A DNA stretch of 64,000 nucleotides from sequence record NC_070966.1. The stretch is one strand, 5' to 3'. Shown in pieces: positions 1 to 64,000 of this stretch; positions within the stretch are counted from its first letter, which is position 1; each line of letters opens with the position of its first letter. Under the pieces are notes generated by a model that saw nothing but the letters and a program-made list of their open reading frames with translations, had not been told where the DNA came from and did no database searches. The position numbers and the translations under genes are program-made.

Positions 1-2
1 AT

Positions 3-1043
3 GAACGAGTTAAGACCAAGATCAAAGACATTGAATGGAATCTGTCAAGAACTGGTCGTATGGTTCCTAAGGCAATCTTAGAACCTGTCAATCTTGCAGG
101 AGCTACAATCTCCAGAGCGACCTTGAATAACTATGAATACTTGACTGAACTCGGATGCGGTCCAGGATCTGAAGTTGAGATCATCCGATCTAATCTGATT
201 ATCCCTAAGATTGTGAAGGTTCTGAATAAGGAACCTGCAAGACGACCACTTGTATGCAACAGGTGCTATGAAGTACTGAAGGTCGTAAAGACTGATTTGA
301 TGTGCGTCAATGAGATGTGCGCATGTCGAGTTATGTCGTCAGTCAATCGTCTCTTCTCATTGACGAAACCTGATGGTATCGGTGGTAGTGCTTGTACGAC
401 TCTCGTTAATAGTCTTGCAATCGATAGTTGGGAGACTGCTAAGTCAAGATTCATAGATCAAGACGTGAGTGGTTTGGATAAGATCTTCGGTACCAAGACT
501 GAGATTAAGATTCAAGAAATGATCTCGAAGATCAAGAATCTGAATCAGATAATCACTGTCAAGGGTGTACTTTATCTCGCGAATATTCCTAAGCTTGGTA
601 ACTCAAGTATAGGTCCTATCGCTGAGAATGTCTCAGTGGATGCATTCTTGACTGCTATCCGTGAAGATGAGATTCCTGTTTCATGGAAGCAATACTGTGC
701 ATCTGAGCCAGCATTCAACAATCTTCGTAAGTCGATTCAACGAATTCGACTGATATTAGACTTCCTTAATTGGAAGGTTAATGCTGTAGTGAAAGTCGAG
801 AAAGTAGAAACTCGTCTGAAGTACTGCATGACTGGAACATTCAGTAAGAAGAGATCTGAGCTACAAACTGAGTTCTCTAAGTTAGGTCTTGAATTCGTCG
901 ATGTCAAGAAAGCTCAAGTCTTGATGTGGGATGGAGAAGATCAGAAGAATAAGTATCATACTGCCAAGAAGCTCGGGATTGAGATTATCTCCGAGAAGGA
1001 ATTCAGAAGTCGATATGTCCAATCAGAAGAAGCCATCGTATAA
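3..1043 (+). CDS. ligA: NAD-dependent DNA ligase, C-terminal part (5' end lies before the window)
   Basis: Frame is open from base 3: IEWNLSRTGRMVPKAILEPVNLAGATISRATLNN matches the LigA OB-fold motif; Cys4 zinc finger (CNRC...CAC); C-terminal BRCT-like CMTGTFSKKRSEL. Confidence 0.9.
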   Translation, partial: ERVKTKIKDIEWNLSRTGRMVPKAILEPVNLAGATISRATLNNYEYLTELGCGPGSEVEIIRSNLIIPKIVKVLNKEPARRPLVCNRCYEVLKVVKTDLMCVNEMCACRVMSSVNRLFSLTKPDGIGGSACTTLVNSLAIDSWETAKSRFIDQDVSGLDKIFGTKTEIKIQEMISKIKNLNQIITVKGVLYLANIPKLGNSSIGPIAENVSVDAFLTAIREDEIPVSWKQYCASEPAFNNLRKSIQRIRLILDFLNWKVNAVVKVEKVETRLKYCMTGTFSKKRSELQTEFSKLGLEFVDVKKAQVLMWDGEDQKNKYHTAKKLGIEIISEKEFRSRYVQSEEAIV

Positions 1044-1959
1044 AAAGACTTATGAGATTCTAGATCCTAATGATCCTCCTACTCTAGCTAAAGAGACGGA
1101 GGATCATTATGTATTCTATTGTCCTAATTGTGTTGAGAAGAGAGGAAAGCCTGACAAAGACGGTAGGCTTTATTGGAGTAAACCTAAGCAGGTAGGTTAT
1201 TGCTTCAAATGTGTCACTTCATTCTTTCCTGCAGCAGATGAGAATCTTACTCCTGAGGAGAATGAGCTCTTCCATATGATTGGACGGACTCTTTCAAAGA
1301 TGGATAAGGATGAGTCGATCGTCGACCCTCCTCCTATGGACTTCTCATTCGATGCCCTGGATTACGATCTTCTTACTTATTTGAAGAATCGTAATCCATT
1401 TTTGCCGTCTCTAGTGAAATTGCTCGGATGTAGAGCATGGTATGGCAAGATTAATGGTGTAGCATTTCCATTTATCTATAAAGATTACGTAGGTAAATTC
1501 CAGGTCCGATTTGATACCAAGATCAAGGATAAGAGATATTATACATCTCCTGGCAAGGACAAGCTACCGTATTCTCCTACAGGTCTGTTCACTGACTTCA
1601 AGTTGAGAGATGAACCTACCATCACAATCTGTGAAGGTGTATTCGATGCCATTGCATTGATGATTCTTGGTTATCCTAATCCAATCGCTGTTCTAGGTAA
1701 AACATTGACAGCATTCCAAATCAGATTATTGAGAACTATGATGCCATCTAATGCATTCGTAGTAATGGATGATTGGGAAATCTCAAAGGCTATTAAAGGT
1801 CAATTGATGAGCAATGTGATCTCGATGGAAGACGTCAGAATTGTTTCGTATGGAGATGACGTGGATCCTGAAGAGTATCTAGTTGAAGAGATTAAGGATC
1901 CTGAGAAATTTAAGATATATGCTGGAAATGTTGCAGAGATTATAAGAACTTATTCGTAA
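1015..1959 (+). CDS. DNA primase-like protein (Zn finger + TOPRIM)
   Basis: CPNC...CFKC zinc ribbon; TOPRIM ICEGVFD and VVMDD. ATG at 1015 (MSNQKK) preferred over 931, which overlaps the ligase. Confidence 0.75.
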   Translation: MSNQKKPSYKKTYEILDPNDPPTLAKETEDHYVFYCPNCVEKRGKPDKDGRLYWSKPKQVGYCFKCVTSFFPAADENLTPEENELFHMIGRTLSKMDKDESIVDPPPMDFSFDALDYDLLTYLKNRNPFLPSLVKLLGCRAWYGKINGVAFPFIYKDYVGKFQVRFDTKIKDKRYYTSPGKDKLPYSPTGLFTDFKLRDEPTITICEGVFDAIALMILGYPNPIAVLGKTLTAFQIRLLRTMMPSNAFVVMDDWEISKAIKGQLMSNVISMEDVRIVSYGDDVDPEEYLVEEIKDPEKFKIYAGNVAEIIRTYS

Positions 1960-2669
1960 TGAAGTTTAATATTATTGAGACTAAAATCCAAGGATATCTA
2001 AGGAAGGGATCTCTCCTTTTGACTAAGGAAGATCTCAATATTAACATCAAGCGTCATACACGTGCTCACTACGTAGGCATTTCGACAATCTCAGGATGTG
2101 CTCGAATGCTATGGATGAAGTACTTTCATCCTAATTTGATCAAATGGCCTGATAATTCAGCTAGTGATCATAAGAGTGTCCGAATCTTCGACATGGGACA
2201 TATTTGTGAGTGGATTACTGTTAGATGCTTAGAATTAGGTGGTGCCACGATCACCGGTGCTCAAGATACCTACGAAGAATTCGGTATCTTTAAAGGTCAT
2301 CCAGATGCGACTATTGATGGTAACCTAACAGGTGAAATCAAGTCAATGAATGATAATCATTTCCAACATTTTGTTGAACAAGGTGTCAAGAAGAGTCATT
2401 GGGGATATTATGTCCAAACTCAGATGTATGAATATTACTCTGGAACTCATGACGGATGCTTGATAGCTACCAATAAAAATACTGGTGAGATGAAATGTGA
2501 GCACGTTCCTTATGATGAAGCAGTTGTAGAGCACCATCGTCAAAAAGCTAAGCATATTTCAGAGACTAAACATTTCTGGGATATTGATAAAGAGTTTATA
2601 GCACAAGATTTGAATAGCTGCTCATTTTGTCCTCTCAGAAAATTATGTCATGGAGACAAGCAATGGTGA
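1959..2669 (+). CDS. Cas4-like PD-(D/E)XK exonuclease with Fe-S cysteines
   Basis: GHPD..GEIKS, QTQMY, N-terminal Cys (GCAR) plus C-terminal CSFCPLRKLC. Confidence 0.75.
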   Translation: MKFNIIETKIQGYLRKGSLLLTKEDLNINIKRHTRAHYVGISTISGCARMLWMKYFHPNLIKWPDNSASDHKSVRIFDMGHICEWITVRCLELGGATITGAQDTYEEFGIFKGHPDATIDGNLTGEIKSMNDNHFQHFVEQGVKKSHWGYYVQTQMYEYYSGTHDGCLIATNKNTGEMKCEHVPYDEAVVEHHRQKAKHISETKHFWDIDKEFIAQDLNSCSFCPLRKLCHGDKQW

Positions 2670-2968
2670 CAAAGATTGTTAACATGCATAAGGATCGTCA
2701 CTTTGATATCGACATTACTCGAAATGGAATGTACGGTAATCCATTTATGATAGGTCGAGATGGTGATCGTGTCCAGGTCATCAATAAATTTAGAGACTGG
2801 ATCAAAGGAATTAGTTGTCAAGAAGTGGAGCCAATTCGACGTAGAAGCATAGTTGAAAGCCTTCCTTCTATGAAGGATAAGGTACTAGGATGTGTATGTT
2901 CTCCTAATCCTTGTCATGGTGATGTTTATGTGGATTTCATTGAAGGAGTTGAAGAGATAATATGTTGA
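2663..2968 (+). CDS. DUF4326-like protein
   Basis: DIDITRNGMYGNPF...LGCVCSPNPCHGDV pattern; ATG at 2663. Confidence 0.75.
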   Translation: MVTKIVNMHKDRHFDIDITRNGMYGNPFMIGRDGDRVQVINKFRDWIKGISCQEVEPIRRRSIVESLPSMKDKVLGCVCSPNPCHGDVYVDFIEGVEEIIC

Positions 2969-3465
2969 AATGGCGTAAGAGATTCCTCAGGTTGGCTAGA
3001 GAAGTCGCATCCTGGAGTAAAGATCCTTCGACTAAAGTTGGATGTGTAGTAGTCGATCCTAAGACTAAGAAGATTATCTCACTCTCATACAATGGATTTC
3101 CTCGCAATCATCCTGACGATGAAGAGTTGTACAAAGACCGACAGTATAAGCTTGATAATATTATCCATGCAGAGATGAATTCGGTCATCGGTAATGATGT
3201 CAACGGGATGGATTTATATGTCTGGCCATTCTTCTGTTGTTCAAATTGTGCTAAACATGTAGTTCAATCAGGTATTAAGATGGTATGTTCATCTAATCTT
3301 ACACCTGAAAGATGGATAGATGATCTTAACAAATCTAAGAGTATATTTGAAACTAGTGAAGTTGAATATATTATCTTCAAAGATAAATTCCTAGATATGT
3401 CCGAAGATGAGATAGAAATCGAAGTCATAGTAGATGAAGGTTATATTAAACCTGCAAGTTGGTAA
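2962..3465 (+). CDS. dCMP deaminase (zinc-dependent)
   Basis: SKDPSTKVGC, GYNG-like SYNGFP, HAEMN and CSNC zinc motifs. Confidence 0.9.
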   Translation: MLKWRKRFLRLAREVASWSKDPSTKVGCVVVDPKTKKIISLSYNGFPRNHPDDEELYKDRQYKLDNIIHAEMNSVIGNDVNGMDLYVWPFFCCSNCAKHVVQSGIKMVCSSNLTPERWIDDLNKSKSIFETSEVEYIIFKDKFLDMSEDEIEIEVIVDEGYIKPASW

Positions 3466-3467
3466 TA

Positions 3468-5180
3468 ATGGCATCTCGTAGAATTTACAGTCAGCAAGAA
3501 ATTGATAAGATTACTCCAATGGTCTGGAGGGAGATTGATAAACAATTTCCTTTCGATAGTGCTCGTTCAGGTCAGAAAGATCTGATTTTCAGAATTGTTA
3601 AAGCTTATATGGAAGGCAAGAAGTACTTCATTCTTGAAGCTCCTACTGGTACAGGTAAGTCAGTTATTGGTACAACTGCTGCAAAAGTGATTTCAGCACT
3701 ATTCACTCTAGAAGCAGAAGACGATAAGAAGGCTCCTCCTAGCAATAGTTGTGTATGTACTAAGACGAAGGCACTTCAGAAACAGTACTCTGACTCCTTT
3801 CCAGATATCGTTACACTCTGGTCAAAGACAGGATATCCTTGTAACCTAGAACCGTACAATCCGGATGCTTATTACGGATCGTATACATGTTCCAAGAAGT
3901 ACTGCAAGCTATTCAATGAATGTAATTTCAGAGTAGCTCGTGAGAAGTTTAACAGTGCTAGTACTGGTACACTCAACTATGCGTACTACTTGAATTTTCG
4001 TCATTATCGATCAAAAGTACTAGTGCTTGACGAATGCCATACACTAGAGCAAGTTCTATGCAATCACCTGAGTGTTAAGTTCAATGTAGAATTCACTCAT
4101 CGTACTCTACAAGTTATGCTTAAGTACGATTTGATATCCTCTGAACTAGCTTCTAAACTTTATGCACTGCTGACTAATGCGATTTCTATCAAGGATACAA
4201 TGCCGAGATGGTTTCTTGTTATGAAGTCGATCATTCAAGCTATGAAGCCTATTGTATCCCTGATGGTATCGAATTTTAATAGTCTTCAGGATGAAATTGA
4301 TATGGGTAACTATACAATTGATCCTACGGCTAAGAAGAATCTGTACCATCATGCTGGTTTAGTGAATACTCTAGAAGGTAAGTTACAGAAGCTACTTCAT
4401 TCTTCTGTTGAATGGGTTATTTCTGAACGTAAGGACAATGACTTCATTGAATTGAAGCCTGTGGAATTGCATGAAGAGGCACATATTCTATTCAATAGAT
4501 GTGAGTTCGCAATCTTAATGTCTGCTACGATCTGTGGTATTCAAGTCTTCGCAGAGAATCTTGGTATCAAGCTGCATGAGTATTCATCAGCTCAGTTGAA
4601 TTCTACTGTACCAGTCGAGAATCGTCGAGTATATTCTGTTGGACTACCTTCATTCTCTCGTGAGACTAAAGAGGAAGTATTTCCACTTTATGTCCATGTT
4701 ATGGACGAGTTGATTAGTCAATTCGCACCTAATGATCGAGGAATTATTCATAGCGTATCTTACGACAATGCGAGATTTATCGTTGATAACTCTAAGCATT
4801 CTCATCGCATGAAGATTCCTGAATCTTATGAGTTGATGCATATCAAAGACTATATGTCAATGGAAGATGATCGTATTATCGTGACTCCTGCAGCAATCGA
4901 AGGTCTTGATCTTGAAGGCGATCTATCCAGATTTCAAGCATTCTTGAAAGTACCTTATCCATATCTTGGAGATAAGTGGGTAGCTCGTAAGAAAGAAATC
5001 AGTAATGATTGGTACCTGCGAGAGACTATCTCGGCTATCGTACAAGGTGCTGGACGAAGCGTTCGTGGTGGTGATGATTATGCTACCACTTTTATTATGG
5101 ATAGTAATTTTGATCGCTTAACTTATCGAGGAGATTTGATTCCTCAATGGTTCAGTGAAGCTATTGTTAAATTAGGTTAA
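3468..5180 (+). CDS. DinG/XPD-family SF2 helicase
   Basis: EAPTGTGKS, Fe-S cysteines, LDECH, MSAT, EGLDL, QGAGRSVR. Confidence 0.9.
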   Translation: MASRRIYSQQEIDKITPMVWREIDKQFPFDSARSGQKDLIFRIVKAYMEGKKYFILEAPTGTGKSVIGTTAAKVISALFTLEAEDDKKAPPSNSCVCTKTKALQKQYSDSFPDIVTLWSKTGYPCNLEPYNPDAYYGSYTCSKKYCKLFNECNFRVAREKFNSASTGTLNYAYYLNFRHYRSKVLVLDECHTLEQVLCNHLSVKFNVEFTHRTLQVMLKYDLISSELASKLYALLTNAISIKDTMPRWFLVMKSIIQAMKPIVSLMVSNFNSLQDEIDMGNYTIDPTAKKNLYHHAGLVNTLEGKLQKLLHSSVEWVISERKDNDFIELKPVELHEEAHILFNRCEFAILMSATICGIQVFAENLGIKLHEYSSAQLNSTVPVENRRVYSVGLPSFSRETKEEVFPLYVHVMDELISQFAPNDRGIIHSVSYDNARFIVDNSKHSHRMKIPESYELMHIKDYMSMEDDRIIVTPAAIEGLDLEGDLSRFQAFLKVPYPYLGDKWVARKKEISNDWYLRETISAIVQGAGRSVRGGDDYATTFIMDSNFDRLTYRGDLIPQWFSEAIVKLG

Positions 5181-5182
5181 TT

Positions 5183-5491
5183 ATGAGCAAATATCGTACA
5201 GTACATACTCTCAAGACGCTTGCACCATTCTACTATGCTGTAATGAATGGTGAGAAGACATTTGAGATTCGTAAGAATGACCGACAGTTTCAGAAGGGTG
5301 ATCTTCTAGTCCTTGATCTTTATGAACCAGACAATCAAACAAAGAATACTATGATTAGACCAGTATCCGTTTATTGTGAAGTAACATGGGTACTTGCTGG
5401 AGGTCAGTTTGGTATCGAGCTAGGATATGCAGGATTGGCTATTCGTATTCTTAACTCACAGGAATTTAATGAATTAAGAGGTCCTTTCTGA
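5183..5491 (+). CDS. ASCH/DUF3850-like protein
   Basis: LKTLAPFYYAVMNGEKTFEIRKNDRQFQKGDLLVL signature. Confidence 0.8.
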   Translation: MSKYRTVHTLKTLAPFYYAVMNGEKTFEIRKNDRQFQKGDLLVLDLYEPDNQTKNTMIRPVSVYCEVTWVLAGGQFGIELGYAGLAIRILNSQEFNELRGPF

Positions 5492-5498
5492 GATTATT

Positions 5499-5527
5499 CA
5501 GCGAAATTCGGCTCTGAGAGCCTTCCT
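5499..5527 (+). promoter_or_regulatory. Bipartite motif CAGCGAA-N13-AGCCTTCCT, copy A
   Basis: CAGCGAA attcggctctgag AGCCTTCCT, intergenic, about 30 nt before the HD gene ATG; identical blocks and spacing at 17106-17134 and 63730-63758. Confidence 0.7.
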
Positions 5528-5559
5528 TTCTACGACCCCTTAGATGAGATCGACACTTT

Positions 5560-6231
5560 ATGAAAGACATTGTCTTTAATCCTCTCCTTAAGATCTCTAG
5601 TGTGAACCGGTACTCCGGAGTTTATCTGACCAAGAATGAGTCAGTTTCAGATCACACTACTCAAACTGGATTACTATGTATTCTAGTCGGCAACGAGATC
5701 AATAAACGTCTTGCGAAATTGAAATCCTCTGTTAGAGTGAATCTCGAGAAATTAGCCTACAAGGCTTTAATCCACGATCTCGAGGAATCCAAGACTTGTG
5801 ACACTCCTAGAAATGTTAAATACTTCAATGACTTGATTTATCAAGAATTTGAGAGAATGGGTGACCAGGTTGTTCTTGAACTATCTGAACTCTATGAATT
5901 TCCTGAGCTCTATGAGCAATGGAAAAATGCTAAGGATAAGACTCTAGAAGGGTATATTCTTAAGATCTGCGATATGATTCATGTCGTACGTAAACTAGTT
6001 GATGAAGTTGTACTTCTTGGAAATCTTAACATGCTTCAGGTAGCACTGGAGTTGAAGGATCATCTGAAGAAGACTCACGATTATATTAATAAGATTACAG
6101 ATCTACCTGCTGAAGCGATTGACGTCTTTAATGAATTGACGATTTTCTCATTGGATACCGTTAACTATATTCTTAAGAAACATCAATCGGAGATTACAGA
6201 TTATAACTTTACATCTCTGAAGAGCGCATAA
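5560..6231 (+). CDS. HD-domain 5'-deoxynucleotidase / dNTPase (YfbR/DatZ-like)
   Basis: RY...ESVSDH, LIHDLEE...D.P..VKY, ICD metal ligands. Confidence 0.8.
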   Translation: MKDIVFNPLLKISSVNRYSGVYLTKNESVSDHTTQTGLLCILVGNEINKRLAKLKSSVRVNLEKLAYKALIHDLEESKTCDTPRNVKYFNDLIYQEFERMGDQVVLELSELYEFPELYEQWKNAKDKTLEGYILKICDMIHVVRKLVDEVVLLGNLNMLQVALELKDHLKKTHDYINKITDLPAEAIDVFNELTIFSLDTVNYILKKHQSEITDYNFTSLKSA

Positions 6232-9200
6232 TGTCCTTAGAAATTGAATCCATTATTAACAAAGTTGATCTGACTAGTGATGTTCGTGTATGTCACATGT
6301 GCCCACTAGCTGAGAAGTTTGGTGGATGTGATAATCTTGGACGAGTATCTTTTGAGATTGTAGGTCAGAATCCTAAGGTTCTACTTGTAGGTGAAGCACC
6401 TGCAGCTGAGGATCTGAAATCTGAACGACCATTCAGTAGTCAGTCTGGTTCATTCTTGAGAATGGCGATGGCTGAAATTGGCATTAATGATTACGCTCTA
6501 GCGAATGTGATCATGTGTCAACCTAAGAGTGTAAATATCTACACTCCGACTCCTGAAGAGTCCGCTCACTGTAAAGCACATATTCAAAGATTTGTTGAAA
6601 AGTACAAACCTGAGACAGTCATCTTGCTCGGACGAGGAGCATATGAAGTCATTCTACCAGAGAGTTACTTCGCAGGTCAGTCAGTTACGAATGTAACCAA
6701 GAAGAAGGCTATCGAAATTGATGGTGTACGTTATGGAGCAGCATTTCATCCATCGTATATCTTCCGTAATGGTGGTAAAGAATCACCACAGTACATCGAC
6801 TTCTTGAATCGATTGAGACGACTGACTCAGAATAGTGTTGATGCAGAATTCATCGTACCGTTTAAGATCGTTAATCTCGATCAACTAGATGAGACTCTCG
6901 AAGAGTTTGATGTCTACAAAGAACTAGGCTTCGACTATGAAGGTACCTCGCTTGATCCGTATGACGTCAATTATCAGGTTCTCGGACTTGGTATGTCATC
7001 GATGGACAAGGCAGTTTATATCGACTTTCATCGAGAGCCTACTCAAGAAGAAAAGAATAAGATATCTGACTTCATTCGTAAGAAGCAGATGTGGGTTTAT
7101 AACGTCAACTATGAAACCAAAGTTACATGGTCTAAGTTGAGTAATGATCTTATTCGATTCCACGATGCGATGACTCTTGTAAAGATCGACTGTTCTCCTG
7201 GATCACTGAAGGACAATGCTCGTAAATATCTGAATGCAGAAATCTGGGAAGAGATCGTAGGTAACTTGACTACCTTGTTCTACGATATCTTCCAATTTAT
7301 GAAGAAGATTGAGGAGAAATCTCCTAAACTATATAATGCTTGTAGACAAGCTAATATGGAGGCGATCTATCTTCTTAAGGAAGATACTGCTGAGAAAATC
7401 ACTGGTGGTAAGAAGAATCCTAAGGTTACGAGATATCGTACCAAGCAGGCAGATCATGCAGACTACATATCTGCTAAGATCTCTGCACTTAGAGAATTCT
7501 GCTCTGATGAAGATATCCAACGTGGATTTACTAAGTTTCCTTACGAGTGGGCAGCTGTTCCTCCGAAGATTCTAGGTGAATACTGCTGCTACGACTCTTA
7601 TTACACACTAGGTCTTAAGAATCATCTGTGGGATAAGTATAAGAGCGTTTACCAGTATTATATCACCCAAGGGTGGCTAGGCTCTACGATGGAGAGCTAT
7701 GGTCTGAATTGGGATGATGATAAAGCTTCTGAGCATGAACGATTCTATCTCGTTGAAGCTACGACATGCTTGAATCAGATCATTCAGAAATTGGATTTTG
7801 GTGAGAAAACTCTTGATATTCATACAAGAGCAAGCATGATTTTCAATGACTCTAGTCTTCCTGATGCTAGGAAACTCATTGATCTGAAAGGTATCTTTAA
7901 TCCAGGTACTCCAGATAAACTTAAACAGAAACCCTTCTGGGATAAGTACGTAACTGACTTTACGACTGCAATATCCATCTATCTTGTTCTCAGTGAACAG
8001 ATTCTAATGTCTCCAATCATTCCTGACCAAGCGATTGAGTTAGTCGATCGTCAAGATCTCAATAAAGCTATTGAGAATTTGATGTCAGTAGATTGGACTA
8101 AGTACGATGGAGTTGATCTTAAGACTGCCAAGTCAATTCAGAAATTGATGATGGATCTTATTGGTACACTCGATGAGAAGATCGGATGGAAGCTATATGC
8201 ATTCAGAAGTGATGTTCTAGAGTGGCAATATAAAGCTCACGAAACGTACGGTGGACTAGATATCGACAATCGTGAGACTTGGACTCCTGAGTTCGAGTTG
8301 TTATATCTTCTGAGAAGATATAAAAAGGTTGAGAAGAGTAAGAATACGTACATCAATGGTAAGGTAGGTAGAGCACGAGTATGGTTGTCGACAGTCGATG
8401 ATTACCAGAAGCCTCCTGTTCGACTGAAGCGTTACTTTGATGTTATGGAAGAGAGACAGTGGAAGAAGTATGAACTTCAGCATAACGAGAGATGGATTCT
8501 TGATACAGAATTCAATGTTGCTGGTGCAAATACTAAACGATGGAAAGCAGCTATTCATACTGTTCCATGGGGATCAGAACTCCGAGAGATCTATGCATCT
8601 CGTTGGTGGGATGGTCTGTTTATGCATTACGACTACTCTCAGGCAGAAGTTCGAATTCTAGCAGCTATCTCTCAGGATAGAGCACTACTGGAAGCATTCG
8701 CTGATCCTGATACTGACATTCACATGTTCGTTGCATCTCGAATCTGGAAGAAAGATCCTAAGGATGTGACTCCAGCTGAGCGTCGATATGCTAAGGTCTG
8801 CTCGTTCTCGATTTTGTACGGTAAGTCTATCGAAGGATTTGCTACTGAACATACCAAGGGTGATGTTGCAGCAGCTAAGCGTATCTTTGATGACTTCTAT
8901 GCAGCATTCCCTCAAGTTAAGGAGTGGATTGAGAAACAGCATAGAGATGCGAAAGTATCTGGTAAGGTCTTTACCTTATTCGGAGATCCTCTGTATCTTG
9001 ATATGTCGGACCCTAATGGTGCTATGCGTGATGCTCAAAACTGGCCAATTCAGTCCTCGAGCAGCTGTGTAGCAGGATGGGCTATCTGGATGAACTACGA
9101 GTTTTCTAGAAATAGAAACATTCCGATTCTTCCAATGGTCTTTACTCACGACTCTCACGATATGGAATTCAGATGTCAACATCTATTCGAGACGATTGAT

Positions 9201-9560
9201 ACTGTTCTCGAAACTGCAGTTGATCTACCTAAGCGTAGATTTAATCTTCCGATGAAGATCGACTGGGAAATCGGTGTTAATCAGTCTGATGCAATTGAGT
9301 TCAAAGAAACATCTCGATTTGATGAAGGTCGAGGTCGTACGTATCACTTTGAATGCAATGAAAATGCAATGATGCCTGTATTCGATCGTCTAAAGAACTA
9401 CTTTGACATCGAATATGAAGTCACTTCTAGAGAGACTGAGAGAGCATCGCTGAAAGAAATGTTCGTTGCAAGACGAGCATTCTCTAAGTATCTTGGTACA
9501 GATGTAACCGTCGTAGGTGGTAACCTCAAACTAGTGAAGAAAAATGGGATAAAAATATGA
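6231..9560 (+). CDS. polA: Family A DNA polymerase with N-terminal family-4 uracil-DNA glycosylase-like domain and 3'-5' exonuclease
   Basis: UDG4: CHMC, VGEAP, ANVIMC, FHPS. Exo: FDYE, YNVNYE, YCCYD. Pol: DYSQAEVRILA, RRYAKVCSFSILYG, NWPIQS, THDS. Confidence 0.92.
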   Translation: MSLEIESIINKVDLTSDVRVCHMCPLAEKFGGCDNLGRVSFEIVGQNPKVLLVGEAPAAEDLKSERPFSSQSGSFLRMAMAEIGINDYALANVIMCQPKSVNIYTPTPEESAHCKAHIQRFVEKYKPETVILLGRGAYEVILPESYFAGQSVTNVTKKKAIEIDGVRYGAAFHPSYIFRNGGKESPQYIDFLNRLRRLTQNSVDAEFIVPFKIVNLDQLDETLEEFDVYKELGFDYEGTSLDPYDVNYQVLGLGMSSMDKAVYIDFHREPTQEEKNKISDFIRKKQMWVYNVNYETKVTWSKLSNDLIRFHDAMTLVKIDCSPGSLKDNARKYLNAEIWEEIVGNLTTLFYDIFQFMKKIEEKSPKLYNACRQANMEAIYLLKEDTAEKITGGKKNPKVTRYRTKQADHADYISAKISALREFCSDEDIQRGFTKFPYEWAAVPPKILGEYCCYDSYYTLGLKNHLWDKYKSVYQYYITQGWLGSTMESYGLNWDDDKASEHERFYLVEATTCLNQIIQKLDFGEKTLDIHTRASMIFNDSSLPDARKLIDLKGIFNPGTPDKLKQKPFWDKYVTDFTTAISIYLVLSEQILMSPIIPDQAIELVDRQDLNKAIENLMSVDWTKYDGVDLKTAKSIQKLMMDLIGTLDEKIGWKLYAFRSDVLEWQYKAHETYGGLDIDNRETWTPEFELLYLLRRYKKVEKSKNTYINGKVGRARVWLSTVDDYQKPPVRLKRYFDVMEERQWKKYELQHNERWILDTEFNVAGANTKRWKAAIHTVPWGSELREIYASRWWDGLFMHYDYSQAEVRILAAISQDRALLEAFADPDTDIHMFVASRIWKKDPKDVTPAERRYAKVCSFSILYGKSIEGFATEHTKGDVAAAKRIFDDFYAAFPQVKEWIEKQHRDAKVSGKVFTLFGDPLYLDMSDPNGAMRDAQNWPIQSSSSCVAGWAIWMNYEFSRNRNIPILPMVFTHDSHDMEFRCQHLFETIDTVLETAVDLPKRRFNLPMKIDWEIGVNQSDAIEFKETSRFDEGRGRTYHFECNENAMMPVFDRLKNYFDIEYEVTSRETERASLKEMFVARRAFSKYLGTDVTVVGGNLKLVKKNGIKI

Positions 9561-10288
9561 GTCGAGCAAAATCACTGATCGACATGATTAAAGGAACCAA
9601 GAACGAGTCTGGTGACGATGACGACGAAATCTCAAATCGTCGTCGTGGTGGTACTTGGATTGATCCTCATCATGTTGACGCAGCATCCAAGAATCTGAAG
9701 CGTACTCAGTCATTCTACAAGAAGGCTAGTAATGCTAGCTCAGTTGAAGATCAAGAGTATTGGTTAGCTCGAGTCTTTAACAAGAATGCTGTTGCTAAGA
9801 GAATCTCCTCTGGATTCTATAACAAGGAAGCTAAGGCAGGAGTCGTAGGCGTCGATGACGTTGAAGATCTGTCAGCATCTCTTGTTACAGGTAATCCAAG
9901 AGCATCGGGTCGTGTTACGACTAAGGATCACACACGTAATCCTGAAGAGATCTTTGCTGCTAACCAGATCGTTAAAGCTCTCTACGATACGATTGACAAG
10001 AAGTGGCCTGGACGTCCTCAGAACAAGATGGTTCTGACATACTTCCTCAAGGTCAATAAAGCTGATCATCTTATTAACTTTAAGCTTCCATACGATGATC
10101 GTGTGGAAGAAATCATCTCTTCTATTGAGAAATATGCTAAAGACAATAACTCCAAGATTACTTGGACTACTCCTAAGCAGTTTCAGAATTTTTCAGGTAT
10201 TGAAGACAGAATGTATGCAAAGGTCATGCAGTTCCTAGCAGATAATGCTGTAGAATTGGGTGCTCTTATCATTCGAGGTAAGAAATAA
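9557..10288 (+). CDS. Putative sigma-like transcription factor carrying the MSRA leader; paralogue of 10731..11387
   Basis: Shares EYW..VF.KN..K.I.S.F..K and VL(T/S)YF blocks with 10731..11387; NPEEIF...LYDTI...KMVL resembles a sigma region 3-4 linker. Confidence 0.4.
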   Translation: MSRAKSLIDMIKGTKNESGDDDDEISNRRRGGTWIDPHHVDAASKNLKRTQSFYKKASNASSVEDQEYWLARVFNKNAVAKRISSGFYNKEAKAGVVGVDDVEDLSASLVTGNPRASGRVTTKDHTRNPEEIFAANQIVKALYDTIDKKWPGRPQNKMVLTYFLKVNKADHLINFKLPYDDRVEEIISSIEKYAKDNNSKITWTTPKQFQNFSGIEDRMYAKVMQFLADNAVELGALIIRGKK

Positions 10289-10635
10289 TGGACCAGAGAG
10301 TACTTGACGTTCTAGCTCAAGGATATATTAATCGTGAGCTTACACTACCAGCCGCTGATCTATCTAAGGCTGTTATTTATATTGTTAATTATCATGTTAG
10401 ACATAAGACAAGTGGACTGGCAGATCTAAAGACTGCTTATGGTAGTCCTGAGTCTTCTAATCTGGCAGTTAGGTTCTACTCTACAGGTCTATTTAATGGT
10501 GTTGTAGATAATGATTCTAAGAGCTCAGATCTATTCTGGTCTCTATTCAATTCGATGACTACATCTCTGATGATTGAGTCCATCAATGAATCGTTAGCTG
10601 AATCCTCGAAAGAAGTTGAAGTGATCGCCGAATAA
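10288..10635 (+). CDS. Hypothetical protein
   Basis: ORF coupled to the upstream stop (TAATG), in operon. Confidence 0.7.
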   Translation: MDQRVLDVLAQGYINRELTLPAADLSKAVIYIVNYHVRHKTSGLADLKTAYGSPESSNLAVRFYSTGLFNGVVDNDSKSSDLFWSLFNSMTTSLMIESINESLAESSKEVEVIAE

Positions 10636-10673
10636 AGGCGCTTACTTGTTGGGTAAATGGGTGCAGTTAGGCT

Positions 10674-10707
10674 CTTGGAGGGATTCTTATTCGGTGAGCC
10701 CTCCAAG
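10674..10707 (+). promoter_or_regulatory. GC-rich hairpin upstream of the second sigma-like gene
   Basis: CTTGGAGGG...CCCTCCAAG 9-bp stem, no U-tract. Confidence 0.5.
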
Positions 10708-10730
10708 GCTTCCAGAAAGAGGGTAATGTA

Positions 10731-11387
10731 ATGGCTAGCGATAGACAGATGAAAGGTTACATCTGGGGAGAGCAAATCCTGGATCATGCTCACATTGAGC
10801 ATTATGCAAGGGCGATGAGATCCGATGATGTACGTACCGAGGAGTACTGGTACCAGGCAGTATTTCATGGGAAGAACCACTCTAAGGTTCTTCAGTCGGA
10901 AGTCTTTCATAAGAAAATCCGCAACAACGTTACAAATAAAGTAGAAGTTGAGACTCTGGTTTCTACTTCTAACTCTGACGTCGTTAATGATGTTCTAGCA
11001 GAGGAGAGAAAGAATGAAGTAAAATATTCTCGAGTTATCGAGGATGATAAGGTCGGTAATATGTCCGACTATCTTCCCGATGCAACTGTTGGGTTCTCAG
11101 TTATTATCAGAGAAATAGCTGACAAATGCAACGATGATGAAATCAAGGTCCTGAGCTACTTTGTATGTCAGGAACATCTGGATAATATCCTATTCGAGGG
11201 GAATTCGATTCATTCATCAAACGATCGCTTCAATCGTACGATCCTAGGTATCTGGGAAAAGAATGTGAAGAGCATCAATGATCTGAATCGATTTGTAGGT
11301 ACTCGTGCTCGTGCTGATAAAGCTAGGTGGAGACTCTGCAATCTCTTGAAGAAGGAGTATCCTGAACTCTTGTCAGGAAAACGATGA
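10731..11387 (+). CDS. Putative sigma-like transcription factor; paralogue of 9557..10288
   Basis: Shared blocks with 9557..10288; C-terminal SINDLNRFVGTRARADKARWRLCNLLK is HTH-like; lies just upstream of rpoC. Confidence 0.4.
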   Translation: MASDRQMKGYIWGEQILDHAHIEHYARAMRSDDVRTEEYWYQAVFHGKNHSKVLQSEVFHKKIRNNVTNKVEVETLVSTSNSDVVNDVLAEERKNEVKYSRVIEDDKVGNMSDYLPDATVGFSVIIREIADKCNDDEIKVLSYFVCQEHLDNILFEGNSIHSSNDRFNRTILGIWEKNVKSINDLNRFVGTRARADKARWRLCNLLKKEYPELLSGKR

Positions 11388-11623
11388 GTCCATCTAACAA
11401 GCCCTATGACCCAAAGTTAGACACAATCATCTACGAAAATAGACATCCTGAAACGGGTTTGTGCATCTCGGTGCATAAATACGGAAGCAGTGAACCGAAG
11501 ATCAAGTTAGGTCCAAGAATCGTCGGTGACGACTCCAAACCTGTCTACTTGAAATTAGGTAGAATATCTATAAACGAGTTTTTGTGGATATCCGAGGTCC
11601 TAAAACCCTACGTTAAATCTTAG
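11384..11623 (+). CDS. Small protein, possible PC4-like ssDNA-binding fold
   Basis: PYDPKLD...ISVHKYGSSEPKIKL...KLGRIS beta-strand pattern recalled from PC4-like small proteins. Confidence 0.35.
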   Translation: MSPSNKPYDPKLDTIIYENRHPETGLCISVHKYGSSEPKIKLGPRIVGDDSKPVYLKLGRISINEFLWISEVLKPYVKS

Positions 11624-11635
11624 AGGATCTAAAAC

Positions 11636-14600
11636 ATGCAACTTTCTCTGAAGCCAGTCTCTCCAGAATCTGTACTCTTGACTTCACAAGGAGAGGTCAA
11701 GTCGTATGAGACTCTGAACTTCAAGACAGGTCTACCTGTTCGAGACGGTCTCTTGTGCCAGAAGGTATTCGGACCGATTAGAGACTACGTATGTGAATGC
11801 GGCAAGTACGATGGTAAGAAATACCAGGGACATACTTGTGAGAAGTGCGGTGTTACGGTAGCGAGTTCACGTGCTCGTACTGTGAGAATGGGTCATATTG
11901 ATCTTCAAGTTCCCATTCTTAATCCGTTGATGATCGAGTCGATCGAATCGATTATAGGTCTCCCATCCAGAAAGATGGAGGACTTTATGAAGAACAAGAT
12001 CTGCCTGAAATTTTCAGCATCTGGTACAGGTAATCTTGTTCGTAAGGACGGTACACGAGGTATCGCGTATTTTGTAGATCCTAAGGAATCTGATCCTCGA
12101 TCTCCTACTCTGCAGCATACGAAGTCGTCTCTGGTTCTTTATGAACTCTTGACGGATCTCGATATTGAAGAGACGCTCAAAGTCAATGGATCCAAGATCC
12201 TGAAGACCTATGTGCAGAAGAACTTCCCTCTTTCTAATCTCTTCATTCGTTATCTACCGGTATCTCCAGCAGGATACCGTCCAGTCACTCGTATGAGAAA
12301 CTACTATTCTCAGCATCCCAAGAATGACCTTTATCAGAAGATCATTCGACGTACTCTGCGAGTGAAGGAACTGGTTAATATCAATGCAGACTCAATGATT
12401 CTTCAGGAAGAGGCAGGCATTCTGTATAAGTCTGTCGATCAACTCTTCACTGGAGGAGCTCGAGATGGCGATGGGAACCCTCTTCCTGGAACCATTGAGA
12501 AGATGATGGGTAAGAGAGGTATTCTCCGAGGAAATCTTCTCGGTAAGCGTACCGACTACTCTGGACGTTCAGTTATCACTTCAGCAGGTGATCGTGTAGA
12601 AGTGGACCAGATTGGTCTACCTCGTAAGATGGCATACATCTTGTTTCGTCCTTTCATTCTCCGTTATCTGATGACGGAGTATCTGGATCATTATACTGAA
12701 GCACTGAAGCACTACGAGAAGAAGACTGTTATCGCACTGAAGTCTCTCGAGATGGTAGCTAAGGATTATCCGATCATCATGAATCGTGCTCCTACGCTTC
12801 ATAGATACGGTGTAATGTCTTTCCGTACCAAGTTGGTAAATGGTAAGGCTATCCTCGTTCATCCGATTGTATGTTCTCCATTCAATGCAGACTTCGACGG
12901 AGATACTGTAGCTATCCACTTGCCTCTTTCAGCTAAGTCTGTTCAGGAGTGCAAAGATTATCTCATGCCTCAGAACAATCTCCTGTCTTCACTTGATGGT
13001 GATCCGATCATCAATATGTCGCACGAGATGGTTATCGGTCTTGCTATCATGTCTCGTATTAAGGATCATGATAAGGGATTCGGTACATTCCGACGTATGG
13101 ATGAGCTCGAGTATCTTCATACTGTCACCAATCCTCAGACTAGCCGTCCTACACTTGAGATCTACGATAGAATCAAGTGGAAAGATGAACGAGGAGTGAC
13201 AGAGACGTGCTATGGTCGACTTCTTCTCGAGCAGACATTCAAGACCAAGAATCTTCCGAAGGACTTCTCTAAGAAGACTATTCGTCGGATGATCAGTGAT
13301 GCGTACGACAAGCTTGGACCTGATGAACTGATTAAGGTACTGGATGTAGCTACTCAGCTTTCATTCAAGTATGCTACGAACTCTGGTTTCTCAGTTTCGA
13401 TTGATGATTGTAAGGTACCTTCTACGAAACCTGCTAAGATTGCGAAAGCTAGAGAGCAGGAAGCTGAGAATTATCGTCAATTCGATAACAATGAAATCAA
13501 TCTTGCAGAGCGTCGAGAGAACAATATTCGTCTCTGGAACGATGTCTTTGAAGATCTTCATCACGATTGGATGAAAGAAGCAGGTGAGGACAATCCGGTA
13601 GTTCTTATGTATACTACTGGTGCTCGTGTTAGTAAGTCTCAGGTCAATCAGATCGGAGTCGCTAAGGGTCTTGTATCCAATGCACTCAATCAGATCATCG
13701 AGAAGCCTATGGTTAACTCCTTCCGTGAAGGATTGTCGACGTTTGAGTACTTTGCATCTTGCTCTGGATCTCGTAAGTCCATGGCAGACAAGAAGAATCT
13801 GACTCCCAAGTCTGGTTATCTTACACGTCGAATGATTACTGCTAGCCGAGATTTCTTCATTAATTCAGATGATTGTGGTACCGATAAGGGTATCATGCGT
13901 ACGATGAAGTCCTCGTATGGACGTTATCGTTGCGACAATGGTGAGATGATTGGTACGAACAATAGTGAAGAACTCGTTAAGGTTCGTAGTCCGATTCATT
14001 GTGAGTCGCATGGTGGTATCTGCGTTAAGTGCTACGGTATTGATCCTGCTAAGCGTAAGATCGTCACGAAGGGGTCCAACGTAGGAGCTATTGCAGCTCA
14101 CTCGTTGACTGAATCTACAACTCAGATGACGATGCGTACCTTCCATACATCTGGTGCAGTCGTTCTGAAGGATAGTCCGATGGTCATTACTGCCCAGAAG
14201 GATGGTAAGATCAGCTGGGATACTCTTCATCCTGTCTACAGCAAGATTCATGTTGTTGCAGATATGGAAGATTGGGATACACCTCTCAATGATCGATTGA
14301 CGTATACAGTTCATAACAAGATGTCTCGCATTCTTGTTAAGGATGGTCAGTCTGTCAAGAAGGGTGATCCTCTAGCGATCTACGTTGATGAAGATCTTGA
14401 GAGCGACGACGTCAGTGGATCGCTCCCTAAGATTGAATCTCTGTATGAAGGTCGAGTACCTCCGAAAGCGTACAAGTCAGTTATCTCGAAGGTAGCTGGT
14501 AAGATTGGTATTAACATCGGAGATGAAGGTCTTAAGATCTTCGTTGATGGTGAATACCAAGGTACTGCTCATCCTAAGACTCCGGTATTCGTTGCTCAAG

Positions 14601-15019
14601 GTCAGTATGTTGAAGCTGGTCAGACTCTCTCGTTTGGTTCTCCAGACGTAGTAGGTTTGTTCAAGGAGACAAAGGATCTTGATCTCGCTTACAAGGTCTT
14701 TGAGAAGACTCTGATGGATATCTACAATAAGGAAGGTCTCCAGCCAGTACCAACTCATTCGGAGATGATCTTCAGAGCGATGTCTAATCTGGTATACACC
14801 GAGAGTGGTCCTTATGGTCTTCGATCCCATGGAGACAAGGGTAGCATTATGCTGAAGGGTATTACTCAGATTGGTGCGAATCATCCGTCCTGGTTGAAGT
14901 CAATCGGATTCGGATGGGTAGCTCAGACGATCAGAACTTCTGCTGTGAATCTTGCTACCACGTACGATCTTCCTACCGAACGTCTGATGTCTGGTGAATT
15001 GATTTACGAGGATAAATAA
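11636..15019 (+). CDS. rpoC: DNA-directed RNA polymerase beta-prime subunit, unsplit
   Basis: CECGKY..CEKC zinc site, LLGKRTDYSGRSVI, NRAPTLHR, FNADFDGD catalytic motif, bridge helix SGYLTRR, second Zn site, trigger loop QMTMRTFH. Confidence 0.97.
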   Translation: MQLSLKPVSPESVLLTSQGEVKSYETLNFKTGLPVRDGLLCQKVFGPIRDYVCECGKYDGKKYQGHTCEKCGVTVASSRARTVRMGHIDLQVPILNPLMIESIESIIGLPSRKMEDFMKNKICLKFSASGTGNLVRKDGTRGIAYFVDPKESDPRSPTLQHTKSSLVLYELLTDLDIEETLKVNGSKILKTYVQKNFPLSNLFIRYLPVSPAGYRPVTRMRNYYSQHPKNDLYQKIIRRTLRVKELVNINADSMILQEEAGILYKSVDQLFTGGARDGDGNPLPGTIEKMMGKRGILRGNLLGKRTDYSGRSVITSAGDRVEVDQIGLPRKMAYILFRPFILRYLMTEYLDHYTEALKHYEKKTVIALKSLEMVAKDYPIIMNRAPTLHRYGVMSFRTKLVNGKAILVHPIVCSPFNADFDGDTVAIHLPLSAKSVQECKDYLMPQNNLLSSLDGDPIINMSHEMVIGLAIMSRIKDHDKGFGTFRRMDELEYLHTVTNPQTSRPTLEIYDRIKWKDERGVTETCYGRLLLEQTFKTKNLPKDFSKKTIRRMISDAYDKLGPDELIKVLDVATQLSFKYATNSGFSVSIDDCKVPSTKPAKIAKAREQEAENYRQFDNNEINLAERRENNIRLWNDVFEDLHHDWMKEAGEDNPVVLMYTTGARVSKSQVNQIGVAKGLVSNALNQIIEKPMVNSFREGLSTFEYFASCSGSRKSMADKKNLTPKSGYLTRRMITASRDFFINSDDCGTDKGIMRTMKSSYGRYRCDNGEMIGTNNSEELVKVRSPIHCESHGGICVKCYGIDPAKRKIVTKGSNVGAIAAHSLTESTTQMTMRTFHTSGAVVLKDSPMVITAQKDGKISWDTLHPVYSKIHVVADMEDWDTPLNDRLTYTVHNKMSRILVKDGQSVKKGDPLAIYVDEDLESDDVSGSLPKIESLYEGRVPPKAYKSVISKVAGKIGINIGDEGLKIFVDGEYQGTAHPKTPVFVAQGQYVEAGQTLSFGSPDVVGLFKETKDLDLAYKVFEKTLMDIYNKEGLQPVPTHSEMIFRAMSNLVYTESGPYGLRSHGDKGSIMLKGITQIGANHPSWLKSIGFGWVAQTIRTSAVNLATTYDLPTERLMSGELIYEDK

Positions 15020-15022
15020 AGG

Positions 15023-15220
15023 ATGCAAGACCTATCTCAACTATGTGAAGTTGAGATGGAGAAGTTAGTTGAAATACTAATGAGATCGACTCACTTGACA
15101 CTCGACGGTGTTGAGCTGAGTCGATCTCATGAATATCATAATAGCCCATCTGTCTCTACAATTAAAACTCATAAAGTCCTTGATGACTCATACATTACAG
15201 TTAGACTGAAATATGTATAA
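15023..15220 (+). CDS. Hypothetical protein
   Basis: Short ORF 3 nt after the rpoC stop. Confidence 0.5.
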   Translation: MQDLSQLCEVEMEKLVEILMRSTHLTLDGVELSRSHEYHNSPSVSTIKTHKVLDDSYITVRLKYV

Positions 15221-15926
15221 CTTGCAATACGATGATGGAATTCTTAAATCAAATAGGGAGTCTCTCGTAAACATACGAGCTCCATTCTTCAAACGGATTG
15301 ATCGACGATCTCGCAAGTCGTCCATCGAGAGATTAATGATCTCACCTGATACAACAAGAAATTGTAGTCAGATTAAGAGATTTCTCGTTCCGTTCAACGA
15401 TAAGTACTTGTACAGCATGCATGTGACTTATCGTGACGACTTAAAGTGTCAATCTATTTATGACACTAACAAGTCTCTCAAGCGAATCCTCCGATCTAAA
15501 ATGTTAATGTCAGCTGTGAACAGGATAAATGAGTATCCTCAACTCAAAGCAGACATATTGTCTGTAATCAAGCTTGTAGTTAATTCTTGGGAGTTTGATG
15601 GTCTTATCACAGACATTGAATGGCTCCAGGATGAAAATCTACTGGATACTGTGATATCTAAGTGGAAACTGAAGAAGTACGAATCCTCTACAGAGCGAGG
15701 GTCAGTGATCAATCTCTTAATAAAGAGTTTTGATGGAGTTCCACTTAATCTTCTATCTCATCTAGAGATGAAGAAAATCAGTATTGAGGATACTGACATT
15801 GAGGACGTTAAGTTTAAATGTCCTCTGATATTAATGCGATCGAATTCATCTTGTGCAGGATTCATATCTAAGTCCTTGGATAAAGGACTACCTGTGAGTC
15901 TGTTCAAGATTGATATAAAAGAGTAA
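15213..15926 (+). CDS. Hypothetical protein
   Basis: 237-aa ORF, last gene of the + strand arm. Confidence 0.7.
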   Translation: MYNLQYDDGILKSNRESLVNIRAPFFKRIDRRSRKSSIERLMISPDTTRNCSQIKRFLVPFNDKYLYSMHVTYRDDLKCQSIYDTNKSLKRILRSKMLMSAVNRINEYPQLKADILSVIKLVVNSWEFDGLITDIEWLQDENLLDTVISKWKLKKYESSTERGSVINLLIKSFDGVPLNLLSHLEMKKISIEDTDIEDVKFKCPLILMRSNSSCAGFISKSLDKGLPVSLFKIDIKE

Positions 15927-15982
15927 AAATAAAGGCCACTAGGCGGACCCTTCTCGGAGGATTCACCTAGTGGCCTATTTTT
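15926..15982. terminator. Bidirectional intrinsic terminator between the convergent arms
   Basis: AAAAATAAAGGCCACTAGG...CCTAGTGGCCTATTTTT: 11-bp stem with A-tract and T-tract flanks. Confidence 0.85.
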
Positions 15983-15987
15983 GTGTC

Positions 15988-16242
15988 TTATGGAAGAAGT
16001 GGTACGAAACTCTTCAGCTTATTGTACACATCATCCTGCTTACCCATTTCAGTCGAATACTTATCAAGAATCGTCTGATTATCTGGGAATTCATTACCTT
16101 GATTAGCTACCCAGTCGACATAATCATGCCAATCCTGGTCATCGTGAAGATCACGATGCTGCTTAATCAGATTTGCATATTCAGCATCTGTGAATTCATG
16201 CAATGATGAAAGCTTCTCAAGAATGTCTTTAGCTCTACTCAT
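15988..16242 (-). CDS. Small protein with MSRA leader, probable internal head protein
   Basis: GGAG then ATG at 16242: MSRAKDILEKLSSLHE. Confidence 0.65.
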   Translation of the reverse strand: MSRAKDILEKLSSLHEFTDAEYANLIKQHRDLHDDQDWHDYVDWVANQGNEFPDNQTILDKYSTEMGKQDDVYNKLKSFVPLLP

Positions 16243-16253
16243 ATTAATCTCCG

Positions 16254-16709
16254 TCAAGCTACTACAGCGAGTTCATTACTTGGTACTTCATGAACGTCAC
16301 CATCGACTTCGATCATGCAGATTTCACCGTTCACTTTAAGAACAGTGCCTGTACCGTGAACTGATTCAACAGTGTTATTAAGAAGGATCTCACGACCATT
16401 CTTATCTTCGCATTCGATGAATGCTCTCTGACCATTGTCAGGAGTGTAATCAGGAGCTTTACCTGTTACGCCATCTGCATTCACATTGTTCCAGTGACCG
16501 TATGCGTCAAAGTATAGTACGTCGAGATCCGAACTATCTTGGAACTTGTCACGTTCAGCCATAGCATCCTTGAAAGGCATTGCTAGAGGACCTAGGATAA
16601 CTTTATTGTTGGTACGATTAACAATGTACGTACCAATGCGTTTACTGGTATCTTCGTCGATACCTGTGATCTTTGACAGATCACTAATCAGACCTGATGC
16701 TCTGCTCAT
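16254..16709 (-). CDS. Protein with MSRA leader, probable internal head protein
   Basis: AAGGA RBS; MSRASGLISDLSKITGIDE; SH3-like C-terminal strands. Confidence 0.65.
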   Translation of the reverse strand: MSRASGLISDLSKITGIDEDTSKRIGTYIVNRTNNKVILGPLAMPFKDAMAERDKFQDSSDLDVLYFDAYGHWNNVNADGVTGKAPDYTPDNGQRAFIECEDKNGREILLNNTVESVHGTGTVLKVNGEICMIEVDGDVHEVPSNELAVVA

Positions 16710-16737
16710 ATTAAATATCCTTGTTAGCGTTTATGAC

Positions 16738-17037
16738 TTAGAGACCAGCAGCCTTGCGCTTTCTCATAGTCATTTGACGCTTACGAGAGATAGCAGCTTG
16801 CTGTCCTCTCTTCTTACGAGCACCCATCTTCGCAGCCTTACGCTTAGCGATGATCTCACCGGCACTCATCTTGACGCAAGTCTTACCATCAATCTTGTAA
16901 CCTGGAGGGCAATCAAGAATAACACTCTTGGCTCCACCTCTGAATGTTACTTTCTTCTTAGGAGCAGCTTCACTAGCTGGAATAGAAGACTCATAGTAAG
17001 CATCAATTTTAGTGATCAAATCTGCAGATTTAGACAT
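16738..17037 (-). CDS. Prohead core protein, T4 gp68-like
   Basis: MSKSADLITKI leader; basic C-terminus AAISRKRQMTMRKRKAAGL resembles the gp68 end (RKRKKALKRRKALGL). Confidence 0.6.
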   Translation of the reverse strand: MSKSADLITKIDAYYESSIPASEAAPKKKVTFRGGAKSVILDCPPGYKIDGKTCVKMSAGEIIAKRKAAKMGARKKRGQQAAISRKRQMTMRKRKAAGL

Positions 17038-17105
17038 AATGTACATCCATTTTAGTTTATTTAATGAGGATTATCACTTTACACAATTATAAAGTGTGCA
17101 CAAAG

Positions 17106-17134
17106 AGGAAGGCTTATGTCGCCTTCCTTCGCTG
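17106..17134 (-). promoter_or_regulatory. Bipartite motif copy C, superimposed on a terminator-like hairpin
   Basis: Minus strand CAGCGAA ggaaggcgacata AGCCTTCCT; GGAAGGC/GCCTTCC stem followed by TCTTT. Confidence 0.7.
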
Positions 17135-17149
17135 AATCCTTAGCTTTAT

Positions 17150-18994
17150 TTACGTTATTAACTTATTCTTCTCACTAGCAGGTATCCCATTAGCGATTCG
17201 ATCCATCATTATAGGATACGGATGAACACCATCTTGTGTAACACTAGGTCGTACAATAGATCCTACAGGTAAAATTGCAGCACGTGGAATTGAGAGTATA
17301 AGAGTATTTCCACTAACACTTAGAATAGTAGTCGTAGATAGTCTAGCAATTCCATCAGGCGCTGCATAAGTATTGATTTCTTGTTCTCCTCTAAACAAGT
17401 TAGCATTAGCAACTTGAATAGATGAATAAGTTTCTACTCCATCAGTACCAGCTTGGACAGTGACAGTTGTGCTAGGTAGTTCTAACGTACCTGGCCATGC
17501 ACCACCCTTTACACTTGATACCCATGCGTAATAAGTATCAATAGAATCATCGCAACATGATGATGTCTTTGCTAAGATATCATTTCTCAGGCGCCATTTA
17601 CCACTATTGTCTGTTCCATCAGCAGGCCATGAATTCTGAGATGAGTATGTCTGGAATTCTGCCTGAAGATATAGATTACTAGCAGTGATCGACCCTGTAG
17701 CAGGAGTCGTAGCAGACCCTGCAAAGTTATAAGTGAAACTATTTGGACCTGTGACTGTTATAATCACATTACCATTGTACTCAGTTTGAGTAGCTCCACC
17801 AATCGTAACTGTTTGACCTGTTACAAGTCCGTTAGTACCAGAAGCGATAGCCGCAGTTACAACAGTTCCTACAGATGTCAATGTGACAGTACGTGTAGTC
17901 ACTGTACGACCGAGAGGGGTCGTCGCAACGATCTTAACACCTGGATAACGTGCACGTAGTCTGGTAACCAAGCTGCGGTAATTGGTATTGAAGAATGTCG
18001 TATAAACTGTACTAGTATCATTCTGACCCATCTGATTCAAGATAACAGTAAAAGGTTTCTTATTGTTATTGAATGCAGTGATTTCATCAAGAATTGCCCA
18101 TCGACGAGTAGCAATCGTACTACCACTACCTGTAAGTTCGAGTACAGAGTGTGATCCTGGCATACCAATCATAAAGTGAGGAAGACGTCCAATACCGTCT
18201 GCTTTATCTAGCCATCTACGTAACCATCCTAAGTTACCTCGAGCATCAGCACCTGCACTATATTCTTGACGAGCTTCACCGATACTATCAACGACTGCTA
18301 GTACTACAGGTCGACCATCCCAGTCACCTTTAGCAACCATAAAATCAGGACCGTAGTATGCTGGTTGAGTTACTAGAATGTAATTTATATCGAGTGATGC
18401 AGTGCAGTCTGCAAGTGGTGTATCTTTATAAGCTAGAAGTGTATTGAGATCACTAGCGCCCCATATTCTTTCACCACGATGTTTCTGAATACGATATACT
18501 GGCCAGACTTTCTCACCTACTGCAGTATGATAGAAAGTCCAAATTTCCATCTCACTTTCAGGAGCAACATCGCGTAGAACTAATTCATCCGTCCATGCAC
18601 CATTACTCTGGTCAGCAATTGTTATAGTATCTAGACCTGAGAACTTGCACTGATAGAATACGCCAGCAACTTTGATAAACAAAGCATCGACTACTACAGA
18701 GTTACCAGGAGTACCAATTGTACCAGTTACAACTGTTTCTTGAGGTGAATTTCCACCTTCTGTTGCAGCGAATCCAGATAGATGGAATTTGAATGAACGT
18801 GTTGCATATGAAGGAGTATTTACAATAATCTTACTGCAAAGATAGTTCGTGCCAGATGCTGCTGTAACTAAGTTACCAGATGGTACACGATTTCTAGTTG
18901 CAAAGAACATATAGCGACTAGGATCAACTGGACGAGCTCTTCGTCCATTAAATGCAGTATTAACAATTTTTAATGATTTTTTGGATATAGCCAT
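17150..18994 (-). CDS. SGNH/GDSL-like esterase with inserted beta-rich domain, probable virion-associated enzyme
   Basis: VDSIG (block I), GQND (block III), DGVHP (block V). Confidence 0.7.
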   Translation of the reverse strand: MAISKKSLKIVNTAFNGRRARPVDPSRYMFFATRNRVPSGNLVTAASGTNYLCSKIIVNTPSYATRSFKFHLSGFAATEGGNSPQETVVTGTIGTPGNSVVVDALFIKVAGVFYQCKFSGLDTITIADQSNGAWTDELVLRDVAPESEMEIWTFYHTAVGEKVWPVYRIQKHRGERIWGASDLNTLLAYKDTPLADCTASLDINYILVTQPAYYGPDFMVAKGDWDGRPVVLAVVDSIGEARQEYSAGADARGNLGWLRRWLDKADGIGRLPHFMIGMPGSHSVLELTGSGSTIATRRWAILDEITAFNNNKKPFTVILNQMGQNDTSTVYTTFFNTNYRSLVTRLRARYPGVKIVATTPLGRTVTTRTVTLTSVGTVVTAAIASGTNGLVTGQTVTIGGATQTEYNGNVIITVTGPNSFTYNFAGSATTPATGSITASNLYLQAEFQTYSSQNSWPADGTDNSGKWRLRNDILAKTSSCCDDSIDTYYAWVSSVKGGAWPGTLELPSTTVTVQAGTDGVETYSSIQVANANLFRGEQEINTYAAPDGIARLSTTTILSVSGNTLILSIPRAAILPVGSIVRPSVTQDGVHPYPIMMDRIANGIPASEKNKLIT

Positions 18995-19025
18995 AACATC
19001 AACTCTCAGATTTATCCATGATTAC

Positions 19026-20303
19026 TTATAGAGGAGCAAGTCTCACGTAGTTAGGTGGGACCCAATAAGGATCTAGCATAGGAGCCATAGCTGCAGCGAA
19101 GTATGGTGCCATGTTAGCATGATCTGTTTGCCCAGGGTGAATTGTATCTGACGGATACGAATTAGGATCTCCCTGATATGGTCTCATATCGATCGCAACA
19201 TCACAATATCCATCAGCTCCTGATAGAATCCAATTGTTGTAATCATTCTTTACAGTATTCTGAGCACCTGTGAACGTTCCACGATTCAAGCAGCAGACTG
19301 CTACCATAAGTAGCGGGAGTCCATAAGGTCCGATTGTATTCTTAACTGCAGTAGCAATTGAGATGAAGTCAGCTTTGATCGCTGCTAATGTTCTATTTGC
19401 TGCAATATCGTTAGTAATACATTGTAGAATTACACAAGTTAGCAGGTCAAGATTGACCCATTGAAGAGGAGCGAGTGCAGGAGTCTGAAGTTGCATTTTA
19501 TTAGCATCAACAGCAGCAAACTGCCATACAAACGTCTCTCCATTAATATTATTTAATCCACGTTTGATGTAACCACCAGTCGTTCCTGTATTGGTATCAT
19601 TGAGATACTGAGCAATACTGTCACCGATGACTCTACAAGCAGCCATAGGAACATCAGGAATTCCTGTAATCATCCATGGCCATACAGCGTTACCTCCACC
19701 AGATCCAGATGCATTCATAGCACCTACGCTATTAACCTGAGCACCACCTACTGTACGAAATCCTTGTGATGATGGGCCAACCATGTTGACACCATTAATA
19801 TTGTCAAGCGCTGGATCGAATACTCCAGTCGTAGCATTCTTTACAGTTCTAGTACCTCTGGTGAAGATCTGACTATTAGCAAGAGCAAATGCTCCAACAA
19901 TATTGTCAGTTTCAATCAATCCACCACTGACTAGATCTTTAGATATCGCACCACTATAGGTTGCAGGATACGTAGTTGATCCAATTTCAATTGCACGCCT
20001 CCAGATACTTGTAGCAGCAGGAGATGCAACTTCTGCTCCAGATCCAGGTGTCAGTCTTGCTTGTATATCCTGAATTCTAAGATCTTTAATATTAGCTCGC
20101 CCGATTTTATGAGCATTTCTAACTTGGTTAGCAGTATACGATCCACCTGAAGCCATTAATGATGGAGCTAGGTTAGGAGTTGCGCACCAACTAGCTACAA
20201 GTTGTCTTTTAGTAGGTGTAGGTCGAACTAAAGGTCGATTATTGTTGCGAGGATTTATTAAGATTAATTTTGACTTCAATAATCTGGTTTTAGAGATTGC
20301 CAT
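19026..20303 (-). CDS. SGNH/GDSL-like esterase
   Basis: IGDSI, ITND, DTIHP. Confidence 0.75.
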   Translation of the reverse strand: MAISKTRLLKSKLILINPRNNNRPLVRPTPTKRQLVASWCATPNLAPSLMASGGSYTANQVRNAHKIGRANIKDLRIQDIQARLTPGSGAEVASPAATSIWRRAIEIGSTTYPATYSGAISKDLVSGGLIETDNIVGAFALANSQIFTRGTRTVKNATTGVFDPALDNINGVNMVGPSSQGFRTVGGAQVNSVGAMNASGSGGGNAVWPWMITGIPDVPMAACRVIGDSIAQYLNDTNTGTTGGYIKRGLNNINGETFVWQFAAVDANKMQLQTPALAPLQWVNLDLLTCVILQCITNDIAANRTLAAIKADFISIATAVKNTIGPYGLPLLMVAVCCLNRGTFTGAQNTVKNDYNNWILSGADGYCDVAIDMRPYQGDPNSYPSDTIHPGQTDHANMAPYFAAAMAPMLDPYWVPPNYVRLAPL

Positions 20304-20328
20304 AATGCTATCCTTAATGAGATATAAA

Positions 20329-20360
20329 TGTTAGTAGGTGAAATTTTCCACCTACTAACA
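20329..20360 (-). terminator. Intrinsic terminator
   Basis: TGTTAGTAGGTG...CACCTACTAACA 12-bp stem followed by TTTATAT on the minus strand. Confidence 0.75.
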
Positions 20361-20374
20361 GATTTGAGAGTCTA

Positions 20375-22735
20375 TTAACTCTGTATGTATCTCCAGCAAT
20401 ATCCGTCATCATAACGAGCAGGTACAGCTACTGTTGCTCCATTTGAGAGCGTATAAACTACAGCACATGATACAGTTGGTGTGTTACGATATGTTGGCAT
20501 ATTCGGATTAACAACTTGTCCAGCAGGAATAATGAACGTCAATCCTGTTTCATTAAGGACTTTCTGGTCATTAATTAGCCATTGAACAACAGATGTTGCT
20601 CCAGCAATTTCAGGAACAGTCACTGTCAGAGTAGATCCTGCAGTCATCGTACCAGAGATTGTAGGTTTAACTACAGGATCAGTAGTCGTTACTGAATTAA
20701 CGAAATTAGGACCCTTCGTGAATGCAGGGTAGTCTGGTGTGACGAATGTACCACTAGCGTTTGTATAACCGGTAGCTGCTCCACCACTTCCTGAGAATCC
20801 ATTATTGTTATTCTGTTCAGCGATATTGTCTGTAACGAACCCTGTTGCAGGACGGTCTTGCTTGAAGAATGCTTTATTCTTACGCGTATGGTTATAAAGG
20901 ATTTCATAGTCCATACGCTGCCATCCACCGTCTGGGTCATCATATCCAGATAGTGCCATAGCAAACCAGTTACCTTCGATACGATTGAAAATCCATCGTT
21001 GATCACGAGTATGAATGATTGCACCAGTACCGATACCGAATGAGTTATCATTCAATATAGCACCACGAAGATAGTTATCACGTACGGTAACGAGACTTGA
21101 TAGTGATGACAAGCAGAAGTAGTTACCTTCACAGTCGTTACGTTCGAATAGAACTCTACTTGCACCTTCAATAACGCAGTTACCTTTAAGAGCATTCGAA
21201 AGTACTGAGTGTCTGAAGATATTGTCTGAGACTTCTACGTCAGCAGGTTCCATACCAGACTTGCGTTCGGAGGTGATCTGAAGATTATCTGCTCCAGTAC
21301 CTGTAGGAATACCAAACTTACACCAACGAACTCGACCTTGTCTCCATTTACGGAGATACATTCCGTCACCGTCAATACCATCAACAAGTGTACAATGATA
21401 GATATTACTATTAACGAATCCATGTAAGTAGATACCGTTACCGTACTGACTATTCTTCTCAATCTGGAGTCGCAAGAATGTACTTCCTGTACCATCCGTA
21501 AGACTGATCGCTCGTTGTGTGCCAGTAATCTTCAGATCTTTAAGAATAACGTTAGTTAATGTACCAGATACTGATGCACCAATTGCAAATCCACTTGGAA
21601 CTGTGGTTATAAAGTGAGGAGGTGGTTGTGAAGGGTCACCATAAGCTTGAATTGTTGTATAATTGCGAAGTGCGTGACCTGTTGTAGTCGTAGGAGTATC
21701 GTAAACAGTACCACGCTTATACATCGTGATATATGTACTGAAAACGTCTGCTCCTCGAATACCATTAGCCTTACCAAAGGTCTTGAATGGAGTAGCAGGA
21801 GTCTTACCATTGTTAAGACTATCGTCACCATTGACACTATCAACGAAGTAGGTTCTTGTTAGTCCAGCAGTCGGTACAAGAGTAATAGGAACAATTGTGC
21901 TCTGACTTCCAGCAATATTAGATGCTGTGATCGTTACATAATAAGTTCCTGCAGCTTTTGCTGAATTGACAAGAGTGATCATACCTGTACTTGCATCAAT
22001 AGCAAAATCAACATCATCAATTGAATAAGTGACTGCAGGTTTAGGTGAATTCAATGCAAGGACACGTCCTACACTCGTACCAGATGCAGCACCTTGAGTT
22101 ATATACATATAACCTAGGTATCCATACTTACCATTCTTCTCACTATCAACCCATGTCGTATAAGAAGGAGGCATCTGAGGAGCTTCATTAGGCTTATCTG
22201 TAGTAACACTAATCGTATTACTGATGATTTCGATGAATCCACTAGCTACCGTACCAGCAGTTACACGGAATTGATAAGTACCATCTTCTAACACGTCTTG
22301 GAATACGTGAGTAGAATTACCAGAAATATCTGACAATTCTGAACCGTCAACGATCCATTCTGTATTACCGAAAACTCTATATTCATAAACTATGATTCTA
22401 TCATTGACAGGAGCGCCATTCTCTAGATATAGATTAGAACTAAGAGTAGGGTGGATAGTATTTTGCGGACTAGTACCTGTAATTTTTAGACGTGCCAAGG
22501 AGATCTCCATATCTGTAACTTTAGGAATATTGATTTTGTCGTATTCACGAGCTTTAATCTCAACACTTCCTGGTGGTAAATTTGAGAACGATACAGACCA
22601 GTCCCCATTCTCGTCTGCTACGATAGAATAAGTATTTGATCCTATCGTACCCTTAACGCGCTTCCCAGGAGTAGCTTTACCATGGACTGTTGCAGTATTA
22701 CCTGAAGCATTTTTAGATGTAATTGATATAGCCAT
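20375..22735 (-). CDS. Ig/cadherin-like domains plus right-handed beta-helix, putative depolymerase or tailspike
   Basis: N-terminal Ig-like TVHGKATPG..ADENGDWS; cadherin-like FAIDASTGMIT; beta-helix repeats (GNGIYL, GDGMYL, DNLQI); C-terminal PTISG..WLIN. Confidence 0.6.
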   Translation of the reverse strand: MAISITSKNASGNTATVHGKATPGKRVKGTIGSNTYSIVADENGDWSVSFSNLPPGSVEIKAREYDKINIPKVTDMEISLARLKITGTSPQNTIHPTLSSNLYLENGAPVNDRIIVYEYRVFGNTEWIVDGSELSDISGNSTHVFQDVLEDGTYQFRVTAGTVASGFIEIISNTISVTTDKPNEAPQMPPSYTTWVDSEKNGKYGYLGYMYITQGAASGTSVGRVLALNSPKPAVTYSIDDVDFAIDASTGMITLVNSAKAAGTYYVTITASNIAGSQSTIVPITLVPTAGLTRTYFVDSVNGDDSLNNGKTPATPFKTFGKANGIRGADVFSTYITMYKRGTVYDTPTTTTGHALRNYTTIQAYGDPSQPPPHFITTVPSGFAIGASVSGTLTNVILKDLKITGTQRAISLTDGTGSTFLRLQIEKNSQYGNGIYLHGFVNSNIYHCTLVDGIDGDGMYLRKWRQGRVRWCKFGIPTGTGADNLQITSERKSGMEPADVEVSDNIFRHSVLSNALKGNCVIEGASRVLFERNDCEGNYFCLSSLSSLVTVRDNYLRGAILNDNSFGIGTGAIIHTRDQRWIFNRIEGNWFAMALSGYDDPDGGWQRMDYEILYNHTRKNKAFFKQDRPATGFVTDNIAEQNNNNGFSGSGGAATGYTNASGTFVTPDYPAFTKGPNFVNSVTTTDPVVKPTISGTMTAGSTLTVTVPEIAGATSVVQWLINDQKVLNETGLTFIIPAGQVVNPNMPTYRNTPTVSCAVVYTLSNGATVAVPARYDDGYCWRYIQS

Positions 22736-22741
22736 CTTATG

Positions 22742-24217
22742 TTATCCATGACTCTTAAGTTCAACTGTAATAAGCATACTATCTGTACCGCTATTAGTGA
22801 ATGCTGACTGCGGATCTGTATTAACAGGTCCATTAGTATCATAAACTGCTAGTCTTGATGTAGACGATGAGTTAGTATGGTCTTGTCTGACTGTCCATGA
22901 AGCTCCTATACTACCTAACGTGGTACTACGGATAGCAGCCATACAAATCAACCATGAGGTACTATCAGTATTCTGAAGTGCCATAACATCAGCATTCTTA
23001 CGCGTAGTTCCTGAAGCTGCGAATACAGTATTAATTGCACCTATTGGTGCAGCATTGTTTGCACCTCTATACACCATTACTACAGTATCTGTAGCACTTG
23101 TTGAAACGATAGAAGGTTCTGAGCTAGTAGCAGCCACCTTCCAGAAGACTCTACCTAGATAACCACCAGCACTTAAGAAAGCACTAGTAGCAGTCCAACC
23201 TGAAGGTAGTGTGAATGTTCCTCCATCACGGAATACACATGCTACAAATAGGTCACCCGCTTGGTGAGTAGGCATAGCTACAGTAGAAACACCCATTGCA
23301 GATGATACGAACGTAATTGCATCATCGATCGTAATAGAGTCGAGTGCTTCTTCACCTACTGGAAAGTCAGTAACCATCAAGTCAGCTAGATTGTAGCTAC
23401 CTGCTGGTAGATCTTCTGTGTATGTATAAGTCCAATCACCTTCTGCATCTGTAACTGCTGTGCCATTTTCTGTACCACTAGGCATAAGGAAGTGAATCGT
23501 AAGACCTGATACACCTGTATTTGATCGAACGTAACCTGTTAATGTAGGTCTAGTATTCGTTGTGATATTACCTGAAGAAACCGGTACACCGTCAATCGCA
23601 GATAGGTACAGACCTTCTACTTCAGTAGCTGTAATCAAAATTGTCAATGTTCTACCTGCTGTCGTAGTAACAAGTAGTTCAGTCGACCCTACTGTTACTG
23701 GACTCTCTCCTTTAAGAATTCTATTAGTAGTATCACTGAATGTGAATCGGCCATCATCTGGAGAGATGCTAAAGATCTTCTCATCAGCACCTATATCAAG
23801 ACCTGTCAAGGTAGCGATAGTTGTTCCTTCGAGATCGTCAATGGTAAGAGTACCAGTAGTAGGTCCTAATACACCTTCGATCGTATTAACAACGTTAATT
23901 GTAAAGGTACGGATAACAGGAAAATCTATTCCGTTATCAGCTTGAATCGTGACTGTGTGTGAACTATTAGTTTCAAAATCTAATGAGCCACTAAGTCGTA
24001 GAGTTTTATTAACTAGAGAGAATTTGTTGTCTGGATCATCAATTTTAGTAAAGATATAATTAGCTTGTCCACCTGTAATTGACAGATGTCCAATGACTGA
24101 ATTATTCAAAGAATTCTCGAATATTGTAGCATTAGAAAGATAAATTGTACCAGGCAGTCTCGTAGATTTAACGATACTGTTACCGAGAATTCTAATAAAT
24201 TTCTTGGATATAGTCAT
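22742..24217 (-). CDS. Cadherin/Ig-repeat virion surface protein
   Basis: LDFETNSSHTVTIQA cadherin signature; Ig-like RPTLTG..DAEGDWTY; GGAGGT upstream of the ATG at 24217 (MTISKK). Confidence 0.6.
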   Translation of the reverse strand: MTISKKFIRILGNSIVKSTRLPGTIYLSNATIFENSLNNSVIGHLSITGGQANYIFTKIDDPDNKFSLVNKTLRLSGSLDFETNSSHTVTIQADNGIDFPVIRTFTINVVNTIEGVLGPTTGTLTIDDLEGTTIATLTGLDIGADEKIFSISPDDGRFTFSDTTNRILKGESPVTVGSTELLVTTTAGRTLTILITATEVEGLYLSAIDGVPVSSGNITTNTRPTLTGYVRSNTGVSGLTIHFLMPSGTENGTAVTDAEGDWTYTYTEDLPAGSYNLADLMVTDFPVGEEALDSITIDDAITFVSSAMGVSTVAMPTHQAGDLFVACVFRDGGTFTLPSGWTATSAFLSAGGYLGRVFWKVAATSSEPSIVSTSATDTVVMVYRGANNAAPIGAINTVFAASGTTRKNADVMALQNTDSTSWLICMAAIRSTTLGSIGASWTVRQDHTNSSSTSRLAVYDTNGPVNTDPQSAFTNSGTDSMLITVELKSHG

Positions 24218-24248
24218 TTCAGGTATCTTACCTCCGAACATAGAATAG

Positions 24249-24279
24249 TGACGCTACTTACATCGTGTAAGTAGCGTCA
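24249..24279 (-). terminator. Intrinsic terminator / perfect hairpin
   Basis: TGACGCTACTTAC...GTAAGTAGCGTCA perfect 13-bp stem. Confidence 0.75.
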
Positions 24280-24285
24280 TATTAC

Positions 24286-24951
24286 TTACACTTCGATGGT
24301 ATGAAGAGTTACCTTATAAACTTCGCTATTAGCTGCAGGTGTATAAGCTCCAGCAGTAACAAGATAAGCGAATAGATCTGTACCTGTGGTACGAATCTGC
24401 TTACCAATGTTATTAACTTCGACGTATAGAGTTGAACCGATCAGAACAGGCGTACCTAGATCGACGTATCCAAGGAATGATGGACGATCAGTTGCATCGA
24501 ATACGAATGCTCCATTATCTGCAACAGCAGATCCTGGTGTTGCACTGTAAAGATATAGTCTGAAAGAAGTCATACCTGCTGGAACAGATGCAATATCGAG
24601 TTCCAGCTGTGTACCTGTAACAAGGAGAGCTCCTGCAGCAGATCTTACAGCAGCAAACGTAAGAGGTCCACCTACAACGTCGTTAGCAGCATATGCGTTC
24701 ATATCTGCAGGACGTGTAATAGTTAGAGCAACATCCTTAGCAGATGATGTCTGGTTGACAGGTAGAGTATCTTGGTTACTTGCGAGAACTACAGGTAGAG
24801 ATGCAGTCTTAGTCTGTTGACCAAACGTCAGATCTGCTGCTGCACCATCAGCTCCAATAGCTACCTTAATTCTTTGATAGAGTACGCCACCAACATCGTC
24901 AGCAGCGATTGTTGCACCATTACCTGGTGTTACACTCATATTATCAGCCAT
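24286..24951 (-). CDS. Hypothetical virion protein
   Basis: MADNMSVTPGNGATIAADDVGGVLYQRIK N-terminus; beta-rich. Confidence 0.6.
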   Translation of the reverse strand: MADNMSVTPGNGATIAADDVGGVLYQRIKVAIGADGAAADLTFGQQTKTASLPVVLASNQDTLPVNQTSSAKDVALTITRPADMNAYAANDVVGGPLTFAAVRSAAGALLVTGTQLELDIASVPAGMTSFRLYLYSATPGSAVADNGAFVFDATDRPSFLGYVDLGTPVLIGSTLYVEVNNIGKQIRTTGTDLFAYLVTAGAYTPAANSEVYKVTLHTIEV

Positions 24952-24965
24952 TTTCGTATCCTAAT

Positions 24966-25277
24966 TTAGCTGTTTAACAATAGAAGACCACGGTATGTAC
25001 TACCGGAGGTCGGTGGTGAAGTATTTTGACCTGCATAGGTCATGAGTAGTGTTAGTCCCATAGGACGTCCTACTCTGTCATCTACAGGAGGCGTGTCACC
25101 TGCTGTATAAGTCAATAACAATAGAAGTCCTAGAGACTTACCTGTTAAACTCGGATCTGGAGGATCAGGAGGATCTACAGGCGTTCCAGGACTATCAATT
25201 GTAGTCGAAGAGTATTGGTAGCCGTAACTGAACACTCCTTTGACTCCTTGGAATTCGTTAAATATAACGCCAACCAT
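24966..25277 (-). CDS. Hypothetical protein with Pro-rich linker and repeated GLLL motif
   Basis: LGLLLLLTY, MGLTLLMTY, RGLLLLN. Confidence 0.6.
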   Translation of the reverse strand: MVGVIFNEFQGVKGVFSYGYQYSSTTIDSPGTPVDPPDPPDPSLTGKSLGLLLLLTYTAGDTPPVDDRVGRPMGLTLLMTYAGQNTSPPTSGSTYRGLLLLNS

Positions 25278-25317
25278 CTTATGTCCTACTCAGAGATTTG
25301 AATCTCTATAAGATTCA

Positions 25318-25659
25318 TTAGTCGTGTTCTACGTGAATTTCGACACCAGTACCTACAACTGATACAATTCTTCTAACAAATTTTGGTAGAATCCATGCTC
25401 CTTGTGGACGTTTATATGTCTGAGGTTCACTATCTTCATTACTGATTGGGACTACAGTGATTTCAGCTACGATACCCGATGGAACATAGATATCCAATGC
25501 CTTACCATAAATTGGTAATTCTTTATTACCTATCATTTCCGATGTAAGTAGATATGATTTTGTAGACTGATGAGTTCTTCTCTTCTCACCAAGGTTGTAG
25601 AGATTAGACTCTCTATCGCTATACCAACCAGATGGATCTTTTTCTATGTCGTAAGGCAT
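25318..25659 (-). CDS. Hypothetical protein
   Basis: ORF in the late operon. Confidence 0.6.
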   Translation of the reverse strand: MPYDIEKDPSGWYSDRESNLYNLGEKRRTHQSTKSYLLTSEMIGNKELPIYGKALDIYVPSGIVAEITVVPISNEDSEPQTYKRPQGAWILPKFVRRIVSVVGTGVEIHVEHD

Positions 25660-25674
25660 CGAATCTATTCCGTA

Positions 25675-26259
25675 TCACTGATTAAAATATTTTATGACAC
25701 CATCGTAGATTGCATCTGCAACAAAGTCATGTTTATCATTAGCAATATACTTATCACAGTCTTTAATTGAAGAGATGTAATAAGGTTCAATAATTGCACT
25801 AGGCGCATTAATCTTACTCAAGAAGAGATCGATCTTAGGTTTAAAGTCAACTTTAAATTTGTTGCTTTCTACCATAGATGGAGACATCTTCTTAAACCAT
25901 CCTACCCATGCTCCTCTATTGTGAGATCCTAGCATTCTCACACATGACTCTAATAGATTTTCAGCGAGCTTCTTAGATGAATCTTTGTGCATCATAAAGA
26001 AAGCTCGACTGCCATCAGTCTTGGTATTGTTAGTATTACCAAGATGAACTTCGATAGCTAGATCCGGATTGATTTCGTTGATGCGAGTAACCTTGTCTAA
26101 AAGCTTACCTTCAACAACGTGAATCTGGTAAATCGACGGATCGAACTTAAGTTTTAATTGATCTACAATTTTGACTACTTCGTCGTATTCGACGTAGCCA
26201 TTTTTAGATACTCCACGATAATTCTCATAATGACCAGGACTGATGGCAATAACCTTCAT
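25675..26259 (-). CDS. N-acetylmuramoyl-L-alanine amidase (Amidase_3-like)
   Basis: ISPGH, VEY, IEVHL, IIEP zinc and catalytic motifs. Confidence 0.85.
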   Translation of the reverse strand: MKVIAISPGHYENYRGVSKNGYVEYDEVVKIVDQLKLKFDPSIYQIHVVEGKLLDKVTRINEINPDLAIEVHLGNTNNTKTDGSRAFFMMHKDSSKKLAENLLESCVRMLGSHNRGAWVGWFKKMSPSMVESNKFKVDFKPKIDLFLSKINAPSAIIEPYYISSIKDCDKYIANDKHDFVADAIYDGVIKYFNQ

Positions 26260-26268
26260 TTTATATCT

Positions 26269-26571
26269 CTACTTTTTCTTCTTGTGACGGTATGCGTCTA
26301 ATTGTGTTTCTAATCTACCAGCGTAGTTAGAAAGAATTTCTATAGACATTAATGCAGCTTTAGCTACACTAGGTGAACTTGTATCGAAGTCTTCAGTACT
26401 TAAACTTGTGATAGGTAGCTTAGGTCTGACATTCTTAGGTGGCTCAGGCCAGTCTTGTACAACGACTTTCTCGACGACCTTGACTGGAGGCGGGAGAGGC
26501 GTCCGTGACTTGCTCGTACTTACACAAGAACTCAGAAGAATTACAGGAATCATTGCATATACGTACTTCAT
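26269..26571 (-). CDS. o-spanin (lipoprotein)
   Basis: MKYVYAMIPVILLSSC lipobox, Pro-rich; ATGA overlap with the i-spanin stop. Confidence 0.8.
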   Translation of the reverse strand: MKYVYAMIPVILLSSCVSTSKSRTPLPPPVKVVEKVVVQDWPEPPKNVRPKLPITSLSTEDFDTSSPSVAKAALMSIEILSNYAGRLETQLDAYRHKKKK

Positions 26572-26999
26572 TGTCCTGATTCCCACTTATTACCTAGCTT
26601 ATTACCCTCTTCTTTGAGCCATTTCATAGATTCTTGACAAGAATTGCCAATAACTGCTGAAGATAGTTCACTTAGAAGGTGATTATGCTCGATATCTTTC
26701 TTATTAATGACCGTTTCAGAGTCTTCGAGATTCTTCATAAGATCTCTCTTATTCGCCTCAAGAGCGCTGATTTTCTCGTTATTAAGAGTGACAACTTCTG
26801 ACATTTGATTGTAAGAATTCTGCCACTGTTTGATAGCTTCATCTTTGATTTCAATCGTCATAGCAGAATTAACTAATTGAGTCTTAAGACTCTTAATTTC
26901 GATATGACAGTAATAAAGATAAAGTCCAAGAATTGCTACGACGAACAGTCCAATAATTTTAGTTAGATTGTTTGTCAGAAGGGTTGCTAGTATACTCAT
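26568..26999 (-). CDS. i-spanin
   Basis: Single N-terminal TM helix plus coiled coil, directly upstream of the lipoprotein. Confidence 0.8.
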   Translation of the reverse strand: MSILATLLTNNLTKIIGLFVVAILGLYLYYCHIEIKSLKTQLVNSAMTIEIKDEAIKQWQNSYNQMSEVVTLNNEKISALEANKRDLMKNLEDSETVINKKDIEHNHLLSELSSAVIGNSCQESMKWLKEEGNKLGNKWESGQ

Positions 27000-27348
27000 C
27001 TGTTGGAGAACCTCTAAAATCTAAATATTTCTTCCCGAGTACTTCTACCATGAAGATTGACATATAAATTGTCATAAACCATTCTGTGAGTTTATCATTT
27101 AAGACAAGAAATATGAAAGCCCATGTAGATACTACTGTTGCCAGAAGCATACGAATCTTCGAACCACTTAATTTGTTATCCTGAGGATCAACAATTAAAT
27201 CTGTAAGATCGATGTTAGGATACTTTCTGGATGAATGCAATTTGAGGATAACCATGATAGCTACCACAAGAACTACAACGAGACTGAATGCTCGCTCTGA
27301 CATCCACCCAGAGATGTCATGAATTAAATTGAATAGTGCGTCATCCAT
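26959..27348 (-). CDS. Membrane protein, holin candidate
   Basis: About three hydrophobic segments; lysis cluster. Confidence 0.5.
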   Translation of the reverse strand: MDDALFNLIHDISGWMSERAFSLVVVLVVAIMVILKLHSSRKYPNIDLTDLIVDPQDNKLSGSKIRMLLATVVSTWAFIFLVLNDKLTEWFMTIYMSIFMVEVLGKKYLDFRGSPTDEYTSNPSDKQSN

Positions 27349-27356
27349 AATAGTTC

Positions 27357-28136
27357 CTATGAATATTTCTCCTTGAGAGTTTTCATGGAGATCATTTGAT
27401 GGTCGATGATCTTACCTTCACCAACTCGTAATCTACAAATTCCGTATGTCCAACCAGTAGCACTTAGTCCAGCGTAGTGTTCAACTTCTCCATCAGGTAG
27501 AGAGGTGCCGACATTGAACACTTGAACAGATTGATTAGAACCAATCTTAGCTTCATGGTGAATACGGTGACGATGAGTGTGTCCTAGAACGACTGAGAAG
27601 AGAGTATCTCTTGCGATCGCTGCTTCGACATTCTTACCTTTATAAGGTACACCCATCGTATTGAATGGAACATGAGTAAATCCTACTCCACCTAAGAATA
27701 GAAATTTACCGTATGCGGATACATTAAAATTGTATCTGGCGTATAATTGCTCGATGAGAAGACCGAAATGACCACACTCCTTTGGTCTAGCTTTAGCTTC
27801 TCGATGAGCTCTGTCCTCGTGATTTCCTAGTGTAATATGGCGTTCGACTTCTGTATGAGATGGAGCTTCTTTATCAAACATATAAAGAGCTTCTTCACCA
27901 GCACTAATATCGTCCATAAAAGTTGGACGTTCAAGATCCTCTTTGGATCCAGGCAATTGATGCCTAGACAAACTATCGAGAGATAGAAAGTCACCTATGC
28001 TAACAACACAGTCAGATGGATTGGCAGATAGATAACGACCGATCCAAGTCATTCTTTCATTGGATCTTTTGGGACTGACGTGAGCATCAGCGATGACCAC
28101 CACGTCTTGAGATTTGTCGTCAGTAGATTTAATCAC
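27357..28136 (-). CDS. Calcineurin-like metallophosphoesterase
   Basis: DAH, GDFLSLD, GNHE, GHTH. Confidence 0.85.
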   Translation of the reverse strand: MIKSTDDKSQDVVVIADAHVSPKRSNERMTWIGRYLSANPSDCVVSIGDFLSLDSLSRHQLPGSKEDLERPTFMDDISAGEEALYMFDKEAPSHTEVERHITLGNHEDRAHREAKARPKECGHFGLLIEQLYARYNFNVSAYGKFLFLGGVGFTHVPFNTMGVPYKGKNVEAAIARDTLFSVVLGHTHRHRIHHEAKIGSNQSVQVFNVGTSLPDGEVEHYAGLSATGWTYGICRLRVGEGKIIDHQMISMKTLKEKYS

Positions 28137-28160
28137 GGAATAATCCTTAAGGAGACATTA

Positions 28161-28186
28161 GAGAGGTCACAAGAATGTGACCTCTC
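28161..28186 (-). terminator. Hairpin / terminator after the endolysin
   Basis: GAGAGGTCAC...GTGACCTCTC 10-bp stem. Confidence 0.65.
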
Positions 28187-28200
28187 CCTCGTCAATTCAA

Positions 28201-28806
28201 CTACGCAAGTACTGAATTAAACTTCTGAGCGTAAGTTGCTACATCTTTGGCTCGATCGAGACCATTGATGATTCTTCTTGCATTTACCCAGTCAGTTGTA
28301 TTAGAGTTAAAGTAATTCTCTAGAGATACTCCTGTGAAGTCACCTCTAGTGCTCTGCCCCTTAGTCATTCCTTCAATCATGATTCTAGCAGCGATCTTAG
28401 GATCCATTGCTAGTTCAGGATTGCCTACCAGATCAACTCCTAGGAGTTTACCCATATTTAAATAGTTATTGTACCATGTAAGTTGTACATATCCTCGTCC
28501 ACAGTACTTAGCTCCATCGCCTGGATTTTTATTACCCATTTGAAGAGCTAACTTAGGACGAGTCCCCTTGATGTCGTACATCTTGGTATAATAAGCATTG
28601 CCACCATACTCCTTAACAGGGAGCATAGTCTTAGCAGTTTCATGATAAGCAGTTGCTAACATGTAAGCTGCCCATCTTGTATCTTCTACTTCAGCCTCGA
28701 TTTCTCCAAGAATGAAGTTTAATCCATTAACTTGAGATTGAGTCAATGAAGTGAAGAGACCATTCTTCTTAATGCCATCGTAAAATTTTTCACGATTGAT
28801 TAACAT
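28201..28806 (-). CDS. Glycoside hydrolase family 19-like endolysin
   Basis: AYMLATAYHET, DGAKYCGRGYVQLTWYNNY, ARRIING. Confidence 0.88.
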   Translation of the reverse strand: MLINREKFYDGIKKNGLFTSLTQSQVNGLNFILGEIEAEVEDTRWAAYMLATAYHETAKTMLPVKEYGGNAYYTKMYDIKGTRPKLALQMGNKNPGDGAKYCGRGYVQLTWYNNYLNMGKLLGVDLVGNPELAMDPKIAARIMIEGMTKGQSTRGDFTGVSLENYFNSNTTDWVNARRIINGLDRAKDVATYAQKFNSVLA

Positions 28807-28819
28807 ATTGCACCTATCG

Positions 28820-29173
28820 CTAAGGGTTAATCTTACTGTTCAAGGTCTGGATCTGTACCTTCAGATTATCATTCTCTAATTTAAGATCACTGATTTCATC
28901 TAGAAGAAACTTAACTTGCATCTCTAATTTGGCACTATCTGCAATAGCCTTGTTACGCTCTTCATTCAGCTTGTCAGTTCTAGCTTCAAGTTCTAGTACT
29001 CTTTTAACGAGACTATCTCTGTAACTATCAAATGACTCCGTGGCACGATCATCTCTCAGATCTCGCTTAACCATACGGAATGCTTTGTAAGAACCTCCAA
29101 TTATTAGAGCAGCACACGATCCGACTGCAGCCCAGAATCCTCCTGAAGCATCGGTCGGTAAAAAGTCCACCAT
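28820..29173 (-). CDS. Single-TM plus coiled-coil protein, holin/antiholin candidate
   Basis: N-terminal hydrophobic helix, long heptad C-terminus, adjacent to the endolysin. Confidence 0.5.
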   Translation of the reverse strand: MVDFLPTDASGGFWAAVGSCAALIIGGSYKAFRMVKRDLRDDRATESFDSYRDSLVKRVLELEARTDKLNEERNKAIADSAKLEMQVKFLLDEISDLKLENDNLKVQIQTLNSKINP

Positions 29174-29175
29174 GG

Positions 29176-29637
29176 CTATTCTCCAACAGATTTATCGATT
29201 TTATTTTTATCAAATCTTAAGAAGTCCCACCAAGCAGCAACCATAACAATTGCAGTATCCATTACTGCAGCAGCTGGAGGATATTTAGAGCTGATACAGG
29301 ATAGAGATACAAATGTCCATACTGCACATGAAAAGAATTTGATGAGGAGTTCAAATTTGAATGTCTTCTTACTCGATACACGATAAAATCTCCACAATTG
29401 AATCGATGCGAGAAAGAAGAATAGCAATACCCATTGAATCTCAGACAGGATAGAACTCATTAATCCGTAGACAGGTCTGTCAGGACTCATTGTCTGTCCA
29501 GGTAAAGCTAATGAAATTGCCCAGAGATATCCTGACATAATCGAACAGATTATGGCAGGACTTGTGTCAGCATTTTTAACTGTTGATGAGAATGCATAAT
29601 ATATCTCAAATATATTATTTTTAAAATGGCTTAACAT
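29176..29637 (-). CDS. Multi-TM membrane protein, holin candidate
   Basis: True start probably ATG 29637 (TGATG overlap, GGAG RBS); about four hydrophobic segments. Confidence 0.5.
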   Translation of the reverse strand: MLSHFKNNIFEIYYAFSSTVKNADTSPAIICSIMSGYLWAISLALPGQTMSPDRPVYGLMSSILSEIQWVLLFFFLASIQLWRFYRVSSKKTFKFELLIKFFSCAVWTFVSLSCISSKYPPAAAVMDTAIVMVAAWWDFLRFDKNKIDKSVGE

Positions 29638-30557
29638 CACAACTCCGCATCTAAGCTGAATGCAAACGTATTTGTAACCGAATGAGTAAAGTACATCCCA
29701 GTCGCGAATACTTGTGTATTTCCATTTGCAGCCGTACCAATCCATGAAATCGATGGAACTGTTCTCATTGGAGTTGGCGTGATATGGACTGTATAGTTTC
29801 CAGAATTACCAACAGTTACAGGATATTTTATATAGTATCTGTAGCAGAGCAAAGTTTCAGTTATAAGTGGACGCTCATAGAATGGATCCGACTCACTTGT
29901 GGCATCACCTTCAACTAGAGATACTCTAGCGATATCGAATGTCCCTGACTGTTGACCTAAGCTGACAGTATTCGCGTTCCAATTTGATCCTGCATCGAAC
30001 CAAAATCTTAACCCTAAATAATTATCAGGATTCGATCCTAAAGTTTTACCGCTGATCGACGGGATATTAACAGTATACGAGAATTTCTGCCAGCTAGTAC
30101 TCAGAAGAACTTTCTTAGGAGCAAAATCAACATTCGATGAGGGAGATCCACCAGTACCGAATACTTGAACTAGATCTACAGCAATATTTTTAGCTGAGTC
30201 AGCCTTAGCATAAAATGTAATAGTAGCTCTCTTTCCGACGAGCGTTCGTACATTTTCAATCTTTTGATGCTTTAATACATAATTTCCTGCACCTGCAACT
30301 GATGTTACTACTGTTCTTGAGAAGTAAATCGGTTCGCCAGGTACTTCAGTCTGACCTACTGTAAATGGTTGCTGCGAATGAGTCTTTGTTGATCCTACAT
30401 GAGTATTAGCCCATCTATCGTCAGATCCATAGTCTGCAGTTGTCTGAGAAGTAGCACGTTGCCAGATTCTAAAATCACCATTAATAATTTTATTTCTTGA
30501 TGGATCTGAGATCGGTATACTAGCTCGACCTGCTAATAATGTATTTTTACTAGTCAT
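29637..30557 (-). CDS. Tail fibre / receptor-binding protein, paralogue of 32424..33476
   Basis: RNKIINGDFRIWQR...LCYRYY...DAEL architecture. Confidence 0.75.
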   Translation of the reverse strand: MTSKNTLLAGRASIPISDPSRNKIINGDFRIWQRATSQTTADYGSDDRWANTHVGSTKTHSQQPFTVGQTEVPGEPIYFSRTVVTSVAGAGNYVLKHQKIENVRTLVGKRATITFYAKADSAKNIAVDLVQVFGTGGSPSSNVDFAPKKVLLSTSWQKFSYTVNIPSISGKTLGSNPDNYLGLRFWFDAGSNWNANTVSLGQQSGTFDIARVSLVEGDATSESDPFYERPLITETLLCYRYYIKYPVTVGNSGNYTVHITPTPMRTVPSISWIGTAANGNTQVFATGMYFTHSVTNTFAFSLDAEL

Positions 30558-30577
30558 TTAATTATCCTCAGGTCCGA

Positions 30578-31885
30578 TCAGAATTCCCACATCACATTAG
30601 CATTACCTGTCATCGTAGGAGTACCACTAACAGTAGTTAATCTTAGTGATGCTAACTCACCTGGTAGTGTGACTTGAGCATTACCTCGAGAGTTACCACT
30701 ACCTTGATAAGTTCCATCCACTGTCATCATCCAAGTACTAGCACCTGCCGATCCAGTTACTCTGTTAATGACTACAGTTACTGATGCATAAGCATTGACT
30801 GTAGTTCCACTAACAAAATTTAATCCTAGTGTATTCATAACAGCACTACTCATACTACTAGCACCTAAATTAGTAATAACTCCAGTGTAGCCTGTAGTAA
30901 CAATGCCAGTTGAAATTCCTAGTTGAAGAATTGGTGTCTGATTAGCACTTAATGTTAATGTAGGAATTAGAACAGTGACTCTATTAATTGCAGGTGGTAA
31001 ATTAGGCCAATCTATAAATGTACCGGATAGAGTGGTTACTGCATTTCTCTTTAGACCTTTAGTAGTCTGGAGATTTACAACATCATTAGTAAGATTAGTT
31101 AGATTGATTGTTGCAATATCGACGGGAGCATTATATGCTTTGATCCAGTAAGTAACTGTAATGTTAGTAGGACGAGTTTCAGATGCAGTACGAGGAGTAC
31201 CATTAACACCGTCGGTGACAGGATCACCTGTACTTCTTGATCCGCTACCATATGAGTTAGGATCATTTGAACCTGCTTGGACAATACCTGTAGTTGTCGA
31301 TACGTTACTAACTACAAATCTATGACCTTGGAATGCATCTTGTTGAGTTGATCCAAATACGCGGCCTGAGTCCACAGTCTGACCAGGAGTCCATCCACGC
31401 ATGAAGTAACCGCCCATATCAGGTAGGAGTGGATCTCCGTTTCCATTCAATGGTCGACCAATCGTGATTAAGTGAGCTCTGAGTTCAGGATATGTACTCG
31501 TAACTGCTGCACCATTCATCAGTAGGCATCCAGGAGGAGGCGTCGTGTCACTACCAAACATAGTAACAATCTCACCTACTCTACGTCCAACAGATGCCTG
31601 AAGATCAGATACTGACTTAGTTATAGCAGTCGATCCATATGATCTAATGACAACATTGTCATTAGCATTTCGACCATCAATTAAAGTAACAGTTGATGGA
31701 GTAGCGAATACAATATCTGACTGGAGAATTAAGATACCATTGATAAAGATATCGTAATTGTAAGGATCTATACTTAAAATTCTGCCGTCATTTGAGACGC
31801 CACTGAATACAGTTTGACCCTCGGTCGCAGTAAATGAATAGTCAGATCGAGCTACTAAATTTGGTCTATTTCCGAGATAGGTCAT
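30578..31885 (-). CDS. Tail fibre protein with collar domain
   Basis: VGEIVTM..PPPGCLLMNG..YPEL..PDMGGYFMRGW..FGSTQQDAFQGH..ETRP.N collar signature. Confidence 0.85.
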   Translation of the reverse strand: MTYLGNRPNLVARSDYSFTATEGQTVFSGVSNDGRILSIDPYNYDIFINGILILQSDIVFATPSTVTLIDGRNANDNVVIRSYGSTAITKSVSDLQASVGRRVGEIVTMFGSDTTPPPGCLLMNGAAVTSTYPELRAHLITIGRPLNGNGDPLLPDMGGYFMRGWTPGQTVDSGRVFGSTQQDAFQGHRFVVSNVSTTTGIVQAGSNDPNSYGSGSRSTGDPVTDGVNGTPRTASETRPTNITVTYWIKAYNAPVDIATINLTNLTNDVVNLQTTKGLKRNAVTTLSGTFIDWPNLPPAINRVTVLIPTLTLSANQTPILQLGISTGIVTTGYTGVITNLGASSMSSAVMNTLGLNFVSGTTVNAYASVTVVINRVTGSAGASTWMMTVDGTYQGSGNSRGNAQVTLPGELASLRLTTVSGTPTMTGNANVMWEF

Positions 31886-31902
31886 TGATCAAAATCCAAT
31901 TA

Positions 31903-32409
31903 TTAATCAGTCCAGTATTCATCGTCTGCAAAATTATAAGGAATAGGATCCATTGCTTTAATCGTCCAGGATTTGTCGTAAAGATACGATAAATATGCAG
32001 TGGACTTTAAGAATAATTCAACGATTTGACCAGGAGTAAGATTCTGGGTTGCATTATTGGCGTCTCTAAAAGGTGTAATTGTTGTTGTGTCACCTGTAGA
32101 GATCCTACTTGTAGCTACTGAGAATAGTGATTGAAGATTTCTGGTATCTTGTGTTGTACCTGTAATAGGTATAGATCCTACTCCAGTTACTTCAATCGAG
32201 ATTCCTTTAGAAATACGTCTCTCACGTTCTGCATTAATTTGATCTGAGGTAGGTCTAGGTGGAATGTAAGGAGAAATCTCATTACCTTGACTCTCCCACT
32301 CAAGAACCATTTGACGATAACGATTTCCCATATCGTCTGGAATAATTACAGTCTGACCGTCAATATCCGCTTGGATCGACCCATTTTCTAAGTATTTTAC
32401 ATTTTCCAT
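31903..32409 (-). CDS. Tail fibre assembly chaperone (DUF4376-like)
   Basis: IPDDMGNRYRQ..W; QINAERERRI; C-terminal DDEYW. Confidence 0.7.
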   Translation of the reverse strand: MENVKYLENGSIQADIDGQTVIIPDDMGNRYRQMVLEWESQGNEISPYIPPRPTSDQINAERERRISKGISIEVTGVGSIPITGTTQDTRNLQSLFSVATSRISTGDTTTITPFRDANNATQNLTPGQIVELFLKSTAYLSYLYDKSWTIKAMDPIPYNFADDEYWTD

Positions 32410-32423
32410 CTGATTCTCTTTAA

Positions 32424-33476
32424 TTATAATTCAGCGTCAGCTGTAAATTGGAACTGATAAAATCCACTTTGATTTGTTGCATTAGCAGTTAGATATACTC
32501 TGCATCTATCGGCATTCAAGTCATCAGTAGTTGGCGTACTACTAGGAAAACTATTAACACTGATTATAGTAAGTCCAAGTGTAGGAGCAGTTCTCATTGT
32601 TACAGGAAAATATAACATCGTAGTATATGTAGCACCTGAAATCGTATCACCTTGCCATGTAACTGCATTTAATGATTTTGTGTAGTACCGATAGCACAGT
32701 CTGATTTCATCACCTAGATGTCTTTTTGAAAAAGGGTCAGTTTCATATTGAGCGTCACCCTCTACTACAGATACATGAGATAGATCAAATGTTCCAGACT
32801 GTTGACCTAAGTTACTTGCTCGACTCGCAAGAGTCGATCCAGCATCAAACCAGAAGTTGAGTATTAGTGTATGATTGCTATCACTTCCTAGAATTTTTCC
32901 TGAAATCGATGGGAGAGTTACAAGTATAGAGTATCTCTTCCATGATGATGTAAGAGATACTAGACCTAGTGGGATCGAAACTGAAGTTGATGGTGATCCA
33001 CCACTACCAAAACTTTGGTAAAATTCTAGAGCAATATTACGATTAGTATCAGCTTTAGCATAAAATGTAACTGTAACTGTTTTGTTAGCTAGAAAATGAA
33101 CACCTTCTATAGCTTGTGATTTTACAGCATAATTTCCAGAACCTGCTACAGAGGCTACAACTGTACGACTGAAGTAAGACGGATTATTTGGAACTTCAGT
33201 ATGACCCAATGTGAATGACTGCCTGGATGCAGTTTTAGTAGTTCCGATATTCAGATTCATCCATCGATCATCAGATCCGTAACCAGAAGATGTCTGAGAA
33301 GTACCTCGTTGCCATATATCAAAGTCACCGTTGATAATCTTATTTCTGAAACCTGGCAGATTATCAACTAGTAGATTAGCACGTGATTTAGGTAGTGAAA
33401 TTAAGTCGCTTAGATTATTAGAACTGTCTAATTTACCATAAGCAACTTCAGGAGTTTCTGCTCCAATATATGACAT
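32424..33476 (-). CDS. Tail fibre / receptor-binding protein
   Basis: MSYIG N-terminus; RNKIINGDFDIWQRG...LCYRYY...ADAEL. Confidence 0.75.
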   Translation of the reverse strand: MSYIGAETPEVAYGKLDSSNNLSDLISLPKSRANLLVDNLPGFRNKIINGDFDIWQRGTSQTSSGYGSDDRWMNLNIGTTKTASRQSFTLGHTEVPNNPSYFSRTVVASVAGSGNYAVKSQAIEGVHFLANKTVTVTFYAKADTNRNIALEFYQSFGSGGSPSTSVSIPLGLVSLTSSWKRYSILVTLPSISGKILGSDSNHTLILNFWFDAGSTLASRASNLGQQSGTFDLSHVSVVEGDAQYETDPFSKRHLGDEIRLCYRYYTKSLNAVTWQGDTISGATYTTMLYFPVTMRTAPTLGLTIISVNSFPSSTPTTDDLNADRCRVYLTANATNQSGFYQFQFTADAEL

Positions 33477-33808
33477 TAACTACTCTCCATCAAAGATACA
33501 TAAGCATCAATCGATGCAGCTGTACTGGATACAATATATAAAGAATATCCTGGCATCAATACAAGTTTCTGATCTCCACCTACAAGTACAAGAGATGACC
33601 CTTGAATAATCGGAGCATTCTTAACAATATAAATATTGTTAGTTCCATCGTTGACATACACGTCGACATTTACAGATGCGATCAGTAGGTTAGCGACTGA
33701 AAATCCGATAACTGTAGCTGTAGTACTAGCAGGTACGTTGTAATTAGAAATCTTAACAGGAGTCGTACCGATTACTCTACTGTTAATAGATTTAAATACA
33801 GTAGCCAT
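33476..33808 (-). CDS. Small tail-fibre-associated protein
   Basis: MATVFKS..IVKNAPI..SSLVLVGGDQKLVL pattern common next to phage fibres. Confidence 0.6.
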   Translation of the reverse strand: MATVFKSINSRVIGTTPVKISNYNVPASTTATVIGFSVANLLIASVNVDVYVNDGTNNIYIVKNAPIIQGSSLVLVGGDQKLVLMPGYSLYIVSSTAASIDAYVSLMESS

Positions 33809-33812
33809 TTTA

Positions 33813-34043
33813 TTATCCTAACGCAATAGCCATAGCAATTGCAGTTGAAGTATCCGATACAGAATTTGCATCAATTGCAGTAGATAGTTCTGCAAGTGTA
33901 TCACGACTAGCAGGTGCACTACCTTTGATTGTATTGATCTTATCTGTTACAACAGTATTAACAAATTCTGTCGTAGCTACTCGGCTGGAACTATTATTAT
34001 TCTCAGCAGTTATTCCGACGAATGGTGGAACTGATAGTGGCAT
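33813..34043 (-). CDS. Short fibre-segment protein
   Basis: VATTEFV, APASRDTLAEL, C-terminal AIAMAIALG. Confidence 0.6.
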   Translation of the reverse strand: MPLSVPPFVGITAENNNSSSRVATTEFVNTVVTDKINTIKGSAPASRDTLAELSTAIDANSVSDTSTAIAMAIALG

Positions 34044-34047
34044 TGTA

Positions 34048-34830
34048 TTATCCTCTAATCCCTTCTAGAACAATATTTCCAGTGATGTTACCTGCAGATG
34101 CAATAAATCTAATAGCATTTTGACTACCTGTTAAAGTAGCTGACTTAGACGCTAGTGTAACTCCTGCATGCAAGCTACTTGTAACTAGTCCTGTAAAGTG
34201 GGTAATCATATACTTGATAGTTGATGCTTTATTAAGATTAATCAACGTTGCAGTAATCAGAGAAGGATCATTAGCCAATGTAGTAACTGTCATTTGATAA
34301 CCAACTGCAGTACTTGAGGTACCATTTACAACTGCTGTACTATATCCATAATAAGCCAAAGAATGATTTCCACTCGTTGTGAATGTCGATCCGTTATCTG
34401 AACTTAATTGAATAAATCCTAAACCACCTGAAGTCAGTGCTAAGTCACCAACAATTCTCAGAGTCTTAAATGCTGCTAGATTAGTAATAGGAAAGTTTGC
34501 AACGTTCGTAAATGAGTAAGATCCAATAAGTTCCCAGGCATTAGGTCTAAATACTTTCGTGCCAGTCCCATCACCTACTGCTATAGAGTTATCGTCGGTA
34601 TCCCATTCCATCACACCCTCTTCGGTTGGAAGAGATGATGTGCTTTGAGTGAGAATAATCTTAGGACTCGATAAAGTTTTATTAGTAAGTGTTTCAGATC
34701 CAGTCAAGGATGCTTTGGCGTCTAAACTTGACTGAACAGTTGATGCGACTGCCTTTGTAGCTAGTGCGTCTTTAATCGAGGAGTTAGATCCTCGTAATGC
34801 TTCAATTGAGTCTCTAACTTTGCTCGACAT
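34048..34830 (-). CDS. Tail fibre-related protein
   Basis: SETLTNKTL fibre motif; beta-rich tip. Confidence 0.6.
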   Translation of the reverse strand: MSSKVRDSIEALRGSNSSIKDALATKAVASTVQSSLDAKASLTGSETLTNKTLSSPKIILTQSTSSLPTEEGVMEWDTDDNSIAVGDGTGTKVFRPNAWELIGSYSFTNVANFPITNLAAFKTLRIVGDLALTSGGLGFIQLSSDNGSTFTTSGNHSLAYYGYSTAVVNGTSSTAVGYQMTVTTLANDPSLITATLINLNKASTIKYMITHFTGLVTSSLHAGVTLASKSATLTGSQNAIRFIASAGNITGNIVLEGIRG

Positions 34831-34831
34831 A

Positions 34832-35524
34832 TTAAGTACTTTCTGAGAATACTACAACATCCACTACGTCACCTAAAGTTAAAGCAGGTGTGAATGTTAT
34901 AAGAGTAGCTTCTATAACATAATCAGTACCAGCTACAATTTTCATACCGTTGACCCATACCATAACGATTTTATTTAGGAATGAACCATTGAATGTCGAT
35001 TGACCTGCTACTGCTGTGAATGAGGATGAACCGTCAAAACTGAGAGATGTTGGAGTATAAAGAATCGTTAGATTTGATTCTTTACATGTAAACTGATCAC
35101 CTGTGGTACCGTAAACATACATCTTACCAGGATTGATCATATAGGATGGCATTTCGTAAAGTGCATAAGGAGGTAATATAATACTACCAGCACCTAACGT
35201 GGCAGGTGAGTCAAAATTGATCGCCATCACATTTTGTTGACTCAAATTCTGAAATGTAAGTCCTGATCGATTAAAGTTCGTATCAACAACCATCGAATTG
35301 GTAGTGTTAATAGCTCTACTGTAATCTATCCAACTAGTTAAATTAGCCTTTGTACGGATCAGTTCATTTTCACCGATCGTAACATTCAAAGGATTAGTTT
35401 CACTAACTGGTACTCCATCAGGAGTCGAAGGAACGTGCTGATGGACATGAATCCCACCCGTTTCAATCGAACGGAATGTCTTCATATTACCAGAAGCGTC
35501 TACAACATTATAATTATTGCTCAC
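34832..35524 (-). CDS. Virion structural protein, fibre adaptor
   Basis: C-terminal FTAVAGQSTF..VWVNG..GTDY module. Confidence 0.55.
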   Translation of the reverse strand: MSNNYNVVDASGNMKTFRSIETGGIHVHQHVPSTPDGVPVSETNPLNVTIGENELIRTKANLTSWIDYSRAINTTNSMVVDTNFNRSGLTFQNLSQQNVMAINFDSPATLGAGSIILPPYALYEMPSYMINPGKMYVYGTTGDQFTCKESNLTILYTPTSLSFDGSSSFTAVAGQSTFNGSFLNKIVMVWVNGMKIVAGTDYVIEATLITFTPALTLGDVVDVVVFSEST

Positions 35525-35542
35525 TTTAATACTCCTGAAGAG

Positions 35543-35573
35543 AAGGAGATAGGATTTAAGATCCTATCTCCTT
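35543..35573 (-). terminator. Hairpin / terminator
   Basis: AAGGAGATAGGAT...ATCCTATCTCCTT perfect 13-bp stem. Confidence 0.7.
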
Positions 35574-35578
35574 ATGTC

Positions 35579-35806
35579 TTAGACTTCGTCCCAGGTAAAC
35601 TCACCCTTGTATCTAAATCTCTTACCAGTATCGTTTTCGACAACAATCGTACCGCGTACAGGATTCATTGTCTTACGATCTTCAGAAGATCTGTACAGAA
35701 GAGAAGGTTCACTTGCAGATACCTCTACGAATGTATGAGTGTACTCAATAACTCGCGTAGGATCTTCTTGTCCAAGTTCTGGTTTGACTTCAGTTTTCTT
35801 AGCCAT
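35579..35806 (-). CDS. Hypothetical protein
   Basis: AAGGTG RBS; in operon. Confidence 0.55.
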   Translation of the reverse strand: MAKKTEVKPELGQEDPTRVIEYTHTFVEVSASEPSLLYRSSEDRKTMNPVRGTIVVENDTGKRFRYKGEFTWDEV

Positions 35807-35815
35807 ATTTACACC

Positions 35816-38800
35816 TTAAGAGATTGTAAGTCTGATATTACGAATTGCAGGAGCAGTTGTAAAGTCAGTCTTGTCTAGAGTTAATCTCAGTCGACTTGCG
35901 TTAGCAGCCAGACCTGTATACGTGTAGACTGAAGTCGTCCACTCGTTACCGATTTGAGTACTAGATACGAAAGTCATTGAGGCAAACGATGAGTTAGCCA
36001 ACTGGACTGATGGTTGGAAGGTTGACCCTGTAGGAACATACTGATCGATAACGAGCTTGAGAGTCGCTGGCGTAGTAGATCCATTAGGAATGTCAAACTG
36101 ACGAGAAGTATACGTACCAGGCTTAACAGGTGTTCCACCATATAAGCAGAGACCCTTTCCGATAATCGGAGACTTGTTAGTAGATGATGAGATCATATCT
36201 ACTTTAAGTAGAACCGTACCAGAAAGTGGGACTGTATAGAGAGGAATACCAGGAGTGATATCGTACTGAGTACCTGCTTGATCCTGAAGATAGAATCTTG
36301 CTGTTGTACTCTGAGGAACCGTAATCGTCTCGTCTGATAGAACCCAATCAGAGATTGAGGTCAATCCTGTTAGAGTTAGAAGTGTAGCTGTCGAAGTTCC
36401 ACTAGTGTAGACAGCTTTTCTCAGAATCATCGTCAAGTCAGAGTCCTGGAATGCAGTCCATGTAGACTCGTTAGCCGAGACTTGGAATACACCACCATAA
36501 GGCTGCTGAGTGACACGCTTCTGAGTAAGCATATCATTGTAACCGAGTTTAGCAATACCTACTGAACCAGCAGGTTGAGATGTAAGTACAACAAGTGCCT
36601 TTTCATCACCTCGAGATACAGGAATTGGAGACTCGAATGAAATCTTATTCCAACCTGCTACAACACTGGCTTTCTTGATACGACCAGACTCTGACTGCGT
36701 AGCAGATAGAGGAATACCGTATTCAGCTTCTGCTACCTTGGTAACGATATCGTCATCTGGTAGCTCTGTAACATACAGTGAAACTGATGTCAAGTCACCG
36801 TCATCTTCATCCAGAACGAATGTTTCAGCAATCGGATCGTAATAAACAACTTCAGTAGTAGCCGTCGTCATGACACGAAGGACCGCACTGGCAGTTGTAT
36901 TACTTGACAGTCCTACACCTTTGATTTCGTAGTTGTTAGTAGGCGTACCTGCTGCAACTGAGAGGTTATAAGTGTAAGAACCACTACCATCTGCTGTTAC
37001 GTTCTGACTGATGGAACGATACGTAATATGAATCGTTTCACCTGGAGCAAATCCTAAGAATCGAGCCTGAACAGTTTCTGTCGTGATCGTACTAGTCTTA
37101 GTCTGAGACGTCAACGGAGTTGAGAACAGATCACGAATTGTATTCCAGACGTTCTTCTTCCAAGATCCTGTAGCAGATGGAATTGTACGATACTGATACC
37201 AGATCGTAGTCTGCGTGATATTGGATGGAGTTAACTGGAGCTGACCAATAGGAGGTGCACCTGCAACTGCATAAGGATTGATCTTCTGACTAGTCGTAAC
37301 TTGTGTCTGACTAATTACATCAGTTTCCGTGAATGGAAGAGTTGTAGTAGCAGATGTAACACCAAGTCTGTTGTATGTTGAATCAAGAATCAGAGATTCA
37401 AGATACAGAATCATATTGTTAGTAAGACCTAGGTCTTGCTTAACATTCGACTTCAAGTTATCAACGAACAGATTTCTCTTGTTAGTTGTCGGATCTGTTG
37501 AACGTGCACTATCCATTAGCGATAGAGTTGCAACATTATCTTCAACTGAGAAGAGTCTTGATTTCAGACTATTCAATTCTGACTGCGGAATATTAGTAAC
37601 GGTATCTGCAGTAATTACAGGATTCGAACCATTGATCAATTCGATCGTGAACAGTGAAAGAGCATTGCTCAGATACTGCGGAGGATTATAAGTTGTATAA
37701 CCTGGAGTACCTCTACTGATAACGAACTGCTTGTTCTCAGTAATACTGAGACGATCAATACGTTTCAAGAAGTAGTCGTAGTCAACGTAGAACACACTAC
37801 CATTAACAAGAACGTTACTTGAATCAAGAACGACTCCTAGACCGTCACCTGAAATCGTAGGTACGAACGTCGAGATGTAAGTATAAGTTACAGTGTAGGT
37901 TGAACCTGGAGCAGGTTCAGCACCACCTGGAGACCAGTTAATACTATCACCTGATACAATGTAATCTGTGTTTACAACGTAAGTCGTACCACCTTGTGTA
38001 ACGGATGATACTGCAAGAACTGGAGTATCTGGCAGTACGTCAATCGCTCCTGAGAAGCTACCGTGCGTAATCGTACGAGTTACAGACTTAGTACCTTGAA
38101 TACGAGTTACTGTATTGATCTTATTGTATCGAAGATTGTACGTTGCACTACCTGTGTAGGTATATGGTTCACCAGCTACTGCACGATTGTCAACAACAGG
38201 GTCGAATAGAACCTTCTGCTGAGTTTCAATGATAACTGGTACACCATTCACACGAGCTTTACCAGAACTGATATTAACAATCGCAGAATTACTACCATCG
38301 AATGAGTCAAACGATGCACTCATACCATAAAGAACAGTACTACCACGAGTTTCTCTATCGTACTGGTTAAGAAGCTTATTCATAACCAAGGATACATCAT
38401 CAGTCTGACGAGAGATCGTCTGAATGACACCATCAACAATAGTGATAATCGGGAAGAATACTTCATCACCGGTTAGCTCACCTTGTGCGATCCATCTTGC
38501 AGACATCTTCTCGCGCATAGCACCTGGCTGACCTACGTTAGGAGATGCAGGATCTGGCTCGAGAATGAGAGGATCTTCAAGTTCAGTGATGAGAACAGTC
38601 TTAGCAGCAACACCTACAACGTAGGTGCCAGTTGCAGTAATCGGAACTACTCGAGTAGGTACTTGAGCGGTTACACCATCAAGATATACCGTAGCATTCT
38701 TAAGAGTGATACCTGTAGTTGTAACAGCTTCAACTTCACCACCAGTAAGAATGCTACCGTTAGTGACAAGCTGAGTTAGAATGAGCTTTAGATCGTTTCT

Positions 38801-38926
38801 AATCGACTCCTGAATTTCATTCAATTCAGCTGCTTGTAGACCACTACCTGCAAGGAATAGAAGACGACTATAATTCTTAGTCGCATCAAATCTATTAAAA
38901 TATGCGTTAGGAGGCGTATATGTCAT
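35816..38926 (-). CDS. Large baseplate / fibre-attachment protein (DUF4815-like)
   Basis: YFNRFDATKNYSRLLFLAGSGLQAAELNEIQ N-terminus; LKRIDRL; DPIAETF. Confidence 0.75.
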   Translation of the reverse strand: MTYTPPNAYFNRFDATKNYSRLLFLAGSGLQAAELNEIQESIRNDLKLILTQLVTNGSILTGGEVEAVTTTGITLKNATVYLDGVTAQVPTRVVPITATGTYVVGVAAKTVLITELEDPLILEPDPASPNVGQPGAMREKMSARWIAQGELTGDEVFFPIITIVDGVIQTISRQTDDVSLVMNKLLNQYDRETRGSTVLYGMSASFDSFDGSNSAIVNISSGKARVNGVPVIIETQQKVLFDPVVDNRAVAGEPYTYTGSATYNLRYNKINTVTRIQGTKSVTRTITHGSFSGAIDVLPDTPVLAVSSVTQGGTTYVVNTDYIVSGDSINWSPGGAEPAPGSTYTVTYTYISTFVPTISGDGLGVVLDSSNVLVNGSVFYVDYDYFLKRIDRLSITENKQFVISRGTPGYTTYNPPQYLSNALSLFTIELINGSNPVITADTVTNIPQSELNSLKSRLFSVEDNVATLSLMDSARSTDPTTNKRNLFVDNLKSNVKQDLGLTNNMILYLESLILDSTYNRLGVTSATTTLPFTETDVISQTQVTTSQKINPYAVAGAPPIGQLQLTPSNITQTTIWYQYRTIPSATGSWKKNVWNTIRDLFSTPLTSQTKTSTITTETVQARFLGFAPGETIHITYRSISQNVTADGSGSYTYNLSVAAGTPTNNYEIKGVGLSSNTTASAVLRVMTTATTEVVYYDPIAETFVLDEDDGDLTSVSLYVTELPDDDIVTKVAEAEYGIPLSATQSESGRIKKASVVAGWNKISFESPIPVSRGDEKALVVLTSQPAGSVGIAKLGYNDMLTQKRVTQQPYGGVFQVSANESTWTAFQDSDLTMILRKAVYTSGTSTATLLTLTGLTSISDWVLSDETITVPQSTTARFYLQDQAGTQYDITPGIPLYTVPLSGTVLLKVDMISSSTNKSPIIGKGLCLYGGTPVKPGTYTSRQFDIPNGSTTPATLKLVIDQYVPTGSTFQPSVQLANSSFASMTFVSSTQIGNEWTTSVYTYTGLAANASRLRLTLDKTDFTTAPAIRNIRLTIS

Positions 38927-38933
38927 TTTATCC

Positions 38934-39752
38934 TCAGAATGTCATAACTATTTCGTAGAACTCTCTAGTTGAAGAGTTTCTAATAATAGGAGAAACGTTC
39001 TCAATTGAAAGTAGTGAACCCTTATCGGAGACTTCACTTGGTATTAGGTATTGCTTATTCTCATTACCTGCTGTAGGTACTGTACCAATAAATATACCGT
39101 ATTGATAGATAGTATTATTAGGCGCATCTGTGAGATCGTAAGCAATATAAGCGTAGATATATTTCGTCGGAGTTAATGACTCAGCCCATCGTCCCTGGTT
39201 TGTAACATACGCACCATTCACATCAGGTTTAACATACTTAACACTCATAACTTTTCTACGACCAAGTTCTCTATAAAGACCTTCATAGGTCAATAGAGGA
39301 CTTGGAGGGGATGTAGTCCAAAGTGCAGAAGAAGTAGTGTTAACAGTCGGTATTGAAACAGTACCGACTGTAACTGAACCGTTATCAATCCATTCAGCAG
39401 CAGTAACTGTTACAAGATACTTGTAATCATTTGATGCTGTTCTACCATAAACTTTGTAGGATTTAGCACCAGATACTGCACTCCAAGTCAACTTGATTGA
39501 ACTACCAACTGAACTTAGAGTGAATGCAATAGCAGAAGATCCCGTAGTTTCTCCAGCATCTGTCGTACAAGTAACCTTGTAAGTATAACTTCCCAGAGGA
39601 AGCGTTCCTGCAACAGCTGATAGTGTGGCAGCTCCACTTGTCGGAGGGTCCATGTAAGGAGGGATATCTCCCCATGCAAGGTACAGTTGCTGATCTTTAA
39701 TCGATTTAGCGATCGCAACGTGACCTGTATTGGTTAGCACCATAAAAGCCAT
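38934..39752 (-). CDS. Baseplate wedge protein with FN3-like insertion
   Basis: Position in baseplate cluster; LYLAWG..ELGRRK core interrupted by LTWSAVSGAKSYKVY. Confidence 0.6.
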   Translation of the reverse strand: MAFMVLTNTGHVAIAKSIKDQQLYLAWGDIPPYMDPPTSGAATLSAVAGTLPLGSYTYKVTCTTDAGETTGSSAIAFTLSSVGSSIKLTWSAVSGAKSYKVYGRTASNDYKYLVTVTAAEWIDNGSVTVGTVSIPTVNTTSSALWTTSPPSPLLTYEGLYRELGRRKVMSVKYVKPDVNGAYVTNQGRWAESLTPTKYIYAYIAYDLTDAPNNTIYQYGIFIGTVPTAGNENKQYLIPSEVSDKGSLLSIENVSPIIRNSSTREFYEIVMTF

Positions 39753-39764
39753 AATTAACTCCAA

Positions 39765-40943
39765 TTATAGAACAGTAAGATAGATACTGTTGAACTTCTT
39801 ACCAAAATTCAAGGTACCTCCACTGCTCTGATCGCCAGCGAGTGTAGGTGTTGTAATCGCATCTACATCTGCACTAATACCATGTCGATACATCGCGATG
39901 TGATTAGTTCTTAAAGTTTCAGCTCTATCTAGCATCGACTTACCGAGTACGAAGTTATGCGAAAGTGATTTATCTTGCCATGAATAATTTATGTTACCAT
40001 CAAGTGGTCTTAGATCCTGGTCAAGCTTACTTTCATCAAGTGTGAAAGCATAGATATTATGACGTCTACGTCTGATATCGAATGCGAACGAGTCGTCTAT
40101 AACAAGATCGTGAGATGTAATACGACCAGTTGTTGTCTGGAACATATAATAATCTTCACGGACGAATCTGTCCAGAATAAGATTAACGTCAAGCAGATTA
40201 GGTCTGAATCTATCGTAAACAAGATCCGACGATATCTGGTGACCTCTGATGGTCTCAATCTTGATTTCAGAATAATCGTAAATCAGATCCGAGTCAAAAG
40301 TATTACATAGAAGTAGATTAATCGTATTTGAGGTCGAAGTTGATGTTGATCCATAAGGTCTGCTCAACTTACTCATATCAAGAGTAAAGTCTCTTGACAG
40401 ACGATGCATACCTAGAGATACAACATTGTTAGAATAATCGACTGATTCATCATAAACTCGACAATTCGTAATACCTTGAAGAGTCAAGCATAGAGGAAAG
40501 ATTTCTCTCGCGAAGTCTTCAAGAGTAAGAATCTGATCAAGTGTGATTCTTACCTCATTCTCGAATACGAGAGTAACGTCTGTACAACCATTCTCTGACT
40601 TAACATAGATTATGTTCTTAGGTTGGAGATTCAATAGTCTCAAGACTAATTGAAATCCTTCTTCAGTACCTTTGATATTAGCCAAGTCTGACATAATCAT
40701 CGAAACTGATGTTTCGTCGACATTGCCAGAAAGTAGCTTACCTAGAGTACTGGAACCTAAAAACTTAAGAATCTGCTGAGCATCGTAGTGTTCGGATGCT
40801 GGATTGTACAGATTCTTGATCTTGTTAATTTCTGGAGATACTGTATCATTGATAACCTTATCGAGAACGTTCGTTACGTTCTCGTAAAGTGGATACTCTC
40901 GCAGATTAGGTGGTAAGTAATTAATACTTTTCATCATATTCAT
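39765..40943 (-). CDS. Baseplate wedge protein (gp7-like position)
   Basis: KGTEEGFQLVLRLL; follows the gp6-like gene. Confidence 0.55.
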   Translation of the reverse strand: MNMMKSINYLPPNLREYPLYENVTNVLDKVINDTVSPEINKIKNLYNPASEHYDAQQILKFLGSSTLGKLLSGNVDETSVSMIMSDLANIKGTEEGFQLVLRLLNLQPKNIIYVKSENGCTDVTLVFENEVRITLDQILTLEDFAREIFPLCLTLQGITNCRVYDESVDYSNNVVSLGMHRLSRDFTLDMSKLSRPYGSTSTSTSNTINLLLCNTFDSDLIYDYSEIKIETIRGHQISSDLVYDRFRPNLLDVNLILDRFVREDYYMFQTTTGRITSHDLVIDDSFAFDIRRRRHNIYAFTLDESKLDQDLRPLDGNINYSWQDKSLSHNFVLGKSMLDRAETLRTNHIAMYRHGISADVDAITTPTLAGDQSSGGTLNFGKKFNSIYLTVL

Positions 40944-42310
40944 TAGCTATATCCTAAATCAGGATCAGTACCTGAAACATCCAGTGTATTGATATCAAGA
41001 GAATACTGGATATCATAGCTGTTGATTTTAAAGTATTGATTATAGTTTGCACGCTTGTCTGCGATCGGATACTTAGGATAAACTCTCTTGACTCCAGGTA
41101 GATCCATAGCGATCAAACCTGAGACTGAGAAGATTCCACCTAACTTGTATTCCATTGATTGGAAGTAAGACTTAATAAGAGCATCTACTTCAACACTGTC
41201 TGCAATTGTACTGAGTACGACTAGTACCTTGATATTGACACCTAGTTCAACAGGATCTTGAAGAACAATATTCGTACCTAGAACTTTATGTTTATCTAAG
41301 TACGCATAAAATTGATCTTTCTCGTAACTGAGAAGATGTCTTTTCTGGTCTGTAACGTATGCGAGATCAACAGTACAACACGTATTTTGTCTCTTCACTG
41401 CATAACTTGAGATGATACCTGCATAAGATAGCGAGATACTATTGTAGTCCGCTAGTGTAATTAGACGTCTCTTAGTCGTGAAGTATCCTGGAGCAACTGA
41501 CTTTAGTTTCTCGAGACTATCTTCATTAGATCCATAAGAGAGAATTGTACCAGATAAGACTTCACCAGCATTGAATGTCAACTGAGATAGATCCAAACTC
41601 AGATCTTCAGTAGCTGCTCCAGGTTGAATGTATTCAACTTTAACGATATCGCCATTGTTAAGTTTCATCCCTAGATCGTCATCACCAAAGATGAAGTAGG
41701 TACCTGCCGTATAAGTTCTTTCTAGAACATCAGCATCAACTAGCTCTTCAGCATTTCGTACAACAGTTACAAGTTCGTCATTTACCATGACGTTGTAGAG
41801 ATTGTTGTCAATGGTGTCTTCAACAAGAAATCGTTCGAATACTTTCGTACTTGTAGAAGTGAATTGTACTGACTTCCAGAGACCAATAACTACATCAACA
41901 GTATTCTGACCAGCAACAAATCCTGTATCAGATAGAATCGAAAGAAACTCACCTCGATAGTTACCGATCGGAGTCTCTTTGGTCCACTGAACAGGATTAG
42001 TTAATGTGAATGTAATTCTGAATCTAGGTGCTGCCATTCTATTGACATTGTAACCTAGAGTCGTTGACAATCCTACTACTGAAGATCGTAGTCGAGCAGT
42101 ATCAATGTAGGCCTCTCTACGATTAGCAGATGCCATGTAGCTCAAGAATGATCCAAGACCTGCAGCGAGTTCGATGGTGGTCATACCAGCACCACCCTCG
42201 TAGAAGTCTTTCCATCTTCTCTGGTAGTCGTTCAGTGACTGAACATATGTCTTCAAGTCGTTTCTGATAGACTCAAAGGAGATTGAAGTAGGATTGATAA
42301 TATTACTCAT
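40943..42310 (-). CDS. Baseplate wedge subunit, T4 gp6-like
   Basis: SFESIRNDLK..YIDTARLRSSV..LGY; RLITLADY. Confidence 0.85.
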   Translation of the reverse strand: MSNIINPTSISFESIRNDLKTYVQSLNDYQRRWKDFYEGGAGMTTIELAAGLGSFLSYMASANRREAYIDTARLRSSVVGLSTTLGYNVNRMAAPRFRITFTLTNPVQWTKETPIGNYRGEFLSILSDTGFVAGQNTVDVVIGLWKSVQFTSTSTKVFERFLVEDTIDNNLYNVMVNDELVTVVRNAEELVDADVLERTYTAGTYFIFGDDDLGMKLNNGDIVKVEYIQPGAATEDLSLDLSQLTFNAGEVLSGTILSYGSNEDSLEKLKSVAPGYFTTKRRLITLADYNSISLSYAGIISSYAVKRQNTCCTVDLAYVTDQKRHLLSYEKDQFYAYLDKHKVLGTNIVLQDPVELGVNIKVLVVLSTIADSVEVDALIKSYFQSMEYKLGGIFSVSGLIAMDLPGVKRVYPKYPIADKRANYNQYFKINSYDIQYSLDINTLDVSGTDPDLGYS

Positions 42311-42675
42311 TTGGACAGTCCTATGACTTGTTCAAATCTATCGTCTCCTAGTCCGACGACCTCAAATACAAGATATACTCGATAGATATGATTATCGTAA
42401 TCCGGATCAACACTAGATCTTGATGTGTCCAGAATTACTCTAGGCTCCCATCTGTAGATAGCTTCGACGATTTCGTTATACATCTGAAACGCGAGAGCTT
42501 CAGTCATAGGTTCGAAAAGTAAGTCTTCCAGATTAGATCCGAAGTCTGCTAGGAATAGTCTCGTATTTTTACTCGTGGTTAGGATCGATATGATTGATTG
42601 TTTGATCGAATCAATATCGTAAACGTAATTAGATTTCAACGATTGATTGATATCGGAGTAAACATAATACTGCAT
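42307..42675 (-). CDS. Baseplate wedge subunit, gp25-like
   Basis: SIKQSIISILTT..R.F..FGSNL..LLFEP..RWEPRV. Confidence 0.9.
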   Translation of the reverse strand: MQYYVYSDINQSLKSNYVYDIDSIKQSIISILTTSKNTRLFLADFGSNLEDLLFEPMTEALAFQMYNEIVEAIYRWEPRVILDTSRSSVDPDYDNHIYRVYLVFEVVGLGDDRFEQVIGLSK

Positions 42676-42676
42676 G

Positions 42677-43285
42677 TCAATTCAGATTAATCTTATCACC
42701 AGTAACATTGATTTCTCCATTACTGGTAACATTAATCTCTCCCTCTGCACTAATGTTAATCGTACCTTTGAGACTGAGACTCAAGGAGCCATCCTTCTCA
42801 ATTTTCATATTCAACTTAGGCTCGTCAGACGATTGAGTAGAAGAAGACCCTTCATCTTCTTCAGTAGCCATGTGGATGTACTCTGCAGTACCTTTCTTCT
42901 TATTCTGTCGATAGACATTACCAGAAGTATCTCTCCAACCATAGCTCTCAGGATAATCTTCGTCGAAATCTCCTGTAGACTCTTTCTCACTCTGCCAATG
43001 ACCTGAGTAGAATGGCTGATAAACATTACCATGAGGAAAGGTAACAGATAGATGTGATCCAATCACTGGCACACTAAACTGACTACCTTTTCCAGACCCT
43101 CCTTGGAAGGTAGGTTGATTAGGATAAACCCATGGAAGGTCTTCAGTATTACCTTTGTAAATACCATCAATCGTGACTTTAACTCGACCTAGCTTCTTAG
43201 GGTCTTTGTTGTCAACAACAGTACCCTTCTGAGGCTTATTCAAATTATTAGTCTTGCTCATCCACTCTGCTGGTTTTAGAAGCAT
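42677..43285 (-). CDS. Baseplate central spike, gp5/VgrG OB-fold
   Basis: VVDNKDPKKLGRVKV..LPW..P.IGS.V.F; short beta-repeat C-terminus. Confidence 0.85.
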   Translation of the reverse strand: MLLKPAEWMSKTNNLNKPQKGTVVDNKDPKKLGRVKVTIDGIYKGNTEDLPWVYPNQPTFQGGSGKGSQFSVPVIGSHLSVTFPHGNVYQPFYSGHWQSEKESTGDFDEDYPESYGWRDTSGNVYRQNKKKGTAEYIHMATEEDEGSSSTQSSDEPKLNMKIEKDGSLSLSLKGTINISAEGEINVTSNGEINVTGDKINLN

Positions 43286-44409
43286 TAATTATTTCCTACT
43301 GCACCGTTCATAGCTTCACGATTCAATACGAGATTAGTTTTGAATGAATAATCTTCGATGATTCTAGCTACTTTAGATACAATCCAGTAACCTGAATAGT
43401 TCTCTGAACTGTATTCACGAGTGGTAGGACCGTCTGTGAATTTAACTAGATCGAGAGCACGTACTGGAAAGAATCTATTTGAACAATTGACGGTCAACTT
43501 ATTGCTACTGAAAGTAGCAAGATTAGCTAGATTGTTAGATTTAGCTTCATGGAATTTCTTATTAGTATTCTCATTAAGAATCAGATTCTCACCTGTTCTA
43601 AGAAGAGCACTAGCCGACTGTTCAAGACCTGATCCCATCGACATTACTTGAGATACGACTGAACTGAATAGAGAAAGAAGTCCTCCGTCGAGATCAATAA
43701 CATTGTTAGATCTGGAGTAACCTTGCCAATAGTTCATAAATCCTGTATCTGCTTCAATTACATAATTGGTATCGTAATAGATCGTATTCGGACCTTCATT
43801 ACGATTTGACAGAATGAATTTAGGACTACCTGCCATAACATTTTCGATAGATCGTAATCTGAATCTTCCATCTGAAGTAATTGCGACCATAGGAAAATTC
43901 TTAGATCCTAAGTCGGATCTCGTCCACAATTCATTAACGAATGACTTATCTGTGATACTATGTTGGATCCAATTTTGGATATCTGAAGATGCTGAGATAT
44001 CGAAATCTGGAATAAAGTGCTTGCTAACAATTTGACTCATTGTGGCAATAGCTGACTGCTTAGGGGTGACCATAACATCGGTACCAGTTAGGTATTCGAT
44101 TCTATCGTACAACCCCTTCACAGTCATAATGTAACTCGAACCTGAACGTCTTGAAAGCTCTTTCTTCATAGGCTTCAATCTCATGTTCGATAGTTCTAAG
44201 GTATCTAATCCCATCGCAGCGTTGATGACAGATTTCTCATTCATATGAGAGATAACTTCGTCACTATCAGACTCGAATGTCAACTCGAAAGTTGGTAAAG
44301 TATTACCAGCTTCTTCGACAACCATGAATCTCTTTAGATCTGAGTTACCGAGAAAGTTACGTCCATTGATATCGAATGATGCGACATACTGACCTTTAAC
44401 ACCTATCAT
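43285..44409 (-). CDS. Baseplate hub protein (gp27-like)
   Basis: Position and size; C-terminal YSGYWIVSKV. Confidence 0.7.
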   Translation of the reverse strand: MIGVKGQYVASFDINGRNFLGNSDLKRFMVVEEAGNTLPTFELTFESDSDEVISHMNEKSVINAAMGLDTLELSNMRLKPMKKELSRRSGSSYIMTVKGLYDRIEYLTGTDVMVTPKQSAIATMSQIVSKHFIPDFDISASSDIQNWIQHSITDKSFVNELWTRSDLGSKNFPMVAITSDGRFRLRSIENVMAGSPKFILSNRNEGPNTIYYDTNYVIEADTGFMNYWQGYSRSNNVIDLDGGLLSLFSSVVSQVMSMGSGLEQSASALLRTGENLILNENTNKKFHEAKSNNLANLATFSSNKLTVNCSNRFFPVRALDLVKFTDGPTTREYSSENYSGYWIVSKVARIIEDYSFKTNLVLNREAMNGAVGNN

Positions 44410-44419
44410 CTTAAGTCCT

Positions 44420-44767
44420 CTACGATGAAACTCCTGGCACTAGCGAGAAGTAGATATTCTCAAGCGTTGATACACTTGGATAACGGATAACTGTACCTGT
44501 AACAATATCCTCAGGATCTACAATATCGTTGTAGAGCATGAGGATCCACCAATACTGAGAATAACCTAGACCATAGATCTTCTCAGCAATCAGATCAGGA
44601 CGACCGTCCTCACTTGTGACAGTGAAGACACCGTATTTACCAATAGTTCTCAGTTTATCCATAAATGTCGAATCAAGGATATCGTACATGTCCTCTGAAT
44701 AAGGCATAAACTTTGCTTGATCGTATCTATTGATAACATTAGCGTCGTAATTGATTTTGAATGCCAT
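44420..44767 (-). CDS. Baseplate wedge gp53-like / LysM-like protein
   Basis: GRPDLIAEKIYG..YWWILMLYNDIVDP. Confidence 0.85.
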   Translation of the reverse strand: MAFKINYDANVINRYDQAKFMPYSEDMYDILDSTFMDKLRTIGKYGVFTVTSEDGRPDLIAEKIYGLGYSQYWWILMLYNDIVDPEDIVTGTVIRYPSVSTLENIYFSLVPGVSS

Positions 44768-44776
44768 TTACGACTC

Positions 44777-45460
44777 CTAACGAATGTTGTCCAAGAACCA
44801 TCCTTGGACTTCCTTCTTAGTAGGAAGTATTGCAGGTTGGAATTGGAGAGTTACCTTAGCATAAAGTGGTTTATTCGTACCCTTCACAGTCTCTTTCGAG
44901 AATACTGTAGATACACTCATCAGTACGAGTCGACTAGCTCTAAACCAATTGGCATATTGGATTGACCATGTCCCTCGTAGTGAATTTCTGAATGAGTCTT
45001 CTCCGACATTAGCATCAACATCTGGTGTCCATCCGTCCATACTAATATCGACGATCTTCGAACTGTACCCATAAGGTGCTTGAAGAAGTGGAAAGGAGTA
45101 TTCAGGAGTAACACCACCATAGAGATATTTAATATCGTCAAAGATATTAACATTTCTATTGTAAGTGATAAGAGTGATAGGGATTACGAACGTCGGTTTA
45201 CTTGAACCATTCCATCTCGATAATGTCTGCTGGAGTGATTTAACAACTCTCTGAGTCATACCGAATGGATTGGTAGCTGCATTTAAGAATTTACTGGCTG
45301 CTTCACCTAGACTGGCTGAGTCTGCATCGCTGAATTCACTAGTAATGTCGAAGCCAAAATCGGCTTCGACAAGTGCAGTGATGGCTCTACCTGGACCAGC
45401 AATCATAACTGTAGCATTTCCATTTTTCTTAAGAGATTCTACATAGAGAGATTTTGTCAT
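44777..45460 (-). CDS. Tail tube initiator / baseplate-tube junction protein
   Basis: Position after the tape measure; P.F.I.L and YAKVTLQF. Confidence 0.55.
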   Translation of the reverse strand: MTKSLYVESLKKNGNATVMIAGPGRAITALVEADFGFDITSEFSDADSASLGEAASKFLNAATNPFGMTQRVVKSLQQTLSRWNGSSKPTFVIPITLITYNRNVNIFDDIKYLYGGVTPEYSFPLLQAPYGYSSKIVDISMDGWTPDVDANVGEDSFRNSLRGTWSIQYANWFRASRLVLMSVSTVFSKETVKGTNKPLYAKVTLQFQPAILPTKKEVQGWFLDNIR

Positions 45461-48400
45461 CCTAGAAACATCTGTTGGAACATAGATATACCAAGATCGT
45501 CGATAGAGTTCTTCGTGTCCTTAGCAGTGGATGTATTCATAGCAGTCTGAAGACTAGCTGGAGCAGCTGCAGCAGGAGCTTGAGATATATTAGGTGCAAC
45601 AGTAGGTGGTTGTATTCTGTTGACGTTAGGCATATCCATCTGAGGGACAACTGTAGTTCTCACTTTTCTAGGATCTGTACCTTGAGGAGTGAAATTAGGT
45701 CCGTTCAGATAAGCATCTGCTTCAGCATCAGTATACTTGTACTCAGGATTAACTCCTGCGAGACCTTGATCGATAAGTCTCTGAGACTCCTTCGATACGA
45801 TAGGTCCACCTTCGTTATTGTAGTTCCAGAATTTAGCACGATCGGTATGTTTATCCATATGGATACCACCACCGCTCATCTGCATTCCTACTCCACCATA
45901 ACCTGAAGCAATATATCCTTGACTTACTCTTGCATACTCTTCTTGAGAGATCTGCTTGCCATCAGGTCCGATAATCTTAAGGTCTGCAGCACCTCCATGG
46001 TCGTGACGAGTTGATCCTGTACGAGGACCTCCTTCTTCCTTACCATTTTGACCACCACTATATACCTCTACACGGTATCCTGGACCTAGAGTCTTGTAAA
46101 CACTTCTGGCAATATTTCTCTTCAGATCAGGTTCAATACCTTGCTTACGAATACCAGCTGTCTGACCTTGATTCTCTGAAACAATCTTATCTACACCTGC
46201 TGATCCTTGACCTGGACCAAAGTTAGGCATCATAAGGGACATTCCAGATCCAGGACTTGCACCTAATAAATTGAAATTAGGCTTACCAGAAGCTTGAGTA
46301 TCGTTAAGATACTGGCTACGTTTACCTATTTCACCTGAAGGATTCTGAGGTCTCTCAAACCCACTAATATGTGCAGACATTGCCTCTGCAGCAGTTGTGG
46401 CAGACATGATCTTAGCATTGGCTCTAGATTCAGATCCTAACATCTCTTGACGATAGTACTGTTGTTGAACACCAACGTCAGTCCAATCTTTTCCTTGAGA
46501 TGCAGCGAACTTCTTCAGATCAGTGAATCTCGTAGATCCATTTCTGGAACTATCGTGCCACTGAGCAGTACCACCTGATTCACCGTCAACGTCATTAGCA
46601 TTGTAAGCAGCAGAATTCAGACCAGATCCACTCTCGCCTCTCATCGAAGCGATTTCACCTCTAGCTTGTTCAGGAGTTCTTCCTAGTCCACCTTGAGATA
46701 CTGGTTTGGTTAAGAAATCATACCAACTCTTAACGTTGTCATTAGCGCCTGATCCACTGATACCTGGTTTAGACAAGTCTTGAGCAGATGCTCCTAACAT
46801 CTTGAAGTTACTACCAGATGATCCTGAGAATCCTGCAGATTGAGGCATATTGCTATTGGAGAAACTCCCTTTACCATCTCCGAGGAATCCGGAGTTGAAT
46901 AAGTTAGCTCTCTGTCTTTCAGCAGCGATCTGTTGAGGAGTCTTAGCTGAACGACCTGATCTTCTTGATCGACCTGATCCTCCACCACCTCCAAATCCTG
47001 CTGAACTTGATCCTCCTAATCCAGGGAGACCATCTGCAGGATTATAACTGATCCCCGATGCAGACACTCCTGCTCCAGGATAATTAGGTAGACCTGAATT
47101 GAAATTCAAGCGAGGATTAAGTTCCTTAGCTATCTTCTTAGCTAAGTCTTCTCTTTCCTTCTCTCTTTCTCTATTCAATTGACTTTCAGATTTACGAGAA
47201 TCTTCAAGTGATTTCTGACCGAGTCCAAGCCAGCTTCTAGGAGTACCTATATTATCGAGGATCCATTTATCCAGACCTTCAGCACTCTTACTGTTCTTCT
47301 CAATAAACTTCTGAAGTTCTTTAGGATCAGTAGGTATCTCATCTACAAGACTGTATGCTGTATAAGCTCCGATGAGTGGAACTGCTTTACCTAGGACCTT
47401 ACCAAGTACCGAAGACGATCCTTTGAAGATACCTCCAACAGATCCTCCTTTACCTTTCAGCCATCCTAAGAGTCCACCTCCACCAGCTGCTCCTCCACCG
47501 ATTCCGAGAGCATCCTTCCAATTCAATCCACCACCGTCAGCAATACCTGCTAACATACCTAGTAGACCTTTGGATGCTTTCTTTTCACGAAGACTATCTG
47601 AGATGTTGTCTCTATTAATAGCCTCACTGATTTCAGAGATAGACTTCTCTTCAAGACGAATCTGCGTCATTTGATTGTTGATCATCTTAGTCTGAGTAAC
47701 CTCAGATTCTTTAAGTTGATCAATAACAGTCTTGTTAGACTTAGCTAGACTCTGAATTCCTGTCTTGATTTCTTCAAGATTTTCAGAGTCATCTTCTTGA
47801 CGCTTCTCATCTGCAGCACTAGACTCTTTATCCACACTCGCGAACTTATTCAGATAGTCTTTCTTAGAATATCTGCCTCGGAGTTTACTGAGTCCTACTT
47901 TAGTAACACCAGATAGTCGATCCGATATTCCAAGAATATCATCGATACCGTGAAGTCCTAGTGAGCCAAAACCTACTCCATAGATGTCCTTAATGAGATC
48001 GTCTGGATTGAATCGACCAGGATTTTTCAGGAATGCATCTTTAAATTTCTCGCTACCGACTTTTCGATTATCGAGATTGACACGTTCTCTGTGAGAGTAG
48101 AGTGACAAGTCAGAGGATCTTTTCAGATCCATGACACTGATCTTCTTTGCTTGCTGTTCTAATTTCTTGATGGCTGCATCAAGATTCTGATTGGAACGAT
48201 CTTGATCATATATACTATATGATCCTGAGACTCCACTTTTAGACAGAACTTTATTAAGTTCTCTAACAGCTTTCTTCTTAATGTCACTTGAGTAATGCTT
48301 TGTACTCAAGAGTGCACGGTAGTTATTAATCACGTCTTGAACGTTGACGTAGACCATAAGATCTGACGCTTCAGCATCCTTAACGAGATCTGCTACACGT

Positions 48401-48669
48401 GAACGTAATTTACGAATAGAGATAGCGTCTGAACGATCAAGATCTCTTTTATGCTTATAGATCTTCTCGTTCAGACGTGCTAGTTCATTGAAATCAGATT
48501 GACTTAATCTACGATTAGTCTCAGCGTCGAATTTACGAAGATTATTCATCGTCATCTTAAATTCGACGAGTTCTTCTTCGACCTCAAGTCTCAGTTTTCT
48601 GAGTTCTTTATCTGAGATTTTAGATCCATTATCTCTGTCGGGATGAGATCCCTCGCGGGTCGTTACCAT
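45457..48669 (-). CDS. Tape measure protein with tail-lysozyme and M15-like peptidase domains
   Basis: Helical N-terminus; MRGESG..GTAQWH..R (tail lysozyme); STRHDHGGAAD...GIHMD (M15 zinc peptidase). Confidence 0.8.
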   Translation of the reverse strand: MVTTREGSHPDRDNGSKISDKELRKLRLEVEEELVEFKMTMNNLRKFDAETNRRLSQSDFNELARLNEKIYKHKRDLDRSDAISIRKLRSRVADLVKDAEASDLMVYVNVQDVINNYRALLSTKHYSSDIKKKAVRELNKVLSKSGVSGSYSIYDQDRSNQNLDAAIKKLEQQAKKISVMDLKRSSDLSLYSHRERVNLDNRKVGSEKFKDAFLKNPGRFNPDDLIKDIYGVGFGSLGLHGIDDILGISDRLSGVTKVGLSKLRGRYSKKDYLNKFASVDKESSAADEKRQEDDSENLEEIKTGIQSLAKSNKTVIDQLKESEVTQTKMINNQMTQIRLEEKSISEISEAINRDNISDSLREKKASKGLLGMLAGIADGGGLNWKDALGIGGGAAGGGGLLGWLKGKGGSVGGIFKGSSSVLGKVLGKAVPLIGAYTAYSLVDEIPTDPKELQKFIEKNSKSAEGLDKWILDNIGTPRSWLGLGQKSLEDSRKSESQLNREREKEREDLAKKIAKELNPRLNFNSGLPNYPGAGVSASGISYNPADGLPGLGGSSSAGFGGGGGSGRSRRSGRSAKTPQQIAAERQRANLFNSGFLGDGKGSFSNSNMPQSAGFSGSSGSNFKMLGASAQDLSKPGISGSGANDNVKSWYDFLTKPVSQGGLGRTPEQARGEIASMRGESGSGLNSAAYNANDVDGESGGTAQWHDSSRNGSTRFTDLKKFAASQGKDWTDVGVQQQYYRQEMLGSESRANAKIMSATTAAEAMSAHISGFERPQNPSGEIGKRSQYLNDTQASGKPNFNLLGASPGSGMSLMMPNFGPGQGSAGVDKIVSENQGQTAGIRKQGIEPDLKRNIARSVYKTLGPGYRVEVYSGGQNGKEEGGPRTGSTRHDHGGAADLKIIGPDGKQISQEEYARVSQGYIASGYGGVGMQMSGGGIHMDKHTDRAKFWNYNNEGGPIVSKESQRLIDQGLAGVNPEYKYTDAEADAYLNGPNFTPQGTDPRKVRTTVVPQMDMPNVNRIQPPTVAPNISQAPAAAAPASLQTAMNTSTAKDTKNSIDDLGISMFQQMFLG

Positions 48670-48805
48670 TCTTCATCTCCTCTTGGAGTCTCTCGTAGAT
48701 GTAGGTAGCTTCCACATAGTCAAGGGATTTCAGACTCATAGGATCAGCGTTCAGGTAGAATGCCAAACCGAACGACATTTCTAACAGACTCTGCGGATTG
48801 ACGAA
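48629..48805 (-). CDS. Putative +1 frameshift extension of the tail assembly chaperone
   Basis: Open +1 frame from the CCC TTT CGT site (48809-48801): FVNPQSLLEMSFGLAFYLNADPMSLKSLDYVEATYIYERLQEEMKNGNDPRGISSRQR*. Confidence 0.65.
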   Translation of the reverse strand, partial: FVNPQSLLEMSFGLAFYLNADPMSLKSLDYVEATYIYERLQEEMKNGNDPRGISSRQR

Positions 48806-49529
48806 AGGGAAATATCAAATCATTGATATCCTCCATCGCCAAATGGTTATCCGCACCACAATGACTACATTTAGTTTCAATTGACTGTCTGCCAAGATAC
48901 ATCATCTTGTCTACGTAATTGAGCATATCAAGAAGATCGCCAGTAGCGTTCTCGATAATGCCCTTTGCTGTACTATAAGGCAGGTTACTTACAGATCTCG
49001 CGAAAATCTCGAGACCTTTATCCTCGTCTTCATCTTCATCAAAGTCGATCTTTAAGTAATTACCGACTGAGAGTGGCATAATGTGTAAATCAATGTCATC
49101 TCCGACAGGGATCACAGCAGGAAGTGCTGGAACTTGAATATCGGAGAATTCAATATTTGACAATTCATGTGTTTGAGAATTTGATTCCTCGCACGAATTG
49201 CATCTAAATCTGCTGGTAAACTTAGTATGGGAGAATGAAGAGATCTTTCTCAGAGATGAGACATAGAGAAAATCGTAATACGACAGATCGTTCTTATCGA
49301 ATCCCTCTGTAGTAATGCCGTCCAGTACGAATAGGAATCGATCTCGTAAGCTCAATTTGGATGAGCTGAACTTCTGAAGTTCACCGTAAGTGAATGGAAC
49401 ATACTTAACGGTCGAGCCCTTCGGGTATGGAAGGAACTTGGATGGCAGATCTCTTACTTGAATAATAGGTAGATGTGACTTATCAGATGCTGCTTTAGTT
49501 AAGTCAGCTAAATTGTCTATGACTTTCAT
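48744..49529 (-). CDS. Tail assembly chaperone / baseplate hub assembly protein (T4 gp26-like)
   Basis: LPSKFLPY..PFTYGE; two CxxC pairs; lies between the tube genes and the tape measure. Confidence 0.7.
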   Translation of the reverse strand: MKVIDNLADLTKAASDKSHLPIIQVRDLPSKFLPYPKGSTVKYVPFTYGELQKFSSSKLSLRDRFLFVLDGITTEGFDKNDLSYYDFLYVSSLRKISSFSHTKFTSRFRCNSCEESNSQTHELSNIEFSDIQVPALPAVIPVGDDIDLHIMPLSVGNYLKIDFDEDEDEDKGLEIFARSVSNLPYSTAKGIIENATGDLLDMLNYVDKMMYLGRQSIETKCSHCGADNHLAMEDINDLIFPFRQSAESVRNVVRFGILPER

Positions 49530-49554
49530 TTCTGTTTATCCTCTAGAAATAGCG

Positions 49555-50040
49555 TTAGCTATCTTGATGCCCTACAACGTTGAATGCAACAGAGTAGAGC
49601 TTTAAATCTGCTTGTGAGTTCAAAGATTCCTGAACATTACCATCTGGGTAAGCAAAGTATGTAGTTGACTTAATGATATTCTTCTTAGTATCCAACTTAC
49701 ACACGATAATCTCTCTGGCAGCATCATCAATGCACATAACGCCATCAGAGTCGTCGTAGATTTCATCGTGCCATGCTTGTAACCATGTTGATAATGATTT
49801 CTTAACACTATCTGCAAATGTCATCTGAAGTTCAGGAGTCGAACTATTTTGAGGAAATTTGTACTGCTTGAGAAAGAATGGAGTAGTGAATGAAGAACTA
49901 AAGATTCTATTCTCAGTAATATCAACTGCAGGAAACCATGCGTTGAAAGGTGATGGTGCAGAGGGAATACGAATATCCCATAGGTTAGTCGTACCCCACT
50001 GCACTTCACGTAGTTGATCAATGGACTTGAGGAATGGCAT
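49555..50040 (-). CDS. Tail tube-like protein (second tube paralogue)
   Basis: WGTTNLWDI parallels WATTVNWNL of the tube protein; YKFP..LQMTF..W. Confidence 0.65.
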   Translation of the reverse strand: MPFLKSIDQLREVQWGTTNLWDIRIPSAPSPFNAWFPAVDITENRIFSSSFTTPFFLKQYKFPQNSSTPELQMTFADSVKKSLSTWLQAWHDEIYDDSDGVMCIDDAAREIIVCKLDTKKNIIKSTTYFAYPDGNVQESLNSQADLKLYSVAFNVVGHQDS

Positions 50041-50072
50041 TGGATAATCTCCTTATGACATTCCTCGTCGCA

Positions 50073-50600
50073 TTATAGAGGAGTGTCTTCAAAGTAATCA
50101 TACGAGATAGTGAGCGTAGGCTTCAGGATGTCCGCAGACTGACCCTGAAGCTGACCACCAGCATCGTAATCTTCTAGATAACAACCAAGTAGGTTGTACT
50201 CCCAGATGGGAACGTCTCTACGGTTGAGACGTTCGATCTTAATCATGCATTCAACTTGAGACTTCTCTTGCTGAACACCTGTCTTCGTTTCAGAGCAGAT
50301 TTCTCTCCAGTTACGAATGAACGTAGAGATCTTGTTATCGACCGATTCGTTCATTGTAAGAGTAATCGTACCAGACGGTAGATAGAGACCTGGCTGCTTA
50401 ACACGATGACCACGGATCATAATTTCAGTTGATGTACCTGTCGACTTAGGAATGTCGGTTGATTCACAACGTAGGTTCAGATCCTGAAAGGTTACAGTTC
50501 TAGCTAGAGCTCTTGGAAACGTGACGAATGTCAAGTTCCAGTTAACTGTAGTAGCCCAGTCACCTACATTTCTAACATTTTCAATAGTTGGACGAGCCAT
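50073..50600 (-). CDS. Tail tube protein (gp19-like)
   Basis: CESTDIP..IRGHRVKQPG..TITLT..W..YNLLGC..YD. Confidence 0.85.
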   Translation of the reverse strand: MARPTIENVRNVGDWATTVNWNLTFVTFPRALARTVTFQDLNLRCESTDIPKSTGTSTEIMIRGHRVKQPGLYLPSGTITLTMNESVDNKISTFIRNWREICSETKTGVQQEKSQVECMIKIERLNRRDVPIWEYNLLGCYLEDYDAGGQLQGQSADILKPTLTISYDYFEDTPL

Positions 50601-50614
50601 CTTATATTATCTCC

Positions 50615-52444
50615 TTAAACTGCTGCCTGAGCAAGCTTAAATTCAGTACCCTTACGAGTAACGATAAGCGAGCATGGGATTTCTTCAACAGATTCAACAG
50701 GCTTAATAAAGACGTCAACAATTAGCTTGTGATTACTAATATCATCGTCGCTATTGTTATCGGTATCGCACTGTACTCTGTACTCATAGATACCTCTTCT
50801 CGAGACGTACGATTCGAGTGCAGCAGATACCATTGATCTGACGAGAGATCTTGTAGTATCGTCGTTGACTTCGAATAGGAATTCTTCGAGAGCTTCCTTG
50901 AGAGAAGGCTCGATTGAGATGAGAAGTAGTCTTGTATTGAGACGATCCAGAGTCGAAGGAGTAGCAAGAAGTGTCTTCTGCCCCCATACAACGATACCTC
51001 TACCAGGAGCGAATCTGAGAGGATTGATACCGTTATCGTACAGGTAGTCCATCTCACCCTTGGTGAATCTGCGACGAACATCGATAACGTTTAGAACACC
51101 TCTACGGAAACCAGCAACTGGGAACCATAGTTCATAGTTGTCTGCAGTTTCAGATACGAGACCTGCTACGAAACCGTCTGGAGAGACATAAAGATCACGG
51201 TCGTTGTAACGATCGTAAATCTTGACGTGAGTCGTATAAATTGCAGCATATGATGAATTAGCATTCAGAGTGTAATTCTTGTATGCAACGATCTGATTCA
51301 GATAGTCACTATCATCTTCTGCAGAATAAGGTGTTGAGAGAATAGCTACACAATCCATTCTGGCTGTGCAGATATCAATCATTGCCTTATGATAGTTGAC
51401 AGTAGCACGACCACCGTCAATCAGAAGAGTCATCGGATTGCTGTCAGGATTAGCTAGAGTCTGGAGAGCCAGAATACAATCACTGTCAGTTGCAGCAGAA
51501 CCATCAGCACCACCTACAATTGCTAGTGCAACAGCTTGATCCTTGATCGCTCCAGTAACAGAAGGATTATCTACTGCTCTAATATAATTGGATGATGCTA
51601 GAACATCTTCCAGATAGATATTATTGTTGTAGCCATCCTTGGTACCAGGAGTCTTCGAGCAGATGAAGGATTCAACATACGTATTCATATTGTCTTTCTT
51701 GAAGACCTGAATAGCGAATGTACCTGTCTGTCTTGTGAACTCGGTGGCTGGACGAATCGAGAAAGTACCACTACCTGCAGTTGTTAATACGATTGCAGTA
51801 CCAGCTACAGCTAGGTCTGCAGAAGCAGCAAGCTTAATAGTGGTAGCAGATACTCTGATTGCAAAGTAAGTCGTAGCTGAATCAAGAGGAGCAGGAAGCG
51901 TTGCTGTAGAACTTAATCTAACAGGATATCCTGTACCCCAGTCTTGTGTTACTGTCCAGATACCTGTACCTTGAACAACTGTCGCAGTTTCAAGAGCTTT
52001 GTAATTAAAGATTTTGATACGTAGATCGTTGTTCCATGCTCCAGGGTTAGAACCTACAATCGTGAACGATTCAGTGCTAAAAGAGTGAGCATCAACATCG
52101 ACTTCACCAGCTGAGAATGAAGAGTTAGCCGTAGCATTAGATGCTGGCTCGACCTTCAGACCACCAGTCAACATGCCTGTAGTGCTAGGTCTAACTGTCC
52201 AGACTTTATTACTCTTCTGGAGAGCAGCTAGAACTGAATAGTGAGCATTGTCAAAACCTACTCCAACAGTCTCGTTAGGAGTAAACGTCTTTAGAAATTG
52301 AGTATCAGAAGTACTTAGGACTGCCTTATTAACAGGACCCTTCTTAGCTCCAGGAACAACTACACCGATGTACAGTCCAGGGAAACTAGGAACTCTAGTA
52401 CTTATATCAATTTCTTTAATTTGTGCATAAGGAGCTGCCATCAT
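50615..52444 (-). CDS. Tail sheath protein (gp18-like)
   Basis: SNPGAWNNDL; WFPVAGFRRG; LYDNGINP; WGQKTL; DRLNTRLL; FEVND. Confidence 0.95.
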   Translation of the reverse strand: MMAAPYAQIKEIDISTRVPSFPGLYIGVVVPGAKKGPVNKAVLSTSDTQFLKTFTPNETVGVGFDNAHYSVLAALQKSNKVWTVRPSTTGMLTGGLKVEPASNATANSSFSAGEVDVDAHSFSTESFTIVGSNPGAWNNDLRIKIFNYKALETATVVQGTGIWTVTQDWGTGYPVRLSSTATLPAPLDSATTYFAIRVSATTIKLAASADLAVAGTAIVLTTAGSGTFSIRPATEFTRQTGTFAIQVFKKDNMNTYVESFICSKTPGTKDGYNNNIYLEDVLASSNYIRAVDNPSVTGAIKDQAVALAIVGGADGSAATDSDCILALQTLANPDSNPMTLLIDGGRATVNYHKAMIDICTARMDCVAILSTPYSAEDDSDYLNQIVAYKNYTLNANSSYAAIYTTHVKIYDRYNDRDLYVSPDGFVAGLVSETADNYELWFPVAGFRRGVLNVIDVRRRFTKGEMDYLYDNGINPLRFAPGRGIVVWGQKTLLATPSTLDRLNTRLLLISIEPSLKEALEEFLFEVNDDTTRSLVRSMVSAALESYVSRRGIYEYRVQCDTDNNSDDDISNHKLIVDVFIKPVESVEEIPCSLIVTRKGTEFKLAQAAV

Positions 52445-52461
52445 TATCTCCGTTGGTATAC

Positions 52462-52656
52462 TTAGAAGCGTACGAAGCTAATGGCGCTAGGTAGCTCTTC
52501 TTCAATCAACTCTTCGGTCAAATCTAAGGCATTCCCTCTTGCAGGAATGAAAATATTAGTAGAGTCGTACTTAAGTGTAATAGGGTAGTCTGCTCTAGAA
52601 TAGAGGTTGATCTTAGTCAACTTCTTGTCTAGAGATGATTCATTCTTATCAGCCAT
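52462..52656 (-). CDS. Hypothetical protein
   Basis: Short ORF in the neck/tail operon. Confidence 0.55.
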   Translation of the reverse strand: MADKNESSLDKKLTKINLYSRADYPITLKYDSTNIFIPARGNALDLTEELIEEELPSAISFVRF

Positions 52657-52657
52657 T

Positions 52658-53293
52658 TTAACCTCTGATGATATCGTTACTTAGCAATTCACTTTCAGAA
52701 GTGTATATATTGCTACGGATTTCGTTAATGAGAGGAGTGTCACCTATGAACGAGAGGAAGCGACCTCGAATAGTACAAGACCCTGTTAGAGACTTGTATG
52801 CCGTACCGTCCATATTAAGAACCATATCTTCCAATGGATAATTCCATGTAATATAATATGGCCATACTCCGTATTCACCTACATCGACGTCAAGCTGAAT
52901 ATTCTCGTTGAGAGATTCTTGAGAACAATACATAATCTCGAATCTTTCAATTTCTGCCATATCCTTAGATACGTATAGAAATCTAAAATCAAAGTTACAG
53001 TCTGCTATTCTCAATGACTTAGCGTCATCTGTAGTACCGATACGATTATATGCTAGTCTTTGAGTTCGACTACCTAACTGTTCATTTCGTAAAACAGATC
53101 TATTATATGCAAGAAGAGGTAGAGTCTTTCTCTCACTATCTTTCTCGTTATAATTCTTGTCCATTCTTGATAGTGATGCACTTCTTGAGAAAGTTAATTC
53201 AGGATCATATACAGAGTGCTTAATTCCGTACTCATCCATGAATTTAGTTTTCAATGCTTTCACAACCATTGCTACAGTACTAACAACTTCCAT
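52658..53293 (-). CDS. Tail terminator / neck protein
   Basis: Position before the sheath; LPLLAYNRS. Confidence 0.5.
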   Translation of the reverse strand: MEVVSTVAMVVKALKTKFMDEYGIKHSVYDPELTFSRSASLSRMDKNYNEKDSERKTLPLLAYNRSVLRNEQLGSRTQRLAYNRIGTTDDAKSLRIADCNFDFRFLYVSKDMAEIERFEIMYCSQESLNENIQLDVDVGEYGVWPYYITWNYPLEDMVLNMDGTAYKSLTGSCTIRGRFLSFIGDTPLINEIRSNIYTSESELLSNDIIRG

Positions 53294-53715
53294 CAGTCTG
53301 ATTCTCCTAGATTTGTCAACTTAAATCTTTTGAGGATTTTAGTCGTGATACCTAGAATCTCAGTACCTAGTACTTGGAAAGTTATCTTCTCACCATCTTC
53401 TCTTGTCAACGATACGAGATCGCCGTCAATAATATCGTACATACAGTACATATACCCGATATCGTCGAACCACCCTCCTTCGTATGAAGTAGCAATTCGC
53501 CATTGAGACGTACTCATCAGAATTTTAGTCGTACTTAGAACGTCGACATCCGATGTACCCGCATGAGTACCGTAAACATCATCTTCGAGTCTTGGAATCT
53601 TTCGAGAGATCTCGCAATCGATACCTTGAATCGCAATCAGCATAGGAAAGTGAGCTTGATAATAAATCCTAGAGAGCTTCTCTGAAGATTTAAACATCTG
53701 GATAGGGTCAGACAT
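53293..53715 (-). CDS. Head completion / neck protein
   Basis: Synteny; DDVYG motif as in gp14-like proteins. Confidence 0.5.
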   Translation of the reverse strand: MSDPIQMFKSSEKLSRIYYQAHFPMLIAIQGIDCEISRKIPRLEDDVYGTHAGTSDVDVLSTTKILMSTSQWRIATSYEGGWFDDIGYMYCMYDIIDGDLVSLTREDGEKITFQVLGTEILGITTKILKRFKLTNLGESD

Positions 53716-53716
53716 C

Positions 53717-54364
53717 TTATCCTCCTATCGCATAATACCATGAATTTGTATCTGAGATAGACTGTTCGATTTCGGAAACGATTTGTTGACCTTCAGAGAT
53801 GAGCTCATTTGAGTCCATCTGGATAGGGAAATCTTGAGATGTGAATGCTCTTCTAGATCTGCCGAGAGATAGTAGAAAATTGCCCTTGATATGAGTGAGG
53901 AGTTTATACTCAGACTCATCCAAATCAGGAATATCAACGTCTACAATCTTCTTATCGTCTACCGTATCAAATTCAATCGTGAATTTATACTTGAAGTGAG
54001 CTGTAATCTCAACTTCAGAAGCATTAGCGACATGAAGTTTACCTTCATCCTCGTTGTACTGAAATACTACAGGTATCAATTCTAAGTTAGCACCTATATT
54101 AAAGATACCAAAGTTAGCAGGGATACCTGTAGGATAGACTCTAGAAATCCAGGAAGGCTTCTCGTCGGGAGGGAATACATAAGGCGTAGAAGGAATATAA
54201 CGATATAACTTCTTCGTAATAGGCTTATGCTTTTCGTAATACTTTAGACTACGCTTTACAATAAGCCAGAATCTATTCATATCGAAGTTGATAAGACTGA
54301 TATCACCGACGATGAATTGTCCTGTTTCAAGTAACATATAGTCAATTATCTCGGTGAGTTTCAT
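53717..54364 (-). CDS. Head-tail adaptor / neck protein (gp13-like)
   Basis: Synteny; LGRSRRAF..PIQMDSNELISEG resembles neck proteins. Confidence 0.55.
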   Translation of the reverse strand: MKLTEIIDYMLLETGQFIVGDISLINFDMNRFWLIVKRSLKYYEKHKPITKKLYRYIPSTPYVFPPDEKPSWISRVYPTGIPANFGIFNIGANLELIPVVFQYNEDEGKLHVANASEVEITAHFKYKFTIEFDTVDDKKIVDVDIPDLDESEYKLLTHIKGNFLLSLGRSRRAFTSQDFPIQMDSNELISEGQQIVSEIEQSISDTNSWYYAIGG

Positions 54365-54366
54365 TA

Positions 54367-54684
54367 TCAGTCATCCTCGTCGTCTGAATCAACTTCTTCA
54401 GTGTAGGATACGCCAGCATCATCGAGCTTAGACTTCAGAGTTTCATAGAAGCTCTGAGCATCTTCAACACTCATCTTGACAACGCAGTCATAGATTCCAA
54501 GTTCTCCTGTATCGTCAACAGAAGCTAGCTGATCAGCTACCCAGTCTTCAATCTCTTCAGGAGCATCTTCCATTGAATCAACAATATTCTCGCATGCGAT
54601 AGCGATCGCATCCAGTGTATCTTCATCATCTTCAACGATGGCATTAGGATACACCTTGTTAAGTAGTTCACTAGAACGCGACAT
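54367..54684 (-). CDS. Acidic protein with MSRS leader, probable internal head / core protein
   Basis: GGAG then ATG at 54684: MSRSSELLNKVYPNAIVE; very Asp/Glu-rich. Confidence 0.6.
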   Translation of the reverse strand: MSRSSELLNKVYPNAIVEDDEDTLDAIAIACENIVDSMEDAPEEIEDWVADQLASVDDTGELGIYDCVVKMSVEDAQSFYETLKSKLDDAGVSYTEEVDSDDEDD

Positions 54685-54696
54685 TCTAATCTCCAA

Positions 54697-55203
54697 TTAC
54701 TTCAAAATCTTCATCTGAACAAGTCTGCCTGTAAGCGTCATAAGATGCTTACACATACCAGGAGCATGTTCTTTATTACGTTCAGGGTAATTCGTAGTTT
54801 TACGTACGTATGGCTTCATTGGAGGACCTGACAATGTCTTGTTCTCCTTATTCCAGTATCCCCATGTATAATAAAAGTCGTCGCAAGTACAACGTACCTG
54901 AGCACGAGCTTTTCTCATATCAATCTGCTTAGCGAACTTATATTCACCATCACCTAAACTGACAGTCAATGGAAATTCAGCTGATTGCATATCTGAATAC
55001 TGAACATCGAAGATCGTCATCGTCAACGAGTACAGCTTAGTGCTCTGAGCGAGAGCTTTGACAGACAGTGTCTTGTTATTGATGACAGGTGTCATGTCGA
55101 CGATCGAGACTTTTCTCTTATCGCCAGTAGCATGACCAAGTACATCCTTACCTTTAGTCAACTCAAACAGAGTAGCTTGAATTTTAGGAGTCTTATCTGC
55201 CAT
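54697..55203 (-). CDS. SWIM-type zinc-finger protein
   Basis: RCTCDDF...MCKH. Confidence 0.7.
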   Translation of the reverse strand: MADKTPKIQATLFELTKGKDVLGHATGDKRKVSIVDMTPVINNKTLSVKALAQSTKLYSLTMTIFDVQYSDMQSAEFPLTVSLGDGEYKFAKQIDMRKARAQVRCTCDDFYYTWGYWNKENKTLSGPPMKPYVRKTTNYPERNKEHAPGMCKHLMTLTGRLVQMKILK

Positions 55204-55213
55204 CTACGAGACC

Positions 55214-55549
55214 TTACTTCTTGTTCTCAGCTGCTTTCTTAGCAGCTTCTTCGTCAGCTTTCTTCTTAGCTGCAGCTGCTTCATCGGCCTTCTTCTTAGA
55301 TTCAGCAGCTAGTCTCTCTGCTTCTTCCTTAGCCTTCTTAGCATTAGCTGCTGCCTTCTCTACTTCTTCCTTGCTAGGCATAGGCTCAAGTACGAGATCG
55401 AAATCCTTGACATAATCCTGAAGCACTAGATATTCTTCATTAGAGATATTCTCCTTGGAAGTCTTAGACTCAAGATAGAATACAAGTCCGAGATCTGGAC
55501 GGTTGAAGAATAGTGCACCTGCAGAATTATTAGTTAGTTTATAAGCCAT
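55214..55549 (-). CDS. Hypothetical protein with Ala/Lys/Glu low-complexity tail
   Basis: KAAANAKKAKEEAE...KKAAENKK. Confidence 0.65.
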   Translation of the reverse strand: MAYKLTNNSAGALFFNRPDLGLVFYLESKTSKENISNEEYLVLQDYVKDFDLVLEPMPSKEEVEKAAANAKKAKEEAERLAAESKKKADEAAAAKKKADEEAAKKAAENKK

Positions 55550-55610
55550 AATAAATCCTCTATTTTATATTCAGAATGAGTAGCAATCTACTTATTATAA
55601 ATATAAAGAA

Positions 55611-55636
55611 TGAGGTGGATCTTTCGACCCACCTCA
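55611..55636 (-). terminator. Terminator after the major capsid gene
   Basis: TGAGGTGGGTC GAAA GATCCACCTCA then TTCTTT. Confidence 0.85.
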
Positions 55637-55642
55637 CTAAAA

Positions 55643-57055
55643 TTATGCCGTAATCGTGATCTTCGTGATGAAGTTCGGTACGAGAACGTCGATAGCAGCC
55701 CATACTGCAGCAGCACGCTGGTTGATGAGCGGGTTAACGCCACCAGGTAGAGCTGAAGTAACAACGAGCGGCATGTACGGAGCGTACACGAGTGCAGACT
55801 CGAACGGAGATACTGCATTGTACATGCAGAGGATGGTGTCTGCGTTCAGAACGTTACCGTTAGGAACACGAACAACAGTCATACCGTCAAGAGTACCGAA
55901 GATGTGAGGACCAATGGTCGAACCATCAGAGATCTTCACGAATCCAGGAAGCGTCTGGATGATAGCTGCAGCGTTACGTCCAGCGATCATGACGTTAACA
56001 GTACCACGACCAGCTACTGAGAGGATGTTAGCTTCTGCAACAGAGAGCTGATCCTTCAGAGACTGCTTGTGTTCGAAGTACGATACACCATCAGGTGCAG
56101 TCTTCGACCAGTTAACGTTACCGATAGCCTTAGCAGCTAGCTGAGCGATACCTGTGTTAACAGTTTCAGCGTTGATAGCTGATACGAGGTCTGTAGCAAC
56201 TTCGTCTTCAGCGATCATGCCGAAACGACGACGTAGAGCATATGACTGCTCAAGACCGATGGTATCCTTCAGAGCGAATACGCGAGCATTAACGCTCTTC
56301 GTATCGAGCTTGAAGAGGATCTTCGGAATATCGGTCGAAGCTTCGAAGTCCGTAGCGAAGGTTAGAACAATGTTCTTACCAGCGGTAGGGTTAGCAGCGA
56401 AGTTAAGTACTACAGCACCAGTCGTGTAGTTAACGGTACCAGAGATACCGCGACCTAGGATATTACCCAGACCGTCATCGATAGAAGCTGGCAGACCAGA
56501 TACAGTTGTTTCAACTGTCAGCGATCCTGGACGAATCGGAGGATTCGAGATCGTGATGTTGTAAGCAAGCTGTGCATCAACAGTAACAACTGGAGCCATC
56601 GTTAGACGGTCACCAGCGAAGCCCTGAGGAGCTACCTGTTCGATGTCAGTCGCACCAGCGATCATCTGACCTGCAGTAACGTTACCACGAGTCGTCTGAG
56701 CGATGACGTTCTTGTAGTATACAGTACCGCGTTCTTCATCGATCGGCTGAACCGATGCGATAGCTGAAAGTGGCGATGTACCATAAGCTACAGTGATAAC
56801 GTCGAATGCAACGTTAGGGATCTTACCTAGCTGAGCTAGTGTACCGTCTTCTTCGCAGAGAGCCTTATAGACTTCGAAAGATTCGAGCTGCTTACCAAGA
56901 GCGTATACGTCCTGAGCAGTGATTGAACGAACCTTAGAAAGTACAGACTTACTTTCAAGAGACTCAACGAAGGTACGGTACTGCTTGAGATAACGCTCAG
57001 CGTCCTTCTCAACCTTCTGACCCTTCAGTTGTTCAGCAATAGAGATGTCACTCAT
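55643..57055 (-). CDS. Major capsid protein, T4 gp23-like
   Basis: IASVQPI..GTVYY; KSVNARVFALK..LEQSYAL..GMIAEDEV; LVYAPYMP. Confidence 0.9.
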   Translation of the reverse strand: MSDISIAEQLKGQKVEKDAERYLKQYRTFVESLESKSVLSKVRSITAQDVYALGKQLESFEVYKALCEEDGTLAQLGKIPNVAFDVITVAYGTSPLSAIASVQPIDEERGTVYYKNVIAQTTRGNVTAGQMIAGATDIEQVAPQGFAGDRLTMAPVVTVDAQLAYNITISNPPIRPGSLTVETTVSGLPASIDDGLGNILGRGISGTVNYTTGAVVLNFAANPTAGKNIVLTFATDFEASTDIPKILFKLDTKSVNARVFALKDTIGLEQSYALRRRFGMIAEDEVATDLVSAINAETVNTGIAQLAAKAIGNVNWSKTAPDGVSYFEHKQSLKDQLSVAEANILSVAGRGTVNVMIAGRNAAAIIQTLPGFVKISDGSTIGPHIFGTLDGMTVVRVPNGNVLNADTILCMYNAVSPFESALVYAPYMPLVVTSALPGGVNPLINQRAAAVWAAIDVLVPNFITKITITA

Positions 57056-57075
57056 TATTTTGTATTCCTATTAAA

Positions 57076-58587
57076 TTACTTAGAGAATGATTCCATGAGA
57101 CGGCTGGTCAGACTTCCACCACGTGTGCGGAGCTCAGATTCCTGATGATCTTCATTTAGAGATTCATTCTGGACTGGCTTCTTAGTCTTATTAGTTGCAT
57201 CGTAACGATCAGCAACTGCATCACCCTTGATTGATTCAAGGAGAGACTTAGTTTCTGAAACACCATGCTTCTTGACCATTGCCTCAACTGCTTCGGACTT
57301 AACTCCGAATTCGGTAGCGATAGATTCAACATCCTTACGGAATGCTTCATCCTTAGACTTAGAAACGATAGACTCAGTCATATCGAAAGCCTTAGAGATG
57401 TCTTCTGGCGTACCTAATGCAGCATAGCTCTCTAGGGTAGCCTTCAGATTCTTAATTTCTTCAGGATTACCTAGTGCCTCGTATTTACCGAGGGATTCAA
57501 GCTTACTACCTAGCTCTTCAAGATTGCCAAGTTCAGAATAGTTACTGACAACATCTAGCATCCCACTGAGTTCGTCAGGAGATCCAAGATCCTTGTAATC
57601 TTCTACCAGAGTGTCGATACGGTTGAAAGCCTCAGTGAGCTCTTCTGGAGTACCAAACTCTTTATACTGAACAAGCATAGCTTCTGCTTCATCTAGAGCC
57701 TTAGCAACCTGTTCAGCTGTACCTAGATCCTTGTATCCAGATACGGTTGTCTGGAGATCAGCGACCTGACCTTCGAGAACAGTAACCTTGCGATTACTAT
57801 TAGCGACGGACTCTTCAAGTCTACCGATTTCCTTGTCCTTGAGTGCAATCGACTGACTAAGTGCATCAGCTTCATTCGTCTTAGACTTAACTGTGTTCAG
57901 AGCCTCATCAAGTGCTAGCTGGAGCTTAGCCTTGTCCTTTGAGAGAGACTCTAGTAATTCTGTGCTCATGTTATTCTCCGAAATATTATCATCGGTATCG
58001 ATGTTGTCTTGGTTTTCACTTTCGACTAGTACAGGAATAGCCGTCGGTACTCCTGGTCTCTGCACAAAGTCGAATCCTTCTAACTTAAACGTATCAGGAT
58101 CTACGACCTTGGAACCACTCTTGGTTGTTCCCTTGTACTCACCAGTTGCTCTTGAAGATACTTTAAGTCGAACTCCACCACGTAGTAGTGCATTTAGATT
58201 GCGACCAGCGTCAGTATTTAGGACCTGGATTTCTCCCATCCCAACACCTGTATCTTCGTCAATCCAAAGCTTAGTGACTTTGTGACTTGCTTTACCTTCA
58301 AGTAATGATTGATCATCGAGAGGTTGCTCGTGACCAATTGTACCTAATACTTCACCGTAGGACATTCTTTCGGCACTCTCGAAGATCGCTTTCTCCCAGA
58401 GCTTGTCTGAATAGAATCGACCGTTGAGAGACTCACCGTTAACTGTAAAGAATGGTCCTGCGACTCTCGCTAGGATATTGACACCGTCAACAACACGATC
58501 TTCTTCCGACTCAGTCATAACCGTCCAAGGCTTCATATGCTTAGGATCGATATTGAATGAGTCAACGATCAGTTTCTTTTCAGACAT
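57076..58587 (-). CDS. Prohead protease fused to a scaffold-like coiled-coil / repeat domain
   Basis: GPF..NGRFYS..LGTIGH..SHKV..VSSRATG..GFDFV..P (gp21-like); six Y..LG.PEE repeats. Confidence 0.88.
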   Translation of the reverse strand: MSEKKLIVDSFNIDPKHMKPWTVMTESEEDRVVDGVNILARVAGPFFTVNGESLNGRFYSDKLWEKAIFESAERMSYGEVLGTIGHEQPLDDQSLLEGKASHKVTKLWIDEDTGVGMGEIQVLNTDAGRNLNALLRGGVRLKVSSRATGEYKGTTKSGSKVVDPDTFKLEGFDFVQRPGVPTAIPVLVESENQDNIDTDDNISENNMSTELLESLSKDKAKLQLALDEALNTVKSKTNEADALSQSIALKDKEIGRLEESVANSNRKVTVLEGQVADLQTTVSGYKDLGTAEQVAKALDEAEAMLVQYKEFGTPEELTEAFNRIDTLVEDYKDLGSPDELSGMLDVVSNYSELGNLEELGSKLESLGKYEALGNPEEIKNLKATLESYAALGTPEDISKAFDMTESIVSKSKDEAFRKDVESIATEFGVKSEAVEAMVKKHGVSETKSLLESIKGDAVADRYDATNKTKKPVQNESLNEDHQESELRTRGGSLTSRLMESFSK

Positions 58588-59296
58588 CCTGAATCTCCAT
58601 TAGGGACTTCAGATAGTCAACATTTGACTTCATCTCAAGTATTTTAAAGTACTTAACGAGCATTCCATATGTCAGGTCTTCATTGACATCCTGCGACTCT
58701 AATTGAGAAGATAACTCTTCTGGTTCGAAGTCCACAACTGTCGATAACGCTGATAATACTTCAACTTGTTCAACAAGTCTTAGTAATAATTCGAGTTCGT
58801 CATATGAAATGTCTTCATACTTGCCATCATGAACTTTCTGTTCAAGAGAAGCAAGGTGAGGTAGCGAATACTCAAGAAGAAAATCGAAATCTACATCTTC
58901 ATCCATGCTCGATCGGTAATATTCACCTTCGATGAATAGATGAGTACGTAGAGAACTTAATGCTTTAAGAGTCTCGTACTTCGTATTATCAATACTCTCG
59001 AATCTATTGGTAATACGAGTAGCAAGAAATCGACCGAGTTGTCGATGGAATTTCTTACCTTCAGTGGACTTATGCCACTTTCGTACACCTTTCAGATGCG
59101 AGTATCTATGTCTTCTCCAGCTAGCTTTGCCTATCTGAGATCTTCTGAAATCTTTTACTTTAGATACCAGAGTTTTACGATTCTTAAGGAATATTTCATG
59201 CAGATCGTCAGGGATCGTGTCCTGACCGATAAGATCTATTCTCTCCATTTCTGTACAGAACAGAGACCTATCAAGATCTGATTTGAACTTGACCAT
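58580..59296 (-). CDS. Hypothetical head protein, possible core protein
   Basis: Lies between portal and protease; basic segment plus acidic C-terminus. Confidence 0.55.
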   Translation of the reverse strand: MVKFKSDLDRSLFCTEMERIDLIGQDTIPDDLHEIFLKNRKTLVSKVKDFRRSQIGKASWRRHRYSHLKGVRKWHKSTEGKKFHRQLGRFLATRITNRFESIDNTKYETLKALSSLRTHLFIEGEYYRSSMDEDVDFDFLLEYSLPHLASLEQKVHDGKYEDISYDELELLLRLVEQVEVLSALSTVVDFEPEELSSQLESQDVNEDLTYGMLVKYFKILEMKSNVDYLKSLMEIQDV

Positions 59297-59365
59297 GATT
59301 ATATCCTACACGGAGGGTCGTGCTACCGTCCCTCCTCCTGGAGTTATCTGAGGATTAAACGACTG

Positions 59366-60910
59366 TTAAGACGGTGCTGAACCATCGTCGTCTTTACTAT
59401 CCGAATCTTTAACAATCTTAGGTTCTAATTTAGAAGTCTTGGGATTAGGTTGATTCGTATTTCGGCTATTGCCTTTATGTTCACCATCGTATTTCAAGAA
59501 GTTCAGCTTATCCTGAAGGAATGTCTTCAAGGCATCTTCGTCAACAATATCATTCAGACCTGCATCTTCAATGTCATTCAAGAAGGTGAAAGTATTACGT
59601 AACATACCAACGGTAGCGTCGTGATACTCTAGCTTCTCAAGTTCGTCAACATTGACTGTTTCATTGAGGAACTGAACTTCTAGATCTGCGAGAGTTACAT
59701 CTCGGGTAGCAGTACAATTCTTCAAGTGAGTTAAGCAGATTTGAAGAACACCAGATGCAATACTGTTCTGGATGGCTTTAATCTTACGCAAATATCTAGC
59801 GTACTTCTTAATAGTCTCTGTCTTGGATGCTCCACCAAAGAAGAGCTCTGTAGGGAATCCAATTGATGTACAGATTACGTCTCGAGTATCTCGAATCGTA
59901 TTCATAACGTCACTGACATTACTATTATTTCGAACGTCGATATTCTGCATACCTCCTTTACCAGCAAAGGTAGGTACAACTTTAATTCGACCTGCAACAG
60001 TTAGAATATCTGATGCAGTCAACATTCCTGATTGTGGATCAACAGCAATCTTTTTATTGAAGAGATTTTCATACTCTCTTGCAATATTAAATGCTTCCTT
60101 AGGGTCAGTCGATGCAGGAACTTCTACACCAACAATCGATCCAGCTGTAATATCAGAAAGCTTAACTGCAGGAATCAATTTCTCAAGAAGTTGTAACTCC
60201 TTGATCTTTGATAGAACTCCGAACAGAATAGGCTTGCCGATACGAGCATGAGATGGTAGCTGAGATAGTCCTTCAATTTTGGACAATTCCTGCTTCTCAT
60301 GTTCTGAGAATGTAGGTACTCTGATCTTGCGACCAGAAAGAATAAAGTGAGCGATCTCGTGAGGATCTTTCAATTCATAAGAATCTTGATTAGAACGATT
60401 CTTAGTCTTGACAAGAAACTTGAACGGATAACCCTGACGATAAAATCCGAGAATTGCTGATGGATTTAGATCGTCAGTAATTTCAGTCACACCCTTACCA
60501 GGTTGGATTGTCATACGAAGAGGGTACTCACCATATGAAAGCAAATCTGGCGTAATATCATTCACGATATTATCAAGGTCGAACATCTTCTGAAACTTCT
60601 CAAGTTCTCTATTGTACTTCTCATTAGGAGAAGTAACTTTGAGAATCTCACCTGAACTGATGTCTGGAGTGAGAGCGTCTTCAGAGATATTTGTGAGAAG
60701 AGCATCAACCAGATAATAACCTTTGACCTGATTGAACTCTTTAAGATAGTCATCTCTTGAATTCACTGCTGATGTGAAGACAGATGCCATAGCACTAGCT
60801 ACAACTGGAGATGCTTTAGGAGTTGCACCTGTAGATTTCTTAGCTACAGGTGCAGGAGTAGTCTTGGCTTCGAATATCGAGCCATATAGTCTTTCAAAGA
60901 GTCCTGCCAT
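59366..60910 (-). CDS. Portal protein (gp20-like)
   Basis: Position after the terminase; DLLSYGE, RIGKPIL, SIGFP, 514 aa. Confidence 0.85.
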   Translation of the reverse strand: MAGLFERLYGSIFEAKTTPAPVAKKSTGATPKASPVVASAMASVFTSAVNSRDDYLKEFNQVKGYYLVDALLTNISEDALTPDISSGEILKVTSPNEKYNRELEKFQKMFDLDNIVNDITPDLLSYGEYPLRMTIQPGKGVTEITDDLNPSAILGFYRQGYPFKFLVKTKNRSNQDSYELKDPHEIAHFILSGRKIRVPTFSEHEKQELSKIEGLSQLPSHARIGKPILFGVLSKIKELQLLEKLIPAVKLSDITAGSIVGVEVPASTDPKEAFNIAREYENLFNKKIAVDPQSGMLTASDILTVAGRIKVVPTFAGKGGMQNIDVRNNSNVSDVMNTIRDTRDVICTSIGFPTELFFGGASKTETIKKYARYLRKIKAIQNSIASGVLQICLTHLKNCTATRDVTLADLEVQFLNETVNVDELEKLEYHDATVGMLRNTFTFLNDIEDAGLNDIVDEDALKTFLQDKLNFLKYDGEHKGNSRNTNQPNPKTSKLEPKIVKDSDSKDDDGSAPS

Positions 60911-60918
60911 TTGCTTCT

Positions 60919-62754
60919 CTACTTGTAAACTTGGAAGTCACTCGTACCTAGAATGCCTTCATAACTATTAGTAGGCTTACTACTTGAAGCGATAGCCTCA
61001 ATGAATTCTTCCGTTGTCGTATTTGCACGATAACGATTCATACCGAGTTTAGCACTCCAGATAGATCCGCAGATAGCATCAGCACCGTCTTTACTACCTT
61101 CCATAGGATGGTCGACCTTACGGGTACCAACTTCAAGTTCTTTCAATTCTTTACTTAGGATAGGATGCTTGATCCCATGCCATCTACTTTCAAGAATTGC
61201 GAGCTTGAATTCATTGTAAGGATCGAAAGTTCTATCGCAAGATAGAAGCTCAGTATTGAAACCTTCTAGAAGCAAGTCTTGACGAAGATTTGTAGACTGA
61301 TAACCATCGGTAGTAATGCAAGTGACTGGATAACCTCGAGCTCGAAGATCAATCATAAGATTCTTGATCTTATAAATTGGTACTTCTTGACCGATACGTG
61401 CCTCGATGTACATGACAAAGTCAGTACTGTATACCGGTGAGGACTCAACGATCTCCTTACCTGCGATAGCGTCAAATCGCCTCGTAGTAATGATACCATC
61501 AAGTCTCGTCGATGCAATACCAGTTTTATCGTGTTTGATACCAAGGTCAACATGAATAAATCTCGGACGACGATCCTTGTCAAGTTTAGTGAAGTCAATA
61601 AACTCAATCAATCTTTCATTCGGATTGAAGAAGTCAACAGATACCACATCCTTGTGAACAGGATTATCTTTCTTGAAGGACTCTTCGATCTTCTCCACTG
61701 ATGGAATGAATCGATGAGCTGCCTGAGTACTCTTACCAGCGATGTCCTGAAGTGCTCGGTAAATATCTTTCTCGAAGTTTACCTGATACTCAATTGGGAC
61801 ATCCATGATGTAGGATTCGTCAATACCAATCGTTCCAGTTTGTGGAGTGATAATGAACGGATCCTTGAATTGGTTACCTACGAATACCTTAAAGGTCTGA
61901 CCAGAATACTGAATCTTCCACGGAGGGAGAACCTTCCAGATCGGATTGTCCCAAATTCTAATCTTAGGATCGTCTTCTCTACCCTTAAGTAGATAATCTT
62001 CGATGAATGAACCTGAGTCAGTCTTCGAGGAGTCGATCCACATACGTCCTGGGTACGATTCATTCTTCATGAAACGTGACTGGAGACGAGCTAGAACACC
62101 GTTATAGTTCTCGACTGCCTGACCTGCAACCTTATTCTGGAAGTTAATTTCCGATAGAATAGTTGAGAAGACAGCTTTACCGAGAACGTCTGATGGACGA
62201 GAACCTGTAATGATATCAATATTGTTAGGAAGAATCGACAATTTACCTGAAGTCTTCTTCATCTCTGATTTGAAGAATGGTGAATTCTTAAGGTAAGTAA
62301 TGATCTGGTCGTAAAGAACGGTACCAGCTAGACTCTTCGTAGCGTTCATCAGAGCCAAGACGATCTTGGTACTCTTGATGAGATTATACTTTTCATGCGG
62401 ATCCTTAAGATACAGCAACTTACATAGATCGTAAGTCACACCTGCTAGTGCGCATGTAGACTTACCCTGACCAATCGATCCTGTAAGAACGATCTCAAGA
62501 TAAGGTGAGAAGAATGGATTAGGGTAGATCTCATAAAGAGCGCTACGCCAGATCGGATAGGTATTGTCACCAAACATGTCACCCATGAAGTAATCATCAT
62601 CGATGAATTTGTCAATGGTAGGTGGAGCATCTACGTACCCTCCCATTTTAGCGAGAGTACGTAGTGTTTCAGTCTTACCATGAGCAGCCATGAGATTCTG
62701 TACAAGAGCTCCCATCGACTGATCAACAGGACTCGTGTTATTCTCAGTGCTCAA
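60919..62754 (-). CDS. Terminase large subunit
   Basis: GSIGQGKS Walker A; nuclease HVDLG, TTDGYQS, VDHP.EGSKDGADA. Confidence 0.92.
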   Translation of the reverse strand: MSTENNTSPVDQSMGALVQNLMAAHGKTETLRTLAKMGGYVDAPPTIDKFIDDDYFMGDMFGDNTYPIWRSALYEIYPNPFFSPYLEIVLTGSIGQGKSTCALAGVTYDLCKLLYLKDPHEKYNLIKSTKIVLALMNATKSLAGTVLYDQIITYLKNSPFFKSEMKKTSGKLSILPNNIDIITGSRPSDVLGKAVFSTILSEINFQNKVAGQAVENYNGVLARLQSRFMKNESYPGRMWIDSSKTDSGSFIEDYLLKGREDDPKIRIWDNPIWKVLPPWKIQYSGQTFKVFVGNQFKDPFIITPQTGTIGIDESYIMDVPIEYQVNFEKDIYRALQDIAGKSTQAAHRFIPSVEKIEESFKKDNPVHKDVVSVDFFNPNERLIEFIDFTKLDKDRRPRFIHVDLGIKHDKTGIASTRLDGIITTRRFDAIAGKEIVESSPVYSTDFVMYIEARIGQEVPIYKIKNLMIDLRARGYPVTCITTDGYQSTNLRQDLLLEGFNTELLSCDRTFDPYNEFKLAILESRWHGIKHPILSKELKELEVGTRKVDHPMEGSKDGADAICGSIWSAKLGMNRYRANTTTEEFIEAIASSSKPTNSYEGILGTSDFQVYK

Positions 62755-62762
62755 GTGAAATC

Positions 62763-63266
62763 CTATTCTTCAGTTGTTTTCTTAGGTGGAGCAGCTACAG
62801 CATTAACATTCAAGTTAGATAGAATCGCAGAGACGATCGCTTGAACGTCGGTACCTGCTTGAGTCTTATCTGCTGGATCAGTTGCAGCTAGAGCGAGTAG
62901 CTGAGCTTCAACATTACCCCAGTCGATTGACTTAAGAGTCGATCTAACGTAAGACGAAGATTCGTTAAGTGCTTCAACACCCATCTTGTAGAGACCAACC
63001 AGTTTGGATGGTTCTAGATTACGAATCGTGTCTTCACTAAAGACCTGACTTTCAAGATTATATACAAGCGCAGATAGATTCGAGACTCTCTTAGCCTGAA
63101 CTTCTGCTAGACCGAAGAGGGCCAGTTGAAGACCGACCTCCTTGATTCTCCAGTCATTGAATCCATTTACCTTACGATCGACAAGCTGAATAGCGTAGTC
63201 AATCGATTTCGTTAGTTCTGGTGCTTGGGAACTTTCTGAGAATTCATCAGTCAGATCATCACTCAT
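62763..63266 (-). CDS. Probable terminase small subunit
   Basis: Helical 167-aa ORF directly upstream of TerL; AAGGAG RBS. Confidence 0.55.
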   Translation of the reverse strand: MSDDLTDEFSESSQAPELTKSIDYAIQLVDRKVNGFNDWRIKEVGLQLALFGLAEVQAKRVSNLSALVYNLESQVFSEDTIRNLEPSKLVGLYKMGVEALNESSSYVRSTLKSIDWGNVEAQLLALAATDPADKTQAGTDVQAIVSAILSNLNVNAVAAPPKKTTEE

Positions 63267-63291
63267 CAGGTTCTCCTTAATTGAATAAAGT

Positions 63292-63317
63292 TGGTGTCCC
63301 GATTTCTCAGGACACCA
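63292..63317 (-). promoter_or_regulatory. GAAA-tetraloop hairpin in the leader of the terminase operon
   Basis: UGGUGUCCUGA GAAA UCGGGACACCA: 11 bp including a U-G pair that forms only on the minus strand. Confidence 0.7.
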
Positions 63318-63376
63318 TAGTATTATTACATTATATAAATGCCCTTATAAACTGGGCGCTACTGAAAATTGATAAA

Positions 63377-63599
63377 GGGAGGAGATCAAATAACTTTGAC
63401 GAGGATAGTTACGATCTCCTCCCATGCTACTCAGAAAGAGGAGTAGCCACTCAGGCGACAAGACAGACTAGAGAGCTCCAGCACAAACTCAATCTAGCGA
63501 AACGTCTCGTCAGCCAACTACCAAGGAGAGGTTCCCAGTAAGAAGCGCTTCTCATGTATTATGAAAGCTAGTTCTTCCAGAAGGGTTACCTTAAAGAAC
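63377..63599 (-). ncRNA. Candidate structured RNA of five consecutive helices
   Basis: Stems at 63571-63599, 63547-63568, 63454-63515, 63426-63447 and 63377-63423; G-U pairs favour the minus strand; U-rich tail after the last stem. Confidence 0.5.
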
Positions 63600-63729
63600 T
63601 TTCCGACCGGCGTATTGCGGCGCACCCTTCTTCTGAGGAGGACCGACTTACATTATCGATTATTAGATAATTGTAGAATAACTCACGACAAAATAAAACG
63701 CTCTTTCTTTCTTGATTCACGGTTACCTG

Positions 63730-63758
63730 CAGCGAATTGAGCTCTCAAAAGCCTTCCT
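63730..63758 (+). promoter_or_regulatory. Bipartite motif CAGCGAA-N13-AGCCTTCCT, copy B
   Basis: CAGCGAA ttgagctctcaaa AGCCTTCCT, followed by CTACG as near copy A. Confidence 0.7.
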
Positions 63759-63947
63759 CTACGTAATGCCAGGACCCTCCTTATTATCACATGACATTCC
63801 ACACGAGATTGCATTCGCATTATTCTTATTATAAGAATTGTAATAGACTTTATTACTTATCTCGATTTTATCCTACCTTATGGAATTTCATTTTCTCCTT
63901 ATTAAAATAAAAATTTTACGAATTTTCACGATCTGACTTTCTTAATT

Positions 63948-64000
63948 AGTTATTATATTATAATAATAATTATAATTATTATATAATTATTATAATAAGA
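63948..64000. repeat. Almost pure A/T tract of TTATAAT-like palindromic units
   Basis: ttattatattataataataattataattattatataattattataataaga. Confidence 0.7.

Follow-up and report, generated by a model that had tools for sequence, protein, structure and literature searches.

A two-box sequence family with fixed spacing in the Rhizobium jumbo phage RHph_TM30 is probably a class of phage-specific promoters

Promoters at which phages redirect the host RNA polymerase include the T4 middle promoters (MotA/AsiA), the T4 late promoters, which have a single TATAAATA element at -10 and depend on the gp55-like sigma, and the SPO1 gp28 promoters (AGGAGA-N17-TTTNTTT). The sigma70 promoter itself has a TTGACA-like hexamer at -35 and a TATAAT-like hexamer at -10, placed 17 +/- 1 bp apart, and ECF-sigma promoters are of the GGAAC-N16/17-CGTT type. 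phiKZ and AR9/PBS2 encode beta-like as well as beta'-like subunits, which are split and have diverged strongly, and use short, AT-rich promoters. The consensus of T7-type promoters is contiguous over 23 bp and comes in class II and class III variants, and the promoter of the N4 virion RNA polymerase is a hairpin at a set position, with a stem of 5-7 bp and a loop of 3 nt. AR9 and the YerA41-group phages have DNA with non-canonical thymine positions.

The element described here was predicted from three exact copies of CAGCGAA-N13-AGCCTTCCT in a stretch of 64,000 nucleotides (the window), which matches the final 64 kb of Rhizobium phage RHph_TM30 (MN988521; window position = record position - 143,623) with 100% identity. 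RHph_TM30 is a jumbo phage of the Kleczkowskaviridae (Cuauhnahuacvirus) with a circular record of 207,623 bp. Its + strand genes span record 84 to 159,549 (window 15,926) and its - strand genes record 159,549 to 206,889 (window 63,266); a divergent non-coding region of about 0.8 kb is made up of the final 734 nt of the window and the initial 83 nt of the record. The three copies were found just where, and on the strands on which, they had been predicted (Table 1), and the coordinates of the flanking genes bear out that all are intergenic. Scanning the window with up to three mismatches gave four matches against 0.18 expected, a number that none of 100 shuffles reached. The copies are thus genuine, but they are not a set of three: they belong to one (class 1) of at least two related classes that together have about 50 sites in the genome.

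A scan of the whole genome, a check proposed with the original prediction, showed massive over-representation. An iterated position weight matrix (PWM) found 31-32 class-1 sites genome-wide against 0.1-0.4 in first-order Markov nulls; these PWM statistics are partly circular, the model having been trained on the sites that it scores, and 9-mer counts are unaffected by this. The 9-mer AGCCTTCCT (box B) occurs 26 times on the + strand against 0.46 expected (Poisson P ~3e-36) and twice on the - strand against 0.69 expected; in Markov simulations the two strands combined averaged 1.0 occurrences and never exceeded 3. Box B minus its first base, GCCTTCCT, is the top enriched intergenic 8-mer, with 20 of its 28 sense-strand copies in the intergenic 6.5% of the genome. 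The class-1 consensus is aTT-nAGCGAA-nT-nAgG-nTc-nnnn-AGCCTTCCT-T-n-TT, in which six positions of box B are invariant in 31/31 sites. Spacing is equally strict: a genome scan found GCGAA-N13-AGCCTTCC 13 times and every other spacing from N9 to N18 zero times. The + gene block holds 30-31 sites, all on the + strand, and the - block holds one (copy B), on the - strand; 100% of class-1 sites are co-oriented with the local genes. We regard it as almost certain that this family of cis-elements is real and under selection.

Table 1. Features of the window, in window coordinates
Feature	Position	Strand	Description	PWM score
Degenerate class-1 copy	738..766	+	CAACGAA-N13-AGACTTCCT, 2 mismatches	27.0
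Box B alone	2858..2866	+	AGCCTTCCT without recognisable box A	
Class-1 copy A	5499..5527	+	CAGCGAA-N13-AGCCTTCCT	39.8
Class-2 motif	10658..10697	+	TGGGTGCAGTTAGGCTCTTGGAGGGATTCTTATTCGGTGA; upstream of the 218-aa gene preceding beta'	49.9
Conserved 218-aa protein	10731..11387	+	Immediately upstream of beta'; syntenic in all relatives	
RNA polymerase beta' homologue, 1127 aa	11636..15019	+	Pfam Rpb1 domains 1-5	
Conserved 237-aa protein	15213..15926	+	Downstream of beta'; syntenic in all relatives	
Class-1 copy B	17106..17134	-		43.7
Class-1 copy C	63730..63758	+	Exact copy in divergent non-coding region	

How does class 1 compare with the systems described above? The original prediction had set aside the sigma70 (TTGACA/TATAAT) and T4 late (TATAAATA) promoters, rightly, for the consensus carries neither. 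A sigma70-type promoter was rejected because the 31-site consensus, AGCGAA-N13-AGCCTTCCT, has no TATAAT-like hexamer and its spacing never varies, and a T4-type late promoter because that element is missing from the motif and Pfam gave no gp55-like match. Like the middle and late promoters of T4 and SPO1, class 1 is a non-sigma70 sequence present in dozens of co-oriented copies immediately upstream of genes, with different classes for different gene blocks, and its architecture can be read as bipartite (SPO1-like) or as a dominant -10-like core (T4-late-like). Unlike theirs, its sequence is unrelated, its spacing is absolutely fixed and its "spacer" contains a conserved central block; moreover, TM30 has no detectable MotA, AsiA, gp55 or sigma homologue and has a beta' gene instead. 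With phiKZ and AR9/PBS2 (non-virion enzymes) TM30 shares jumbo size, RNA polymerase subunit gene(s) and a short promoter consensus of its own, but it has one full-length beta' and no beta, and its element is a GC-containing bipartite one of ~36 bp. The long, rigidly spaced consensus and the two classes with a common core and different specificity positions recall T7-type promoters; unlike those, TM30 has its conservation in separated blocks and no single-subunit RNA polymerase gene was found. ECF-sigma promoters likewise have two short boxes, very strict spacing and a GC-containing -10, but the class-1 boxes do not match theirs and Pfam found no ECF-like protein in the phage. Pattern scans of bacterial genome and metagenome contigs, a weak test, gave single, taxonomically scattered matches among those listed, at chance level across diverse bacterial genomes, with no host enrichment and no sign of a host regulon.

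The setting of copy A is as the original prediction had it. This copy lies 7 nt past the stop of the ASCH gene (5183-5491) and 32 nt ahead of the ATG of an HD 5'-deoxynucleotidase gene (5560-6231), and it faces the gene string HD, UDG-PolA, ... beta', of which the HD gene is the first. The other two orientations had been misread. Copy B was supposed to point outwards, but it is directed at the three final - strand genes, all of them within the window; it is the sole class-1 copy in the - strand (structural) block and lies 15 nt past the stop of a GDSL-hydrolase gene (17150-18994, -) and 68 nt ahead of the annotated start of a prohead-core gene (16738-17037, -), or 59 nt from an upstream in-frame ATG of the latter. 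Copy C, supposed to face the head genes, points away from these - strand genes and across the record origin toward gene 001, which begins 325 nt downstream; it stands first in the + block, and upstream of it there is no co-oriented gene over 47.8 kb. Two weaker matches are of uncertain standing: the degenerate copy, which lies inside the 3' part of the NAD-ligase gene, 248 nt ahead of the primase start, and may or may not be functional, and the lone box B, which lies within a small ORF 95 nt ahead of a dCMP-deaminase gene and may or may not be a working element.

It is of note that an AT-only low-complexity tract (TTATTATATTATAATAATAATTATAATTATTATATAATTATTATAATAAG) runs from window 63940-64000 into record 1-10, ~190 nt downstream of copy C, and is located where cumulative GC skew reaches its minimum. 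Possible identities are a DNA-unwinding element, an origin or a packaging end. As a side possibility, suggested by analogy with T4 oriF/oriG, copy C, with this tract after it, could be an origin-priming promoter.

Relative to genes, 19 of the 32 class-1 sites end 9-61 nt ahead of an annotated start codon or tRNA, and 10/32 end 26-33 nt ahead of an annotated start (mode 29); several lie within ORFs or are distant from the next annotated gene. Five sites precede tRNA genes: one is 9 nt from tRNA-Ser, one 17 nt from tRNA-Asn, two form a tandem pair before tRNA-Lys, and one lies 735 nt before tRNA-Gln, within a homing-endonuclease gene. The sites 9 and 17 nt ahead of tRNA genes show that this is no translational element. 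Motif starts cluster at upstream stop codons as well (-2 to +7 in nine sites), because many spacers have the form "stop, motif, ~29 nt, ATG", and position alone therefore cannot tell a place ahead of the following gene from one behind the preceding gene.

Might the motif then act in RNA? That it often starts right at the upstream stop codon and flanks tRNA genes, in a phage that encodes RNA-related proteins (ASCH/DUF3850 and TROVE), would fit a cleavage or processing site of a sequence-specific endoribonuclease, or the site of a phage RNA-binding protein, acting to split polycistronic messages and release tRNAs. But copy C has no upstream co-oriented transcript on which such a signal could act, the sites have no common secondary structure, and two boxes at an invariant 13-nt spacing (~two helical turns) with a free spacer suggest recognition of duplex DNA. 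Moreover, the + block must have a promoter for its first gene, and no motif other than these two classes recurs in that region. A signal at the RNA level is accordingly improbable.

Two sites are followed by possible RNA genes. Past the site at record 64835 (L002 14835-14945; record 64835-64945) comes a 16-bp hairpin with a U-run (z = -5.0), at a distance of 65 nt that contains no ORF. Site and hairpin are a candidate promoter-terminator pair for a putative phage small RNA of roughly 90 nt, and an unannotated 61-aa ORF (record 64970-65155) comes after the hairpin. A tRNA-like 3' half (GTTCAAGTCTAGCC...CCA) follows the site at record 133702 (L003 33790-33900); neither ARAGORN nor Rfam made a call there. 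A weak partial tRNA match (33.9 bits; L003 39945-40009) immediately precedes the TROVE/Ro-like gene, for whose product it might be a partner resembling Y RNA.

Folding of all 32 sites, each taken from the final two bases of box A through 26 nt beyond box B, gave a mean z-score of -1.1, and the predicted structures vary among sites with no common stem. Stems in which the spacer pairs with the AGCC block, pointed out in the original prediction, are real in copies A-C and are not general across the 31-site family. Searching Rfam gave no match in the window and only tRNAs in two loci covering record 50001-150000. A structured RNA family or RNase III site was rejected on these grounds (no Rfam match, no shared fold), as was a hairpin promoter of the N4 virion-RNAP type, since stems occur in some sites only, loops range from 3-16 nt and registers differ. 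Because there is no shared fold, the conservation lies in primary sequence at fixed spacing, for which protein-DNA recognition is expected; as far as the letters can tell, primary sequence kept at a fixed spacing of about two turns is the signature of a protein that reads duplex DNA.

An intrinsic (rho-independent) terminator was also rejected: there is no common stem, a U-run is found at few sites, and genuine terminators occur elsewhere. A broader version would make the motif a terminator or antitermination (nut/boxA-like) signal for whichever polymerase the phage uses, and a pyrimidine-rich sequence (CCTTCCTTCTT) just past stop codons is in keeping with this, as are sites within or beside strong hairpins, for example that at record 81589 (-25.7 kcal/mol, then TTTT). 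Most sites, however, lack a hairpin or U-run, and ordinary hairpin terminators stand elsewhere, rarely beside the motif (two of 20 simple terminators abut a class-1 site). The sites 9-17 nt ahead of tRNA genes precede genes that must be transcribed, and copy C has nothing upstream to terminate; lacking an upstream co-oriented gene, it can be neither a terminator nor a processing site for an upstream message. We consider a termination or antitermination signal very unlikely.

Unbiased 8-mer enrichment revealed a second intergenic motif, TAGGTkCAsTTAgGGTCcTnnAgGGATTCTTCTTTGAAGG (class 2), with 18 sites, all on the + strand and all co-oriented with the local genes. Examples are at record 27, 14352, 58583, 107296 and 142708; one site is just upstream of gene 001 (ATG at record 84), and 14 of the 18 are in the left 62 kb, a region of small ORFs. 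Downstream of class-2 sites come GC-rich stems, which could form 5' hairpins, then a Shine-Dalgarno sequence and ATG. In a PWM offset scan classes 1 and 2 align at offsets +1 and +2 only; they have in common the central TTAGGgTC block and a downstream TTCyTtcTT block, and are set apart by the upstream box and the 5' portion of box B. From its sequence and placement we take class 2 to be a candidate early promoter class.

The common TTAGGgTC block could be the site of a common factor, and class 1 might then be an operator, bound by a phage transcription regulator (activator or repressor) and adjoining separate promoters; a weak inverted-repeat flavour at some sites, where spacer AGGCT/AGCGT is partly complementary to AGCCT, points the same way. 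Against an operator, the site is asymmetric and strictly orientation-dependent in 50/50 sites, inspection by eye found no sigma70-like -35/-10 pair beside the sites, and in most of the short (~60-70 nt) intergenic spacers the motif is the only conserved sequence. This makes an operator decidedly improbable.

The - strand block has ordinary hairpin terminators and a different recurrent element, TTTATA(T/A), of whose 14 occurrences five are in the intergenic 3.5% of the block; TATAAATA itself does not occur there. TTTATA(T/A) sites (-) at 17087-17093, 20322-20328, 55595-55607 and 63333-63339 come after hairpin terminators and upstream of the prohead core, a pectin-lyase-fold gene, the major capsid protein and gene 384. 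Its likeness to the T4 element makes it a candidate late promoter.

Relatives in GenBank are near-identical phages only (at least 98.8%), the next beta' matches being ~28%, and IMG/VR gave no relatives by beta' and single chance matches only by motif. We therefore compared contigs of uncultured relatives found through the protein database, with beta' 55, 53, 50, 41, 40 and 37% identical. Down to 40% beta' identity these keep the gene order helicase, [ASCH], [HD], PolA, three small genes, beta', a 65-aa and a ~235-aa gene, the last followed by a convergent - block. Conservation in related phages, the second check proposed, was borne out: box B is kept at the orthologous site in relatives with beta' 41-55% identical. 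Before the HD/PolA operon the 55% relative (L023) has CGGCGAA-N13-AGCCTTCCT with a different spacer sequence (PWM score 31.8), the 53% relative (L025, GC 32%) has AGCCTTCTT at the orthologous spacer, and the 41% relative (L028) has AGCCTTCCT there, directly past the helicase stop; in a four-way alignment of this spacer box B is the only solid block. L023 also has an equivalent of copy B, CAGCGAA-N13-AGCCTTCTA at 12685-12657(-), upstream of the matching small prohead-core-like gene. The 39.3 kb of the 41% relative contain AGCCTTCCT six times on the sense strand and never on the other, against 0.10 expected, and a class-2-like AAGGGyTTCT..TTTG precedes the ~217-aa gene in L023, L025, L028 and L032. 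Neither motif was found in the 37% relative (L033, a metagenome contig) or in E. coli phage IME392. Box B is thus the conserved core, and box A is common only to TM30 and the 55% relative.

Retention of the core at orthologous positions next to diverged spacers indicates that the boxes are themselves under selection. Homing endonucleases abound in the genome and are neighbours of some sites, but a repeat that is selfish or serves recombination and plays no part in expression, whether associated with homing endonucleases or marking a PeSL-like cassette boundary, is the least credible alternative of all, given that the core stays in place in relatives down to 41% beta' identity despite diverged spacers and that the distance to start codons is constrained.

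Two other conserved or repeated sequences emerged from these comparisons. About 40 nt upstream of the prohead-core gene are near-identical in TM30 (window 17037-17080, -) and L023 (12567-12610, -); this block, GATAATCCTCATTAA.TA.A..AAAATGGATGT....ATATGTCTA, is much more conserved than the spacer around it and is explained either by an in-frame start further upstream (ATGGATGT) or by a conserved 5' leader. IME392 has a repeated bipartite spacer motif of its own, CCGCTCTTTT-N~10-AAAGGCTGTTAA, ~30 nt ahead of ATGs (spacers L006 2048-2116, 5405-5792 and 21268-21331; second repeat AAGCCCGTTCTTTTGGGTGG); its first box resembles what we take to be a boxA/nut sequence.

What reads the motif? The original prediction assigned it to the phage's own RNA polymerase, helped by two sigma-like genes, and neither part of that assignment stood up. 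The beta' homologue is genuine: it retains an intact Zn finger and NADFDGD motif and shares 33% identity with E. coli RpoC, and tblastn of E. coli RpoC against the genome gave 5e-143. It is also alone. A tblastn search with E. coli RpoB over all 207.6 kb gave only E > 1, and Pfam found no Rpb2 domains among the large hypothetical proteins, so that the phage has no self-sufficient polymerase; it may encode a very divergent beta subunit somewhere. The promoter of a complete phage-encoded multisubunit RNA polymerase was rejected for want of a beta-like subunit. A single-subunit RNA polymerase gene is neither annotated nor present among the large hypothetical proteins.

The supposed sigma-like genes, which flank beta' (the 218-aa and 237-aa genes of Table 1), had no match in Pfam, PHROGs, NCBIfam, a PDB profile search or a fold search. 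Profiles of five sequences found no sigma signature among PDB sequences for the neighbours of beta', Foldseek found no fold match for the AF2 model of the 218-aa protein (pLDDT 59), and the model of the 237-aa protein was of too low quality for a fold search. Among 84 hypothetical proteins of 110-340 aa from the + block, Pfam detected no sigma domains. A sigma-dependent promoter served by the neighbouring genes was accordingly rejected, there being no sigma70 region 2/4 or gp55-like domains in them. That the 218-aa protein is a specificity factor is pure speculation, and beta' is for us a candidate component of the motif-reading enzyme.

The uncultured relatives also have a lone beta' in the same gene neighbourhood, and E. 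coli phages IME392 and EP_H11 have it in split form. In the GenBank phage collection, tblastn found beta' homologues in YerA41, Carin-5, RP13, EP_H11 and IME392 (28% in IME392), all of them from the group with UDG-fused PolA and T-hypermodified DNA. The GenBank start of the 237-aa gene (EVB93_329; record 158959) looks 41 codons too short by comparison with relatives, in which a 228-245-aa protein overlaps the preceding 65-aa gene by 8 nt, an arrangement that fits the ATG at window 15213.

The DNA polymerase gene of the same string (window 6231-9560, +) encodes an N-terminal UDG domain fused to a family-A polymerase. This fusion is a signature of the YerA41/Carin-5 group, which has T-hypermodified DNA (PMC13697223, PMC12686479), and RHph_TM30 has been placed among the phages in which the two go together (PMC12686479, PMC13697223, PMC9023294). 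From this signature, thymines in the motif may carry modifications in virion DNA. These three papers do not address transcription or promoters, and we found no prior description in the literature of the class-1 motif or of the lone beta'.

Taken together, the evidence favors reading the class-1 motif as the recognition sequence of a phage-specific promoter class of RHph_TM30, to which we give a probability of about 0.75. As such a class should be, the motif is over-represented and strand-specific; it is intergenic, co-oriented and at a constrained distance upstream of genes, RNA genes included; and it is kept at orthologous sites in diverged relatives. What stands of the original prediction is thus a probable phage-specific promoter with its fixed-spacing, non-sigma70, two-box site; what lacks support is the pairing with a complete phage polymerase and sigma genes. 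We infer promoter identity, transcription start position and temporal class alike from sequence.

In the mechanism that we propose for this promoter class, box B followed by the T-rich T-n-TT would be the invariant core. One site ends 9 nt before the mature 5' end of a tRNA, so transcription would start within ~9 nt downstream of box B, and a start at that distance would make box B a -10-like element. Box A (AGCGAA), exactly 13 nt upstream, would make a contact of the -35 or upstream type; with ~20.5 bp from centre to centre, about two turns of the helix, both boxes would lie on one face of the DNA. The weaker central TTAGGgTC block would be the part common to both classes.

Class 1 would drive DNA-replication, nucleotide-metabolism and tRNA genes, among them the HD-PolA-beta' string from copy A, a set that suggests "middle" genes. 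The placement of class 2, mainly among the small ORFs of the left 62 kb and before gene 001, suggests "early" genes. The - strand structural genes have neither class, copy B excepted, and have hairpin terminators and the T4-late-like TTTATAT element instead. The simplest scheme would then be early (class 2), middle (class 1) and late (T4-late-like).

The reader would be the host RNA polymerase remodelled by phage proteins, either the lone beta' or a specificity factor that we did not recognise, or both. A more specific version is possible but doubtful: class 1, and perhaps class 2, may be promoters of a hybrid polymerase in which phage beta' takes the place of host beta' on host alpha2-beta-omega and works with a neighbouring specificity protein, which would be the product of the conserved 218-aa, 65-aa or 237-aa gene. 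Such an enzyme would transcribe presumably thymidine-hypermodified DNA from C-rich, non-TATAAT -10 elements, and the class-2 site ahead of the 218-aa/beta' cluster would activate the machinery by which class 1 is then read.

Class 1 most probably belongs to a known category, that of phage-specific promoters. What is unusual is the context, in which beta' stands alone with no sigma, the DNA is probably modified and two classes are built on one scaffold. No transcription programme has been described for the Kleczkowskaviridae, for the uncultured relatives, or for the wider group with UDG-PolA and T-hypermodified DNA (YerA41, Carin-5, SP-15, RP13, IME392). A consensus, two related classes, ~50 mapped sites and a conserved core now predict transcription units, unannotated small RNAs included. 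They also make the lone beta' gene approachable by experiment, since the class-1 element can serve as a DNA probe for fishing out the polymerase or factor that reads it. If the reader is indeed a hybrid of host and phage polymerase, this would be a new viral way of taking over bacterial transcription.

Follow-up and report, generated by a model that had tools for sequence, protein, structure and literature searches.

Paralogous genes beside a lone phage RNA polymerase beta-prime gene: candidate specificity factors, one with a putative capsid-targeting leader

A pair of paralogous genes, A and B, was found directly upstream of an RNA polymerase beta-prime gene in a Rhizobium phage of the RHph_TM30 type, a T4-superfamily jumbo phage whose genome encodes no beta subunit. 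The window that was analysed is a stretch of 64,000 nucleotides. Only A begins with a short leader, which it shares with the head scaffold homologue of the phage. A and B are most likely factors associated with an RNA polymerase that is a host/phage hybrid. They are the best candidates for its specificity factors, as functional analogues of sigma-like factors and not as demonstrable members of the sigma family. The features of the window that bear on this reading are the following.

9557..10288, plus strand: ORF A, the leader-bearing paralogue, 243 aa (RefSeq gp338, annotated as hypothetical protein)
9557..9607, plus strand: leader of ORF A, residues 1-17 (MSRAKSLIDMIKGTKNE), a putative capsid-targeting propeptide with Glu17 as its last residue
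9608..9628, plus strand: acidic run SGDDDDE directly after the leader of ORF A, pLDDT below 50
9665..9838, plus strand: N-terminal helical domain of ORF A, residues 37-94, which includes EYWLARVFN
9941..10279, plus strand: C-terminal helical domain of ORF A, residues 129-241, pLDDT 82-95
10288..10635, plus strand: ORF X, 115 aa, kept between A and B in related contigs
10731..11387, plus strand: ORF B, the leaderless paralogue, 218 aa (gp336), with the basic C-terminal end GTRARADKARWR
11384..11623, plus strand: 79-aa ORF separating B from beta-prime, not conserved in related contigs
11636..15019, plus strand: full-length RNA polymerase beta-prime homologue, 1127 aa
15213..15926, plus strand: 237-aa ORF downstream of beta-prime, homologous to a 250-aa ORF of contig L006
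15988..16709, minus strand: two small leader-bearing ORFs of 84 aa and 151 aa, both with MSRA starts, adjoining the head scaffold homologue
16738..17037, minus strand: head scaffold/core protein homologue with the leader MSKSADLITKI (phrog_3503, E 3e-12)
54367..54684, minus strand: leader-bearing 105-aa ORF (MSRSSELLNKV...IVE), three genes downstream of the major capsid protein
57076..58587, minus strand: 503-aa prohead protease in which a Peptidase_S77 domain of the T4 gp21 type is joined to a coiled-coil region

The relationship of A and B had been proposed in an earlier note from two short alignments (EYW.. and ..VL(T/S)YF..), and both BLASTP and hhalign placed these far above chance. The BLASTP comparison of A with B resulted in 28.5 bits with 27% identity over 55 aa (pairwise E 6e-5). 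With hhalign, the A family (14 sequences) matched B and one homologue with a probability of 93.7% (E 1.9e-7), and KMVLTYFL was paired with IKVLSYFV. The mutual profile similarity was determined also with an 11-sequence alignment of B, for which the probability was 97.7% (E 2e-12) over 173 columns; here A49-231 pairs with B20-215, the C-terminal ends included. The HMM of the A family recovered B proteins from other loci at E 1e-7 to 2e-3. A Foldseek search of BFVD with the A model returned a 218-aa protein of the same accession series (E 4e-4, probability 1.0), which was taken to be ORF B, judged by its equal length. A and B are true paralogues of ancient origin within a rare, phage-specific family, and the idea of a duplicated pair kept together beside beta-prime holds.

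The A family comprises 17 proteins among 1.84 billion representatives and is wholly without annotation. In a tblastn search of 50,697 phage records only ten near-identical Rhizobium phages matched A and B. Word-indexed protein searches gave one partial or close homologue each for A and B and no more, and no match was obtained in IMG/VR and JGI metagenome contigs scanned with the beta-prime or the B alignment. No informative family emerged when A, X, B and the small ORFs flanking them were scanned with Pfam, PHROGs and NCBIfam. The order A-X-B-beta-prime is kept in three divergent types of uncultured-phage contigs (L004, L005 and L006/L007), the A proteins of the cassette-bearing contigs being only about 22-45% identical. 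The gene upstream of the cassette varies among the contigs and is either polA or ribonucleotide reductase; in the Rhizobium phage the stop codon of polA overlaps the start codon of ORF A (ATGA). The 237-aa ORF downstream of beta-prime matches the L006 ORF at the same position over its full length (E 3e-6) and therefore belongs to the conserved module. Outside these contigs, Vibrio phage Va2 encodes a B homologue and E. coli phage IME392 has an A-like (E 3.6e-9) and a B-like ORF (E 5e-4); in both phages A-like and B-like genes accompany this beta-prime. Va2 and P0012 may have X and A as one fused ORF, but the E values (0.03-0.2) are below significance.

The AF2 models of A and B are of moderate confidence only (pLDDT 66-71). 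The A model, with a pLDDT of 71, has helices at residues 37-94 and 129-241 and a low-confidence stretch at 95-124. In the B model, helices 22-58 are followed by a further helix at 82-95, which is flanked by low-confidence stretches (59-79 and 96-116), and by helices 117-214. Each protein is thus predicted to consist of two all-helical domains joined by a low-confidence linker of about 30 residues that is disordered in the model, and the model suggests that the acidic run SGDDDDE is disordered as well. This two-domain helical architecture with a flexible linker is not sigma-specific. The most conserved motif across the A family is EYWLARVFN, and the C-terminal domain of A contains the motifs NPEEIF..LYDTID and KMVLTYFL and the HTH-like end FQNFSGIEDRMYAKV. 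The C-terminal ends of the two proteins, described previously as helical and HTH-like, are indeed helical (AF2, pLDDT 82-95) and carry the turn pattern phi-x-x-phi-x-G-(I/T), but the HTH assignment was not certified by a database match. No known HTH family or fold matched A or B significantly, so that the likeness is at the level of the pattern. The best HTH match in the PDB profile search was a GntR-type winged HTH (PDB 4ham) at E 0.84, covering A residues ~175-224, and E values in this search were no lower than 0.09 for B and 0.59 for A. Foldseek comparison of both AF2 models with the PDB resulted in no match below E 2, the queries being whole-chain models with flexible linkers, which perform poorly in such searches.

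The phage beta-prime is complete and retains the NADFDGD motif, the N-terminal Zn-ribbon cysteines and the clamp-helix region. A beta subunit was found in the genome neither by annotation nor by Pfam and PHROGs searches of the large ORFs, nor by tblastn and hmmsearch with a positive control, and none was detected in other phages carrying this beta-prime. Therefore, any polymerase of the phage must borrow host subunits, and the transcription programme is not self-contained as had been suggested. The possibility that the accessory ORFs represent a fragmented beta subunit was rejected, A and B being all-helical paralogues and beta signals being absent throughout the genome. Among the promoter searches, the T4 late promoter TATAAATA was not enriched (3 sites against 4.2 expected), and the region has fewer sigma-70-type promoter-like sites than expected (13 against 25.9). 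Exact k-mer counting revealed no obvious shared promoter, and the hairpin upstream of B is of unexceptional stability (z -0.48). The DNA polymerase of the phage belongs to the UDG-fused PolA group, for which reason the phage DNA is probably modified, presumably at thymidine.

The observation that A alone of the two proteins has an MSRA leader followed by an acidic stretch was confirmed: A carries the leader and SGDDDDE, whereas B and all B orthologues are leaderless. The leader is retained by the A orthologues. In A it is predicted to form an amphipathic helix (residues 3-15), an amino-acid pattern that distant A orthologues keep although their codons differ. The motif MS[RK][AS]xx[LIVM][LIVM]xx[LIVM] opens nine ORFs of the phage compared to 0.05 expected and is enriched ~170-fold at N-termini; in a tenth leader ORF it follows an upstream Met. 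The leaders are about 13-19 residues long. A [LIVM]xE site, the motif at which prohead proteases of the T4 type cut, ends at residues 9-19 in seven of the ten (background 16.5%, p 2.5e-4) and a Glu at 13-19 in all ten. The leader of A itself has KNE at 15-17 and no canonical [LIVM]xE, which is present in most A orthologues. Besides A, the leader is common to the head scaffold homologue, assigned to a head scaffold PHROG, and the two ORFs adjoining it. Five leader-bearing ORFs lie outside the structural modules, and several leader-bearing genes are located in the tRNA region.

The prohead protease, with a Peptidase_S77 match of 34.7 bits (cut-off 27), presumably processes the leader, and the capsid protein of this phage is of the gp23 type (Gp23 family). 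In T4, proteins with N-terminal capsid-targeting sequences are cleaved after Glu, and Alt is ejected from the virion and acts on the host RNA polymerase (PMC9026906). The leader of A is a putative propeptide of the T4 capsid-targeting type and, because A carries it, the protein probably enters the head and is then injected. As the leader is present only on A of the pair, is shared with the scaffold homologue, has the protease motif in most leader proteins and occurs together with the S77 protease and the gp23-type capsid, it is reasonable to propose that one copy is virion-delivered and the other is made after infection. The assignment of the packaged copy to early and of the other to later transcription in the earlier note finds no support in the sequence.

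Since the phage has no beta subunit, its beta-prime would most likely join host alpha, beta and omega in a hybrid core. A, B and the small ORF X would act as accessory factors of the phage-encoded beta-prime, and A and B would confer specificity for phage DNA on the hybrid enzyme or, initially, on the unmodified host enzyme. A would be loaded into the prohead core via its propeptide of about 17 residues, trimmed after Glu by the gp21-type protease and ejected together with the DNA. In this way the cell would have one copy of the factor ahead of all phage gene expression, and B would be made de novo. Packaging, RNA polymerase binding, promoter specificity and a temporal division of labour are properties of A and B that we infer, and the complete proposal, with accessory or specificity factors of which A is packaged and ejected and B is newly made, is put forward tentatively, at a little under an even chance. 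It is opposed by the fact that no test ties A or B to an RNA-polymerase-binding or DNA-binding family and by the translational coupling of A to replication genes and not to late structural genes. The KNE of the A leader, the leader ORFs outside the structural modules, the weak A/X fusion and the moderate AF2 confidence were also counted against it. An extended form of the proposal covers RHph_TM30-like, Va2-like and IME392-like phages, in which host alpha2-beta-omega would work with a lone, catalytically intact phage beta-prime and a new non-sigma pair of paralogous factors. A would be preloaded in the capsid via its T4-type propeptide and injected, allowing transcription of the probably thymidine-modified genome ahead of all phage protein synthesis, and B would take over later with the phage beta-prime. 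In this full extent the proposal is unlikely.

The earlier note had tentatively regarded A and B as sigma factors, which is not supported: the sequence-profile, structure-search and profile-profile tests detected no significant link to sigma-70/ECF, T4 gp55 or HTH families. For A and B to be true but extremely divergent sigma-70/ECF members, the N-domain would correspond to sigma-2, the linker to region 3.2 and the C-domain to sigma-4 with an insertion. This is very improbable, although the two helical domains with a low-confidence linker fit the architecture of ECF sigmas and, in Carin-5, the slot directly upstream of beta-prime holds a gene annotated as sigma factor. The motifs QSFYKKASNA, EYWLARV and NPEEIF..LYDTID of A are also co-linear with RpoE regions 2.1/2.2, 2.3/2.4 and 3.2/4.1, respectively. 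The ECF-sigma-like segment noticed in A is real and pairs with NPENLM..VFRTIE of sigma-E; however, in the comparison with an alignment of 81 RpoE sequences (hhalign, local mode) the probability of A was only 1.2% (P 0.043), and the likeness was at chance level once B was considered. The score of A was reached by few shuffle controls (1 of 100 column shuffles and 3 of 100 block shuffles). In contrast, B had a probability of 0.2% and 51-72 of 100 shuffles matched its score, and merging A with B weakened the signal (probability 0.45%, P 0.13). After these controls and the merge, the RpoE likeness of A was dropped as evidence for a sigma factor. Sigma70_r2 and Sigma70_r4 of Pfam were absent from A, B and all 14 A-family members up to E 10, and neither the NCBIfam scan nor the PDB sequence search gave a significant match. 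The AlphaFold and Foldseek check suggested earlier resulted in no significant sigma or HTH fold match in the PDB; two sigma chains appeared among the matches of B, at E 6-9 only. The hhalign probabilities of A1 and A6 with T4 gp55 were 0.1-0.7%, those of A and B with the Carin-5 "sigma" gene were below 1%, and the best phmmer match of gp55 among all ORFs of the phage had an E of 1.7. No gp55-like or RpoE-like sigma was found anywhere in the genome.

The other alternatives concern the leader and the function of the cassette. The MS(R/K)A leader could be a non-packaging element serving translation initiation context, degradation or localisation, A and B then differing only in regulation. Such a role is rather unlikely: it would agree with the non-canonical site of A and with the location of half of the leader genes on the plus strand in early- or middle-looking regions, and a literature search on RHph_TM30-type phages, not specific for proteomics, found no virion proteome. 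However, the survival of the amphipathic pattern through codon change, the N-terminal enrichment of the leader, the excess of [LIVM]xE sites, the leaders of the scaffold homologue and its two neighbours and the T4-type protease all argue for packaging. If A is packaged, it could be a T4-style ejected internal protein like many others, for instance an anti-restriction factor for modified DNA, with meaningless adjacency to beta-prime and an unrelated role for the non-packaged B. About nine other small proteins share the leader, several of them in the tRNA region, where T4 has its ip genes; T4 internal proteins are diverse and evolve fast (PMC9026906), and the probable DNA modification would suit such a factor. 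This is nevertheless distinctly unlikely in view of the A-X-B-beta-prime order, which three or more divergent contig types have preserved despite a changing upstream neighbour, the retention of A and B as a pair and the presence of both with this beta-prime in Va2 and IME392. A, X and B could also be assembly or take-over factors by which the phage beta-prime displaces host beta-prime, or host sigma or transcription is inhibited. A lone beta-prime must enter the host core enzyme, the cassette is linked to beta-prime, and A and B have no DNA-binding family match, all of which would fit. This role is quite unlikely given the HTH-like end of both proteins, strongly basic in B, the depletion of sigma-70-type sites and the lack of another recognisable promoter-specificity factor in the phage.

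If A and B are indeed specificity factors for an enzyme of host beta and phage beta-prime, they would represent a third phage route to transcription take-over. The two known routes are modification of the host enzyme (T4) and the supply of a complete enzyme (T7, N4, phiKZ, AR9). If the capsid-targeting route delivers a sigma-like factor, the range of proteins known to be carried in T4-type heads would also grow. The family members in E. coli phage IME392 make the idea directly testable in E. coli.

Compared with IPI-III and Alt of T4, the Rhizobium phage has similarly a short, putative amphipathic propeptide at the N-termini of several small proteins that are unrelated to one another, a candidate cleavage motif ending in Glu, and a gp21-type (Peptidase_S77) protease and gp23-type capsid in one genome. 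Alt is a packaged protein acting on the host RNA polymerase (PMC9026906); for A, packaging is putative. In contrast, the leader sequence is different (MS[RK][AS].. type), and A is not an ADP-ribosyltransferase and is not homologous to any T4 internal protein. With ECF (group IV) sigmas such as E. coli RpoE, the proteins share a length near 200 aa, a flexible linker between two helical domains, weak co-linear motif likeness in A and gene positions adjoining an RNA polymerase large subunit. They differ by the absence of a significant profile or fold match, by the lack of any resemblance in B and by a C-domain of about 113 aa in A, roughly twice that of sigma-4. Like gp55 and gp33 of T4, A and B are small proteins of a T4-superfamily phage that would redirect a polymerase with host subunits, but their similarity to gp55 is undetectable (hhalign probability below 1%) and the Rhizobium phage has no gp55 homologue and encodes its own beta-prime.

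PhiKZ gp68 and AR9 gp226, the fifth subunits of jumbo-phage non-virion RNA polymerases, are phage-specific promoter-specificity subunits that are not known to have recognisable sigma sequence similarity. Those phages have complete split beta and beta-prime sets, whereas beta-prime is alone in the Rhizobium phage. The A and B profiles had no significant match to a PDB chain, and therefore no solved polymerase subunit is a detectable relative. The YerA41/Carin-5 module, from phages with thymidine-hypermodified DNA, consists of a ~200-aa protein followed by beta-prime and then beta. It shares with the Rhizobium phage the UDG-fused PolA group, a related beta-prime and a ~200-aa gene directly upstream of it, which in Carin-5 is annotated as sigma factor. 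It differs in that the beta gene is present and the upstream protein has no detectable homology to A or B; there it is a single gene, and in the Rhizobium phage a paralogous pair with X in between.

A, the leader-bearing paralogue, and B, the leaderless one, were 99.6-100% identical to hypothetical proteins in ten RHph_TM30-type Rhizobium phage records. RHph_TM30 (207.6 kb) belongs to Kleczkowskaviridae, genus Cuauhnahuacvirus; its record position 153180 corresponds to window position 9557. At ~40%, the G+C content of the genome seems low for a phage of Rhizobium. The gene order around the pair was:

6231-9560, + strand: UDG-fused family-A DNA polymerase (polA)
9557-10288, + strand: ORF A, 243 aa
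10288-10635, + strand: ORF X, 115 aa
10731-11387, + strand: ORF B, 218 aa
between B and beta-prime, + strand: 79-aa ORF
11636-15019, + strand: RNA polymerase beta-prime homologue, 1127 aa
after beta-prime, + strand: 65-aa ORF, then 237-aa ORF

The late structural genes were located beyond the 237-aa ORF on the opposite strand. The polymerase at 6231-9560 (+) belongs to the UDG-PolA fusions of the YerA41/Carin-5 group. RHph-TM30 has been listed among phages with a polymerase like those of thymidine-hypermodified-DNA phages (PMC12686479), and by that analogy its genome may be hypermodified.

The duplication proposed in the earlier note was real and conserved, and both alignments on which it was based proved genuine. 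BLASTP of A with B resulted in 28.5 bits across 55 residues (pairwise E 6e-5). Mutual profile similarity was found by hhalign, with a probability of 93.7%, and with later alignments of 97.7% (E 2e-12, 173 columns); the match ran through the two domains and included the C-terminal ends. The A-family HMM picked up B proteins at other loci, and a Foldseek search of BFVD with the AF2 model of A retrieved a protein from the same accession series (E 4e-4, probability 1.0) that, at 218 aa, has the length of B and is presumably B. Due to these matches, A and B are true, old paralogues. The family is small: only 17 relatives of A were detected when HMMER was run across the full set of 1.84 billion representative proteins, and nine of B in a profile search.

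The AF2 models of A and B were of moderate confidence (pLDDT 71 and 66, respectively) and shared one plan. An N-terminal helical domain with the EYW motif was followed by a low-confidence linker of ~30 residues, interrupted in B by one helix at 82-95, and then by five to six well-defined helices bundled at the C-terminus (pLDDT 82-95). At the final two helices the models show a turn resembling that of an HTH (G-I in A, G-T-R in B).

The A-X-B-beta-prime arrangement recurred in the contigs with A relatives despite ~22-45% identity among the A proteins. The upstream gene varied, being polA in contig L005 and ribonucleotide reductase in L006/L007; the 237-aa ORF downstream was likewise conserved. 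The RefSeq start of this ORF (gp332) is at 15336 (196 aa), and the longer frame is 15213-15926 (+). Since residue 11 of that frame is where homology with the 250-aa ORF of L006 sets in, translation probably starts at 15213, which would make the ORF overlap the 65-aa one before it. In Vibrio phage Va2, a clear B homologue lay upstream of beta-prime, separated from it by two small ORFs; for fusion of X to A in Va2 and P0012 there were only hints below significance. In E. coli phage IME392, a 486-aa A-like protein was encoded downstream of polA (E 3.6e-9). Its beta-prime was split into two genes (4908-9869 of the record), one half misannotated as beta, and the halves were separated by two ORFs; the second of these (7548-8282) gave a weak B-family match (E 5e-4). 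An unannotated gap of ~660 nt lies immediately upstream of the first half.

The sigma identity suggested earlier was not borne out. With all 14 family members scanned even at E 10, Pfam, NCBIfam and PHROGs gave no match to sigma or another family. The PDB sequence-profile search with A and B gave no significant match (best a GntR-type winged HTH, E 0.84), and Foldseek of both models against PDB, proposed then as a check, gave no hit, sigma folds included, below E 2. Similarity to T4 gp55, or to the Carin-5 gene that bears a sigma factor annotation, was not observed. Against an 81-sequence RpoE alignment, hhalign of A placed three motifs co-linearly with a probability of 1.2% (P 0.043), a score reached by 1/100 column shuffles and 3/100 block shuffles; B gave nothing, and merged A and B scored weaker (P 0.13). 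As every test was negative or marginal, sigma-70 family membership is not supported. Context and architecture still make a sigma-like role plausible. No gp55-like or RpoE-like sigma was detectable in the genome.

Sigma-70-type promoter-like sites were scarcer around the cassette (5400-16300), 13 versus 25.9 expected from shuffled sequence (sd 5.5). The T4 late box TATAAATA was not enriched. Upstream of several late structural genes, a G+C-rich hairpin preceded a short (C/A)TTTATA(T/A) element that may be a late promoter:

17038-17149, intergenic, read on - strand: hairpin and element
20304-20374, intergenic, read on - strand: hairpin and element
55550-55642, intergenic, read on - strand: hairpin and element
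63267-63400, intergenic, read on - strand: hairpin and element

B had no such combination upstream. Its preceding 95-nt gap (10636-10730, +) contained a perfect inverted repeat of 9 bp, CTTGGAGGG ... CCCTCCAAG, which lacked a downstream T-run and had a folding energy that was not unusual (z -0.48).

Of greatest interest is a fact adjacent to the finding itself: these phages bring a beta-prime without a beta. The window beta-prime contained the NADFDGD motif, zinc-ribbon cysteines, the clamp-helix region and all five Rpb1 domains; it is full-length and apparently catalytically intact. No beta was annotated in the RHph_TM30 genome or found in its large unannotated ORFs by Pfam or PHROGs. Searches with Carin-5 and YerA41 beta (tblastn and hmmsearch) against every ORF of at least 60 aa gave nothing (best 10 bits), while the positive control, Carin-5 beta-prime, recovered the window beta-prime at 1e-77. 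Within the phage collection, beta was detected in Carin-5, YerA41, AR9 and others, and none was found in the TM30-like, Va2, 150E35-1, IME392 and EP_H11 records carrying this beta-prime. The absence of a detectable beta contradicts the self-contained transcription programme envisaged earlier. Since beta-prime is encoded without it, the simplest reading would be a hybrid polymerase of host beta and phage beta-prime; no description of such an enzyme was found in the literature searched. A, X and B are therefore prime candidates for the factors running a chimeric polymerase.

The leader asymmetry noted before was also real and conserved: A orthologues of other phages retained a corresponding leader, whose site was canonical in most, whereas B orthologues never had one. 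Three window ORFs begin with MSRA. Genome-wide, MS[RK][AS]xx[LIVM][LIVM]xx[LIVM] begins nine ORFs, against 0.05 predicted by how often the pattern occurs internally, and a tenth carries it after an upstream Met. Small proteins with the leader were located at:

window 15988-17037, - strand: three leader-bearing small proteins
window 54367-54684, - strand: leader-bearing small protein
record 75828, + strand: leader-bearing small protein
record 82018, + strand: leader-bearing small protein
record 131177, + strand: leader-bearing small protein, 85 aa, unannotated in RefSeq
record 135143, + strand: leader-bearing small protein
record 138478, + strand: leader-bearing small protein

One carrier matched a head scaffold PHROG (E 3e-12), two adjoined that gene and one was near the capsid gene. 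Three, including that at 131177, were inside the tRNA cluster; in T4, the ip genes are located in the tRNA region. By analogy, the ~10 small proteins together resemble a T4-style complement of ejected internal proteins. [LIVM]xE ending at residues 9-19 was present in 7/10 leaders versus 16.5% of other ORFs (p 2.5e-4), and Glu at 13-19 in 10/10; the site of A itself, KNE, departs from the canonical motif.

A Peptidase_S77 (T4 gp21-type) protease and a gp23-type capsid protein were encoded in the window. The prohead protease (57076-58587, -; 503 aa) has its Peptidase_S77 domain (residues 41-184) fused to a long coiled-coil region with weak PspA/Csm1-type matches, possibly a protease-scaffold fusion. 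Putative packaging of A through its leader is well motivated by analogy with T4; its three weak points are the non-canonical KNE site, the translational coupling of A to replication genes and that no virion proteome of RHph_TM30-type phages was found in the literature searched. In T4, ten N-terminal residues of the capsid-targeting sequence are enough for prohead core loading, the prohead protease cleaves after Glu, and the ejected cargo includes Alt, a protein acting on host RNA polymerase (PMC9026906). The RHph_TM30 leaders, their Glu sites and the gp21-type protease match this system.

Follow-up and report, generated by a model that had tools for sequence, protein, structure and literature searches.

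An unsplit phage beta-prime subunit encoded without beta, alpha or omega, and its candidate role in a hybrid RNA polymerase with host subunits

Results

The beta-prime gene of phage TM30 and its neighbours

The window analyzed here is the final 64 kb of the 207,623-bp record of Rhizobium phage RHph_TM30 (TM30), a jumbo phage that carries the tailed-phage hallmarks sheath, baseplate, major head protein and prohead protease. Its beta-prime gene, gp334, lies in a block of co-directional genes; besides this gene and the DNA polymerase gene that heads the block, the large ORFs of the window encode tail, sheath or baseplate proteins. The features of the block are as follows.

6231-9560, plus strand: UDG-fused family-A DNA polymerase (UDG-PolA), heading the block (Pfam UDG and DNA_pol_A)
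9557-10288, plus strand: gp338, 243 aa, paralogue of gp336 (gp336-family HMM, E 1.2e-16)
10288-10635, plus strand: gp337, 115 aa, homologue in L008/L009 (E 1.4e-10), no family match
10731-11387, plus strand: gp336, 218 aa, of a family encoded near orphan beta-prime genes, C-terminal half sigma-region-4-like in a structural model
11384-11623, plus strand: gp335, 79 aa, between gp336 and beta-prime, homologue in L006/L007 (E 1e-12)
11636-15019, plus strand: gp334, intact, unsplit, compact bacterial-type beta-prime, 1127 aa, ATG start
11792-11848, plus strand: Zn-binding site 1 of gp334 (C53, C55, C68, C71), aligned to E. coli C70/C72/C85/C88
12884-12904, plus strand: NADFDGD catalytic Mg-binding motif, residues 417-423 (alignment)
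13652-13852, plus strand: F-loop and bridge helix, residues 673-739, 28 of 67 identical to E. coli 740-806
14069-14482, plus strand: trigger loop, residues 812-846 and 920-949, around a shortened SI3-like SBHM insert
15023-15220, plus strand: gp333, 65 aa, starting 4 nt past the beta-prime stop, homologue in L008/L009 (E 2e-6)
15213-15926, plus strand: gp332, 237 aa (annotated shorter, 15336-15926), kept downstream of beta-prime in closer relatives

The ORFs flanking gp334, described in the initial annotation as small and unknown rather than rpoB, are indeed small and without a family match. A small ORF equivalent to gp333 overlaps the end of the beta-prime gene in L006, L008 and L198. Homologues of gp332 were found in L008/L009 (E about 1e-45) and in L006 (E 7e-8), and family and Atlas searches gave no lead to its identity. 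The DNA polymerase at the head of the block belongs to a type for which TM30 has been listed, among phages with a YerA41/SP-15-like polymerase (PMC12686479), a group described in PMC13697223. The late-promoter motif ATTTATAW showed no enrichment in the window (9 matches vs 8.4 expected).

gp334 retains the catalytic elements of a bacterial-type beta-prime

All five Pfam Rpb1 domains (PF04997, PF00623, PF04983, PF05000 and PF04998) were matched by gp334 at E 4e-30 to 1.5e-5, with Rpb1_1 to Rpb1_5 in one chain and in bacterial order. Its best solved relatives in the PDB are bacterial beta-prime chains (E about 1e-152), and it scores 651.7 bits against the NCBIfam RpoC equivalog TIGR02386, below the curated cut-off of 963.5. 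Motifs were mapped on an alignment of gp334 with E. coli beta-prime and 11 clade members, in which Zn site 1 is kept in at least 90% of the aligned sequences, and Zn site 2 (C747, C789, C796 and C799) and switch 2 are also present in gp334. Within NADFDGD, residues N417, D419, D421, G422 and D423 do not vary among 13 sequences down to 28% identity, and A418 and F420 hardly do; as a whole, the catalytic positions of gp334 either are invariant or differ in no more than one of these 13. The key Gly and Arg positions of the F-loop and bridge helix are invariant within the clade. The trigger loop reads AHSLTESTTQMTMRTFH and aligns to E. coli 911-945, in agreement with how its base was initially read; likewise, Pfam and the alignment both uphold the earlier claim that all RpoC motifs lie in one 1127-aa chain.

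Relative to E. coli, about 110 of the 188 residues of SI3 are absent, and residues 889-916 of gp334 gave weak Biotin_lipoyl and Peptidase_M23 (SBHM-type) matches. The sigma-binding clamp helices are full length with the equivalents of R275 and E295 kept, and the secondary-channel rim helices are retained. By comparison, the divergence of the lid and rudder counts against assembly of gp334 into a hybrid core with host subunits, and so does the absence of the C-terminal tail (E. coli 1362-1407), which contacts omega.

Ten phage records, representing 8 distinct isolates and various Rhizobium hosts, carry the gp334 gene in identical or nearly identical form. Against phage Y65 the gene shows 48 synonymous and 3 conservative changes (dN/dS 0.018), and gp334 is thus under strong purifying selection. 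These observations bear on the idea that gp334 does not polymerize at all and is a decoy or sponge for host sigma, omega, NusG or Gre/DksA, or a block to core assembly, that shuts off host transcription. The retained clamp and rim helices would fit such a role, as would a phage that supplies no beta; however, a decoy could do without the strict conservation seen here, in which the Mg-binding aspartates, the bridge helix and the trigger-loop residues stay invariant or nearly so in a clade down to 28% identity and dN/dS is this low along all 1127 residues, and we regard this explanation as quite improbable.

Beta, alpha and omega are absent from TM30 and its relatives

A six-frame Pfam search of the complete TM30 genome gave no match at E<=10 to Rpb2_6, Rpb2_7, RNA_pol_A_bac or RNA_pol_Rpb6, and the only match to Rpb2_3 scored 13 bits and was interrupted by a stop codon. 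The same search recovered beta-prime, at a single locus, and positive controls were matched in 14 of 14 control genomes. With a custom, unfiltered beta profile run over six frames of TM30, the best match had an E value of 1.2, vs 1.7e-204 for beta-prime. Beta was detected in YerA41 (E 2e-31 and 5.5e-97) as well as in Carin-5, D69 and Arash, which served as controls, and it is adjacent to or fused with beta-prime in 78 of 80 other viral contigs (IMG/VR loci). Beta was also not found in Va2, EP_H11, IME392, RP13, Ab1-TPeters, 1.031.O and 150E35-1, and eight genomes with a beta-prime of the TM30 type lack beta, alpha and omega. The initial annotation had reported the lack of these three genes for the 64-kb window, which is correct and extends to the whole 207,623-bp record; its suggestion that beta may be encoded elsewhere is refuted by the family search and the custom profile on the complete genome, with seven relatives lacking beta too.

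Individual large ORFs were considered as candidates for beta. The 1109-aa upstream ORF (6231-9560) is the UDG-PolA fusion, and the large ORFs elsewhere in the window and genome either encode DUF4815, tail lysozyme, sheath, AAA ATPase, SbcCD or vWA proteins or carry no beta signal.

One rival explanation is that a phage equivalent of beta exists but has diverged past sequence recognition, so that TM30 would have an autonomous polymerase as in phiKZ or AR9. Highly divergent phage polymerases have been documented (PMC7598289, PMC7481178), and TM30 encodes unassigned proteins that could be considered, namely gp179 (749 aa), gp275 (471 aa), gp332, two head-module proteins of 611 and 514 aa, and gp225 (377 aa), which is common to all four core genomes. 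On the other hand, gp179 and gp275/276 are not common to the other beta-prime-only phages, the large shared unknowns belong to the head module, which is expected to contain terminase and portal, and outside that module the gene core common to TM30, Va2, EP_H11 and RP13 has no large protein left unexplained. Moreover, gp334 is nearer to bacterial beta-prime than are the beta-primes of phages whose beta shows at E 1e-31 to 1e-97; a beta co-evolving with gp334 should therefore be equally visible, yet the unfiltered profile found no match. A hidden beta thus seems unlikely.

The beta-prime-only proteins form a group outside Bacteria

The lineage with beta-prime only is broader than TM30 and includes phages of Vibrio, Escherichia, Acinetobacter and Ralstonia; in this lineage the catalytic beta-prime is intact and strongly conserved while beta, alpha and omega are absent. 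The beta-prime of TM30 is a single chain, whereas that of the clade members EP_H11, IME392 and RP13 is split.

Identity of gp334 to 80 named bacterial beta-primes is 30-35%. That it stands at just some 31% to any bacterial beta-prime is one point against a hybrid core with host subunits. The Rhizobium protein, at 34%, ranks only 15th of 40 in similarity to gp334, and among the 40 compared no extra similarity to the beta-prime of its own host was seen, which counts against a hybrid core as well. Trees were inferred with LG+G4 on 79 rows and with a mixture model on 33 rows. In both, the beta-prime-only proteins form one group with 100% support outside Bacteria, and Bacteria form a group with 99-100% support that excludes gp334; the deep order of the four groups has support of only 42-87. 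The placement of gp334 with the beta-prime-only group outside all Bacteria indicates that it is not a host capture. Recent capture is rejected by both identity and trees, in line with the earlier view of gp334 as divergent rather than recently captured, and no nesting inside a host genus, named in the initial annotation as a sign of recent capture, was observed.

Recent capture of rpoC from a host, decay of the gene to a remnant and an error of assembly have in their favor only the bacterial-type domain order. The identity of gp334 to Rhizobium, its position outside the bacterial group, the strong purifying selection and the recurrence of the gene in 10 records (8 isolates) all speak against such origins, which we consider refuted, with a negligible chance of being correct.

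A family of small proteins accompanies the orphan beta-prime

A family of about 215 aa, represented in TM30 by gp336, was newly recognized here, having been missed in the initial annotation. Homologues are encoded near beta-prime in L006, L008, L198, L199, L200, L201, Va2, 1.031.O, 150E35-1, EP_H11, IME392 and RP13, in most cases directly upstream of it, and the match in Ab1-TPeters is elsewhere in the genome, away from beta-prime. Like TM30, L008 and L006 carry a paralogue as a second copy. All beta-prime-only phages have a member of the family, and it was not found in any beta-carrying relative checked; it is strictly linked to beta-prime and its distribution is complementary to that of beta. 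A word-based search with gp336 found just 2 relatives, and the family comprises 59 cluster representatives among 1.84 billion proteins. Between TM30 and Y65, gp336 differs by 7 synonymous and 0 non-synonymous changes.

The AF2 model of gp336 (pLDDT 87.5) is mostly helical, with two 3-residue strands and no barrel. In this model residues 110-218 match sigma-4 domains, at Z scores of only 5-6.5. Of the 29 best structural matches, 26 are sigma-factor chains, with the similarity almost always over region 4; a weak match to the C-terminal domain is the phiEco32 sigma chain 9m7y_F (Z 4.9). The C-terminal half of gp336 may thus be sigma-region-4-like, at modest Z scores. A Foldseek search with the model returned nothing at E<=0.001, and no match was found to sigma region 2, the part that contacts the clamp helices of beta-prime and the -10 element, the N-terminal domain folded alone (pLDDT 66) giving a best Z of 4.6 to unrelated proteins. 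By sequence, a sigma-factor assignment was rejected: Pfam, PHROG, NCBIfam and PDB sequences lent it no support, the ESM Atlas gave no lead, none of 48 family members had a Pfam sigma match (including Sigma70_r2), and hhalign of gp336 against RpoE gave a probability of 0.1.

The linkage of gp334 with the gp336 family and its paralogue could also be read to mean that gp334 needs no beta and is a non-canonical nucleic-acid enzyme that works by itself, as a homodimer or together with gp336/gp338. Known two-barrel polymerases, however, all depend on basic residues contributed by a second barrel (PMC7824862), and gp336 is modelled as mostly helical and offers no such barrel, which makes a beta-free enzyme very unlikely.

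Discussion

A candidate hybrid core of gp334 with host beta and alpha

Since the phage has no second catalytic barrel, gp334 most likely pairs with host beta. The explanation towards which we lean somewhat is that gp334 is functional and forms a hybrid core with host beta and the alpha dimer, with gp336 as a probable co-factor; among those considered, a hybrid with host beta and alpha appears the best surviving explanation, based on elimination of the others and on conservation of the catalytic residues. In this proposal, the phage would make gp334 from its replication-gene block as the catalytic beta-prime, gp334 would join host beta and the alpha dimer to make up a hybrid RNA polymerase core, and the co-inherited gp336-family protein would probably act with gp334 as a specificity or assembly factor. 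The purpose could plausibly be transcription of possibly modified phage DNA or, also plausibly, a polymerase rebuilt to resist the phage's own shut-off of host transcription. Catalytic activity of gp334, its binding to the host subunits beta and alpha, the function of gp336 and these purposes are all inferences. Assembled host cores are stable; the hybrid would therefore need free or newly made host beta. Furthermore, YerA41 has its own beta, and a phage beta may therefore be ancestral; this counts against the hybrid, since the lineage would have had to make a major switch from a phage beta to that of the host. The broader proposal, that a widespread lineage swaps the host beta-prime for its own and, with the putatively sigma-4-like gp336 family as a co-evolved partner, forms a chimeric core dedicated to phage genes, perhaps on modified DNA, is tentative, and we stop just short of favoring it.

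Phages known so far either encode a complete polymerase of their own or leave the host enzyme intact and use small factors to redirect it. If the hybrid core exists, it would add a third strategy, in which the phage contributes a single catalytic subunit of the core, an undescribed take-over of host transcription distinct both from hijacking by sigma or accessory factors and from fully autonomous phage polymerases. It would also represent a natural exchange of a core subunit between virus and cells at a beta-prime identity of just about 31%. In harmless phage systems that can be cultured, those of Rhizobium, Vibrio and E. coli, it would become possible to test directly which parts of the beta-prime surface assembly depends on, how much a minimal beta-prime of 1127 aa can do when the C-terminal tail and most of SI3 are missing, and whether the change helps to transcribe hypermodified DNA. 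The gp336 family, so far uncharacterized, gains a concrete functional context. A literature search found no description of a beta-prime-only phage or of the TM30 beta-prime.

Comparison with known phage transcription systems

The mReC phages were selected by the presence of both beta and beta-prime (Weinheimer and Aylward 2020, PMC7481178), and surveys that demand both subunits overlook a beta-prime-only lineage by design. TM30 resembles mReC in being a tailed phage, with its structural hallmarks, whose cellular-like beta-prime is recognizable by profile and branches outside cellular clades, apart from cellular homologues; it differs in that only one of the two subunits is present, TM30 and its clade having the gp336 family instead of any beta. 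Compared with bacterial RpoC, gp334 has no cognate beta in the same genome and does not branch within Bacteria.

The Yersinia phage YerA41 belongs to the same broad lineage as TM30, with colinear replication and structural genes and a major capsid protein of 31% identity, and its beta-prime gene is likewise close to the PolA gene. Both YerA41 and the Cobetia phage Carin-5 have a UDG-PolA polymerase of the TM30 type; both are also phages with T-hypermodified DNA, and the DNA of SP-15 is thymidine-modified too. Unlike TM30, these two phages encode beta, and both are without the gp336 family. The beta of YerA41 (925 aa) directly follows a beta-prime that is split in two and only about 25% identical to that of TM30.

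With the phiKZ/AR9-type RNAPs, TM30 shares phage homologues of large RNAP subunits and the lack of alpha and omega. These enzymes have split beta and beta-prime subunits, usually in virion and non-virion sets, and are independent of host RNAP (PMC7598289, PMC7824862), whereas TM30 has one unsplit beta-prime at one locus and no beta.

In phiEco32 and T4, small phage proteins redirect the host core to phage promoters, a strategy to which TM30 may show a likeness if the C-terminal domain of gp336 is sigma-region-4-like. T4 gp55 is one of the phage factors that appropriate host RNAP. The sigma factor of phiEco32, together with gp79, appropriates host RNAP as well (PMC12276001). These phages swap or modify sigma or surface contacts only, whereas TM30 would replace a catalytic subunit of the core itself.

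The beta-prime gene of Rhizobium phage TM30

The window corresponds to bases 143624-207623 of the record of Rhizobium phage RHph_TM30 (TM30; NC_070966.1), a circular genome of 207,623 bp in the genus Cuauhnahuacvirus (Kleczkowskaviridae), isolated from agricultural soil in Mexico with Rhizobium as host. The gene at 11636-15019 already carries the GenBank label 'RNA polymerase beta-prime subunit', and ten Rhizobium phage records, representing eight distinct isolates, matched its ORF by megablast at 98.5-100% identity. The closest solved structures are bacterial beta-prime chains (E about 1e-152). The RpoC motifs and the trigger-loop string that the initial annotation had read in a single 1127-aa chain were also seen when the protein was aligned with eleven relatives and E. 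coli RpoC.

Features of TM30 beta-prime, from the alignment
11636-15019, + strand: beta-prime gene, 1127 aa, all five Pfam Rpb1 domains
C53/C55/C68/C71: zinc site 1
Residues 417-423: NADFDGD
Switch 2, F-loop and bridge helix: present
Zinc site 2: present
Trigger loop: both halves present, with the string AHSLTESTTQ

Compared with E. coli, the protein lacks 17 residues at its N terminus and 46 at its C terminus, some 110 of the 188 residues of SI3 and a few short loops, and the lid and rudder have diverged. The sigma-binding clamp helices are full length and retain the equivalents of E. coli R275 and E295. The Mg-binding aspartates, the bridge helix and the trigger loop show little or no variation even at 28% identity, and this conservation indicates that the subunit is almost certainly catalytic. 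The gene is under strong purifying selection; 48 of the 51 nucleotide differences from the sister phage RHph_Y65 are synonymous and the other 3 are conservative replacements (dN/dS 0.018).

Absence of beta, alpha and omega from the TM30 genome

The lack of beta, alpha and omega genes, initially described for the window, extends to the whole 207,623-bp record. No match to Rpb2_6, Rpb2_7, alpha or omega came out of six-frame family searches of this record, although each of the 14 control genomes was positive and the same search detected beta-prime; the only Rpb2_3 match was a 13-bit match with an internal stop codon. Sigma-70 region 2 was not found in the record either. A more sensitive custom beta profile, made of 258 aligned segments from E. 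coli RpoB and viral betas and run with filters off against every frame of at least 30 aa in the whole genome, had as its best match an SBHM-like patch within beta-prime itself (E 1.2); the corresponding beta-prime profile reached E 1.7e-204. The 1109-aa ORF upstream (6231-9560) is a UDG-PolA fusion, the remaining large ORFs in the window encode structural proteins, and there was no beta signal in the unlabelled large TM30 proteins (gp179, gp273-276, gp245, gp240 and others). The suggestion that beta is encoded elsewhere in the phage genome was therefore not borne out by either the family searches or the custom profile.

Other features of TM30 include a cluster of 20 tRNA genes interspersed with homing endonucleases (record 128636-142106; 30636-44106 of stretch L004) and a TROVE (Ro60-like) domain protein (record 140406-141974). 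The product of gp019 (10623-11873 of stretch L002), annotated as PurA/'2-aminooxy adenylosuccinate synthetase', scores 93 bits for PurA and 30 bits for PurZ of the Z-base adenine modification pathway, both far under the NCBIfam cut-offs. The annotation of gp086 (L002 35958-36704; 248 aa) as 'transcription termination factor Rho' is doubtful, since it has no NCBIfam match at E<=0.01. On the + strand of the whole record, the 8-mers AGCCTTCC and GCCTTCCT recur across 16-17 intergenic regions at about 19-20 times the genome rate and are probably parts of conserved terminator-like hairpin stems. Of the 6 minus-strand occurrences of ATTTATAW, 4 (20322, 27062, 55595 and 63333) fall in gaps upstream of late genes, often after a hairpin; the motif shows no overall enrichment in the window (9 versus 8.4 expected).

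Beta-prime without beta is a lineage trait

Compact beta-primes with 28-32% identity (tblastn) were found in Vibrio phages Va2, 1.031.O and 150E35-1, E. coli phages EP_H11 and IME392, Ralstonia phage RP13 and Acinetobacter phage Ab1-TPeters, and the beta catalytic domain is absent from the genome records of all seven. Metagenomic relatives (36-55% identity) are all 1067-1130 aa long, and the gene order on their contigs is the same, again with no beta: a helicase gene is followed by PolA, small ORFs, beta-prime, further small ORFs and finally the lysis and structural genes. Carriage of beta-prime without beta is thus a trait of a lineage and not a quirk of one genome. The gene itself is split in EP_H11 and IME392, with the C-terminal part upstream of the N-terminal part (locus L011, 5908-7422 and 9002-10570; locus L214), and in RP13 in normal order (locus L014 with RP13 record 109909-111468), and is interrupted by two small ORFs in 150E35-1 (locus L005, 8001-12803). 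Two metagenomic relatives carry inteins in their PolA genes (L008 4045-8079 and L198 817-5679; products of 1344 and 1620 aa).

Other phages contrast sharply with this lineage. A beta-prime relative (24-32% identity) was present in 80 IMG/VR loci, and in 78 of them beta was directly adjacent or fused in one ORF, the other two being cut at the contig end; plain phmmer detects beta in such loci at E 1e-45 to 1e-80. Beta was also detected in YerA41 (2e-31), Carin-5, D69 and Arash, whose beta-primes are more distant than that of TM30. In IMG/VR contigs with both subunits, beta and beta-prime are fused into a single ORF (about 2000-2400 aa) in 45 of 70; the other 25 encode the subunits separately, with beta usually 3' of beta-prime, the reverse of bacterial rpoBC. 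One 'viral' contig (L067) has an rpoB-rpoC that nests within Clostridia/Bacillota in the tree; the contig probably represents bacterial DNA, or else a very recent capture.

Origin of the subunit

TM30 beta-prime is 30-35% identical to all 80 named bacterial beta-primes recovered, including that of Rhizobium helianthi (34%). The beta-prime-only sequences formed one group (100% SH-aLRT) in each of two unrooted trees (79 rows, LG+G4; 33 rows, LG+C20+F+G4 mixture model), apart from the Bacteria (99-100%), in which Rhizobium lies deep within the Alphaproteobacteria, and from two separate beta-carrying viral groups; the order among these four groups is weakly supported. No special similarity of the phage beta-primes to their own hosts' subunit was seen. 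Recent capture from the host is ruled out by this identity level, the tree positions and the lack of host-specific likeness, and the early reading of a divergent subunit, which does not nest inside a host genus, is upheld.

A protein family co-inherited with beta-prime

Members of the gp336 family in TM30
10731-11387: gp336, 218 aa; homologues near beta-prime throughout the clade, in most cases immediately upstream
9557-10288: gp338, a second, paralogous copy

Homologues of gp336 lie close to beta-prime in Va2, 1.031.O, 150E35-1, EP_H11, IME392 and RP13, and near it in metagenomic relatives, including distant members on short contigs that end within the beta-prime gene; the Ab1-TPeters copy is encoded elsewhere in the genome, and a stop codon interrupts the match. 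Two metagenomic relatives (L006 and L008) also have a paralogous second copy. The family is small, with 59 cluster representatives in 1.84 billion proteins. YerA41, Carin-5, D69 and Arash have no member, and none lies within 10 kb on either side of the 80 beta-carrying IMG/VR loci. The gp336 family and beta thus have complementary distributions, although, since the beta-prime-only clade is a single group, this pattern amounts to about one evolutionary event rather than many independent ones. The gp336 family is a co-inherited partner of beta-prime, recognized here for the first time.

With 48 family members as input, AlphaFold2 gave a confident model (pLDDT 87.5). When this was compared exhaustively with known structures, 26 of the 29 top-ranking rows were sigma-factor chains aligned to residues ~110-218, almost always through region 4. 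One example was sigL (Z 6.4, rmsd 2.5 A over 71 residues), and further matches included sigH, sigB, RpoE, CnrH, sigA and DNA-bound sigma-E region 4. The Z values are modest, Foldseek found no significant match for the model, no sequence method tried supported a sigma assignment, and no structural match was obtained for the N-terminal domain when it was modelled by itself from a shallow alignment. We therefore describe gp336 as associated with beta-prime and sigma-4-like in its C-terminal domain, and do not call it a sigma factor.

A possible hybrid polymerase

Two-barrel polymerases need a second barrel as a source of basic residues (PMC7824862). None was visible to profile methods in TM30, and the clade's shared gene set held no plausible hidden candidate. 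Host beta, on the host alpha dimer, is the only evident source of such a barrel, and a core in which phage beta-prime is combined with host beta is the favoured reading, judged slightly more likely than not. The replication genes form a co-directional block, and the beta-prime gene lies at its end, overlapping or nearly abutting its neighbours; the late structural genes, which are convergent, begin shortly afterwards. Such a position would fit a middle-expressed product acting on late genes. gp336 and gp338 could provide promoter or beta-flap contacts, or assist assembly. Speculatively, the phage subunit might accommodate modified DNA in the main channel or, alternatively, might lack surfaces that are targeted in host shut-off.

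Comparison with other phage RNA polymerases

The definition of the mReC clade required both beta and beta-prime (Weinheimer and Aylward, PMC7481178), whereas the TM30 lineage has beta-prime only and was therefore excluded by design; neither jumbo-phage RNA polymerase review mentions such a case (PMC7824862, PMC7598289).

The UDG-fused, 'SP15-like' PolA groups TM30 with RP13, EP_H11, IME392, YerA41, SP-15 and Carin-5 (PMC13697223, PMC12686479). In TM30 the UDG domain is fused to the family-A polymerase at 6231-9560, and the phage is listed among those with YerA41/SP-15-like polymerases (PMC12686479). Thymidine-hypermodified DNA has been confirmed experimentally in Carin-5, YerA41 and SP-15, and RP13 DNA is reported to be hypermodified, its base not yet identified (PMC13697223, PMC12686479).

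An all-against-all comparison found a replication core, beta-prime and a myovirus structural module common to TM30, Va2, EP_H11 and RP13. A 611-aa protein (60919-62754, minus strand) is among the best conserved across these phages and YerA41; it and the adjoining 514-aa protein (59366-60910, minus strand) have no Pfam, PHROG or PDB-sequence match and, to judge from where they lie, upstream of the prohead protease and the major capsid protein, are probably the terminase and portal. YerA41 and TM30 share a colinear core that includes the major capsid protein (31% identity), the 611-aa head-module protein (32%), sheath and baseplate, but in YerA41 beta-prime is split in two, and a 925-aa beta (E 5.5e-97) comes directly after it. 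Therefore, one broad phage lineage holds both members with beta-prime and beta and members with beta-prime only.

Follow-up and report, generated by a model that had tools for sequence, protein, structure and literature searches.

In phage lambda, two overlapping reading frames precede the tape measure gene and give rise to a short major form, gpG, and a long minor form, gpGT (PMC5009743). The same arrangement recurs in P2 (E/E+E') and in Mu (-2), and the G/GT frameshift as such is textbook matter. The shift in lambda is -1 and occurs on a tandem XXXYYYZ heptamer. Forward shifts that extend tail-related proteins have also been reported, in gene families other than the one considered here: the G/GT shift of halovirus HSTV-2 is very likely +1 (PMC5009743), +1 shifts are given for Listeria phage Tsh and for SPP1 gp17.1 (PMC3498833), and forward shifts are annotated at 350 of 2718 sites in the SEA-PHAGES genomes (PMC10885494). 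The accessible sections of these accounts describe no UUU-CGU site in a gene of the family PF12322. Such a site, UCC_UUU_CGU, serves in influenza A virus for the synthesis of PA-X, with a frameshift efficiency of about 1% (PMC3498833), and UUU-Ynn is considered +1-prone in bacteria (PMC5009743).

The PF12322 proteins of phage T4, gp26 and gp51, are encoded by two separate genes and are given as hub assembly chaperones (PMC3004832). In one public record both are labelled tape measure assembly chaperones. Vladimirov, Gautam and Davidson are said to have proposed in 2022 that gp26 and gp51 are the tail assembly chaperone (TAC) genes of T4-like phages, and the abstract of their study reportedly mentions frameshifting in several T4-like groups; that study may already cover part of the present finding.

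Here we analysed a stretch of 64,000 nucleotides from record NC_070966.1 (referred to as the window). Our main reading, to which we assign a probability of roughly 0.88 on the basis of comparative sequence analysis, is that a single gene of this phage would yield tail assembly chaperones of 261 and 299 aa by means of a +1 slip on UUU-C at codon 242.

Gene order and identity of the chaperone gene

Region 48500-49600 of the window is identical in four public Rhizobium phage records (RHph_TM30, TM2_3B, TM3_3_6 and TM39) and more than 99% identical in three further Rhizobium phage records; the family is Kleczkowskaviridae. On the minus strand, the sheath and tube genes are followed by a weakly tube-like gene, the gene for the 261-aa protein (G), a 1070-aa gene with a lysozyme domain and baseplate genes (Table 1). 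The 1070-aa gene is likely to be the tape measure gene, as suggested by its position, its length and the lysozyme domain (PF18013, E 1e-14 at residues 663-787, Pfam); an Atlas lead to T4_Tape_measure reached 0.85 only, with no family hit. The gene starts behind a strong Shine-Dalgarno (SD) sequence of its own at 48682-48677. Two overlapping frames, G and the +1-frame extension T, lie between the tail tube gene and this putative tape measure gene, as in lambda-type G/GT loci.

Table 1. Positions of the genes and signals discussed in the text, numbered along the window.
Feature	Position	Strand	Basis
Tail tube gene	50073..50600	-	phrog_45, E 1e-12
161-aa gene between tube and chaperone genes, weakly tube-like	49555..50040	-	phrog_3629, E 0.04 (weak)
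G, 261-aa tail assembly chaperone of the T4 gp26/gp51 family (PF12322), zero frame	48744..49529	-	
Predicted +1 shift site CCC-UUU-CGU (E, P and A codons)	48801..48809	-	Sequence and codon conservation
T, +1-frame extension, 57 codons and TAA	48629..48802	-	HMM, synonymous excess, model
Internal SD-like GGAGG, candidate frameshift modulator, 23 nt before UUU	48830..48834	-	
TGA stop of the +1 frame shortly before the site	48815..48817	-	Sequence
ATG inside G (T codon 9), taken as a start by some public records	48776..48778	-	
1070-aa gene with tail lysozyme domain, likely tape measure gene	45457..48669	-	

Judged by its sequence, G is a chaperone of the T4 gp26/gp51 family: it matches PF12322 with 29.2 bits against a cut-off of 24.5 (E 9e-7, Pfam) and phrog_150 with E 4e-8 (PHROG), and its profile aligns to T4 gp51 with a probability of 91-92 in hhalign, the match to gp26 being weak (20). 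The predicted model of G (pLDDT 89.7) resembles T4-like hub chaperones in BFVD (Foldseek, E 1e-8). Among 48,161 solved chains, the best match is the HK97 tail assembly chaperone 2OB9 (Z 4.5, rmsd 5.6, 84 residues aligned), and matches 2, 4 and 5 are prophage or satellite proteins (3KLU, 3FGX and 5IR0), of which we take the first two to be chaperone-like; all PDB Z-scores, at 4.5 or below, are within the range of unrelated matches. The four TAC-like entries at the top of this ranking (Z at most 4.5) and the hub chaperone matches of the model would fit a chaperone role. The protein also contains two CxxC pairs (residues 110-113 and 221-224, in 49529-48744) with zinc-ribbon matches, which probably form one zinc site; the pairs are not present in the members from Vibrio and Pseudomonas phages. 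Public labels of G homologues include peptidase, DNA methylase and hypothetical protein.

Predicted shift site and products

Positions 48812-48801 of the minus strand read TTT CCC TTT CGT in frame with the 261-aa ORF (49529-48744). The second TTT (48806-48804) is codon 242, and 19 sense codons separate it from the zero-frame stop. The +1 frame runs from 48802 through 57 residues to a TAA ending at 48629, its last 41 nt being shared with the 1070-aa gene, whose ATG is at 48669; the -1 frame shuts after 7 codons. Since the +1 frame is closed by a TGA at 48817-48815, it could be entered only within the four codons before the site. The predicted products are proteins of 261 aa (29.6 kDa) and 299 aa (33.9 kDa). 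A preliminary description of the locus had given the same coordinates, frames and product sizes, every number of which we reproduced from the sequence. It had noted that the ORF track misses the +1 frame; among public records, the frame is missed in RHph_TM40 but not in RHph_TM30, for which a 49-aa hypothetical protein is listed from the ATG at 48778. Annotation of such genes, in which the extension is either overlooked or called a separate protein, would be corrected accordingly.

Within the window, an in-frame TTTCG in the last 40 codons occurs in one of the 49 ATG-started ORFs of at least 150 aa, namely in G itself. In these 49 ORFs, CCC accounts for 2% of Pro codons, TTT for 38% of Phe codons and CGT for 34% of Arg codons. 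No tRNA genes are present in the 64,000 nt, and near the site no promoter or terminator signals were found above chance.

Most ribosomes would end at the zero-frame stop and release the 261-aa protein; in a smaller fraction, a forward slip of one base on the UUU-C at codon 242 would add a helical domain of 57 residues. If the process resembles that of PA-X, the peptidyl-tRNA-Phe would re-pair from UUU to the preferred UUC while the E site holds CCC and the A site, where CGU is next to be read, is empty. By analogy with lambda G/GT, the short form may coat the tape measure and the long form recruit the tube protein, the slip setting the G:GT ratio at a few percent. With CGU making up 34% of Arg codons, and hence not rare in this phage, there is no sign of a hungry-codon pause; candidate causes of a pause are the CCC in the E site and the SD-like tract upstream. 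Structure 3' of the site is not evident either, with z -0.11 in the window and, across 36 homologues, a mean z of -0.37 and no consensus fold.

The same frame would also be reached by a ribosomal slip of -2, which phage Mu uses in its G/GT gene (PMC3498833) and which would give an identical frame with one more residue, or by slippage of RNA polymerase with the loss of one base. In the first case, inspection of the sequence shows that tRNA-Phe would need CCU as its pairing partner. In the second, the longest base runs comprise 3-4 bases, and runs of this length are short for transcriptional slippage. We therefore regard either route as extremely improbable.

Sampling of homologues

Homologues were collected without reference to the site. 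Eleven distant phage records came from tblastn (11 of 15 distant hits were taken), and 52 viral contigs and two metagenome contigs were retrieved with a pattern for an N-terminal protein motif that does not touch the shift site. Together with the window and L092, 67 loci were examined, all of which matched the family HMM. Five incomplete loci were dropped, dereplication at 70% reduced the set to 43, and L092 was excluded because it had been found by the site, leaving 42 homologues including the window. They are mostly 23-38% identical to the window protein. Third-position information, and the counts of ATG at T codon 9 and of SD pairing at starts, refer to the 36 members that could be anchored without gaps, six being left out. 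Kinship among the homologues means that p-values overstate their independence; inherited synonymous codons are unlikely, since identities are near 30%.

Other searches added little. A DNA pattern built on the site retrieved 119 loci, of which one was a homologue (L092, left out of all statistics), and patterns with shorter spacing gave 0, 0 and 2 loci. No relative was found when viral contigs were searched with the single G protein, and alignments contained no usable conserved stretch. Natural in-frame fusions of G and T were absent from 7994 longer candidates, which is weak evidence, and none was significant among 152 stored proteins. Three homologues with the site and the extension were identified later in two Pseudoalteromonas genome contigs (L196 and L197) and one Deferribacterales bin (L195); the DNA is possibly that of prophages or of co-assembled phages.

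Codon-level conservation of the site

Phe242 is encoded by TTT in 39/39 homologues, against a background of 58% elsewhere in the same genes (binomial p 6e-10, for related sequences). Arg243 is CGN in 35/35 and CGT in 32/35 (background 15%), and Pro241 is CCC in 32/41 (background 17%), the remaining nine having CCG, CCA or CCT. At nine further columns of these genes where Phe, Arg or Pro is conserved, codon usage is mixed in the usual way. TTT is followed by C in 37 of the 39 and by T in the other two. At the protein level, 151 further homologues have Pro, Phe and Arg at positions 241-243 in 148, 145 and 137 cases, respectively. Three members lack TTT at the codon-242 column and have UUU-C a few codons upstream: TTT-CCC-TAT in Va2, TTT-TTT-CGT three codons upstream in L172 and CCG-TTT-CCA about ten codons upstream in L175. 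These three sites, which were chosen manually, are all within the stretch where the +1 frame is open. An in-frame UUU-Y that opens the +1 frame is thereby present in 42/42 homologues. Two of the three later loci have CCC-TTT-CGC and the third, L195, has lost the Pro and reads AAA-TTT-CGT. Conservation of the site in relatives had been named beforehand as a check, and the site is indeed kept at the codon level at 23-38% protein identity.

The preference for CCC at Pro241, in a phage where it makes up 2% of the Pro codons of the window, raises the question whether tRNA-Pro slips on CCC-U, either by itself or in tandem with tRNA-Phe. CCC-UUU-C would allow both tRNAs to re-pair in the +1 frame, and the TTT-CCC-TAT of Va2 could be read in the same way. 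However, the invariant TTT is also preceded by CCG, CCA and CCT (9/41) and by AAA in L195. Because L195 and the members with other codons keep UUU-Y, it is UUU-Y rather than Pro that is the constant element, and we consider slippage of this kind in place of that by tRNA-Phe improbable. It would alter the step but not the outcome, and may contribute alongside the slip on UUU-C.

The preliminary description had compared the site to the UCC UUU CGU of PA-X. This holds for UUU-CGU, which is conserved, but not for the E-site codon, which is CCC (32/41, with other Pro codons in nine) instead of UCC and is dispensable in some members. An in-frame UUU followed by C, an A-site CGN with CGU preferred, a restricted E-site codon and the lack of evident 3' structure are common to both, and in the phage genes the first two are conserved at the codon level. 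Differences, besides the E-site codon, are the bacterial ribosome, the fact that CGU is not rare and the SD-like tract upstream. With respect to lambda, the site does not conform to the -1 heptamer type, and the N-terminal domain is of the 260-aa PF12322 type, unlike lambda G.

The extension is a coding sequence

In 42/42 homologues the +1 frame continues for 42-79 aa before a stop, and from the codon directly after the slip onward it can be aligned with hardly any gaps. A leave-one-out HMM of the 41 relatives recovers T of the window with E 1.7e-14, the next ORF having E 1.3. In the 36 anchored members, third positions of the zero frame carry 0.19 bits of information before the site and 0.88 bits in the overlap, an increase which indicates that coding in the +1 frame starts before the internal ATG. 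Among ten close pairs, which partly share members, codon changes in the T frame are synonymous in 70 cases and non-synonymous in 41, compared with 14/101 and 6/107 (synonymous/non-synonymous) in the other two frames. By these sequence measures T is coding and under purifying selection.

The predicted model of T comprises three helices (pLDDT 82.5). Searches of T against Pfam and PHROG, including the gp51 C-domain family, gave no convincing match. Against T4 gp51 itself, E-values of 0.41 and 0.1 are not significant, the latter coming from an hhalign alignment of T with the final 43 columns of gp51; Foldseek matches to cyanophage Gp51 (E 1.6) and to a Microbacterium phage TAC (E 0.83) are weak. 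A relationship of T to the gp51 C-domain or to TAC-C is suggestive only. The conserved IRFG end of G (residues 253-256; 48780-48755, minus strand) overlaps a conserved L-A of the +1 frame, and the TTT-GGC found there meets the needs of both frames.

T could alternatively be a separate small protein, made from an internal start such as the ATG at 48778, whether ribosomes initiate there independently or re-initiate once G has terminated, in which case Pro-Phe-Arg would be conserved for the sake of the protein. Several public records do annotate T as a CDS of its own, and a possible start up to T codon 10 in the +1 frame is common: some ATG is present in 25/42 homologues and some ATG, GTG or TTG in 35/42. 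In 11/42, a start 3-12 nt after the upstream SD-like tract reads into T (9 TTG, 2 ATG). Yet 7/42 offer none of these three start codons up to T codon 10, and in the window the ATG that follows the upstream tract is closed by the TGA after two codons. The internal ATG, whose role as the origin of the product was another check named beforehand, is kept at T codon 9 in only 9/36 and lacks an SD in the window (-2.4 kcal/mol). SD pairing of -5 kcal/mol or stronger precedes T codons 1, 9 and 13 in 0, 3 and 3 of the 36 members, as opposed to 25/36 for the starts of G. GTG is frequent at T codon 1 as a by-product of CGT-G, with an SD in 0/36. Moreover, conservation of the +1 frame starts upstream of the internal ATG, and a need at the protein level does not explain TTT in 39/39 and CGN in 35/35. 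The sequence data thus make separate initiation, with Pro-Phe-Arg conserved for the sake of the protein, very improbable as the source of T; in part of the family, separate initiation is possible.

A Shine-Dalgarno-like tract upstream of the site

When pairing with the anti-SD sequence was scanned along the genes, a strong signal appeared 14-22 nt before UUU. The gap between tract and UUU is 13-28 nt (median 19, mode 18; 13 nt in 4/42). The mean pairing energy of the family is -8.8 kcal/mol, compared with -5.5 +/- 0.35 kcal/mol for a synonymous null in which amino acids are fixed and codons are redrawn from each gene; 0/300 shuffles reach the observed value (z about -9), the test region having been set after the scan profile was seen. 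Pairing of -5 kcal/mol or stronger is found in 39/42 members, with 25 expected, and 27 control windows along the gene give z from -1.3 to +3.0. The tract is missing in 2-3 members. The three later loci have energies of -5.9, -7.8 and -10.8 kcal/mol, one of them being near-identical to L152. In the window itself, six nucleotides separate GGAGG from a downstream two-codon ORF of the +1 frame (ATG, ATT, TGA; 48823-48815, minus strand), and a similar arrangement is present only in L010.

SD sequences that stimulate frameshifting lie 3 nt upstream of the site in the +1 case of prfB and 9-14 nt upstream in -1 cases, and the rRNA-mRNA hybrid has been deduced to come apart once 5-7 nt are translated (PMC5009743). 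As in those systems, the tract described here lies 5' of the site within the coding sequence; its spacing of 13-28 nt, with a mode of 18, fits neither class. The chances are about even that the tract pairs with 16S rRNA during elongation and would slow the ribosome as it reaches the site. A long-range effect of an SD on the keeping of the frame, outside both textbook spacings, is possible.

Nearly as plausible, though falling short of even odds, is that the tract has nothing to do with the shift and reflects Gly, Glu or Asp codons, protection of the mRNA or initiation. Many members encode DGG or EV at this position, the tract of the window phage is not above its own synonymous null (p 0.49), and the spacing is broad and the test region was chosen post hoc. 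On the other hand, the family mean lies far beyond a null in which the amino acids are fixed, the control windows show no such signal, the encoded residues vary while the tract stays, 22/42 members have no start codon 3-12 nt downstream of it, and the later loci show it as well. The conserved tract may be a modulator of the proposed +1 slip.

Relation to other PF12322 genes

Five more distant gp26-like genes were compared. In Banach there are two genes, and the other four, from Aeromonas phage 65 and from Vibrio Bakedbeans, SD25 and Bhz51 (L198, L199, L201 and L202), have a U-rich run at the end and an open -1 frame of 59-68 aa. These runs match the poly-T -1 signals described in PMC12846349, where they are ascribed to Vladimirov, Gautam and Davidson (2022). 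The -1-frame extensions of the four phages are annotated as separate small genes. Within PF12322, a +1 clade would stand beside -1 and two-gene clades, so that, if the present reading is true, one chaperone family has arrived at three solutions, namely two genes, a -1 slip and a +1 slip.

The +1 UUU-C variant in PF12322 genes is very probably real and, like the conserved upstream tract, appears to be new. Our literature search, with most subscription papers outside its scope, found no account of a +1 or UUU-CGU shift in the PF12322 family or of an SD at such a distance, and the accessible parts of PMC12859696, PMC3711429 and PMC8718954 contain nothing bearing on such a shift. If true, the site would represent a natural and deeply conserved bacterial counterpart of the UUU-CGU +1 slip of PA-X. 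We advance only tentatively the broader proposal that a large clade of myophages, with Rhizobium, Escherichia, Vibrio, Pseudomonas, Acinetobacter and Thermus hosts, uses a PA-X-type +1 shift driven by a third class of SD stimulator, located about 18 nt upstream, the distance at which rRNA and mRNA would come apart. The site is present in two E. coli phages, so the shift can be tested in E. coli.

In 32/42 homologues, the stop codon of T falls within -17 to +14 nt of the best start of the next long gene, as picked heuristically. This is a hint that shifted ribosomes could also feed translation of the tape measure gene, or that the two are translationally coupled. The homologue of Thermus phage phiLo (L005:1474-2392) is annotated as a DNA methylase and lies away from the tail genes; it nonetheless retains CCG-TTT-CGT, the upstream SD and the extension.
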